Source of the DNA: Candidatus Saccharimonadota bacterium
Lineage (GTDB): Bacteria; Patescibacteriota; Gracilibacteria; BD1-5; UBA6164
DNA length: 32,000 nucleotides
Reading direction: 5' to 3'
NCBI GenBank assembly: GCA_965229705.1
Contig: OZ245922.1
Span: forward strand, 510,001 to 542,000
Below, one piece after another: positions 1-32,000 of the stretch (positions within the stretch are counted from its first letter, which is position 1; every line of letters starts with the position of its first letter). The notes beneath the pieces are model-generated. The model did not search any database. It was not told the origin of the DNA and saw only the letters and a program-made list of their open reading frames with translations. The position numbers and the translations under genes were made by a program.

Positions 1-129
1 TCAAACGATAAAGCTCCTCATCCCAAGATAGAGTCCTACTTTCTCTGATCAGAGAGTAAAATAATCTGCTGATTTTACGAGTCAAAAAAGAGCAGCTCAC
101 AAGACACAAGACCAAAAAAATATGTTCAT
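1..129 (-). CDS. hypothetical membrane protein, N-terminal part only (continues past window start)
   Basis: ATG at 129-127, open to base 1. MNIFFLVLCLVSCSFLTRKISRLFYSL... has a hydrophobic N-terminus. It lies directly downstream of ruvX, where mltG/yceG is often found, but there is too little sequence to call it. Confidence 0.35.
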
Positions 130-139
130 AAAAAAAAGA

Positions 140-523
140 TTACGAAATAATGTCAGTTCATAGGCTATCAAGATATGATTGAAGAATATGCTGCGCTGCA
201 ATATCATCACGATGTTGGTCTCATCACTCATCTGCTACAACGCTTGAAAAGCGTTCATCATGTCAGAGAATAGAAATTTTTGGAAATATATGAGATATTT
301 TTTCTATAAATGCTTCTGTTTTCTTCAATTGTTTTGTATCTTTTCCATACAAGTCATATGGGAGTCCCACCACTATAGTATGAATATTTGGATAGCGTAA
401 AAGTATTTTACGAATTTCTTTTACCAGATATATACGCTGTACAATACCATAAGGAAGTACTATTGATTCTTGAGTAATAGCAATTCATGAACGAGTGTTT
501 CATAAGTCTATAGCGATATACAT
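140..523 (-). CDS. ruvX: YqgF/RuvX-family Holliday-junction resolvase-like nuclease
   Basis: Hand translation with TGA=Gly: MYIAIDLGNTRSGIAITQESIVLPYG...TIVVGLPYDLYGKDTKQ...ILGHDERFSSVVAD. 127 aa, TAA stop at 140-142. Starts 5 nt after the rplI stop. Confidence 0.8.
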
Positions 524-527
524 TCTA

Positions 528-980
528 TTATTTTGCTTGTATATTGAGAAAAATTTTTCCTGCATGGTTTTCTCAGAGATCTACATACACCTCGTACTCT
601 CCAAACTTTGTGAGTTTTCTCTGCGGTATTCAAAAATCAATGTGTTTTTTTGTCAGAGGAAGTTTATATGTTTTCTGTATATATTCTGCAATATCTTTCG
701 GTGTTATTCCCCCAAGAGCTTTTCCGTTTTTTTCGGGGAGATATACATGCATCTTTTCTCAGGAAAGTTTTTGTATGATATCTGCTTTTGATCATAAAAG
801 CATTCGGCGTTCTGCTTCTTGTTTTTTGATCTTTTTTTCATCTTGAGCAGCAAGAGATGCGCTGTAGGGTTTTGCAAGTTTTTTCGGAAAAAGAAAGTTT
901 GTGGCATATCCAGAAGCAACTTCTTTCACTTCTCATGGCTTTGCAACATGCAGAACATGTTCTAAGAAAACAACTTTCAT
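528..980 (-). CDS. rplI: 50S ribosomal protein L9
   Basis: [40 protein letters not shown]... is a typical L9 N-domain. 150 aa with four in-frame TGA codons read as Gly; TAA stop. Confidence 0.9.
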
Positions 981-1002
981 ATAAAAAATATCTTATATAT
1001 CA

Positions 1003-1127
1003 CTTAAGGAGTCTCTGAGAAATAAAAAATATCCAATCCTCTCTAGCTCTACCGAGCCATCTCTCTTTTTGCAAAAGGAGAGATGAAAGGAGTTTCTCAG
1101 AGGTTCCTTAAGGAGACTCTGAAAAAT
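1003..1127 (-). repeat. MITE-like structured intergenic repeat, copy 1 (inverted relative to copies 2 and 3)
   Basis: About 20-nt terminal inverted repeats: CTTAAGGAGTCTCTGAGAAA ... TTTCTCAGAGGTTCCTTAAG. Central hairpin CATCTCTCTTTTTGCAAAAGGAGAGATG. Shares the core CTGAGAAACTCC..TCTCTCC-TTTT..AAA-GGAGAGATGGCTCG(G/A)TAGAG..AGAGAGGATT with 20866-20997 and 24903-25040. Confidence 0.6.
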
Positions 1128-1198
1128 AGAAAAATCTTGTGTAAGAGACCGGTCTCAAGAAAATAAAAAGGAGCTTATCGGATCTTTCCTCAAAAAAA

Positions 1199-2314
1199 TT
1201 ATTCTCCACTTTCTTCGGAGAGAGCTTCTGCTTCTTGCCTCTTTTGTTCTTCGGTTTGTTCGAGTTCTTCTATAGATATTTTCACACCAAGAAGTTCTGA
1301 AGCAAGATTGACATTGATACCTCATCTTCCTACTGCTTTTGCCCTTTCTCCATACGGAATATATGCAACATAACTTTCCTCATCTTCTCACTGTTCTACT
1401 TTTTGAACATCTGCTGGAGTAAGAGATCTCGCAATAAGGTCTCGGATATCATTGCTATTGGGAATAACATCTATTTTTTCCCCACTCAACTCTTCCATAA
1501 CAGCTTTAACCCTCATTCATTTTTGTCCGATGAGTGTCCCTGCTGGATCTATTTCTTCATAGCTACTACTTACAAGAAGTTTTGTCTTCACTCATGCATG
1601 TCGAACAACAGCATCGATACTCACTACTTCTTCTGCTATTTCAGGAACATATTCTGCAAATACTGCTGGAACAAGCTCTGCTCGTTTTCTTGAGAGTATA
1701 ACTTTTGGGAGTGATCATTCTTCTTTGGAAACTTCTGCAACATAGAGATAGAGTCTATTGTCTGCAACATAGTTATCTCTTGGTACTTGCTCACTTTTAG
1801 GGAGTACTACCTGATTTCCATTATAATCAAATATCACTTTCCCTCACTCTACTATATCTACTCGCATGTTCACAACTTCACCTTCTTTTCCAGCGAAAAG
1901 GTCATAAATCTTCTCTTTTTCACTATCAGCTACTTTTTGGATAATTACTTGCCTTGCTGCTTGTGATGCAATTCTTCCAAATATATCTCCCTCTTTTTCG
2001 AGGACTTCATCTGTCACATCTATCTCAATCACATCTCCCTCTTCAAAATCTTCTCCGTCTTCTCCAAGTTCTTCAAAAGATATTTCCATATCTGGATCTT
2101 CTACCTTTTTAACAACTGTTTTTTCAACAGATATCTCGAGCTCTCATGACTCAAGATCAAAGTGTACATTCACATTTTCATCACGGTTTCAAAAGTCTTT
2201 TTTGTATGCTGTTTTCAGTGCGGCTTCTATTATTTCTACCAGTTTTTGTTTTGGGAGCTTTTTCTCTGCGGCAATCATATTTATGGCAGCCTGTATTTTT
2301 TGTATATCTAACAT
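1199..2314 (-). CDS. nusA: transcription termination/antitermination factor NusA
   Basis: MLDIQKIQAAINMIAAEKKLPKQKLVEIIEAALKTAYKKDFG...GRIASQAARQVIIQKV... (S1 domain) ...GTLIGQKGMRVKAVMEELSGEKIDVIP (KH domain). Checked codon by codon from 1846 to 1199 and only TGA interrupts. 371 aa, TAA stop. Confidence 0.9.
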
Positions 2315-2451
2315 AGGAAATATTTAATGATTATTTCTAAAATAAAACGAAGACTTGTTCCCAAATCTCCGTCCTGTCTTTTTTATACATAAGGCAGTGT
2401 ATTTTTTATTTTATAAAAAGCAAACTTTGTTTTGTAACATTTTCATAAAAT

Positions 2452-2480
2452 AAAGAGCCTTCTTCAAAGAAAGCTCTTTT
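2452..2480 (-). terminator. hairpin downstream of ftsZ (candidate intrinsic terminator, could act bidirectionally)
   Basis: AAAGAGCCTTCTT-CAA-AGAAAGCTCTTT imperfect palindrome flanked by A/T runs, 17 nt past the ftsZ stop. Confidence 0.4.
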
Positions 2481-2496
2481 TCATTATATCACTCCC

Positions 2497-3693
2497 CTAC
2501 TTCTTCTTTCTCAAAAATGCTGGCACATCAAGATCTTCGTCATCTCCAAGAGAAGTTGTAGCTCACGGAGCTGGCATTACCCTTGAGTCACTCACGCTTC
2601 TTTTTCCAAACATTCCTCCATTTCTCGCCATATCAGCTGATCTCGCCTCAAGAAAATTTCTATTTGTATTTTCATCAAAACCTGTTGCAACAACCGTGAT
2701 TTTTATTTCTCCTTCATAATCTTCTCGAATAGTAGCTCCAAAAATAATATTTGCATCTGTATCAACTGAGTCTGTGATAACCTTCGCTGCCTCGTCTACC
2801 TCAAACATTGAGAGATCAGTTCCTCCAGTAATATTGAAGAGAAGTCCCTGAGCTCACGCAATCGAAAGATCTAAAAGCGGTGAATCAATCGCTCATCTCG
2901 CTGCTTCTACTGCTCTATTTTCTCATGAACCATAACCAATACCCATAAGGGCTGAGCCAGCATTATTCATCACAGATCGCACATCCGCAAAGTCTACATT
3001 GATGAGTCATGGTTGCGTTATGAGGTCTGATATACCTTGTACCCCCTGATTGAGTACCTCATCAACAATAGAAAAGGCATCAAGAAGAGGAGTCTTTTTA
3101 TCAATAATAGAAAGTATTCTGTCATTTGGTATTGTTATGAGCGTATCAACCTTTTCCTTGAGTTCATCAAAACCATCCATAGCCTTTGTTGTCCTGTTTT
3201 GGCCCTCAAAACTAAAAGGCTTCGTCACAACTCATACCGTAAGCGCTCAAAGTTCTCTGGCAACCTCAGCGACAACAGGCGCTGCACCTGTACCAGTTCC
3301 ACCACCAAGACCACAAGTAATAAATACCATGTCTGCTCACTCAAGATGTGATTTGATCTCTTCCCTGCTTTCTTCTGCTGATTTCTTCCCTATTTCAGGA
3401 CTTGATCACGCACCAAGACCTCAAGTAATCATCTTTCATAGATGAATCTTCTTTTCCGCAAGTGATCCATAAAGAGCCTGCACATCCGTATTCATTACTA
3501 GAAAATCTACTCCCTCAAGTCCTCATTCGATCATGCGGTTCACGGCATTTTGTCATCCACCTCATACTCCAACAACTTTGATACTTGCCACTGGTGAAAT
3601 AGATTCTGAAAGTGGTACTTCCTCTATGGCAGAAGCATTCTTTGGTGCTTTTTTTGAAAGTAAACTTTTCAGTTTATCGTCTCGTATACTCAT
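2497..3693 (-). CDS. ftsZ: cell division GTPase FtsZ
   Basis: [75 protein letters not shown], and the C-terminal [15 protein letters not shown] tail. 398 aa, TAG stop. Supplied fragments 2563-2808 and 3007-3228 are in the same frame, joined through TGA=Gly. Confidence 0.95.
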
Positions 3694-3737
3694 AATAATA
3701 AAAAAAATTAAATAATAATAACATCATTAAAATACCT

Positions 3738-4970
3738 TTACGGCAACATTCTCTTGAATGCTTTCATGATAGAGTGAAAAAATCACATAATATCAATTCT
3801 CAGCGGTCATCCTCCAGAAAAATATTTATTTCCTAAAATGAGACTTCATATGACACCAGAAAATACTGGATCACTCATAGAAGTATCAGTGAGAGATTCT
3901 TTTTCTGTAGGAAGTCCTATAAAAACCGGCAATCTCAATACTCTTTTGGCAACCTCAACAAGTCATTGCTGTTTTGCTCATCAACCTACAATAACTGCTC
4001 ATTCTGGAAGCATTCCATCTCTTCATACTCTTTTGAGTTCTTGAGAGATAAAATATAATATTTCTTCATATCGAGCTGTAATAATTTGTGAAAGATAGAT
4101 ATTTGATATTTCTCATTGTTCTGAGGGAATAATATCAGACAAGTATATTGTTTCTTCCTGAGATTCTTCCTCAGAGAGATCAAGAACCCCATGAGATATT
4201 TTTAGTTTTTCAGCAATATCTATAGAAGTGCGAGCTCACAGAGCAATGTCATTTGTGACGCTATCTCAACCTACAGGAATGATAGTAGAAAAAAGAAGTG
4301 TTCACTCCTCATATACGGTTACTCCCGTAGTCGAAGCTCCTATATCAATACACACTACTCCAAGTTCTTTTTGTCTTTTTGTGAGTATTCCTTCTGGACT
4401 TGCAAGCAGATTTGGATACACATCATAAATCTCTATTCATACATCAGCAATAGACTTTCGTATATTTTCTAAAACATTCTTATTCATAGAAAATATATGT
4501 GCCGAAACCTCGAGTTTACGAGCAGACATTCATACCGGATTTTTGACGCCTTCTTCTAAATCTACGATAAAACTCTCAGGAACAATCTTGAGTACTTCTT
4601 TGTTTGGAAGATCAACACCATTTTTTGCCATATCCAAGACCCTCTCTATATCATCAGATTTTACCTCATCACCAGCAATGGCAATAATTCCTTTTGTTTT
4701 TTGTACTTCAAAAGATGAAGAGTTAAATGATACATATACTCAAGATATCTGTTCTCATGACATCTTCTCTGCTTCTTCAAGAGAAGTATCAAGATTTGCC
4801 TTGAACTCTTCCATATCGAGAATGTTTCCTTTTCGTATAGCATGCGAGTGAGCAACTCATACACCTAATACATGGAAATTTCTGCTTTTTGTTTCCGCAA
4901 AATTCCCAATCACCGTTCGTATTCGAGAACTCCCGATATCCACAGAGGCTATAACTTGTCCATAGTCCAT
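3738..4970 (-). CDS. ftsA: cell division protein FtsA
   Basis: MDYGQVIASVDIGSSRIRTVIG..., GVVCIDIGASTTGVTVYEEGTLLFSTIIPVGGDSVTNDIA..., AVIVGGGAKQQGLVEVAKRVLRLPVFIGLP. 410 aa, immediately upstream of ftsZ. The supplied ORF 3986-4192 is an off-frame artefact. Confidence 0.9.
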
Positions 4971-5197
4971 AAGTCTTTTATTCTATTTTTAAGTGAAATA
5001 AATATATTACTGTTCTCTTTTTTTGTACTTCTTTTTTCCTGTCTAGATAACACTTTTATAAAATCTCACATCCCATTTACGCACAAATTATAAAGGCTTT
5101 TGAGACGGCTCAAAGGAGAATTCTCTAAGTCCTGTGAAAAACAAAAAAATATGCCTTGATTGTTGCAAAAATCAAAAAAGTATGATATTTTCTGACT

Positions 5198-6400
5198 ATG
5201 AAACAAAATAATTTTTTTACACAAATGTTTATATTCATCACTATACTGGTATTTCAACTTGCAGTAGTGTCACTTTTTTTGTATGTGTGAGGTGATATGA
5301 CACTTATGTATAGTGCGAGCATTGTGACAACGAGTCTCATATTTCTGATTATTAGCAGTATCAATAAAAGATACTACGATGCTCCTATAGAAGAGCTTGA
5401 GCTTACTATCAAAAAATTTCTTGTATGATCCCTCAAAGACGAAAAAATTTCTCTGAAGAAAAGTACTAACCCACACCTGAACTATATTACCCTCTTTTTT
5501 AACAAGACGCTTAATACTCTCAAAAATATTAAATCAGAGTTTCTCCACGGAAAAGAAATACGATGAGAAGTAGATCTTGCTCGAGAAATACAAGAAAAAC
5601 TCTTACAAAAAAAACTTCCTGAAGTGCCTCATCTCGAAATAGTATGAAAATCCATTCCCGCAGGTGAGATAGGAGGAGATAGTTTTGATGTTATTTCTCA
5701 GGGAGATAATCACTATATATATGTTGGTGACGCAACAGGTCATGGTGTATGAGCTGGTTTTATTATGATGATGGTCAACTCACTTGTAGGTGCCTACGCA
5801 AAAGTTACTGAAAAATGAAACCATATTCTTGCTCTTACCAATGATATTATAAAGCCACGAGTAAAAGCAAATCTTCTCATGAGCATCCTCATGATTCGCT
5901 GGAATGAAAAAGAAAAAAAGATGTACATGACTGGAGCATGACACGAGTATCTGATGATATACAAACACAAACAACAAAAATGTTTGAGTATCAAATCTGG
6001 GTGAATTGCTCTTGGAATGACAAAAAATATTCACAAAATCCTAAAAGAAAGACAAATCTCTTTTGAAGAAAATGATGTTATTATTCTCTACAGTGATGGT
6101 ATTACAGAAGCTATTAATCGCCCGGAAAAAGATGGAAATGAACAAATGTTTGGAGAAAATTTTCTCATTCAGGCAATAGAAAATTCGCCAAAAGTTGGTC
6201 CTCATGGATTCCGAACTGCTCGAAGTATTTTTCGAAATATCTCTATTCAGCTTTCGGGATTTATGGGCTACAAGCATACACAGCTCGACGATATCACTCT
6301 TATGACAGTACAGTATAAGTCCAAAGATTATAAACTCGAAGACGATTGTAGTGAACTGATGGGAGAGTACTTTACTACTGAATGGAGCTGGGAAAAGTAA
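5198..6400 (+). CDS. membrane-anchored HAMP + PP2C (SpoIIE/RsbU-type) serine phosphatase
   Basis: Two N-terminal hydrophobic segments and a HAMP-like linker. Then IPAGEIGGDSFDV, YVGDATGHGVGAGFIMMMV, LYSDGITEA and DDITLMTVQY. Contains supplied ORF 6017-6400 in frame. Start is ATG 5198 (alternative ATG 5225). Confidence 0.8.
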
Positions 6401-6626
6401 GGGAAATGTTGAAAAACTTCGTATTCCATAGGTTTAGAAATCGCTATTGCATTGCGTGATCTGATAATTAGTAATAGTTGAGGCTTGAATTGATTATAAG
6501 GATGAGCAGCAAATACAATCGATACTTCAACATATTTTTTTGTATGTTTCCCAAAGTTACTTTATTAAGGAATACTCTATATAGTAAAGACAAGTCCCTT
6601 CCCACTTCTTTACAAAGCTGTCCGCA

Positions 6627-6656
6627 AGAGTAATATTTTCAAAATATTACTCTTTT
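6627..6656 (+). terminator. perfect hairpin plus T-run (intrinsic-terminator-like)
   Basis: AGAGTAATATTTT-C-AAAATATTACTCT followed by TTT. It lies about 225 nt after the phosphatase stop and just before the VirB4-like ORF opens. Which transcript it ends is unclear. Confidence 0.4.
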
Positions 6657-6667
6657 AGTATCTCATC

Positions 6668-8551
6668 TTGGATCACAACGAAAAACTCATACAGCTCGTA
6701 TTGCAACGCTACCCTTGAGACGCATATGGATACCAATCTATTACTGAAAAATCAGAAAAAACAGCAAAGAAAACAAAAAAACAAAATGCAAAAGAACAAC
6801 AAACTCAACGTACAGACAATGTGTGAATACTCAATGCAGAAAAAGAATATAAAGGAGCTCTCGCCTACATAAAAGACGCTATAGCCCCTGCTTTTATGAA
6901 GATCTACCCCGACAAAGTACGCATCAATAACACCTTTGCAAAAACCTTCTTCATATACTCATACCCAAATTTCCTCGAATGAAACTGGCTCTCTCCGGTA
7001 ATAAACTGGGATGTAAAATATGATATGAGCTTGTATGTCTACCCTATTGACTCAGCCTTTGTGCAAAAATACCTCCGAAGAAGACTTACCCAATTGCACT
7101 CTGAGAGATCCATCAATGCCGAAAAATGACTTATCAATGATCCATGACTCGAGGCGCAAATCCAAGACGTTGAAGAACTCAGGGCAAAACTCACTCGTGG
7201 TATGGAAAAATATTTTCATATGTGACTCTATATCACTGTATACGCTGAAGAAGAAGAAAAACTCCAACGCGTAGGAAAAGATATAGAAACTCTCCTTGCC
7301 TGAAGAAATGTCTTACAAAAACAGTCATATCTCAGAGCTGAACAATGATTTATCTCGACATGACCTTTTGCAAAAGACGAGCTTGGCGTGTACAGAAATA
7401 TCTCTACAGGAGGACTCTCAACAACATTTCCTTTTTCATCAAGCACCCTGTCCCATGATGATGGGATACTCTACTGAGTAAATACTCATAATAATTCTCT
7501 GATACTTTATGATCGCTTTCGAAGCGAGAATGCAAATATGTGCGTATTTGCAAAATCTGGTTCTGGAAAATCTTTTGCCGTAAAGCTAGAAATACTCCGC
7601 ATGCTGATGATGTGAATTGATGTGATTGTTATAGATCCCGAAAATGAGTACAAACCTCTCGTGGATACCGTCTGAGGAAGCTATCTCGATGTCAATCTCA
7701 ACTCAAATGAGCGAATCAATCCCTTTGATCTCCCGCTTGGGATGAAAGATCATGAAGAAAAACCCGGCGATCTCCTGCGCTCCGCAGTGATCAATATCTT
7801 ATGACTTATGAATCTTTTGTTGGGAAAACTCTCTGCCGAAGAAGAATCTATTATGGAAAAAGCGCTCATAACAACGTATTCTCTTAAGTGAATTACCACT
7901 GAAGATGATAGTATTAGTTGAAAAGATATTCCTGTCATGCAAGACTTGCAGGATGTTCTCGAAACAATGGATGGAGCAAAATCACTCGTCACGCGCATGG
8001 AGAAGTATACCTCCTGAATATTTGCTGGAATATTCTCAAAGCCTACCAATATAAACCTCAAAGAATGACTTCAAGTATTTTCAGTGCGTGATCTAGATGA
8101 AGTTCTCAGGCCAACAACTATGTATGTCATACTCAATTATATATGGAATATGGTCAGAAGTAGTAACAAGAAGCGTATTCTCGTCATAGATGAGGCTTGG
8201 AATATTATGCAACATGAGGATAGTGCCAAGTTTGTTTTTGGACTCGTAAAGCGGGCTCGTAAATACAATCTCTGAGTCACAACTATTACGCAAGATGTTG
8301 AAGACTTTGCTGCAAGCACCTATGGAAAGCCCGTGATTACCAACTCTTCTATTCAGGTGTTACTCAAGCAGTCTTCTGCCTCTATTGATGCACTCAAAAA
8401 TATCTTTAAATTGACGGAACAAGAGAGTCATATACTCCTCAACTCTGCTGTTGGTCAGTGACTCTTTTTTGCAGGATCAGAACATGTTGGTATTCAAGTA
8501 TTGGCATCTTTTTATGAAGAACAAATTGTAAGTACCAATCCAAATAAATAG
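6668..8551 (+). CDS. VirB4/TrbE-like type IV secretion (conjugation/pilus) ATPase
   Basis: N-domain YIKDAIAPAFMKIYPDKVRINNTFAKTFFIYSYPNFLEGNWLSPVI. Walker A is VFAKSGSGKSFAVKLE. RILVIDEAWNIMQHEDSAKFVFGLVKRARKYNLGVTTITQD follows; TAG stop. The frame opens after TAG 6656-6658. There is no early ATG, so TTG 6668 is only a guess at the start. Confidence 0.75.
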
Positions 8552-8611
8552 GTTTTTTAAAAAAATCATGATTTTTTTTTGCTTTTTTATTTTTTATTGT
8601 GTATAATAACT

Positions 8612-8721
8612 GTGCTGGTGTCTTCTCTCGCGTTCTCGCAACATCTTCCTCCCAAACGCGGAAGAATGACATCAGCACCTATTTTAGCCTCCTTGTACTT
8701 AGGAGGCTTTCTTGTTTTTTT
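8612..8721 (+). ncRNA. candidate small structured RNA (unknown family) or structured rplK leader
   Basis: TTGCTT-17nt-TATAAT promoter-like pair at 8579-8607. Long imperfect hairpin at 8612-8678 (GTGCTGGTGTC...GACATCAGCAC, inner TTCTCTCGCG/CGCGGAAGAA). Clean terminator at 8686-8721 (AGCCTCCT-TGTACTT-AGGAGGCT plus T-run). Confidence 0.3.
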
Positions 8722-8890
8722 ATTTGCTTTTTGGATGATTTTTTTTAGAATCCTCCTGCTTCTAAAAATCCTCTAATAGAGGTCTTCAATATTATGTTCT
8801 GGGGGCATTATTTTCCCGAATGAGCCGTCATGTAAGGATATTATTTGAAGTTTTAAGGATACGTAATTTTCTATATATTTACTCAAAGTT

Positions 8891-9358
8891 ATGGCAAAAG
8901 AAATAAAAGGATACATTAAACTCCAAATTAATGGTGGTCAGGCAAATCCAGCTCCACCGGTAGGTCCAGCGCTTGGTCAGTACTGAGTCCCTATTCAAGA
9001 CTTTACTTCACAGTTTAATGAAAGAACAAAAGACAAGATGGGAGTAAAACTCCCTGTCGTGATTACTGTATATGAAGATCGAAGTTTTGAGTTTATCGTT
9101 AAAGAGCCACCTGCAAGTACGCTTGTAAAAGGAAAACTCAATCTCAAGTCAGGTTCTGCTGTCCCACAAAAAGATAAGGTGGGGCACCTAAGTTTTGACG
9201 CTCTCAAAGAGCTTGCAGAACAAAAACTTCCAGACTTGAACGCCTATGATCTTGCTGGTGGAATGAAAACGATTATGGGAACTGCTCGAGCGACAGGGGT
9301 CACAACAGATATAGATGAAATGACTCTTGCTGATTTGAGAGAAAAACTGGCAGCATAG
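8891..9358 (+). CDS. rplK: 50S ribosomal protein L11
   Basis: [51 protein letters not shown]... with one TGA=Gly. Continues into supplied ORF 9038-9358. 155 aa, TAG stop. Confidence 0.9.
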
Positions 9359-9440
9359 TGGAATTATTTTTTCTCAAGTGTTTCACTGATAATTCTTTAC
9401 TTAATAAAATGAATATATCAAGAAAGGACTTGAGATGTAT

Positions 9441-9515
9441 GCTCCTATCGTCTAGTGGTTAGGACACAGGATTCTCATTCCTGGAACCGGGGTTCGATTC
9501 CCCGTGGGAGTACCA
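9441..9515 (+). tRNA. tRNA-Glu (anticodon CUC), CCA encoded
   Basis: Hand-folded cloverleaf. Acceptor GCUCCUA/UGGGAGU, D-arm GTC-TAGTGGTTAG-GAC, anticodon arm CAGGA-TTCTCAT-TCCTG, T-arm CGGGG-TTCGATT-CCCCG, discriminator A, CCA. Confidence 0.85.
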
Positions 9516-10943
9516 TTGCTGAAAATTAAGAGATTTTATTATCTCAAAGAGTTTACTTTCCTTTATAGTAAGCTCTTTTTTATTGTTTATAATAAGTTCG
9601 CATTGCATTGCTCTAATAATTTTTCATTTTTTCGCATCATCTCATTCTTTGTAGCTAACAGATAGGTTTTCTACAAGTTCGCATAAGTCTTCTATGATTT
9701 TTACTATATTATCATCTCATTGTTTTAAAGCTTTTTGTTTTTCTTCTAATTCTTGCTTTTTACAATCTAACTCCTCTTTTTTAATATCATAAGTCTTTTT
9801 ATCTATATCATTATCTAAAAGCTTATCTAATAAACTTGCTATTCTTTCATTTGTAAGATTTAATTCTTTTGTATTTCTTCTTATATCAGCTTCTCTATTA
9901 TTTACTTTATCTTTGTAATACTCTTTTAATGTAGCTTTTGATAATGCTATAAAAGGTTTTGGAAAATTGTAGTTTTCAATATGTTTTTCAAATTCCTTAA
10001 AAATCTTCTTTTGACTTACATTTATTTTATAAGATGTTTTTGCTCATCAATGGTAATATATATTTCCTTTTGTTTCATAAGGATATAAATTGTTTCATTC
10101 TGTATCCTTTAATATATTTGTAAAATATCTTGGTAAATCTTCTCTTTTATTATATTGAATAGCTCTTGTTACTCCATTAACCTTATCAAATAACTCTTTT
10201 GAAACAAGAGGTCTATATCAAGGACTATCAAGTAATGCTTCTTGTCATCAAAACTTTTGTAATCAATAGTATTTAGTATTTACAAGCATTTTTGATACTC
10301 TTTCACTATTCCATTTTTTACCTGTCTTTTCAGCAAGAAAATTTGCTATCTCTTGTAATGTTTTATTTTGACTTCTCATTATAAAAGATTTTAAAACAAG
10401 TTCAGCTTCTTCTTCTACTACTTGAATATCTCTTTTCCCTTTAGGTCAAACATTTTTATATCAAAATATAGCTTGAGATAACCATTGTCATCTATGTAAA
10501 GCTGTAATCATTTTAGCTTTTATATCTTTACTTCTATGCTCATTATCCATTTTAGATATTCAAAGCTCTAATAAAAGCATAAACTTTGCTGATATATCAG
10601 AAGCCTCAAACTTTTTATCTGTTGTTATAATACCTTTTATTTTATTATTATCTAACAATCAAATAATTAAAGCACTATCCATTATATTTCTTGCTAATCT
10701 TTTTGTTTCATCAATTATTATATAATCTACCTTTCAATTACTACAAGCTTCTATCATTCTATTAAATCAAGCCCTTTTTCATCAAGTTTTAGCACTTACA
10801 CTTTCTTGTATTTCATCTAACACCAATAAATCACCATTAGAAGCCGAATTTCTACAATTTTTTAATTGATGTTCTAAAGAGTTTGTTTGCCTATCCTCTC
10901 TATCAGTTGATTTTCTACAATATATTATTGCTGTTTGTTTCAT
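9459..10943 (-). CDS. large serine recombinase (integrase); 3' end overlaps tRNA-Glu antisense
   Basis: MKQTAIIYCRKSTDREDRQTNSLEHQ... (resolvase catalytic-Ser motif). ...VDYIIIDETKRLARN..., recombinase domain ...GYKNVGPKG...YYGLQKFGGQEALLDSPGYRPLVSKELFDKV, then a long coiled-coil region. The first in-frame TAA/TAG is at 9459-9461, inside the tRNA; checked codon by codon from 9722 down. Confidence 0.85.
9505..9528 (+). repeat. left copy of the element-bounding direct repeat (attL-like, overlaps the tRNA-Glu 3' end)
   Basis: 20 of 24 positions identical to 18395-18418 by my count. Confidence 0.55.
9546..9581 (+). terminator. intrinsic terminator after tRNA-Glu
   Basis: AAAGAGTTTAC-loop-GTAAGCTCTTT followed by TTTTT. 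The same bases are coding on the minus strand for the recombinase tail. Confidence 0.5.
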
Positions 10944-10985
10944 AAGAATAGTAAAAGTAAACTAAAAATTATCTTTAATTTTATT

Positions 10986-11010
10986 ATAACTACAATTGAT
11001 AAAAAATCAA
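10986..11010 (-). promoter_or_regulatory. palindromic box upstream of the recombinase (copy A)
   Basis: ATAACTACAATTGATAAAAAATCAA, 43-67 nt upstream of the recombinase ATG. 24 of 25 positions identical to 17439-17463. Core is ATTGAT-N5-ATCAA(T/A). Confidence 0.45.
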
Positions 11011-11034
11011 AAGAAAAAGAGGTTTTAACACCTC

Positions 11035-11157
11035 TTAATCCTCTAATATCATTGACCAAAAATTAAACATATCAATTCAAATTTGTTCAATTTCTGCATC
11101 TGTTAAGTGTGAAAACTCATTTCATAAAGCTTTCCTTATTTGCTCATTTGTAAGCAT
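11035..11157 (-). CDS. small ORF, 40 aa, unknown
   Basis: MLTNEQIRKALGNEFSHLTDAEIEQIGIDMFNFWSMILED with two TGA=Gly. Its stop overlaps the terminator hairpin AAGAGGTGTTAAAACCTCTT plus T-run (minus strand, 11013-11037). Confidence 0.3.
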
Positions 11158-11250
11158 CTTTTAACAGTTCATCAGAGGTCTTTATATGGTAGTAAAGTAT
11201 CTTTGATTTCTGTAAAAAGTCCTATATGGTAGTAGGTATATAAATTATAA

Positions 11251-12348
11251 TTATTTATCTTGTTTTTTCAATTTGATTTTCTCCTTGATTTTATACTTAT
11301 TGATATTTCAATTATGTATTTCAGTTTCAATTTTAGAAAATGGATATTTCTTTTTTAACTCAACAAATTTTTTATCATTTCATAAAATGTTTAAATCTCA
11401 TTCAATAAAACCTATTTTTCAATCATTATCCTTTAATAATGTAACTTTTATATAATCAGTATTTCATATAAGTTCTAATACCTCTTTTGGTATATCATTT
11501 TTAGTTATTTTTCTTTTTTCTAAAGAGTATTTTTCTAAATATTTCTTTATAAGTTCAGGATTGTATTTATCTACTAAAGGAGCAAATATTTTATTTAAAT
11601 TAAAGGCTAAAACAGGATAATCTAAAGTCTTTTCTAAATTTTCACCATTTACTATAAAAAAATCATTATTTTTATAATTGCATAAATATAATTTTTCTTC
11701 TAAAAATACAATACAGAATAACATATATTCTATTAAATAGTTTTTCTCTGTACTTTCACTATACTTAATATTTTTACTAAAATAATCTAAAAGAATTTTA
11801 TCATATTCTTGTTTTATAGCATTATAGCTTTCTTTATATTGATTTCTATCTCTTTTATCCTTTATCTTCCTATATTTTATATAATCTAATACCCCTCAAG
11901 ATAAAATCCTTTGTATTATATCATCAGAATTTAATTGTTTGTTTAATACATTTATAGCTATTTCTCAATCTCAATATTTATTCTTTTCTTCAAACTTCTC
12001 AATTATCTTATTATTCAATAATTTAAAAATTCTTCTCAATAGTCAAACACTAAGTCAAAATCAAACAAATTTTTCAATAATAAGTATTTTTAAATAATCC
12101 TCTATTCAAAGTTCTAAATTGTAATCATCTAAAACTACAAAATCAATATCAAATAAGTTCTTATAAGCTTGATAATCTATTAAAATTTCTTCTTCTAACT
12201 TCTTTCATTTTCTATCTGATAATTTAATTTTTTGCTCACCTAAAGAAAAGATTTTATAAATTTCTTTCTTTATAAAATCTTCGTAAATGATAATCTGTTT
12301 ATATTCAAAGAAAATACTCTTTTCTTTTTTAATTTGTTTATTGGTCAT
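11251..12348 (-). CDS. hypothetical protein, 365 aa, no recognisable domain
   Basis: ATG 12348, TAA 11251-11253, verified line by line; contains supplied ORF 11464-11724 in frame. Lys/Ile/Asn-rich. Starts 23 nt after the res stop, so probably co-transcribed. Confidence 0.6.
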
Positions 12349-12370
12349 AATAGATAAAGATAAAAGCTTA

Positions 12371-15001
12371 TTAAAACTTCTTAGTAAAAGTATTTTTAAA
12401 ATCTACTTCTAAATCTCTATTGTAAAATGGTAAACCTATTAAATAGTATTTTCAAAGGTTTAAATCTATAATTTGAGCCTCATCTTCAATATTTAATAAA
12501 AACTTTTGTTTCCATCATTCTTTTCAGTTTTCAAATCATCATTGAGCATCTTTAAACTCATTTCATTTAGGTTCAATAAATACTTGGTAAGTTATTGCTT
12601 CTTGCTTTCATTTCTCTTTCATAAATAATACAAAGTCTGGCTCAAATCTACCACCATCATCAAAGGAGTATATAGCAAAGTGTCTTTCATTTCTAAATAA
12701 GTAAATATCATCATATTTTTTCTTTAATTCATCAAATTCAATTTCAAATAAACTTAAAAAATCTTCTTCTTCTGAAGTAGCTACTATTTCACTAAATGTA
12801 AAGTAATCAGTATTTTTTTCTATAACTCTTTTACTTCAATCAATTTGTATAACTTTTGTTTCAAACACTTCTGCTAATGATTTTTCTTTAAATTCTTTTG
12901 TTCACTTATATTCTGTATTTTGTGAGGCTATTTCTTTTTCAAGTTTAGCTAAAACATTACTTACAGCATTGAGAAAAGACTCTCTATCAATTACTTCTAC
13001 TTTGTTTTTATCTCATCTAAAAGTAATTTCTACATCTCATAAAAGTCATTCTTCTTGTATGAAATTATCAATACTTTCTAATGCTCAGAAATATTTTTTT
13101 AAGTTAGAGAATTTATAAAATCTATTTTTATGTAATGCTTTTAAAACAATGATTTTATCAATTTCTGATACTTTTACAGTATCTATAATACCTAAATCAA
13201 TATTTTCATTTTGTTTACTCTTTGTATCTTCAAACAATACTTCTGTTCATCATCTACCAGTATAAATATTATAATCAAAAGATTTTTGAGTAATTCAATA
13301 TTTTTGAAAGCTTTTATAATCTCAAGTATTTACTTCAATTCTACTATTAACATATATAACAGAATTTTTTAAGAAAGTACTTATTTTATTATCTTCTTTA
13401 ACTTTAACAGTGAAAGGTGTTTTATCACTTTCATCTATCATACCAGTATTTTTCAATGCCTCCCTAATTTCAGAGATGTATTTACTATCATAGCTAGTAT
13501 GATAGTAAAATGTTTCAAGTATTTTTAAGTCATTATCTGTACCATCAAACTTTCTTTTGTATTTTTCTTCTCAAATAAAATTTTTATAAGTAAATGGATA
13601 ATATCTTGCTCATCTTCAGATCAGCTGTGCTTCACTCATAGTGCTTTTTCAAGGAGAGTATTTTCCATCTTTTTTCCAGTCTCAATCTCTTCATTCATAC
13701 ATTCTAACAATATCAAAAAGGTTTAATACATCCCATCACTCATTTAGCTTTTGAACAGCAAAAATCGCTCTTATTCTATTGTTTTTATCTTCTAAGGAGT
13801 TTAGTATATATTGTTGAGAAATTACTTCTTCTTTATCTTGTATTTTTATACTTTTCTTTTCTACATTTTCCTCATTTACATTTAAACATTTTTCTGGAGC
13901 AAAGTCATTTTTTAACTCATCTACCAATAACTCAAGCTTTATATTATTTTTTTCAAAGTATTTAAAAGCTTCAATCACAATATCTACATTTGTTTCATTT
14001 TTTACTTTTTCTAAATCTAATACTTTTAAGTTTTTTATTATATCATTAAAAAATAACTCATTTTCTTTACTTTCTTTAATCTCTTTTTGAGCTTTAAATA
14101 AAATAACTGGCTTACAAGAGATTTTATTGTTTTCAGCTACTTTTAATCTATATTGACTTAAAATAATTGCTTGTAAGACTCTTTCTTTTTGACTCAAATC
14201 AGTTTTAACTAAATCTACCTCTTTACTGTAGCCATCTAATCTAAATTGTTTTAAATCATATTTATATAGTATTTTTTCAGCATATTTTTCAGCTATATTT
14301 GGGTTTCTATCATCAATAGTAGCTGTAAACTCTAAAAGTAGGTTTCTAGTATGTTTATTTAATATTTTTAAGACTGTATACTCCCAAGATTTCTTTTCCT
14401 TTTTTTCATCAGTATTTAATTTTGATTTAGTTAAAGAATTTATATGATGGGCTTCATCAGAAATAATAACTACCTCATTATCATCAAAATCCTCATAGGT
14501 TATAGAGTTTTCTTTTGGGGTGTTTAAATCACTATGTAAACCTTGAATAGTAGTAAATTTTATTTGTATATCTTCTTTGTTGTTAGATGTAAAATTTTCT
14601 ACTTCTTTTATATGTACTGTTTTATCTCCAAGTCTTATTTCTTTTCAAAATAAGTATTTATTTGAAGCATCATTTAGAAAGTTATCCTTTGTTTTTTCTA
14701 TAATGTTTTTTGAATTAACAAAAAATAGAAAGTTTCTATATCATTTTTCATATAGGTATAATATTATTCAAGCCATTATAAAAGTTTTTCAACTTCAAGT
14801 AGCCATATTGAATAATAAGTGTATTGGTACTGATTTATTAGGATAACTTGAAAAATAATAAAAAAACCTTGAGAAAGCTTCTATTTGGTAAGGTCTTATA
14901 GTAAAACTTTCTCTTATATTGTTTTTTACAAAGTCTGGTATTTCCTTTGAGATAGCACCAACCTCATTTAAAGTATCAAATTTTTCATATAAATTTGGCA
15001 T
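12371..15001 (-). CDS. res: Type III restriction endonuclease, Res subunit (SF2 helicase + C-terminal PD-(D/E)xK-like nuclease)
   Basis: TIRPYQIEAF, LLFNMATGSGKT (Walker A, both Gly are TGA), VVIISDEAHHI (DEAH), QKLNEGWDVLNLFDIVRMY. C-terminal GGRFEPDFVLFMKEKG...YQVFIEPKG. Continuous from 15001 to TAA 12371-12373, checked codon by codon. 876 aa. Confidence 0.85.
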
Positions 15002-15006
15002 TTGTT

Positions 15007-15264
15007 TTACTGGTTACTATTTTTTTTATTCTTTTTAGCTTGACTTAAAGCACTTCAAGCAATTGATTTTGATTTCTTACTAGTTCTTCAATCTCTTAAA
15101 ACACTAGATGCTTTTGATGCTACTTTTTTTGAAGTTTGTTTTTTTGTTCAAGTTTGACTCAAAGCACTTCAAGCAACTGATTTTGTTTTTTTTCAAACAT
15201 TATCTTTTTTTAATTTATTTGAAGAAATTTTTGCCACCTTTTTTGAAGTTTGTTTTTTGTTCAT
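15007..15264 (-). CDS. small highly basic protein with an internal tandem duplication, unknown function
   Basis: MNKKQTSKKVAKISSNKLKKDNVGKKTKSVAGSALSQTGTKKQTSKKVASKASSVLRDGRTSKKSKSIAGSALSQAKKNKKNSNQ (85 aa). Starts 11 nt after the mod stop and ends 6 nt before the res ATG. The duplication is also visible at DNA level. Confidence 0.55.
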
Positions 15265-15274
15265 AAATTTAAAA

Positions 15275-17200
15275 TTAATTATAAAAATTATTATTGAGTT
15301 TTATATCCTCATCAGACACTTTATTATTTTTATCTTCTATTTCACTATAATTTAGATATAGCAAGTTTTTATCTAATATATCTATTAAAAAATCTTTTTG
15401 TTCTTCAATACTTAGAGCTTTAAAATCTTGAATACTATTATCTATATCACTCACATTTACACTATAATTTATAAATGCACTTTCCTTTATTTCTCACCAT
15501 ATTTTTAATAAACTCTCAGTATTCTTTGCTTTACCAATCATTGATATATAGGACTCATTTTCTTCAATCATTTGCATATATATAAATTCACCTCATCATT
15601 TCCATTTAAAAGCCTTTGTTACTCATCATTCTTCTCAGTCTATAACTTTTTTTAGTCTTTCTACTGCAACATCTTCAATATAATCCATTTGTTCCACTCC
15701 TATATATTGTCTTCACATTTTATGAGCAACTGCACAAGTAGTACCACTTCACAAATGATAATCCATTATTATATCTCATTCTTGAGTTACTGCTTTTATT
15801 AAGAATGCAACTAAACTTTCAGGTTTTGGGAAAGATGGAAAATCTAATTCTAGTGAGTCAATATGCTTTTTAGAGTCTTCATTTGTATCAACTCAGATTG
15901 ATTTATTTAGATAATTATTTTCTACAAACTTTTCTGGAGCAATATTTGAAGCACTTTTCCTTTGGTATCTAATAGAAAACTTTTTAGTTTTTATTAGAAA
16001 ATAAGTTCAATCTTTAACTTCTTGGTCAAAGTTCTTTTGACTCCATTTAAATTCTCACTTAATTCTTACAGAATTTTTATTTAATCATTCTTGCACTATT
16101 AAATCATCCAATAGTTCTATTCTGTCATAAGTTCATTTTTTATATTCTCCATCAGGTATATTAAATCTAATTTTTTCTTCTGGAAATAACAAAGTTCAAA
16201 TATTATTTCAGCTATTTAAAAGAGGAGCATCACAATTTTCACTTTCTTTTCACTTATATGATACAGATAACTTAACTTGTTTTTCATAACAATGTATAAA
16301 TTCCCAACCTCACCTTGTTTTTCAAGATAATGTTGGCGAATTATCAGTATTTTTCCATATAAAAGTGTCTATAAAGTTTGTTTCTTTAAAAATTTCATCC
16401 ATTAAAACTTTTAGGTACCCTTGTTCATTGTCATCACATTGAACAAATATAACACCATCATTACTTAAAAAATCTCTAGCAACTTCAAGCCTATTTTTCA
16501 TAAATGTTAGCCAAGTAGAATGATTAAATCTATCATTATACTTGAATGTATCATTTTGTGTATTATATGGAGGGTCAATATATATAAGTTTTACTTTTCA
16601 AGCAAACTTTGATTTTAATGAGTGTAAAGCTAATAAGTTATTTCATTTTATTATTAAATTATCTTTTATATCTCAATTTTCATCTTTCTTAAAATTTTCT
16701 AATTTATGTTCTCAATCTTTATCAATTCTCTTAAAATTTGTAAATATTTTTTCTCATAATAAAACATCTATTTCATCACTTCACAAAATATCATTATAAA
16801 ATACTTCTTCTCTTTTACTATCTTCTTTATCTTGACCTCAAGCTAAAATACAATCCTTATAAGCCCAAGCAAGAGAAATTTCATTACTCTCAGCTAAGTA
16901 TTCTCAATTTTTATTTATAAGTCCTATTTTGTTTTTATAAGAAGTATAACTATCTGGTAAAAATTGTTTATTATCTACAAATCTAATAAATTTGTTACTA
17001 TCAAAAACTTTTACATCTTTTATATCAATAAAAAACTTACTTCTTGTTATTTCATCATCTAGTAACAAAGAAATTAAGTTTTCATCTAAGTTATATGCTA
17101 ATTCTTGTATTTTATTTTTTAATAAATCTCAATCTTGAGAAATTAGCCTATCATCTTTTTTAAGAATATCATAAACTGTATTCAATAAGTTATTACTCAT
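15275..17200 (-). CDS. mod: Type III R-M DNA methyltransferase, Mod subunit
   Basis: AYKDCILAGGQDKEDSKREEVFYNDIL, KVKLIYIDPPYNTQNDTFKYNDRFNHSTWLTFMKNRLEVARDFLSNDGVIFVQCDD, FPKPESLVAFLIKAVTQEGDIIMDYHLGSGTTCAVAHKMGRQYIGVEQ. 641 aa, TAA stop. Confidence 0.85.
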
Positions 17201-17203
17201 TTT

Positions 17204-17407
17204 TTATTTAGTTAAAGTAAATAAATCATTTGGCTTACATTTTAAGCCTTTTAGAAGCTCTCAAATTGTTTCAAAGCTTATTTTAGTAGTTCTCCCTTCT
17301 TTTATATTCCAAAGTTGTTGATAGCTTAAATTTACTTCTTTTTCTAAATCACTCAATTTCATATTTTTCTTCTCAAGTAGGGCTTCTATATTTAGTTCTA
17401 CTTTCAT
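17204..17407 (-). CDS. XRE/Cro-type helix-turn-helix regulator (controller-protein position of the R-M operon)
   Basis: MKVELNIEALLEKKNMKLSDLEKEVNLSYQQLWNIKEGRTTKISFETIGELLKGLKCKPNDLFTLTK (67 aa). Ends 4 nt before the mod ATG. Paralogue of the ORF at 30904-31131. Confidence 0.75.
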
Positions 17408-17438
17408 ATATTTTATATTACATACTAACTTTCTTAAT

Positions 17439-17463
17439 ATAACTATAATTGATAAAAAATCAA
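17439..17463 (-). promoter_or_regulatory. palindromic box upstream of the XRE gene (copy B)
   Basis: ATAACTATAATTGATAAAAAATCAA, 32-56 nt upstream of the HTH ATG. Contains the perfect inverted repeat ATTGAT-AAAAA-ATCAAT (17448-17464). Confidence 0.45.
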
Positions 17464-17474
17464 TCTAAAAATTA

Positions 17475-18077
17475 TTACATTGTTAAATATTGCTTTTCTA
17501 TTTGATAAAGTACCTCTAAAGGTATATCTCATCTCATAAGTTTTAAATACCTTTTATATTTTCTTGTTTCTTTTCAATTCCTAAACTTATATTTAATTGT
17601 TTCATATAATTTTTCAGCCTCATACTCATCAGGAAAGACCTTATCAAAATCTCTCCACCTTTTACTCCTTCTTTGCTTTTCATAACACAATCCTAAAGTT
17701 TCTCTACTTGCAAAAATTCAATTATTTTGAAGATACAAAATACTACATCTATTTCAATTACAAGGACATAAAAACCACCATCTAACACCTCAATAATTAC
17801 AAGCTGTTGAAACTAAAGGTATTTTATAATCAAGCTCCTTCTTCTCTCAATTAAAATTTGTTTGAGTAAAAAACACTCTTAAATATCATCTATTTCCTCA
17901 TTTTTCTACTTCTACTCAAATATTTCAATTATCTTCTCAATTCCTTTTCCAATAAAGTCATCATCTTTGATAAGTCTTTCATTTATCTAAATATCAATAT
18001 TTCTTTAAAAATTTAATATCTATTGTTTTTGAATAATCCTCTACACTATCCTTTCAAGTTCAATATATCCTTCACAT
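17475..18077 (-). CDS. conserved-hypothetical-like Zn-ribbon protein, 200 aa
   Basis: ATG 18077, TAA 17475-17477. ...STACNYGGVRWWFLCPCNGNRCSILYLQNNGIFASRETLGLCYEKQ... has four Cys spaced as a Zn ribbon. By my hand count about 18 of 21 Gly are TGA, so the gene is invisible to a standard-code ORF finder. Confidence 0.6.
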
Positions 18078-18394
18078 AAATCTATAAATTAAGTATTAAA
18101 ACCGAAATCATTAAGCTGTAAGCCCTTTTTTACTCCATAAACTACTTTTCAAATATATAGTTTTTAGCTTATTAAAGAGATAAATCCTATTTTTAGTTTT
18201 TGGAGTGTTTATAAACTATCTATTTACATACTTATCATTATTAAAAGGTAATCTATAATTAAATCTTATTTCCCTAAAAATAGGGATAGTCTTATATTAA
18301 AACTTCCCTTAATCATTTAACTACATTTTCAGTATTTTTTTGATTTTTACTTACATATTCAAATAAGCCTCAAATTGTTAGCATTCACCTATTA

Positions 18395-18418
18395 TGGGAG
18401 TACCAAAATTGAAAATTA
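18395..18418 (+). repeat. right copy of the element-bounding direct repeat (attR-like, orphan tRNA-Glu 3' fragment)
   Basis: TGGGAGTACCAaaatTGAAAATTA, 9 nt before the nudix ATG. Confidence 0.55.
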
Positions 18419-18426
18419 TAATAAAC

Positions 18427-18921
18427 ATGCGTACTGAACTTTTAGATTTTGTAGATGAAAATGATAATGTGTTATGAAGAGCAGAGAAGCATGAGATATA
18501 TTCTAAAAAACTCATAAATAGAATTTGTCATGTAATAGTTATAAATTCTGAGTGAAAAATTGCACTTCAAAAAAGAAGTCAAACAGTCAGTTTTATGCCA
18601 TGAGCATGGTCTACCTCTGCATGATGACATGTATCTTCATGAGATGATTATGAAACTTCTGCAAAAAGAGAACTTGAAGAAGAAATTTGAGTCGTCTGAG
18701 ATTTAGTTTTTGTAGATAAAGTCCTATACAGAAATATAGAGAAAGAATATTTAAAATTTTTATGAGTTTTCAAACTGGTATATGATGGGGATTTTTCTTT
18801 TAATGATTGAGAAGTTGAATCTGTAAAATGGTGTTCTTTAGACGAGATAAAAAATATGATATATTGATGAGAAGAGTTTCATCCTGAACTGATATTTATT
18901 TTAGAGAGGTATTTTTTCTAG
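18427..18921 (+). CDS. NUDIX hydrolase
   Basis: MRTELLDFVDENDNVLGRAEKHEIY...SAGGHVSSGDDYETSAKRELEEEIGV (Nudix box). 164 aa, TAG stop. Confidence 0.85.
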
Positions 18922-19044
18922 ACTAACAGCCTAATAAAGATAATATCCTTGTTTATGAGCAAGGGGGAAATACAGTTTTTTCTAACTATGATTTTATGGT
19001 TTTTGCCTTACTAAAGATTTATTTTGATAAGAATTGGTACAATC

Positions 19045-19635
19045 ATGTCTAAGATAGTTATTGATATTGTCCTGCTTCCAGACAATGGAATACAAAAAAT
19101 TTGTAGAGAGGTAAATAAAGCTATTTGATGAAAAATAGATTTTACCAATACAGGAAAAACACCTCATATTTCTCTTCTTATGGGAGCTGTAGAAGAATCT
19201 CAGCTGAAAGAACTCAATCAAAAGCTCATAAATATTTCTCAGAAGTATTCTAAAATATCACTTACTGGAAAACTAAAAAACTATACTATCAGAGACACAG
19301 GAGAAACATTATACGCGTATGATCTTGAAAAAAATGCAGAAATACTCAAAATGTTCACTGAAATATCTACAGAAATCAGACCTATACTTGAATACGAAAA
19401 TATTTCTACAGATATGTTTTATCAGCCTGAAGAGGTCGAGGAGCAGAGTATTGTATGGGTAAAGTGATTCCAAAATAGAACCCCTGAAGAATATTCTGGT
19501 CATATTACTCTTGGAATATGAGAATTGGATGGAGAGTCTGCAAATATGATACATTTTGAAGCCCTAAAAATTGCTGTATATCAGCTTGGAAATTATGGTA
19601 CTTGTGATAATCAATTATTTGAAATAGATTTATAG
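19045..19635 (+). CDS. 2H phosphoesterase superfamily protein (LigT/2'-5' RNA ligase-like)
   Basis: Two H-x-(S/T) motifs, TPHISLL and SGHITLG, about 110 aa apart. 196 aa. Contains supplied ORF 19180-19467 in frame. Confidence 0.65.
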
Positions 19636-19648
19636 CTACATAATAACT

Positions 19649-20206
19649 ATGAATAAAAAAGCACTTATTTGTATCGATTTCATCAACGAAATCATGCACC
19701 CTCAATGAAAACTCTCAGGGAAAGGATACGTAACATTTGCACAGGAAAATAACTCTATTACGAATATTCAAGCTCTTTTAGAAAAATATCGAAACGAAGA
19801 TACAGAAATTATCCACGTACGAGTTTGTTTTGATGCTGAGTATTCAAATCAACTAAAAAACTCTCCTCTTTTTGGGAAAGCTCATGAGTTTTGAGTATTA
19901 CAAGAAAATACGTGGTCTACAGAATTTTTAGAAGAACTCAAACCTCAAGAAAATGAAAAGATGTTTATTAAAAGAAGAGTAAGTGCTTTTTTTGAAACTG
20001 GACTTCATGAACACTTACAGTCTCAAGGTATCTCAGATATTACTATTATTTGAGTAGCAACAGACCTAGCAGTTGAATCTGCTGTGAGGGATGCTCATGA
20101 TAGGGATTATAATGTGAGTGTCATAGCTGATTGTTGTGTTGCTGCAAATATGAAAGACCATGAGAAGAGTGTGAATTTTATGGGCAAGATAGCAGAAATA
20201 ATATAA
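19649..20206 (+). CDS. isochorismatase-family cysteine hydrolase
   Basis: KKALICIDFINE..., FIKRRVSAFFETGLHEHLQSQGISDITIIGVATDLAVESAVRDAHDRDYNVSVIADCC. 185 aa. Confidence 0.85.
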
Positions 20207-20211
20207 TAACT

Positions 20212-20604
20212 ATGATACAGCTTTCAAAACAACAAAAAGATATGCTTTGGTGAGAAAATTGACCTTACTCTGAAGCAAAACTGACATATGAAACACGTAT
20301 TTTAGACGATGAAATTTCAAGACAGTTCATAAGTGTGAGTGTAAATATCAATCCTACCACCTATGAAATCTGTAAACAAAATGTGGAAGTATTTTCAAAA
20401 AATCTTCTTGTCTCTCAGCTGATTGAACATGCAGAAAATAATTGAGTACATTTCTGATACGAAGCCTCGGCTTTTTCAAAGCCATTTACACCACAAACAG
20501 AATGACAAGTTTTAGAGGAAGCAAAAATTGCTCTTGAATATTCAAAACAAACTATTGTTGAAATGCACCAATTTGTGATGCAGTTTCTTGATATAAAGAA
20601 GTAA
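20212..20604 (+). CDS. hypothetical protein, 130 aa
   Basis: Open frame with five TGA=Gly and a TAA stop, tightly packed after the isochorismatase gene. No recognisable motif. Confidence 0.5.
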
Positions 20605-20645
20605 AAATGTGATATCTTATAGTGGTATTCCAATTTTTCACCCCC

Positions 20646-20810
20646 CTACTCTCCACTCAAAAGCTCTTCTATCAAAGCCCGTTCTTGGGGAGTGAGTTGT
20701 ATATCATCTGGAACACTCTGATCGCCATCTCCAGCTATTTGCTGGTTTATATGAGATGTACATCATGCAATGAATAAACAAAAGATACAGAAGAAAAATA
20801 TGTGTTTCAT
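20646..20810 (-). CDS. small lipoprotein, 54 aa
   Basis: MKHIFFFCIFCLFIAGCTSHINQQ... is a signal peptide plus lipobox F-I-A-G-C. The lipobox Gly is a TGA codon. Confidence 0.5.
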
Positions 20811-20865
20811 AAAGATGAATAATATGCTATTGATAGTCCCTCTCATAAAATATATTTGTACTTTC

Positions 20866-20997
20866 TTTAAGGAAGTTCTGAGAAACTCCTTTTTTCTCTC
20901 CTTTTCCAAAGGAGAGATGGCTCGATAGAGACAGAGAGGATTAGAAAATTTTTGTTTTTCAGAGGTTCCTTAAAGGAGTTTTTCAGAGATTCCTTAA
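20866..20997 (+). repeat. MITE-like structured repeat, copy 2
   Basis: TTTAAGGAAGTTCTGAGAAACTCC-TTTTTTCTCTCCTTTTCCAAAGGAGAGATGGCTCGATAGAGACAGAGAGGATT...TTTTCAGAGGTTCCTTAAAGG, with an extra partial TIR copy at its right end. Confidence 0.6.
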
Positions 20998-21310
20998 CGC
21001 CGAAGACCAATATTTCTTGAAGAGCAATAAGTAACGCAAGAGTATGTATATCGCTTTGCGCTTCATACTGAATGAGGAGTATTTCTATCTTTTGAAGTAT
21101 TTTTTGCTTTTGTTCTTGATTCAAGTTCTCAATCACTCATCCATATCCTTGCTCTATGAGATAGATGTATTCTGACTTTTTCTCTCAAAAATATGATGAC
21201 TGGTACACTGCTCCATCTCAAAAATCCATATGATAATGCCCTGTGTCATGAGCATACGAAACACTCATTAAAAAAACAATACACAACAAAGAAATACATA
21301 TATTTTTCAT
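20867..21310 (-). CDS. secreted hypothetical protein, 147 aa; C-terminal ~45 aa encoded by repeat copy 2
   Basis: MKNICISLLCIVFLMSVSYAHD... (signal peptide). ...EQGYGGVIENLNQEQKQKILQKIEILLIQYEAQ..., then reads through the repeat to TAA 20867-20869. Confidence 0.45.
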
Positions 21311-21449
21311 ACACCATTGAAAATATTATCGTGTGTATCATACGATTTTTGAAGAAAAAACAACTCTCAAAATGCGGGTAGTAAAAAAATATTTCCCCTC
21401 TCTCAAGAAATATATATGATATATCTTTATATACCTTTATCCTCATCTC

Positions 21450-21857
21450 ATGACTATTTTCTCTGATATTGTACAAAAAAAATCTCCTGCATGGATTGTA
21501 TACCAAGATGAACTTGTCACTGCTTTTTTTGACTATTTCCCTGCAAGTATGTGACACCTACTCATCGTTCCCAATGAGATATATGAAAATATTTTTGATA
21601 TTCCTGAAAACACTCTCAGTCATCTTGCAAAAGTCTCAAAAAAAATAGCTCTTGTATACAGAGATATTCTGGGAGTGAAAGATATGAATTTTATCCAAAG
21701 TAACTGAAAAATAGCAGGTCAAGAAGTTTTTCACTATCATATGCATTTGATTCCTCGCTATGAAAATGACACAGTGAGTTTTTCATGGAAACATCATGAA
21801 GACCTGAGAGAACGCTACAATGATTTACAAAAAAAGATACAAGAGCAACTGATATAG
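21450..21857 (+). CDS. HIT-family nucleotide hydrolase/transferase
   Basis: [43 protein letters not shown]...[15 protein letters not shown] (histidine triad). 135 aa. Confidence 0.85.
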
Positions 21858-21900
21858 TCTCTCATGCTCCTAAACTGTAAAATATCCGCATTTCTCTAAG

Positions 21901-24006
21901 TTACTCATCATACCCATCAAAGAGTCTCCCTCTTGCCTGAATAAAAAGCTCAGGTCTACCAGAAATTCGTTGAATATGTGACATAAATATTGTTTTATCT
22001 ATTCTCTCTCACTGGTGGTAAAATAGTATCTCTCCACCGATTCACACATCTACCTTATAAGCTGACTGCTCTCACAGTGCCATATTGATCATATCTATAA
22101 ACACTTTTCGCGTACGAGGGTCATTTGCTCATCACTCTCATATTGCTGGGCTAAATGTTCACTCAAAAGTCATCGTCGCAGGATCAAAACCAGATACAAT
22201 ATCTCCACTTGGGAGACGAATACTATTATTGCCTGAAAGAGTCGAAAATACATTCAGGTTCATAAATCTCGCAACCATCGATGATACACCAAGATCTTCT
22301 ATAAACGAAAGTGATGATCTCACTCGTTGTTTTCGCTGTTCTAGCTCTACTTGGTCAAAATTGATATTTCTCAAAAATCACTCAAACTCTCTTGTGATTC
22401 GTAAGGCCTCTGACTCTATATCTGCAATAGAGCTCTCTAGTGTTGTCTTGAGAATCTCTCTTTGAGTCTCTTGGTGGCGAAGCTCGTCCAATTCCTCTTG
22501 CTCCTCGGGAGATCGTTCACTCAGAGACTCAAGTGCAATGAGGCGATTTTCTACATCAATGATGTTCTGATAATCTCTTGTGAGTTGTTGAAATGTTTGC
22601 TGGAGTTCTCGTTGCTGAGTGGAATATGTTCTTTGGGTATCTTGAATTTCTTGTTTGTTTGGAAACTCGGGAAGCTCTATAGGAAGTCTAAGTCCGTCTT
22701 GTCAGACAATGTATGCTTGAGCCGAAGTACCTGAGGTGTCTACCTGCATATCATCAAGTATGAGAATGTCTCCATTATGGATAATCTCTGAGGCGTCACT
22801 GTTATCTCCAAAAAACCGAATTATCTGCAAGTCTTGTATCTGAGCGCTGGAATTTTCAAGCAGAGTAAGCTGAGCCTCAATATCGTCTATCATGTCTCAA
22901 AGTTCGCTATCATATTGCGCAAATCATCTGAGAAATTCTCGAGTCTGATCAAGAACTGTTTTTCAGAGGGACTGAGCGTGTAGGAGAATGTCTCGCAGTA
23001 TTGCTCCATTGTTTGCTCGGAGTTCACTGATGATAGTGTCTCGGAGTTCTCTGATATCTTCGAGAGCCATATCCACACTCATAGAGGCAAAAGAGTTTTG
23101 CAGTACTGGTGAAATGGGGAAATTGTGGAATGTCAAAAACTCAGAAAAAGCTTGAAGTTCTCAAATTTGTTGCTCCACTTCTTTTTTGCTTTCCTGTACT
23201 CAAAGCTTTTCTCAATCTCTTTGTTCACTGATGACTCAATTTTCTCATATAGTTGTTGATATCTCCATATGAATCTGCTTATTTTTATTATCAGTAGAAG
23301 TGCGTTGTATACTGCTTATAATCTCTTGAATGAGCCGATACTTTTCCTCAAGTTGTTCTCGGTATCTGGGTGAGATGTGTGCGTCTGAGAGGAGCGCTTT
23401 GACCCTTCACTGAGCAAACTCTAGCTCAGAGAGAGTCATCTCTTCAGGATTGTAGGCAAATACTGCTTCTATCTCATCTCGATGAGTATGCCTTAAAAAC
23501 TGAGTTAAAAGCTGATTAAGTTGATCTTTATTATGAAACATCTCTCCTCAAAACTTCTTATCAATCAGTTTCTGAAAAATGCTGCCATTATTTGCGAGTA
23601 TATCATAAAGTGCTTCTCGTTGCGCATCAGAAACTTCGGAAGAAGCAAGAAGTCTCAGCGCAGCATCATATCATGGATAGTCTGCGTAGTCTTGTAAAAG
23701 TTCTATTGCTCGGATGTCTTCGTCCAGTTCTGCATCTCGATAACTACTCTCAAGAGATGTGCCTCAAGATGAGCTTTGATGTTCTCTCAGCTCTGCACTC
23801 ACAAGTTCACGAAGGTGCTGGAGTCATACTTGTGTCTCTGAGTGTATTAGTGAAATTTCTCTGAGTTTCTCACTTTCTAGCTCTTTCGGAACTATATCCT
23901 GACTTGTTTCTTCTCCAAGGATCTTTCAAAAAGACGATCTATGCAAATCATCTATTGTGAGAGTATGTTCTCCGTCTTGAAATGTAGGATTAGCACTCAG
24001 TGACAT
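21901..24006 (-). CDS. large acidic coiled-coil protein, 701 aa, unknown function
   Basis: Verified line by line from 24006 to TAA 21901-21903; only TGA interrupts. Joins supplied ORFs 22159-22374 and 22702-22893 in frame. Gln/Glu/Leu-rich heptad-like stretches, no signal peptide, no catalytic motif recognised. Confidence 0.6.
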
Positions 24007-24112
24007 CTCAAACAATAACTATGTATTCCTCTCCATAATATCCTATATTTTCTATAGACGCAAATATTGAGAAATATAAGATCTCGTCGAATAAGTGAAA
24101 AAACTGTTAACG

Positions 24113-24817
24113 CTAAAAATCACTCAAATCTATTCCCATAGCCTCCAGCTCTTCGGTGAGACCTTGTAATTCTTGACTAAGTGCATCTAGCCTTTTTCTC
24201 TCCATTTCAGCTAAATCACGACTTCGTATAAGTTCCTGTTGTTCTGCCAATAAAGCCGCGAGCCGCTCCTCGAGAGTTACTGTCTTTGCTTGTTCTTCTT
24301 GAATGTAAGCTTGATGTTCTGCAAATGCTTTATCACTTGCTGCTCGCTCCTCATCTAAGCGCTCTTGAGTAATCGCAAACTCTTCATCTCACTGCTCATA
24401 TATTTGTTTGAATTGATAAATATCTCACTGTTCAAGTTCTTCTACACCAAACAACCAAAGGTTTGAAACCATATTGTCATACGAGATTTGTGTTGGATGA
24501 TCAAAAAAGAAATAAAACTCTTCCGCTGCGAATCCTCGATCTTCATCATCCTCGATACTCACAATATATCGCTCAAAAAGATCCTTCATATATGGTATAT
24601 ACTTGTCATCTATCACTGTAATATCTTCATTAAAAAGATACTCCTGAAGAAAACTGCGCTGCTCATCAAGGTCTCATAGTTCTCATTCTCAAAGTTGTAC
24701 ACGGAGTTGATCTCGCTTGAGCTGTTCTATACCATCTCGAACACTCTGAAAAATTTCTGATCATGGATTGTTTCATGATTCATCAAAAGATGCTAGTTCT
24801 GCTTGGTGCATAGTCAT
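24113..24817 (-). CDS. acidic coiled-coil protein, 234 aa, unknown function
   Basis: MTMHQAELASFDES...; contains supplied ORF 24425-24616 in frame. C-terminal half ERLDEERAASDKAFAEHQAYIQEEQAKTVTLEERLAALLAEQQELIRSRDLAEMERKRLDALSQELQGLTEELEAMG. TAG stop. Confidence 0.6.
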
Positions 24818-24902
24818 AAGTAAGGAAATACGTCATCTCTGTATATCGTATCCTATATTTTCTTGGGTGTCAAAATTTAGGCTATAGCTTTGTAATAAGA
24901 GC

Positions 24903-25040
24903 TTGAAGAACCTCTGGGGAAGTTCTTTTTTCTCTCTTTTCAAAAAAAGAGAAGAATCTATTTTCCCCTCCCTTACCAAGGGAGGGGTGAGGGGAGGGTT
25001 ATATATTCTAGAGATGCCTCAATAGAGCCAGAGAGGATTG
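24903..25040 (+). repeat. MITE-like structured repeat, copy 3, with a nested GC-rich insert
   Basis: CTTGAAGAACCTCTGGGGAAG...TTCTCTCTTTTCAAAAAAAGAGAAGAA...[CCCCTCCCTTACCAAGGGAGGGGTGAGGGGAGGG]...GAGATGCCTCAATAGAGCCAGAGAGGATT. The right TIR is degenerate. Confidence 0.5.
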
Positions 25041-25084
25041 CATTTCTCTTGCCCTATGAAGGTCAAAGTGTGAAAATGAAAACC

Positions 25085-25663
25085 CTACAATTTATACCTC
25101 CACCCGTATTCTTTCAGGTGTTTTTCTTTTTCTCTATATTCTGGCATGATCTGTGAAACATGCTTCCAAAATCGAGCACTATGATTCATTTCTTTGAGAT
25201 GACATAACTCATGAATAATTACATAGTCTATACAGTCTTTTGGAGCCATAACGAGCCTGTAGGAAAAATTTAGGTACTTCTTACTTGAACAACTTCCCCA
25301 GCGAGTATTTGCCGAGCTTATTTTGATATCTTTATATACAAAACCATATTTTTTCGCCAGTTGCTGGCAACGAGGTTTGATATATTCGTGAGCCTGTTTT
25401 TTATAAAAAGATTCCCATTGTTTTTTTGTTCAATCTGTCTTTGGAAGAGGATGAGGATTCCCAAATAAATAGTGTACTCACGCCTCTTTTTTTCTTTCAG
25501 AGATTTTTTCATAGTGTTTTTGTATCCACTTGTGATTCTTTTGTATAAAAGCATCTATCTGACTCTCAGGAAGAAGTTTTGGGGCTTTTACTTGGAGCGT
25601 TCCACTTGCATCAAAACTCATAGAAAGAGTTTTTCTCCATGATTTTGTAATATTAATCTCCAT
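25085..25663 (-). CDS. YgjP-like metal-dependent hydrolase (DUF45 / M48 family)
   Basis: MEINITKSWRKTLSMSFDASGTLQVKAP...ISSANTRWGSCSSKKYLNFSYRLVMAPKDCIDYVIIHELCHLKEMNHSARFW (HExxH). 192 aa, TAG stop. Confidence 0.8.
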
Positions 25664-26000
25664 GCTGTATAATACCAAAAAAGTTGCCAAAGGGATCTTC
25701 AAAATCCCCCATTATTATCCCTCCTCACACATTCACTGGGTCACCGAGAGGTTTTGCTCAGAGATTTGTGATTCTGGTATATTCTTTTTCCATATCTTCC
25801 ACACCCCAGTATATATTTATCCTATGGTGTTTACCTTCTTCAACATCATCTGCAAAAACTCCAAACTCACATCCGTCTATCTCAAAACCAATATAATTTT
25901 CGTTTTGAAAATATGGTTGTTTCTCAAAGATTTTTTCATACCAATCTGATACTTTTTGTATATCAGGGTGTCTCAGTATATGTGATCGGAGTCCAAGCAT
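25653..26000 (-). CDS. VOC/glyoxalase-family protein
   Basis: Supplied ORF 25758-26000 continued through TGA: ...ITNLGAKPLGDPVNVGGGIIMGDFEDPFGNFFGIIQHGD. Its stop overlaps the ygjP-like ATG by 11 nt. Confidence 0.7.
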
Positions 26001-26013
26001 AGTGAGTAATTTC

Positions 26014-26304
26014 CTATATAATAAAGTCTTTTGATACTCTTCCGTCCTTCACTTCTATCCCATCTTTTCTGAGTCTTCGAATTTTTTCCTCTACTCCTCA
26101 TAAACCATTATATCCCGAAACCTTTCATGAATGAGAAATAACTTTATAGCAGGGAAAAAAATCTGGCGCATCATTGTACTTCATCGTCATAGCCACTTTT
26201 CGTGGATGAACTCAGAATGCATCAGCCAAAGTTTTATACGTCATCACTTTCCCTTTTGGGATACCAAGAAGATACTCAAGTATATCTTGCTGTATATTTG
26301 TCAT
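26014..26304 (-). CDS. MGMT-family protein (O6-alkylguanine transferase DNA-binding domain; variant PCYKV motif)
   Basis: MTNIQQDILEYLLGIPKGKVMTYKTLADAFGVHPRKVAMTMKYNDAPDFFPCYKVISHSGKVSGYNGLGGVEEKIRRLRKDGIEV. 96 aa, verified line by line. Confidence 0.7.
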
Positions 26305-26315
26305 GCTCTCATGTT

Positions 26316-27563
26316 TTATGATTTATTTTCAAATTCTCTAGCAACACTTGGACTATCTTTTGTCAGTTTTTTTATGGAAAGATCTGTTGCCTTATTATTT
26401 GCTAGCCGGAAATTATTTTCAGACTTGATAAGATGTTCTTTAACCTTAGTTAGGTGATCAATGGTCTTATCTATTTCATCTATTGCTGTGTAAAATTGCT
26501 TTGACGCAAGAGAATAGTTTCTGGAAAATGCTTCTTTAAAATCATTCATGTTTGACTCAAAATTCGAGACATCAATATTTTGATTATTGAGCCTCTGAAT
26601 TTCTTGTTGCAGATGTTGAGACTTGATACACGCCTCTCTAAGAAAACCAATGAGAGCAATAAAGTGCTGAGGTCTTATAACATACATCTTTTTATGCTCA
26701 TGAACAACGACTATATCATTGTAGTACTCATTATCTCTTTCCAGGAGACTCACCAGCACTGCATATTCACACTTTTTTTCGTTTCGGTCTTTATCAAGTT
26801 TTTTAAAAAAATCTGAATTTTTTTTCTTTGTTGCGGTAGTATCAATCTCATTTTTCATCTCAAACATAATAGATAATATCTCATTTCCATTATTGTCATA
26901 TTCTCTATAAATATAATCTCCTTTTGTTCATCATGAAGCATCGTTATCTTTTGTGAATTCCGCATTTGGAAAAGCAATCGATCGAATCTTATTAAACTCA
27001 TTCTCACAGTGAATTTCGAGTGACTCACCGAGCATTTTTGTGCTCATCTTCATGCGCATTTCTTTGGTATATACCAATGCCTCTTCTGTTGCTTTGAGTT
27101 GCTCTTTGAGTTTTTCTTCACCGAGTTCTTTTTGATGCTTCATTTCTTGTATTTCTGACTCTTTTTGCTTGAGTTCTGCTCGAAAGTTTGCCTCTATCTC
27201 TTGCTTTTGCTTGAGTGCATGTAGCTCTGCCTGAGATGTATACTTTTCTTCGATATTTTTTAACTTTCATTGCAACTCTATAATCTCCTTATCTTTTTGC
27301 GTCAAGCTATCTTTTGATTTATCGGCATACTCTCTCTCTTTGAGCGCTAAATCTTTTTGAAAGTCATTCTCCACGCGAGCTACTTCCTCTTGAAGCTTTG
27401 CATTAAACTGTTCCATTTTTATAGATCGAACAACATTCTCAATAGAAGTTTTGTCTATATCAAGATCATGAAGAGATTCTAAATCAATAATATCCCCCTG
27501 ACTTGCTGACTCTAACAATATAAGTGTATTTTCGTCTTTTATTGAGACTTTGATTTTTTTCAT
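26316..27563 (-). CDS. DUF2130-like protein (N-terminal coiled coil, C-terminal nuclease-like domain)
   Basis: Joins supplied ORFs 27267-27569, 26931-27143 and 26316-26867 through TGA. GESLEIHCENEFNKIRSIAFPNAEFTKDNDASGGTKGDYIYREY...MFEMKNE...KKCEYAVLVSLLERDNEYYNDIVVVHEHKKMYVIRPQHF. The family assignment is from memory of DUF2130 motifs. Confidence 0.7.
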
Positions 27564-27572
27564 ACACACAAA

Positions 27573-29222
27573 TTATAAGCAAATAATATCAATAACCCGT
27601 ATCATAATACCTCTATTCCCTTGCCAAGAATCTTCACCTAACTCACAAATTATATGCATTTTTTCTTGAGAACGAATTTCTTCATACCATTCTCCCATTC
27701 CAAAGGCAAATATTTTAAAGCCATAGCGATTTTCAAAACGGAGATGTTCTCGACCTTGTCAGAGAAATTTTATTCCCTGATTTTCAAAATTTTCTATTAA
27801 AAAAATTGGCGATGCGTTCCCCATACCAAAAGGCTTAAAAGCAGATATTTTTTCAAGAAGTTTCAAACCTATCTCGCTGAGTTGTATTTTTGCGTCAACT
27901 TCTACTTCTTTTTTATACTGTGAAAAATCCTGCGCGTTTACCTCTGCAAGAATATTTTTTTGAAACTCAGAGAATTTTTCTTTGAGAATGCTAAATCCCG
28001 CTGCCTGTTTATGCCCTCAAAATGAGATAAAAACATCTTTGTATTTCTCCAAAATATCTACCATAGAAAAATACTCTGGTGATCGACAACTCGCAACAAG
28101 TTTTTCTCCCTCATCTATCAAAACAATACTTGGTTTATAATATTTTTCGGTTATACGACCAGCTACAATCCCTATAATGCCATGCGTAATATCTTTTGAA
28201 TGAAAAAATACAATATTATCTTTGGGATTGATTGCTTCAAGCGCTCTGTCAGTGAACTGTTTTGTTTTGAGTTTCCTGACTTCATTGAGAGACTCTATTT
28301 TTGCAAGTGTTGATGGAAGAGTTGAACTATTATTCAGTAAAGCATTTACCGCAAGATACGGGGTATCCATTCTTCCTGCTGCATTTAACCGTGGACCAAT
28401 GTGAAATCCAAAAATATCTCCATCAAACTCTTCTCCTACTCTATCTTCTATCATGGCGTAGAGACCATTACTGCGTGAATGTTTGAGTTGTTTGAGTCAT
28501 TCTCGAACGATGATATGATTTTCATCCGTGAGTGTCATACAGTCTGCTACCGTTCCTGTGGCAACGATATCAATACAGTTTTGGATATATTTTTGATATT
28601 CATCAGGAGAAAGATACTGCTGCATAAGAGCACATATAAGTTTCAATACTACTCCTGCACCACATAATCAAGTGAAAGGATATTTGCAGTCTGGGCGACT
28701 TGGATTGATAAATGCTTGTGCGTCTATTGGCATATTTTCTGGAACATGATGATGATCCGTGATGATGATATCAAGTCATTTTTCTTTTGCTCGAGAGACA
28801 ATCTCTGCGTCTCGCGATCCGCAATCTACAGTGATGAGGAGATCTACTCAGAGCGAGATAGCTTCATCAATAAACTTATCTTTGAGTCCATAGCCGTCTT
28901 CTACTCTGTGGGGAAGTCTATAGCTTGATCGGATTTTGAGTGTTTGGAGGCAGTGCATCAAGAGTGCTGTTGAGGTAACACCATCAACATCGTAATCCCC
29001 AAAGATCATAAGAGTTTCTCCATTTTCTTTTGCTTTTTGTATCCTTGCTACCGCCTTGTCCATATCTCTGAGAAGATATGGATCATACAAATCTGCAAGT
29101 GTTTTTTGAAAAAATGTTTCATCATTTCAAAACCTTTCTCTCAAAATATCTGTAATATCTTTTGAGAGTTTTTTCGGATCTTGGAGAATATACTGCCCTG
29201 TGAGACTGAGTGTTTTTTGCAT
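27573..29222 (-). CDS. recJ: single-stranded-DNA-specific exonuclease RecJ
   Basis: DHH motifs MIFGDYDVDGVTSTALL, LLITVDCGS and IIITDHHH; DHHA1 GGHKQAAGF. Joins supplied ORFs 28848-29090 and 28017-28454 in frame. 549 aa, TAA stop 9 nt before the DUF2130 ATG. Confidence 0.9.
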
Positions 29223-29413
29223 TTCTTCTTTTCTTTTTCTAAAAAATCACATTCATAGTAGCCCTTTTTACATAATTTCAAAGTCCTATTCTCTGCAAAA
29301 TATTCCCTCTCTGCTTCGGTACCTCTACTCTATCAAGCAAAGAAAATACATAGTTCCTCAAAGGGAGAAACGAAACTTTACTTTTTTTGTGTTTCTTTAT
29401 AATTCTGTGGCGT

Positions 29414-30922
29414 TTATGCGCCCGTAGCTCAACTGGATAGAGTAGTGGTCTTCGAAGCCATTGGTTGGGGGTTCGAATCCCTCCGGGCGTACCATTTAAG
29501 ATTATTGAAAGACTTTATAGTCTCAAAGAGTTTGTTTTCCTTTATAACAAGCTCTTTTTTGTTGCTTATAATAAGTTCGCACTGTAAAGCTCGTATTATT
29601 TTTCACTTTTTCGCACTATCTCAATTTTTATAGCTCTCTTGCAAGTTTGTTACGATTTCGCACATATCTTCAATGAGTTCTATAATATTATCCTCTCACT
29701 GCTCAATAGCCTTTCTTTGTTCTTCTAAATCTCTTTTTATCTCCTCAAACTCTTTCTTCTTCCTTTCATAAGTATCTTTATCTATAGAATCTTCCAGAAA
29801 CTTATCTACAAGACTTTCACTTTTTTGATGATTCTCTTGAGCCTTGAGTGTATTTTGGCGAAGTTTTTGCGTCTTTGATTGTACTTTATCTTTATAAATA
29901 TCCTTAAGCGTAGCTTTTGTCAGTCTTATGAAGGGTTCTGAAAAGCTATAATCTCAAAGCATTTCTCAAACTATATCAAATAGTTTATTCTCACTGATGT
30001 TGATTTTATGCTTTGATTGAGGTGTTGTATGATAATATACATACTTTTTCTTTTGAATATATCCTGAGAGCTTTACTCCGTCTTCATCATAAAGTATGTT
30101 ATCAAAATACTTAGGAATTACGCTTTTTGAATAACTTATTGCCTTTATACCATTTACTTTCTCAAAAAGCTCTTTCGATATAATAGGTTCATATCATGGA
30201 GTATTTATAAGAGCCTCTTGTCATCAAAACTTTTGAAGTCCATAATACTTCACATTCCTTAACATATTTGAAACTTTCTGACTGTCCCATTTTGTACCAC
30301 TTTCAGAAGCCAAAAACTCGGCAATAGGTTTAAGAGCTATCTTTTGACTCCTCATTATAAAAGCCCTTCTTACCAAATCAGCCTCTTTTTCTATTACTTC
30401 TATTCCTTTACTCCCCTTTTTAATAGTTATATTCTTATATCCAAAAGGAAACTTAGAAAGTACTTTTCAAGATAAAAGAGCTGTCTCCATATTCTTTTTT
30501 ACCTTTTTACTCCGAAGAGAGTTATCAAGCTTCGCCATTCATAACTGTTGCCATAACATATTGATGGCAAAATCATCTTCTGAGCCTATAAGTCTTCCAT
30601 TTACATATAGTCCTTTTATACTTCAAGAACGAAGCATAGTAGTAAAATTTGCTGTATCTATATCATCTCTTGAGAGTCTGTCTGCTTCGTCAATGATTAT
30701 GTAGTCTACTTTTCAACTTTTTCAAGCTTCTAGTAATCTCTCAAAGCCCTTCCTTGTACCTGATTCTTTCGCGCTCACGCTTTCAACTATTTCATCTAAA
30801 ACAATAAGTTCAAGACTTGAGGCAAGGTCTCTACACTTTTTTAACTGCGTAACATGAGTATTTTGCTGTCTTCACTCTCTATCAGTCGATTTCCTACAGT
30901 ATATTATTGCTGTTTGTTTCAT
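29414..30922 (-). CDS. large serine recombinase, paralogue of 9459-10943; ORF reads antisense across the whole tRNA-Arg
   Basis: MKQTAIIYCRKSTDREGRQQNTHVTQLKKC...VDYIIIDEADRLSRD...YYGLQKFGGQEALINTPGYEPIISKELFEKV..., then a coiled coil. The first in-frame TAA is at 29414-29416; checked codon by codon from 29650 down. Confidence 0.8.
29418..29494 (+). tRNA. tRNA-Arg (anticodon UCG), CCA encoded
   Basis: Acceptor GCGCCCG/CGGGCGU, D-arm GCTC-AACTGGATA-GAGT, anticodon arm GTGGT-CTTCGAA-GCCAT, T-arm GGGGG-TTCGAAT-CCCTC, ACCA. A TTTACT-17nt-TATAAT promoter-like pair lies just upstream. Confidence 0.85.
29525..29560 (+). terminator. intrinsic terminator after tRNA-Arg
   Basis: AAAGAGTTTGTT-loop-AACAAGCTCTTT plus TTTTT. 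Nearly the same sequence as the terminator after tRNA-Glu. Confidence 0.5.
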
Positions 30923-31131
30923 GCTTCGTTTTGCTCAATTTTAAAAAGTTGATTTGGAGAACATTTAAATGCTCAGAGGAGTCTTCATATTGTCTCAAAC
31001 TCTATTTTTACCGTCTTTCATTTTCTCATATTCCATAATGCTTGATAACTAATTCATGTTTCTGATTCAAGCCATCTAAGATTTCTATTTTTCTTATCAA
31101 GAAGTGATTGTATATTCAGAAAAACTTTCAT
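30904..31131 (-). CDS. XRE/Cro-type HTH regulator, paralogue of 17204-17407
   Basis: MKVFLNIQSLLDKKNRNLRWLESETGISYQALWNMRKGKTVKIEFETIGRLLGAFKCSPNQLFKIEQNEAGNKQQ (75 aa). Its 3' end overlaps the recombinase ATG by 19 nt. Confidence 0.7.
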
Positions 31132-31182
31132 AAATAATATGCATAAATATATGTACTATATTATATCTATAGATGATATATT

Positions 31183-31217
31183 ACAAAATAAAAACCCTCA
31201 TGAAAAATGAAGGTTTT
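31183..31217 (-). terminator. intrinsic terminator of the lipoprotein gene
   Basis: Minus strand: AAAACCTTCA-TTTTTCA-TGAGGGTTTT followed by TATTTTG. Lies 22 nt past the TAG at 31239-31241. Confidence 0.5.
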
Positions 31218-31238
31218 ACTCTAAATTGGAGTACTTTT

Positions 31239-31604
31239 CTATCTATGCTCGTCAGCTCCATGCATCTCTACATCTTCTCCATCATGAAATTCTTTCATAT
31301 GTTTTTCATCTTCTGTCATTTCATCATGGTTCATCATTTCCTTATCATCTTCTATCATATGAGAGTCGTCTGACATATCCATTTTTGAATGGTCCATACT
31401 ATCTGAACCATGACCCATCTTTAAATGGTCTTCAATAGTCATGTTCATTCGAGCAGCAGCGTCTTTTTGCTCTTTATATTCTTCAAGCGAAAGACCGTAT
31501 TTTTCTGCTTGCTGTGACTCTGTAAGAGGTGCTTCTGTTTTTCCACAAGATACAAGACCAAGTGAAAGAATAGCAATAAGACCGATAATAATAATTTTTT
31601 TCAT
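31239..31604 (-). CDS. Met/His/Asp-rich lipoprotein (candidate periplasmic metal-binding protein)
   Basis: MKKIIIIGLIAILSLGLVSCGK (lipobox LVSC). The tail is HLKMGHGSDSMDHSKMDMSDDSHMIEDDKEMMNHDEMTEDEKHMKEFHDGEDVEMHGADEHR. The N-terminal extension of supplied ORF 31239-31766 is not credible. Confidence 0.65.
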   Translation of the reverse strand: MKKIIIIGLIAILSLGLVSCGKTEAPLTESQQAEKYGLSLEEYKEQKDAAARMNMTIEDHLKMGHGSDSMDHSKMDMSDDSHMIEDDKEMMNHDEMTEDEKHMKEFHDGEDVEMHGADEHR

Positions 31605-31698
31605 AGTAATATGATAATAAAATAAAAAATATAATAGTTTCTTGATATTCACTTTATGGAGGAATGCAAGAATAATTTTTGTCATACATAGGAAAATT

Positions 31699-32000
31699 TT
31701 AAGAATTAGTACATCTTTCACGAAGATAAGAAAACAATATCGGAAGTATAAAAAGTGTGAGAACAATAGAGCTAATAAGTCATCCTACTACCACTATTGC
31801 AAGTGGTTTTTGAAGTTCTGCTCAAGCCCCAGTTGCCCATATCATAGGAAGTAGTCCTATAATAGAGGTAAAAGCTGTCATAAGTATAGGTCGGAGACGA
31901 AGCATTGCTCCACTTACTACTGCATCGTGAATATCGTTTTTTGAGATTTTTACTTCTGATAGTTCTGCATTATCAAGAGTCTTTTCATCCATAAGTGGAA
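31699..32000 (-). CDS. RND heavy-metal efflux pump, CusA/CzcA family, C-terminal fragment (5' end beyond window)
   Basis: ...[64 protein letters not shown], TAA at 31699-31701. Confidence 0.8.

What the first reader, a model, noticed from the sequence alone, without database searches (positions are those of the whole stretch)
9505..18418. 8.9-kb AT-rich integrative element at tRNA-Glu, bounded by a repeat of the tRNA 3' end and driven by a large serine recombinase
The last 11 nt of tRNA-Glu plus downstream bases (TGGGAGTACCAttgcTGAAAATTA, 9505-9528) recur at 18395-18418 (TGGGAGTACCAaaatTGAAAATTA). Everything between the two copies is on the minus strand and is visibly more AT-rich than both flanks. 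A ~494-aa serine recombinase sits at the tRNA-proximal end. Joining the outer halves of the repeats reconstructs a plausible empty site, with tRNA-Glu followed about 12 nt later by the nudix ATG at 18427. tRNA-targeting islands usually carry tyrosine integrases, so a large serine recombinase here is less usual. The cargo genes use TGA for most glycines, so the element is adapted to, and probably confined to, UGA=Gly hosts. That makes it a candidate native genetic tool or vector for a lineage with no genetics.
Basis: partly seen in the sequence, partly recalled or inferred. Interest (0 to 1): 0.75.

Follow-up and report, generated by a model that had tools for sequence, protein, structure and literature searches.

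The report
Serine-recombinase defence island in tRNA-Glu
An 8.9-kb mobile DNA island carrying a restriction-modification system sits in the 3' end of a tRNA-Glu gene of a Gracilibacteria (UGA=Gly) genome, and it belongs to a widespread, apparently undescribed clade of large serine recombinases that target tRNA genes, a job usually credited to tyrosine integrases.

Summary
tRNA-Glu(CTC) lies at 9441-9515. Its last 11 nt recur at 18395-18405. The 8,890 bp between the copies are 24% GC against about 37% in the flanks, all on the minus strand, and 76% of Gly codons are TGA.

The element encodes a large serine recombinase (LSR), a conserved 40-aa ORF, a 365-aa unknown, a Type III R-M system, an HTH regulator and a 200-aa unknown.

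Mobility is supported by:
- a 96.7%-identical copy beside a different tRNA-Glu allele (L092);
- a sister element with different cargo and clean attL/attR (L001);
- unoccupied L11-tRNA-Glu sites in many relatives;
- a natural 514-aa attP-form recombinase (P0007).

- The whole LSR clade targets tRNAs: 44 of 64 loci have an opposite-strand tRNA at the recombinase 3' end (background 1.6%), across 22 tRNA species.
- attP lies inside the recombinase gene, so integration swaps its last 33 aa for 14 antisense-tRNA codons.
- The element arm carries a hairpin and T-run that probably replaces the displaced tRNA terminator.

A degraded second copy sits at tRNA-Arg (29.4-31.1 kb). No exact empty site was found for this species.

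The parts
9441..9515 (+). tRNA-Glu(CTC), intact, with encoded CCA. This is the integration target. Its last 9-11 nt are supplied or shared by the element.
   Evidence: ARAGORN. Rfam. L11-tRNA-Glu synteny is conserved in about 25 Gracilibacteria genomes.
9505..9515 (+). attL core TGGGAGTACCA: acceptor 3' strand, discriminator and CCA. The crossover lies somewhere inside it.
   Evidence: There are exactly two copies in the window. In L092 the switch from host-specific to element sequence falls here. In L001 the identity block is the inner 9 nt.
9516..9545 (+). P' arm of the attachment site, including the TGAAAATTAAGAGATTTT motif. Its antisense strand encodes the recombinase residues ...IIKSLNFQQ.
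   Evidence: The motif is conserved at the same offset in L001, L002, L092, L093 and L097. It is also present in L156, a tRNA-Cys element whose LSR is only 30% identical.
9546..9581 (+). Hairpin on the tRNA strand followed by a T-run. Stem 9546-9557 pairs with 9567-9578, and the T-run is 9576-9581. It is inferred to be a replacement intrinsic terminator or insulator for tRNA-Glu. It lies antisense within recombinase codons KKELTIKESKLF.
   Evidence: Terminator-like hairpins occur in 26 of 36 element arms and in 4 of 377 control windows. The 12-bp stem has compensatory AU<->GC and CG<->UA switches. Unoccupied sites and displaced attR flanks carry native terminators at the same place.
9459..10943 (-). 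Large serine recombinase, integrated form, 494 aa. The last 14 aa (GESNPGSRNENPVS) are antisense tRNA sequence.
   Evidence: Pfam Resolvase 1.4e-20 and Recombinase 1.2e-10. The catalytic residues Y8, R10, S12, D14, D78, R82 and R85 are invariant in 52 homologues. An AF2 model of a family member matches full-length LSR structures at E about 1e-20.
10981..11018 (-). Promoter-like site (TTGATT, 16-nt spacer, TATAAT) containing the palindrome TTGAT-N5-ATCAA, upstream of the recombinase. This is copy 1 of a repeated regulatory module.
   Evidence: Repeat D9. Promoter scan. The module is conserved upstream of the LSR in L001, L002, L097 and L098.
11017..11036 (-). Terminator-like hairpin after orf40, separating it from the recombinase promoter.
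   Evidence: An equivalent hairpin is present in sister elements.
11035..11157 (-). orf40, a 40-aa backbone protein always found immediately upstream of the recombinase. It is a candidate directionality factor or cofactor; this is inference only.
   Evidence: 67-80% identical in L001, L002, L093, L095, L097, L098 and L099, which is more conserved than the LSR itself. It has no Pfam hit.
11251..12348 (-). 365-aa protein of unknown function. Its C-terminal ~85 aa are conserved among sister elements.
   Evidence: tblastn. No hit in Pfam, PHROGs, NCBIfam, PADLOC or PDB.
12371..15001 (-). Type III restriction endonuclease (Res). Cargo.
   Evidence: Pfam ResIII 1.8e-31. PADLOC REase_III 6e-129.
15007..15264 (-). 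85-aa K/S-rich repeat protein of unknown function.
   Evidence: phrog_5079 at 5e-31. It contains an internal direct repeat, D4.
15275..17200 (-). Type III methyltransferase (Mod). Cargo.
   Evidence: Pfam N6_N4_Mtase 4e-43 and TypeIII_RM_meth 6e-21. PADLOC MTase_III 3e-177.
17204..17407 (-). 67-aa Cro/C1-type HTH protein. It is a backbone regulator and probably binds the shared palindrome; the binding is inferred.
   Evidence: Pfam HTH_26 1.4e-11. 80-90% identical in L001, L095 and L097 despite different cargo, and a 58% paralogue sits beside LSR2.
17434..17471 (-). Copy 2 of the promoter and palindrome module, upstream of the HTH-mod-res operon.
   Evidence: Repeat D9, 87% identical to copy 1. 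Promoter scan. Conserved in L001 and L097.
17475..18077 (-). 200-aa Cys-motif protein (unk200) next to attR. It belongs to a mobile-element-associated family and its function is unknown.
   Evidence: 73% identical in L001. 71 homologues were found. Homologues occur on small plasmids. The AF2 model has pLDDT 84 and no fold match.
18292..18394 (-). P arm. It encodes the last 33 aa and the stop of the excised-form recombinase (NRGMLTIGGLFEYVSKNQKNTENVVKGLREVLI*), and is read only when the element is circular.
   Evidence: Reconstruction gives 513 aa in both the window element and L001. The natural 514-aa homologue P0007 aligns end to end. Related tails occur in attP-form homologues.
18395..18405 (+). 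attR core: the displaced copy of the tRNA-Glu 3' end.
   Evidence: DNA homology with sister element L001 stops at 18414.
18406..18426 (+). B' arm (host side). It contains TGAAAATTA at 18410-18418 and has no native terminator. The NUDIX ATG follows at 18427.
   Evidence: The origin of the motif is unresolved.
29414..31131 (-). Second, reduced element at tRNA-Arg(TCG), which is at 29418-29494 on the + strand. It holds paralogous LSR2 (502 aa, 29414-30922), whose ORF runs antisense over the whole tRNA. It has the same hairpin and T-run at 29525-29560, and an HTH67 homologue at 30937-31131. No far repeat lies in the window.
   Evidence: (repeat D1).

Best explanation
This is an 8,890-bp integrative defence island of a Gracilibacteria genome (genetic code 25).

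Shown or strongly supported:
- A large serine recombinase encoded at the tRNA-proximal end recombined an element site (attP) with the 3' end of tRNA-Glu(CTC).
- The crossover lies within the last 9-11 bp, (TG)GGAGTACCA.
- Because attP carries the same terminal nucleotides, the tRNA gene stays intact at attL. The original 3' end is displaced to attR.
- attP lies inside the recombinase gene. The free, circular form encodes a 513-aa protein whose last 33 aa come from the far arm. Integration replaces them with 14 aa of antisense tRNA sequence.
- The backbone is LSR, orf40, the C-terminal domain of the 365-aa protein, HTH67, a duplicated promoter with a palindrome, and unk200. It frames a swappable defence cargo, here a Type III R-M system.

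Inferred:
- The element arm next to the tRNA forms a hairpin and U-run on the tRNA strand. It takes over termination or insulation after the native terminator is moved 8.9 kb away.
- HTH67 represses both promoters through the shared palindrome.
- orf40 or the lost C-terminal tail governs the direction of recombination.
- Cell-to-cell transfer relies on something outside the element.
For: Anatomy.

Enzyme:
- Resolvase and Recombinase domains.
- Invariant catalytic residues.
- An AF2 model of a family member matches full-length LSR-att complexes 9y66 and 9dxh at 1e-20, Bxb1 at 1e-17, PhiC31 at 2.5e-15 and 4kis at 9e-11.

Mobility:
- L092 is 96.7% identical over 1,282 nt of element DNA, but only 51 of 64 positions match in the adjoining tRNA body. 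The switch falls inside the core.
- L001 shares both ends and has different cargo. Its attR is followed by a native terminator.
- 9-nt CCA-terminal repeats, each with a displaced native terminator, occur in L126, L148, L156 and L188.
- Thirteen relatives have an unoccupied L11-tRNA-Glu-terminator arrangement. Others carry full or decayed LSRs there.
- P0007 is a natural attP-form LSR.

Family-wide targeting: 44 of 64 loci have an opposite-strand tRNA at the LSR end, against a 1.6% background, and none has a same-strand tRNA.

Terminator: 26 of 36 arms against 4 of 377 control windows. Covariation is shown.

Cargo: PADLOC Type III R-M. Sister elements carry Type I, Type IIG, BstA-like, Abi and HEPN genes.

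Regulation module.
Against: - No exact empty site and no junction read was obtained for this species. NUDIX is not syntenic in relatives.
- The window's attR lacks the native terminator seen in the other elements. It carries a P'-type motif on its supposed host side, so the right border may have a more complex history.
- No recombination directionality factor, replication function or transfer function was identified.
- The hairpin overlaps conserved protein-coding sequence, and only two stem pairs show double changes within the close clade.
- Dyad symmetry of the att sites is weak.
- Activity has not been tested.
Confidence: 0.85

Rival explanations
1. It is a fixed, no longer mobile remnant. 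An island was once inserted by the recombinase and is now only a vertically inherited defence locus.
For: No empty site or junction was found for this species. Element 2 in the same window is clearly a stub. Decayed copies exist in relatives L012, L034 and L027. No excision factor was recognised.
Against: The recombinase is full length with an intact catalytic set. Both cores are identical at 11 of 11 positions. The P-arm reading frame is still open and conserved. A 96.7%-identical copy in a different host implies recent transfer. Composition has not ameliorated: GC is 0.24 against 0.38.
Confidence: 0.1
2. It is a phage satellite or a remnant of a temperate phage, not an autonomous island. The recombinase is a phage integrase and the R-M genes are prophage-borne.
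For: The wider LSR clade includes IMG/VR viral contigs: L179-L183, with a tRNA-Lys or a tRNA fragment at the LSR end. The LSR hits phrog_95, annotated integrase. KS85 hits a PHROG. Size classes of 5-10 kb resemble satellites.
Against: No capsid, terminase, tail, lysis or replication genes appear in any of six complete sister elements. There are no close relatives in the virus collections. Cargo is uniformly defence genes.
Confidence: 0.12
3. The hairpin and T-run in the element arm is not a tRNA terminator. It is either a by-product of conserved recombinase codons (KKEL...KLF, the last beta-hairpin of the zinc-ribbon-like domain) or part of the recombinase binding site.
For: The 3' stem half and T-run coincide with invariant residues K456 and L458. 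The AF2 model places a beta-hairpin there. Only 2 of 12 pairs covary in the close clade.
Against: The inner stems differ completely between sub-clades and still pair: TAC/GTA, TGT/ACA, TTAAATAG/CTATTTGA and TATATAG/CTATATA. These changes alter amino acids (T->V, S->N). Enrichment over the rest of the same genes is about 70-fold. The hairpin lies 31-66 nt from the core, beyond a typical ~25-bp LSR half-site. Native terminators occupy the same position at empty sites.
Confidence: 0.25
4. The right border is compound. The element integrated into the attL of an older sister element. That older element was mostly deleted, and the AT-rich, non-syntenic 18.4-21.3 kb stretch (NUDIX, isochorismatase and others) is its remnant.
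For: A P'-type motif, TGAAAATTA, sits on the supposed host side of attR, and the pattern is otherwise seen only at attL junctions. There is no native terminator after the displaced tRNA end. The right flank has GC 0.32, 50% TGA-Gly and no synteny in relatives. A tandem array is seen in L189.
Against: No recombinase remnant or second tRNA fragment lies downstream. B' arms of other elements and of empty sites also share GAAA or AAAATTA at that offset, which fits half-site recognition.
Confidence: 0.25

Closest known systems
Large serine integrases of temperate phages and transposons (PhiC31, Bxb1, TP901-1, A118/LI integrase, TnpX/TndX)
   Same: Same domain order: catalytic N-terminal domain, recombinase domain, and a zinc-ribbon-like domain with a long coiled coil. 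Same catalytic Ser/Arg set. Short identity core between attP and attB, and the recombinase gene lies next to attP.
   Different: The target is the 3' terminus of tRNA genes, across the whole clade. attP lies inside the recombinase ORF, so integration rewrites the C-terminus. The zinc-ribbon cysteines are absent and Pfam Zn_ribbon_recom is not hit. The hosts are UGA=Gly Gracilibacteria.
tRNA/tmRNA-targeting genomic islands with tyrosine integrases (P4-like and Islander-type islands)
   Same: Same genomic signature: an intact tDNA at one end, a displaced 3' tDNA fragment in direct orientation at the other, the integrase gene next to the tDNA, and attP restoring the gene (PMC4383910).
   Different: The enzyme family is serine, not tyrosine. 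The duplicated segment is only 9-11 nt, covering the acceptor 3' strand and CCA. [quoted passage not shown]
PhiRSM-type filamentous phage integration by a small resolvase-like serine recombinase at tRNA-Ser (recalled from memory: Askora et al. 2011; not checked here)
   Same: A serine recombinase uses the 3' end of a tRNA gene as attB.
   Different: That is a small (~200 aa) resolvase-type enzyme of a filamentous phage. Here the enzyme is a ~500-aa LSR on non-viral defence islands. The comparison rests on memory only.
attP-within-a-gene systems: SSV1-type archaeal integrases, and integration-dependent immunity of mycobacteriophages (recalled from memory: Broussard et al. 2013; not checked here)
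   Same: attP lies inside a coding sequence, so integration changes the C-terminus of the encoded protein. This gives distinct free and integrated protein forms.
   Different: Those are tyrosine-integrase systems, where the int gene is split or the repressor's degradation tag is removed. Here the serine recombinase itself loses a conserved 33-aa tail. No functional consequence has been shown.
Mobile defence islands and integrative mobilizable elements carrying R-M or Abi cargo
   Same: A conserved integration and regulation backbone frames variable anti-phage cargo: Type I, IIG and III R-M, BstA-like, Abi_C and HEPN.
   Different: No relaxase, oriT or mobilization gene was recognised. The backbone proteins orf40, unk365 and unk200 have no known family.

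Membership tests
Large serine recombinase (LSR, serine integrase) | N-terminal resolvase-type catalytic domain with a nucleophilic Ser and conserved Arg/Asp residues | tested here: met
   Pfam PF00239 at 1.4e-20. Y8, R10, S12, D14, D78, R82 and R85 are invariant in 52 homologues. PDB hits 3g13 and TP901-1 N-terminal domain.
Large serine recombinase (LSR, serine integrase) | Recombinase domain (PF07508) following the catalytic domain, and a total size of about 450-700 aa | tested here: met
   PF07508 at 1.2e-10, residues 177-257. The protein is 494 aa when integrated and 513 aa when excised.
Large serine recombinase (LSR, serine integrase) | Zinc-ribbon domain (PF13408, four Cys) with an embedded coiled-coil motif | tested here: inconclusive
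   PF13408 is not hit and there are no conserved cysteines. However, the AF2 model of family member P0037 has beta-hairpins at 277-309 and long helices at 310-408. It aligns over its full length with LSR-att complexes 9y66, 9dxh, Bxb1, PhiC31 and 4kis. The fold is present and the zinc ligands are apparently lost.
Large serine recombinase (LSR, serine integrase) | Recombination between short attP and attB sites with a 2-bp staggered crossover at a central dinucleotide | not testable with these tools
   The crossover is bounded to the 9-11-nt identity block. The dyad centre points only weakly to GA at 9508-9509.
Large serine recombinase (LSR, serine integrase) | A separate recombination directionality factor needed for excision | not tested
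   None was recognised. orf40 is a positional candidate only.
Genomic island in a tDNA (Islander definition) | An intact tDNA and a displaced 3' tDNA fragment in direct orientation flanking an integrase gene | tested here: met
   The same holds in L001, L126, L148, L156 and L188.
Genomic island in a tDNA (Islander definition) | Integrase of the tyrosine recombinase family | tested here: not met
   No tyrosine recombinase lies in 9.5-18.4 kb. The only recombinase is serine-type.
Type III restriction-modification system (cargo) | An adjacent Mod methyltransferase and Res helicase-nuclease | tested here: met
   PADLOC MTase_III 3e-177 and REase_III 6e-129, both near full length. Pfam agrees.
Prophage | Virion structural, packaging or lysis genes | tested here: not met
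   No such Pfam or PHROG hits in the element, nor in the called genes of sister elements.
Integrative conjugative or mobilizable element | A relaxase, oriT, coupling protein or T4SS carried on the element | tested here: not met
   None of the element proteins hits such families. The DUF87/TraG-like ATPase at 6668-8551 lies outside the element and is syntenic in relatives that lack it.

The most novel reading that the evidence does not exclude
Because attP lies inside the recombinase gene, the enzyme exists in two forms. The free form is 513 aa and ends in a conserved amphipathic tail. In this sub-clade the tail is ...VVKGLREVLI, and in others it is ...LSxIDLEELxEF.... The integrated form has that tail replaced by a disordered stretch of antisense tRNA sequence.

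The most novel reading is that this tail swap is a built-in, integration-dependent switch of recombinase activity, stability or directionality. On this reading the full-length form drives attP x attB recombination, and the truncated form is silent or needs orf40 to excise.

The same arm would also supply the target tRNA with a new terminator. One short DNA segment would then serve at once as an att half-site, a protein C-terminus and an antisense terminator.
Probability: 0.25. Interest if true: 0.85.

Novelty: new variant of a known kind. Interest (0 to 1): 0.72.

Why it matters
1. It overturns a working rule of mobile-element biology and of island-finding software: that tRNA-targeting integration belongs to tyrosine integrases. 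Here an entire clade of large serine recombinases uses tRNA 3' ends, covering at least 22 tRNA species.

2. Serine integrases need only short sites and usually no host factors. An enzyme whose natural attB is a conserved tRNA end gives a ready landing site in Gracilibacteria and other Patescibacteria, which have no genetic tools. Because tRNA ends are conserved, it could also serve across wide host ranges.

3. The element shows how an inserting element can manage collateral damage. It restores the tRNA, replaces the terminator, and possibly senses its own integration state through its recombinase tail.

4. It shows that these reduced-genome episymbionts exchange defence cargo on a modular platform.

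Tried and rejected
- **Exact-protein look-ups of window proteins.** P0001, the source copy, is not on record for context retrieval, so the source genome beyond the window could not be read.
- **Empty site through NUDIX homologues.** The closest is 71% identical and none lies next to L11 or tRNA-Glu. This was a dead end.
- **Single-protein scan of IMG/VR.** No relatives found.
- **Isolated phages.** Only distant hits below 31% identity to the N-terminal half.
- **RNAalifold on the long-stem hairpin group.** It failed because the ungapped register differs between sequences. It was replaced by a per-sequence terminator score with controls.
- **Built-in terminator scan.** It misses the hairpin because its loop is 9 nt, and the scan allows at most 8.
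- **unk200.** No family hit. A good AF2 model (pLDDT 84) has no fold match in PDB or BFVD.
- **unk365 and orf40.** No hits anywhere.
- **attR of the L186/L095 and L189 elements.** Not found by repeat search.
- **Dyad-symmetry search for the crossover dinucleotide.** Only weak signal.
- **Rejected: the recombinase is an invertase controlling phase variation of the Type III mod gene.** The repeats are direct and lie at the tRNA, and the cargo differs between sister elements.
- **Rejected: the DUF87/TraG-like ATPase belongs to the island.** It is syntenic in relatives without the island.
- **Contig of P0007.** It could not be fetched because the look-ups were exhausted.

Full report
**1. The observation**

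ARAGORN and Rfam both place tRNA-Glu(CTC) at 9441-9515 on the + strand. The 11-mer TGGGAGTACCA covers the acceptor 3' strand, the discriminator and an encoded CCA. It occurs exactly twice in 32 kb, at 9505-9515 and 18395-18405. The 9-mer TGAAAATTA also occurs only twice, each time 4 nt after that core.

GC falls from 0.33-0.41 to 0.20-0.27 between the two copies and rises again afterwards.

Table 11 gives 15 ORFs of at least 100 aa, whereas reading TGA as sense gives 76. I checked that UGA means Gly rather than Trp. TGA codons of the two recombinases align to Gly in 34 of 102 cells in homologues from standard-code hosts, where background Gly is 5.6% and Trp never appears. The one TGA in ribosomal protein L11 falls on an invariant Gly. 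The host is therefore a code-25 organism. The nearest genomes retrieved are all labelled Candidatus Gracilibacteria.

Inside the element 115 of 152 Gly codons are TGA, at GC 0.24. In host core genes the figure is 104 of 277, at GC 0.377.
- The displaced tRNA end lies 21 nt, not about 12 nt, before the NUDIX ATG.
- Two small genes were missed.
- A second recombinase sits elsewhere in the window.

**2. Anatomy (all genes on the minus strand)**

From the tRNA outward the features are:
- the large serine recombinase (LSR), 9459-10943;
- a promoter-like TTGATT-16-TATAAT site with a TTGAT-N5-ATCAA palindrome, 10981-11018;
- a terminator-like hairpin, 11017-11036;
- a 40-aa ORF, orf40, 11035-11157;
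- a 365-aa unknown, 11251-12348;
- Res, 12371-15001;
- an 85-aa K/S-rich protein, 15007-15264;
- Mod, 15275-17200;
- a 67-aa HTH_26 protein, HTH67, 17204-17407;
- a second copy of the promoter and palindrome, 17434-17471;
- a 200-aa Cys-motif protein, unk200, 17475-18077;
- 317 nt of non-genic P arm;
- the displaced tRNA end.

These features rest. Res and Mod are near-full-length matches to PADLOC Type III models, at 6e-129 and 3e-177.

**3. The recombinase**

It has the Pfam Resolvase and Recombinase domains. In an alignment of 52 homologues the catalytic set Y8, R10, S12, D14, D78, R82 and R85 is invariant.

Pfam's zinc-ribbon model is not hit and there are no conserved cysteines. I therefore modelled a family member free of TGA-to-W artefacts (P0037, pLDDT 83). 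The model aligns over its full length with solved serine integrase-att complexes:
- 9y66 and 9dxh at E about 1e-20;
- Bxb1 at 1e-17;
- PhiC31 at 2.5e-15;
- LI integrase 4kis at 9e-11.

It includes the beta-hairpin module and a long coiled coil. It is a genuine LSR with a cysteine-less zinc-ribbon-like domain.

**4. Evidence that the element moves**

(a) L092 is a 1,357-bp ENA contig. It carries the same element arm and recombinase at 96.7% DNA identity over 1,282 nt. The tRNA-Glu body to the left of the core matches at only 51 of 64 positions and has an indel. The switch from host-specific to element sequence falls inside TGGGAGTACCA. A tRNA gene diverging far more than the mobile DNA beside it means the same element sits in two host lineages.

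(b) L001 is a complete sister element of 9,635 bp, with an LSR 82-87% identical.
- It shares both ends with the window element: 9441-12361 and 17204-18414.
- Its cargo is a Type IIG methyltransferase/nuclease, KilA-N and other genes instead of the Type III system.
- Its attR reads ...cacctattgTTGGAGTACCA.
- This is followed by aaagagaaac... and a hairpin with a T-run. That is exactly what follows the tRNA at unoccupied sites in relatives.

(c) L11-tRNA-Glu(CTC) synteny is conserved in about 25 Gracilibacteria genomes.
- Thirteen have the tRNA followed directly by a native terminator.
- Several have a full LSR abutting the tRNA (L002, L016, L030, L037, L093, L189).
- Others have only remnants (L012, L034, and an HTH pseudogene in L027).

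(d) Further elements show 9-nt repeats of the tRNA 3' end including CCA, each with a displaced native terminator. They include three tRNA-Cys elements of 5.2-9.3 kb and L188.

(e) P0007 is a 514-aa homologue on a 9,883-bp contig that also encodes an unk200 homologue. It aligns end to end, at 69% identity and with the same stop, with the ORF created by joining 18405 to 9516. So the circular-junction reading frame exists in nature.

I did not find an exact empty site for this species. NUDIX homologues are at most 71% identical and lie elsewhere in their genomes. The source genome could not be read beyond the window.

**5. A tRNA-targeting LSR clade**

I used an alignment of homologues to pull 87 further loci from metagenome and virus collections. 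Of 64 evaluable loci, 44 have a tRNA gene on the opposite strand starting within -60 to +150 nt of the projected recombinase end.
- The background is 1.6% per equivalent window.
- No locus has a same-strand tRNA at that position.
- 22 tRNA species are used.
- Some members come from hosts with no in-frame TGA, so the clade is not confined to code-25 lineages.
- Four viral contigs carry relatives with a tRNA-Lys, or a tRNA-Lys fragment, at the same place.

[quoted passage not shown] The library holds no paper linking Gracilibacteria or Patescibacteria with serine recombinases. Later TIGER and Integrase-On-Demand papers do not report such a class. From memory only, a small resolvase-type enzyme of phage PhiRSM uses tRNA-Ser. 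I cannot exclude that large LSR-att catalogues contain such pairs unremarked.

**6. attP lies inside the recombinase gene**

In the integrated state the ORF runs through the core (TGG TAC TCC CA = W Y S H) and 57 nt into the tRNA, ending ...WYSHGESNPGSRNENPVS. The 'ESNP' is the antisense T-arm. LSR2 does the same across the whole of tRNA-Arg.

In the reconstructed circle the ORF instead continues into the P arm (18394 down to 18292) for 33 codons. This gives 513 aa in both the window element and L001, matching natural P0007.

Three other reconstructed elements also stay open across attP. Shuffle tests give p of about 0.04-0.26 each, roughly 0.01 when combined. Loci and database proteins without a tRNA carry recombinases of about 515-530 aa with a conserved tail...IRTF..LS.IDLEEL.EF....

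Integration therefore replaces a conserved C-terminal segment with a tRNA-derived tail, and the model predicts that tail to be disordered. Whether this has a regulatory role is unknown. The nearest precedents I can recall are tyrosine-recombinase systems: SSV1-type split integrases and mycobacteriophage integration-dependent immunity.

**7. A replacement terminator**

Integration moves the native tRNA terminator 8.9 kb away. On the tRNA strand the element arm forms a 12-bp hairpin, 9546-9557 pairing with 9567-9578, followed by TTTTTT. It lies antisense to the recombinase codons KKELTIKESKLF.

- A hairpin of -8 kcal/mol or better that ends within 3 nt of a T-run is present in 26 of 36 element arms. 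The same holds for only 4 of 377 equal-length windows from the antisense of the rest of the same genes.
- In the close clade, 95% of cells pair in register, against 37-65% when the register is slid.
- Two inner pairs switch fully: A-U to G-C at 6:5 and C-G to U-A at 6:6. These switches change amino acids and do not follow recombinase relatedness.
- More distant members have entirely different, longer stems ending in the same ...AGCTCTTTTTT.

I take this as good, but not conclusive, evidence for a terminator or insulator function. Protein constraint on the same codons is a partial confounder.

**8. Backbone, cargo and regulation**

orf40 is 67-80% identical across seven sister elements and always lies immediately upstream of the recombinase. 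HTH67 is 80-90% identical across elements with unrelated cargo. The promoter and palindrome module is conserved upstream of both genes.

A plausible circuit is HTH67 repressing both promoters. orf40 is a positional candidate for a directionality factor. Both points are inference.

unk200 has 71 homologues, some on small plasmids of other phyla. It folds confidently (pLDDT 84) and matches no known structure.

Cargo in sister elements is consistently defensive:
- Type I R-M with Abi_C and HEPN;
- Type IIG;
- BstA-like with a C5 methyltransferase and HNH;
- an N6 methyltransferase;
- SMODS in a tandem neighbour.

No transfer or replication gene was recognised.

**9. Loose ends**

- The window's attR differs from the others. 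No terminator follows the displaced tRNA end. The supposed host side carries TGAAAATTA, a motif otherwise found only on element P' arms. This reflects either half-site recognition or an older sister element. For half-site recognition: several B' arms share GAAA or AAAATTA at that offset. For an older element: the AT-rich, non-syntenic 18.4-21.3 kb flank could be its remnant.
- Element 2 (29414-31131) retains only LSR2 and an HTH67 homologue. Its composition is host-like and it has no far repeat in the window.
- The crossover dinucleotide is not determined. Dyad symmetry points weakly to GA at 9508-9509.

**10. Verdict**

The element is a member of a modular family of small defence islands. They are driven by a clade of large serine recombinases specialised for tRNA 3' ends, with attP embedded in the recombinase gene and an arm that probably re-terminates the target tRNA.

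I rate it a new variant of a known kind. Confidence in the core mechanism is 0.85. Confidence in the terminator role is about 0.7, and in a functional tail switch about 0.25.

Noticed in passing
window 29414-31131: A second, reduced element. tRNA-Arg(TCG) at 29418-29494 is overlapped antisense by a 502-aa paralogous recombinase that is 52% identical to the first. It has the same hairpin and T-run at 29525-29560, and an HTH67 homologue at 30937-31131. It has no orf40, unk365 or unk200 and no far repeat in the window. Its composition is host-like: GC 0.32 and 52% TGA-Gly.
   Followed up: partly
window 18406-21310: The right flank holds NUDIX (18427-18921), a 196-aa unknown (19045-19635), an isochorismatase-family protein (19649-20206) and a small secreted protein (20867-21310, minus strand). 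It has intermediate GC (0.32) and 50% TGA-Gly, and it is not syntenic with tRNA-Glu in relatives. It may be a remnant of an older island.
   Followed up: partly
window 15007-15264 (-): An 85-aa Lys/Ser-rich protein with an internal 114-nt duplication lies between mod and res. It matches phrog_5079, which has unknown function.
   Followed up: no
window 1086-1111, 20948-20997, 20867-20904, 24903-24940: Repeated 26-38-nt palindromic motifs (AAAGGAGTTTCTCAGAGGTTCCTTAA and relatives) occur in host intergenic regions. They look like a shared bidirectional terminator or a REP-like element.
   Followed up: no
window 6668-8551 (+): A DUF87/TraG-like P-loop ATPase lies just upstream of L11. It is 74-86% conserved at that position across Gracilibacteria with or without the island. 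It is therefore a host gene, not a transfer module of the element.
   Followed up: yes
window 31234-31992 (-): A His/Met-rich lipoprotein lies next to the C-terminus of an RND (CusA-like) transporter, directly after the element-2 stub. It could be a metal-efflux locus, either host or cargo.
   Followed up: no
L189 1-20603 (GCA_017973835.1): A tandem array lies at L11-tRNA-Glu. One full element is followed by a second recombinase element carrying SMODS (CBASS-like), an S24 peptidase, SocA_Panacea and another unk200-like gene. The site is an accretion hot spot.
   Followed up: partly
L027 11784-11921 (OZ245768.1, complete chromosome): An HTH67 pseudogene with an in-frame stop lies 1.3 kb downstream of an otherwise 'empty' tRNA-Glu. 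It is a relic of a decayed element.
   Followed up: no
L189 ~9,520-10,000; L188 ~9,520-10,000; window 18360-18394: Iteron-like short direct repeats lie between unk200 and attR: CATTACTTAG, five copies in L189, and GTTAGCATT-like motifs in L188 and in the window's P arm. They may be protein-binding sites.
   Followed up: no
L180 and L182 (IMG/VR contigs), ~11,420-11,470: TGA-recoded viral contigs carry a related recombinase. Its stop is followed by a fragment resembling the 3' part of tRNA-Lys, while L179 and L183 have the full tRNA-Lys. These look like the attP and attL forms of temperate phages of UGA-recoded hosts.
   Followed up: partly

What the first reader, a model, noticed from the sequence alone, without database searches (positions are those of the whole stretch)
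9459..9640. Recombinase ORF has no stop until it has read antisense through the tRNA terminator and into the tRNA, so the attachment site lies inside the gene's 3' end
Checked codon by codon, the recombinase frame continues ...CELIINNKKELTIKESKLFEIIKSLNFQQWYSHGESNPGSRNENPVS* and only stops at TAA 9459-9461. That stop lies inside the D-arm region of tRNA-Glu on the opposite strand. The paralogue at tRNA-Arg does the same and crosses the whole tRNA: ...CELIISNKKELVIKENKLFETIKSFNNLKWYARRDSNPQPMASKTTTLSSGATGA*, with its stop at 29414-29416. In DNA this AT-rich, out-of-frame TAA/TAG codons are frequent. Two independent open stretches of about 45-60 codons across a terminator hairpin plus a tRNA therefore look selected rather than accidental. 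The terminator-encoded peptide is also conserved between the copies (KELTIKESKLFEIIKS versus KELVIKENKLFETIKS). If crossover occurs within the repeat, the C-terminal tail would differ between states. The integrated tail is ...QQWYSHGESNPG... and the predicted excised tail is ...QQWYSHNRGMLTIGGLFEYV..., which could give a built-in sensor of integration state. An att site inside the integrase ORF is established for SSV-type archaeal tyrosine integrases. I am not aware of it for large serine recombinases.
Basis: partly seen in the sequence, partly recalled or inferred. Interest (0 to 1): 0.65.

Follow-up and report, generated by a model that had tools for sequence, protein, structure and literature searches.

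The report
Serine integrase gene containing its attachment site
Two mobile islands in this TGA=Gly genome sit at tRNA genes, and their large serine integrase carries its attachment site inside the end of its own gene, so insertion replaces the enzyme's natural tail with a short peptide read backwards from the tRNA.

Summary
With TGA read as sense, the recombinase ORFs run 10943→9459 and 30922→29414. They stop inside tRNA-Glu and just beyond tRNA-Arg.

The main interpretation holds across the family. The att core, a copy of the last ~11 nt of the tRNA, lies inside the ORF. A circular (or tandem) sister element, L070, carries recombinase, core and tail as one ORF. In the window that ORF is split between the two island ends (9507 | 18417). 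In 39 of 60 complete homologues from genome records the ORF crosses the 3' end of an antisense tRNA.

The claim that the open frame through the tRNA is selected is not supported. Any tRNA here reads open antisense for a median 57–92 nt. Two reading phases are used, and the tRNA-coded tail is predicted disordered.

Three features do look selected:
- the core sits in a disordered linker
- the native tail is conserved (about 30 aa, two helices in one large subgroup)
- an intrinsic terminator on the opposite strand is embedded in the last codons (z ≈ −3.3 to −3.8 against synonymous recodings)

Whether the tail swap controls directionality is untested. I found no precedent for this among large serine recombinases. 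I rate it a new variant of a known kind.

The parts
9441..9515 (+). tRNA-Glu(CTC), the integration target (attL side). Its last 11 nt are the att core.
   Evidence: ARAGORN; sequence
9459..10943 (-). Large serine recombinase recA in its integrated form (494 aa, TGA=Gly, 19 in-frame TGA). Residues 477-494 (WYSHGESNPGSRNENPVS) are read from the antisense tRNA.
   Evidence: AF2 pLDDT below 50 for residues 478-494
9505..9515 (.). att core copy 1 (TGGGAGTACCA), the 3' end of tRNA-Glu. On the minus strand it encodes W-Y-S-(H).
   Evidence: 11-nt exact repeat
18395..18405 (.). att core copy 2 (TGGGAGTACCA) at the far end of the island (attR).
   Evidence: coincides with the GC step
9546..9584 (+). 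Intrinsic-terminator-like hairpin (12-bp stem, 9-nt loop) plus T tract on the tRNA-sense strand. It lies inside recombinase codons K456-F467 (KELTIKESKLF).
   Evidence: RNAfold; MFE z = -4.08 against synonymous recodings; compensatory changes relative to copy B. Not called by the consensus scan, whose loop limit is 8.
18292..18394 (-). Displaced native C-terminal tail of recA (…NRGMLTIGGLFEYVSKNQKNTENVVKGLREVLI*). It is joined to the ORF only in the excised form.
   Evidence: homologous to the tail of circular L070/P0007, with the same stop position
9516..18394 (.). Integrated island of 8.9 kb, GC 0.238 against 0.35-0.36 in the flanks. Cargo is a type III restriction-modification system (Res 12371-15001, Mod 15275-17200). 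Backbone genes are shared with L070.
29418..29494 (+). tRNA-Arg(TCG), target of the second element.
29414..30922 (-). Paralogous large serine recombinase recB (502 aa). Its ORF crosses the whole antisense tRNA-Arg.
29525..29563 (+). Equivalent embedded terminator hairpin plus T tract of the second element.
   Evidence: z = -3.96

Best explanation
The window holds two integrated islands of one family. Each was inserted at the 3' end of a tRNA gene by its own large serine recombinase (LSR).

In this family the phage-type attachment site is built into the recombinase gene. The att core is a copy of the last ~10-13 nt of the target tRNA, CCA included. It sits in frame about 30-37 codons before the true stop, in a segment that encodes a disordered linker. 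Crossover in the core joins the body of the ORF to the antisense tRNA and leaves the native tail-coding segment at the other end of the island.

The integrated gene therefore makes a protein with an intact LSR fold and a short, disordered tail that happens to be tRNA-encoded. That tail ends at the first TAA or TAG in the tRNA antisense. The excised form makes the protein with its native conserved tail.

Just upstream of the core, codons -22 to -8 (KKELxIxExxLF) also encode a strong hairpin plus U-run on the opposite strand. After integration this terminates transcription leaving the tRNA, or any other convergent gene, before it runs antisense into the recombinase gene.

Shown here: the geometry, the tail swap, their family-wide conservation, and the nucleotide-level selection on the hairpin. 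Inferred: that the hairpin acts as a terminator, and that the tail swap changes enzyme behaviour. The open frame inside the tRNA is a by-product and is not selected.
For: Geometry in the window:
- An 11-nt direct repeat, TGGGAGTACCA, lies at 9505-9515 and 18395-18405. It bounds a low-GC island of 0.238 against 0.35-0.36.

Excised form:
- L070 is a 9.85-kb contig with a 30-nt terminal overlap and no tRNA. It carries an uninterrupted 514-aa ORF.
- tblastx maps L070 2884-4203 to window 10826-9507 and L070 4183-4308 to window 18417-18292.

Family:
- 39 of 60 complete ORFs in 69 genome loci cross an antisense tRNA 3' end. The targets are Glu, Arg, Lys, Ala, Asn, Cys and Trp. One ORF stops before the tRNA.
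- At least 63 of 110 full-length database homologues have tRNA-antisense tails.
- In about 10 loci the upstream core copy allowed excised tails to be reconstructed. Several of these match the tails seen in unintegrated homologues.

Native tail:
- 28-33 aa in 18 of 19 members, gapless, 45% mean identity against 43% for the coiled coil.
- dN/dS is 0.49 against 0.16 upstream, and a GGC/TGA synonymous change is present.
- AF2 predicts two helices at pLDDT 77-84 after a linker at pLDDT below 50.
- The tRNA-coded tail has pLDDT 35-41.

Hairpin:
- Mean z is -3.33 on the tRNA-sense strand (n=42; 81% below -1.64) and -3.78 in unintegrated forms (n=11). The controls are synonymous recodings.
- The hairpin is always followed by a T run.

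LSR identity.
Against: - No empty attB and no attP junction of this exact element were found in metagenome or viral collections. The crossover is therefore inferred from repeats and from a sister element.
- L070's terminal overlap could come from a tandem array instead of a free circle.
- The exact crossover dinucleotide and the half-site layout were not determined.
- The tail dN/dS rests on 34 codons of one pair.
- Tails differ between subfamilies, so no single tail function can be assumed.
- No recombination directionality factor was identified or excluded.
Confidence: 0.8

Rival explanations
1. State sensor or directionality switch. The native two-helix tail, present only in the excised form, biases the enzyme towards attP x attB. 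Replacing it with a disordered tRNA-coded peptide after integration would then relax the block on attL x attR, or alter stability. The element would read its own state without a separate directionality factor.
For: The tail swap is real. The native tail is conserved in length and sequence and is predicted to fold. It follows directly after the last zinc-ribbon-like strands and helix, near the base of the coiled coil that controls LSR directionality (established knowledge of LSR coiled-coil control). Rec-less cassettes downstream of some family members keep tail-like segments after each core. No obvious directionality factor was recognised among the island genes.
Against: There are no functional data. 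Tails are not homologous across subfamilies. Integrated tails range from 4 to about 50 codons in two phases, so nothing specific is gained. Small unannotated island proteins could be directionality factors. AF2 gave no information on whether the tail docks anywhere.
Confidence: 0.25
2. Pure accident or decay. The two ORFs merely lack an earlier stop, for example because they are pseudogenes or are read in the wrong genetic code. The att site would then lie outside the gene.
For: Antisense tRNA sequence is open by chance for lengths like those observed. A few homologues are broken (L005 split, L007 stops early).
Against: TGA falls at conserved Gly positions, and the host genes also need TGA as sense. 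The same junction geometry recurs in 39 independent loci at 7 tRNA types. The uninterrupted ORF exists in L070 and ends at the same stop as the reconstructed window ORF.
Confidence: 0.02
3. The embedded hairpin is not a terminator. It would instead be a DNA-level accessory site for the recombinase, or a structure in the recombinase mRNA that affects stability or translation.
For: The hairpin is also more stable than recodings on the recombinase-sense strand (mean z -2.37). It is kept in unintegrated forms that have no tRNA upstream. The consensus terminator scan did not call it.
Against: Stability and z-scores are consistently stronger on the tRNA-sense strand, where G-U pairs form there. A T run of 5-7 follows the stem on that strand in every locus inspected, and none follows on the other strand. 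LSR att sites are normally about 40-50 bp centred on the crossover, and the hairpin lies 30-70 nt away (established knowledge). In unintegrated contexts convergent genes end there (L072).
Confidence: 0.15

Closest known systems
Large serine recombinases (phage serine integrases such as PhiC31, Bxb1, A118/LI, TP901-1)
   Same: Resolvase catalytic domain with the RxST serine, recombinase domain, a beta-rich domain carrying a long coiled-coil insertion, and full-length structural similarity. The gene sits next to the att site at one end of the integrated element.
   Different: Characterised LSRs have attP beside the gene and mostly target protein-coding genes. The 6,207-LSR survey never mentions tRNA in its text. 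In this family attP is inside the ORF, the target is a tRNA 3' end, there is no Pfam zinc-ribbon hit, and an antisense terminator is embedded in the coding sequence.
SSV1-type archaeal tyrosine integrases (attP inside the int ORF)
   Same: The attachment site lies within the integrase's own reading frame and the target is a tRNA gene, so integration changes the gene product (established knowledge; review PMC8371274 was listed but not read).
   Different: The catalytic family is unrelated (tyrosine recombinases). SSV integration splits the gene into two parts and disrupts the enzyme. In this family only the last ~34 codons are exchanged and the catalytic and DNA-binding body stays intact.
Integration-dependent immunity of mycobacteriophage BPs and relatives
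   Same: attP lies in the 3' part of a gene, so the integrated and free forms encode proteins with different C-termini and different behaviour (abstract of PMC4557955).
   Different: In BPs the gene is the repressor and the integrase is a tyrosine recombinase. The functional effect there (removal of a degradation tag) is experimentally shown. In this family the gene is the recombinase itself and the effect is unknown.
phiRSM filamentous phage integrase (small resolvase/invertase-type serine recombinase)
   Same: A serine recombinase that integrates at a 13-bp sequence at the 3' end of a tRNA gene (tRNA-Ser) and catalyses both directions (PMC4471427).
   Different: It is a small serine recombinase, not an LSR. 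Its attP lies between orf14 and orf15, outside the gene.

Membership tests
Large serine recombinase | N-terminal resolvase-type catalytic domain with the nucleophilic serine | tested here: met
   PF00239 with E 1.4e-20 (recA) and 5.3e-15 (recB). The motif is YCRKSTD with S12. PDB hits 3g13 and 3bvp.
Large serine recombinase | Recombinase domain (PF07508) following the long alpha-E helix | tested here: met
   PF07508 with E 1.2e-10 and 2.3e-11. The AF2 models show the domain.
Large serine recombinase | Zinc-ribbon domain with four Cys ligands | tested here: inconclusive
   No PF13408 hit. AF2 shows a beta-rich domain at the expected place, and Foldseek aligns about 540 columns to full-length LSR structures. 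Cys ligands were not identified.
Large serine recombinase | Coiled-coil motif inserted in the C-terminal domain | tested here: met
   AF2 predicts long antiparallel helices at 329-425 (window protein) and 344-418 (P0111). This is a prediction only.
Large serine recombinase | Short attP/attB sites that share only a small central identity and cross over at a central dinucleotide | tested here: inconclusive
   The identity block is 11 nt in the window and 10-13 nt elsewhere. The crossover dinucleotide and half-sites were not mapped.
Large serine recombinase | Excision requires a recombination directionality factor | not testable with these tools
   No recognisable factor among the island proteins, but these factors have no common signature.
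SSV-type integrase with attP in its ORF | Tyrosine recombinase catalytic fold | tested here: not met
   The protein is a serine recombinase.
SSV-type integrase with attP in its ORF | attP inside the integrase reading frame, target a tRNA gene | tested here: met
phiRSM-type serine recombinase integration | attB is the 3' end of a tRNA gene | tested here: met
   Core of 11 nt at the tRNA-Glu 3' end. 39 loci at seven tRNA types.
phiRSM-type serine recombinase integration | Small resolvase/invertase-type enzyme with an intergenic attP | tested here: not met
   The enzyme is about 500 aa with LSR architecture and the core lies in the ORF. The phiRSM attP lies between orf14 and orf15.
Intrinsic (Rho-independent) terminator | Stable stem-loop directly followed by a U run on the transcribed strand | tested here: inconclusive
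   RNAfold gives 10-16-bp stems followed by T5-7 in all 18 loci shown. Stability exceeds synonymous recodings. The consensus scan did not call the window hairpin because its loop is 9 nt. No transcript data.

The most novel reading that the evidence does not exclude
The recombinase exists as two integration-state isoforms, and the tail exchange is the directionality control. The excised form, with a two-helix tail, would be integration-only. The integrated form, with a disordered tRNA-coded tail, would be excision-competent, so no separate directionality factor is needed. In a related branch the same core/tail/terminator module serves as a docking site for arrays of rec-less defence cassettes. 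There the recombinase gene alone is written in the TGA=Gly code inside otherwise standard-code islands, so it would be translatable only in code-25 cells.
Probability: 0.15. Interest if true: 0.85.

Novelty: new variant of a known kind. Interest (0 to 1): 0.66.

Why it matters
- Recombinase biology. Large serine integrases are prized genome-engineering tools because their sites are short and their reactions are one-way. Their directionality control is an active structural question. A natural family whose C-terminus changes with integration state gives a direct, cheap experiment on how the region beyond the coiled coil affects direction.
- Retargeting. The core sits in a disordered linker and varies with the target tRNA (GTP, GVP, GAP, GGA, W-Y...). 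The flanks stay conserved, which suggests a modular way to retarget such enzymes.
- Overlapping codes. The protein-coding antisense terminator is a clean example of overlapping codes under measurable nucleotide-level selection.
- Annotation. ORFs of this family that run into tRNA genes are real junction products and should not be trimmed. The 'missing' C-terminus lies at the other end of the island.
- Gracilibacteria and Patescibacteria. This defines a common class of small (6-10 kb) defence-carrying islands and their insertion sites.

Tried and rejected
- Table-11 ORF calling and the translate-based tools fail here because TGA is sense. I used table 25 in Python instead.
- PDB sequence search matched only the catalytic domain, so C-terminal boundaries had to come from AF2 and Foldseek.
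The models therefore use database sequences with W at TGA positions, which may lower local confidence.
- Searches for the empty attB and for attP junctions of this sub-family found nothing in the metagenome collection. The attP pattern was also absent from the viral collection.
- Contigs carrying the other intact-tail proteins looked up (P0069, P0072, P0078, P0091) are not circular. L070 is the only circular or tandem form.
- I first read two IMG/VR loci (L083, L084) as excised phage forms with a very short tail. The sequence after their stop looks like an antisense tRNA 3' half that ARAGORN does not call, so I withdrew that reading.
- No far-end repeat for the tRNA-Arg element lies within the window.
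- The consensus terminator scan missed the hairpin.
- Literature phrase searches for an LSR with attP in its own ORF returned nothing relevant. This is weak negative evidence only.
Full report
**1. The observation**

The window uses TGA as a sense codon. Table-11 ORF calling shatters every gene, while translation with TGA=Gly gives long ORFs throughout. TGA falls at conserved glycine positions.

ARAGORN finds two tRNA genes: tRNA-Glu(CTC) at 9441-9515 and tRNA-Arg(TCG) at 29418-29494, both on the + strand.
- 10943→9459, 494 aa
- 30922→29414, 502 aa

The first stop (9459-9461) lies in the D-loop of tRNA-Glu. The second (29414-29416) lies 2 nt beyond the 5' end of tRNA-Arg.

Both proteins carry Pfam Resolvase and Recombinase domains. 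They are 54% identical and align without gaps up to the W-Y codons. Those codons are TGG TAC, the complement of the tRNA's GTACCA end.

**2. The island and the att core**

The stretch 9516-18394 has GC 0.238, against 0.35-0.36 on both sides. It is bounded by an exact 11-nt direct repeat, TGGGAGTACCA, at 9505-9515 (the tRNA 3' end) and at 18395-18405.

The island carries a type III restriction-modification pair, Res at 12371-15001 and Mod at 15275-17200. The NUDIX gene that follows the second repeat is host DNA.

Reading the recombinase frame through the second repeat copy gives WYSHNRGMLTIGGLFEYVSKNQKNTENVVKGLREVLI*, with the stop at 18292-18294.

**3. Direct evidence for the excised form**

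The homologue P0007 (70% identical) is encoded on a 9,883-bp Logan contig, L070. The contig has a 30-nt terminal overlap, so it is a circle or a tandem array. It has no tRNA, and its GC is 0.24.

Its recombinase ORF is uninterrupted and ends …WYSSDRQMRTLSGLYEYISKSQKNAESIVGGLREALI*. That tail is the same length as the reconstructed window tail and stops at the same position. The differences are conservative, and one is a GGC/TGA synonymous change.

tblastx maps L070 2884-4203 onto window 10826-9507. The next stretch, L070 4183-4308, maps onto window 18417-18292. The following backbone gene maps onto 18038-17652. One continuous sequence in L070 is therefore split between the two ends of the island in the window, exactly at the core.

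**4. The family**

A protein search returned 146 homologues at E ≤ 1e-10. Of 110 full-length ones, at least 63 end in peptides that are recognisable translations of antisense tRNA. Typical endings are …WYSHGE[SL]N[PS]…, …G[TSNA][PA]TEN(G/R)TPV…RRPCPNH and …GTPGRDRTHA….

A scan of species-representative genomes gave 69 loci, mostly Gracilibacteria, Peribacteria and Patescibacteria. Of the 60 complete ORFs not cut by a contig end:
- 39 cross the 3' end of an antisense tRNA
- 1 stops 51 nt before a tRNA
- 20 have no tRNA at their end

The targets are Glu-CTC, Glu-TTC, Arg-GCG, Arg-CCT, Lys, Ala, Asn, Cys and Trp. No intact family member ends upstream of the hairpin. The exceptions are the decayed L007 copy and the first ORF of L010.

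In about 10 loci an upstream copy of the tRNA end lies 5.6-9.8 kb away. Several reconstructed excised tails match tails seen in unintegrated homologues. Examples are L047 FGTTKDFDIRRFRELLGSIDLEELKEFFEKIIN and L015 WYSQSVSEGELLELLDEVDKLKNFKK (compare P0034).

**5. What is selected and what is not**

*The open frame inside the tRNA is not unusual.* I read 60 distinct tRNAs from these loci antisense from their 3' ends. They stay open for a median of 57, 92 and 64 nt in the three phases. The observed values are 57 and 81 nt in the window, and 12-157 nt across the family. Two phases are in use: TGG TAC (W-Y) and xxT GGT ACC (G-T-P). The tRNA-coded peptide is therefore not conserved. AF2 gives it pLDDT 35-41.

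*The native tail looks like real protein.* In a subgroup of 19 sequences the tail is 28-33 aa in 18 members and aligns without gaps. Mean pairwise identity is 45%, against 43% for the coiled coil and 59% for the body. For the pair of window and L070, dN/dS is 0.49 in the tail and 0.16 in the preceding 120 codons. That estimate rests on only 34 codons.

AF2 on P0111 (mean pLDDT 85) shows a complete LSR architecture ending with a beta-hairpin and a short helix at residues 458-479. A linker with pLDDT below 50 follows at 481-489; this linker is encoded by the att core. Two helices then follow at 493-520 with pLDDT 77-84. Foldseek aligns the model over about 540 columns to full-length serine integrase structures (9dxd, Bxb1, PhiC31).

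The core codons vary between members (GTP, GVP, GAP, GGT, GGA, GSP…) while the flanks stay conserved. This is what one expects if the core tracks different tRNA targets.

**6. The embedded terminator**

On the tRNA-sense strand, 20-35 nt downstream of the tRNA, all 18 loci inspected (the two window copies and 16 others) have a 10-16-bp hairpin directly followed by T5-7. In the window the elements are at 9546-9584 and 29525-29563. The stem is encoded by KELxIxExxLF and the T run by the two Lys codons.

The two window copies differ by compensatory changes (ACT/AGT against GTT/AAC).

I compared each hairpin with 200 synonymous recodings per locus:
- tRNA-sense strand: mean z = -3.33 (n=42; 81% below -1.64)
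- recombinase-sense strand: mean z = -2.37
- 11 unintegrated forms, tRNA-sense strand: mean z = -3.78

This is nucleotide-level selection beyond what the protein sequence requires, and it is stronger on the strand where a U-run follows. No transcript data exist.

My reading is that the element carries its own insulator. It ends tRNA or other convergent transcription before that transcription runs antisense into the recombinase gene.

**7. Mechanism**

Shown:
- The att core is inside the ORF.
- Integration exchanges the last ~34 codons for 17-26 tRNA-antisense codons.
- The LSR body is untouched.

Inferred:
- The enzyme made from the integrated gene is the one that would have to perform excision.
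- Loss of a conserved two-helix tail probably changes its behaviour. The direction of that change is unknown.

Arguments against a specific sensor role are that tails are not homologous between subfamilies and that integrated tails vary freely.

**8. Comparison with known systems**

- SSV-type tyrosine integrases and the BPs integration-dependent immunity system (PMC4557955) are precedents for an attP inside a gene. They involve other enzyme families or another gene.
- phiRSM is a precedent for a serine recombinase acting at a tRNA 3' end. It is a small resolvase-type enzyme, and its attP is intergenic (PMC4471427).
- The largest LSR survey (Durrant et al. 2022) does not mention tRNA at all in its main text.
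- My phrase searches found no LSR with attP in its own ORF. This is limited negative evidence.

I classify the finding as a new variant of a known kind.

**9. Seen on the way and unexplained**

In the branch with the 'FDIRTFK' tail, the recombinase sits with its tail intact and no tRNA. The records are labelled Sulfurimonas, Arcobacter, Campylobacterales, Motiliproteus, Neptuniibacter, Colwellia and Agarilytica, and there are also unassigned contigs.

In those contigs the recombinase gene alone, or with one or two downstream cassettes, holds about 10-24 in-frame TGA at Gly positions (7 in L011). All neighbours have essentially no in-frame TGA. These include Gabija-like, CBASS, type III R-M, AAA_14, DnaJ and tyrosine integrase genes.

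In L040 and L020 the tail segment recurs downstream. Each copy is preceded by a hairpin, a T run and a core-like GGT NNN. This looks like an array of rec-less cassettes docked at the core.

Published work shows that TGA-free phages can interact with both code-25 and standard-code hosts (PMC10746230). I found no description of a single code-25 gene inside standard-code islands.

Noticed in passing
L071 1946-3505; L072 1673-3211; L075 579-2126; L076 3298-4857; L020 9992-12910; L040 8933-12893; also L011, L013, L023, L031, L035, L037: In records labelled Campylobacterota or Gammaproteobacteria, and in unassigned contigs, the recombinase gene holds in-frame TGA at Gly positions. Sometimes 1-2 downstream genes do too. 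The counts are 18-24 in the loci counted (against 5-8 GGN) and 7-16 in others. Neighbouring genes have none, or at most one or two, and 10-30 GGN. These neighbours include Gabija-like OLD+UvrD, CBASS SMODS/ThiF/JAB, type III R-M, AAA_14/DUF4143, DnaJ and a tyrosine integrase. The recombinase ORFs are otherwise intact. This is a code-25-only gene inside standard-code defence islands, and it is unexplained.
   Followed up: partly
L040 10386-10551, ~11974-12060 and 12995-13197; L020 11450-11675 and 12962-13223: The tail-coding segment recurs downstream of the recombinase (95% identical in L040). Each copy is preceded by a hairpin, a T run and a core-like 'T GGT NCT'. One TGA-rich gene lies between copies. 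The layout looks like an integron-like array of rec-less cassettes docked at the att core. In L020 the copy not joined to the recombinase has acquired stop codons.
   Followed up: partly
L010 9983-11446 and 19771-21326; L017 9965-11602 and 19353-21197; L058 561-1883 and 8819-10312: Two family recombinases lie 8-10 kb apart at one tRNA. Only the tRNA-proximal one reads into the tRNA. In L010 and L058 the att repeat of the proximal island abuts the 3' end of the distal recombinase. This indicates tandem integration of related islands.
   Followed up: partly
L036 2948-6072; L039 8487-11485; L042 8401-11782; L045 8481-11503: Pairs of adjacent, slightly overlapping, distantly related serine recombinase ORFs, reminiscent of two-recombinase systems. 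In L036 the second ORF of the pair reads through an antisense tRNA-Asn, and in L045 its tail is tRNA-like.
   Followed up: no
window 15007-15264 (-): An 85-aa, very Lys/Ser-rich ORF lies between the type III Res and Mod genes. It is built from an internal direct repeat with 114-nt spacing (58-nt copies at 15021-15078 and 15135-15192, 81% identical). It has no Pfam hit.
   Followed up: no
L083 ~11405-11480; L084 ~11417-11490: After the recombinase stop (…HKWWS*) the sequence TGGTGGAGCTAGACGGATTTGAACCGACG… looks like the antisense 3' half of a tRNA (acceptor plus T arm). ARAGORN calls no gene there. It may be an unusual or truncated tRNA target.
   Followed up: partly
window 29495-32000: The second element, at tRNA-Arg, has no low-GC signature and no far-end repeat within the window. 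Beyond recB lie a His/Asp/Met-rich small protein (31239-31685, no TGA) and the end of an RND-type efflux gene.
   Followed up: partly
L005 9995-11482; L007 3410-4926: Decayed copies. In L005 the recombinase is split by an in-frame stop at about 10700. In L007 it stops 51 nt before the tRNA.
   Followed up: no
window 9516-9532 versus 18406-18422: Downstream of the two core copies the element arm (TTGCTGAAAATTAAGAG) and the host arm (AAATTGAAAATTATAAT) share TGAAAATTA at the same spacing. This may be a shared half-site motif or a remnant of an earlier element.
   Followed up: no
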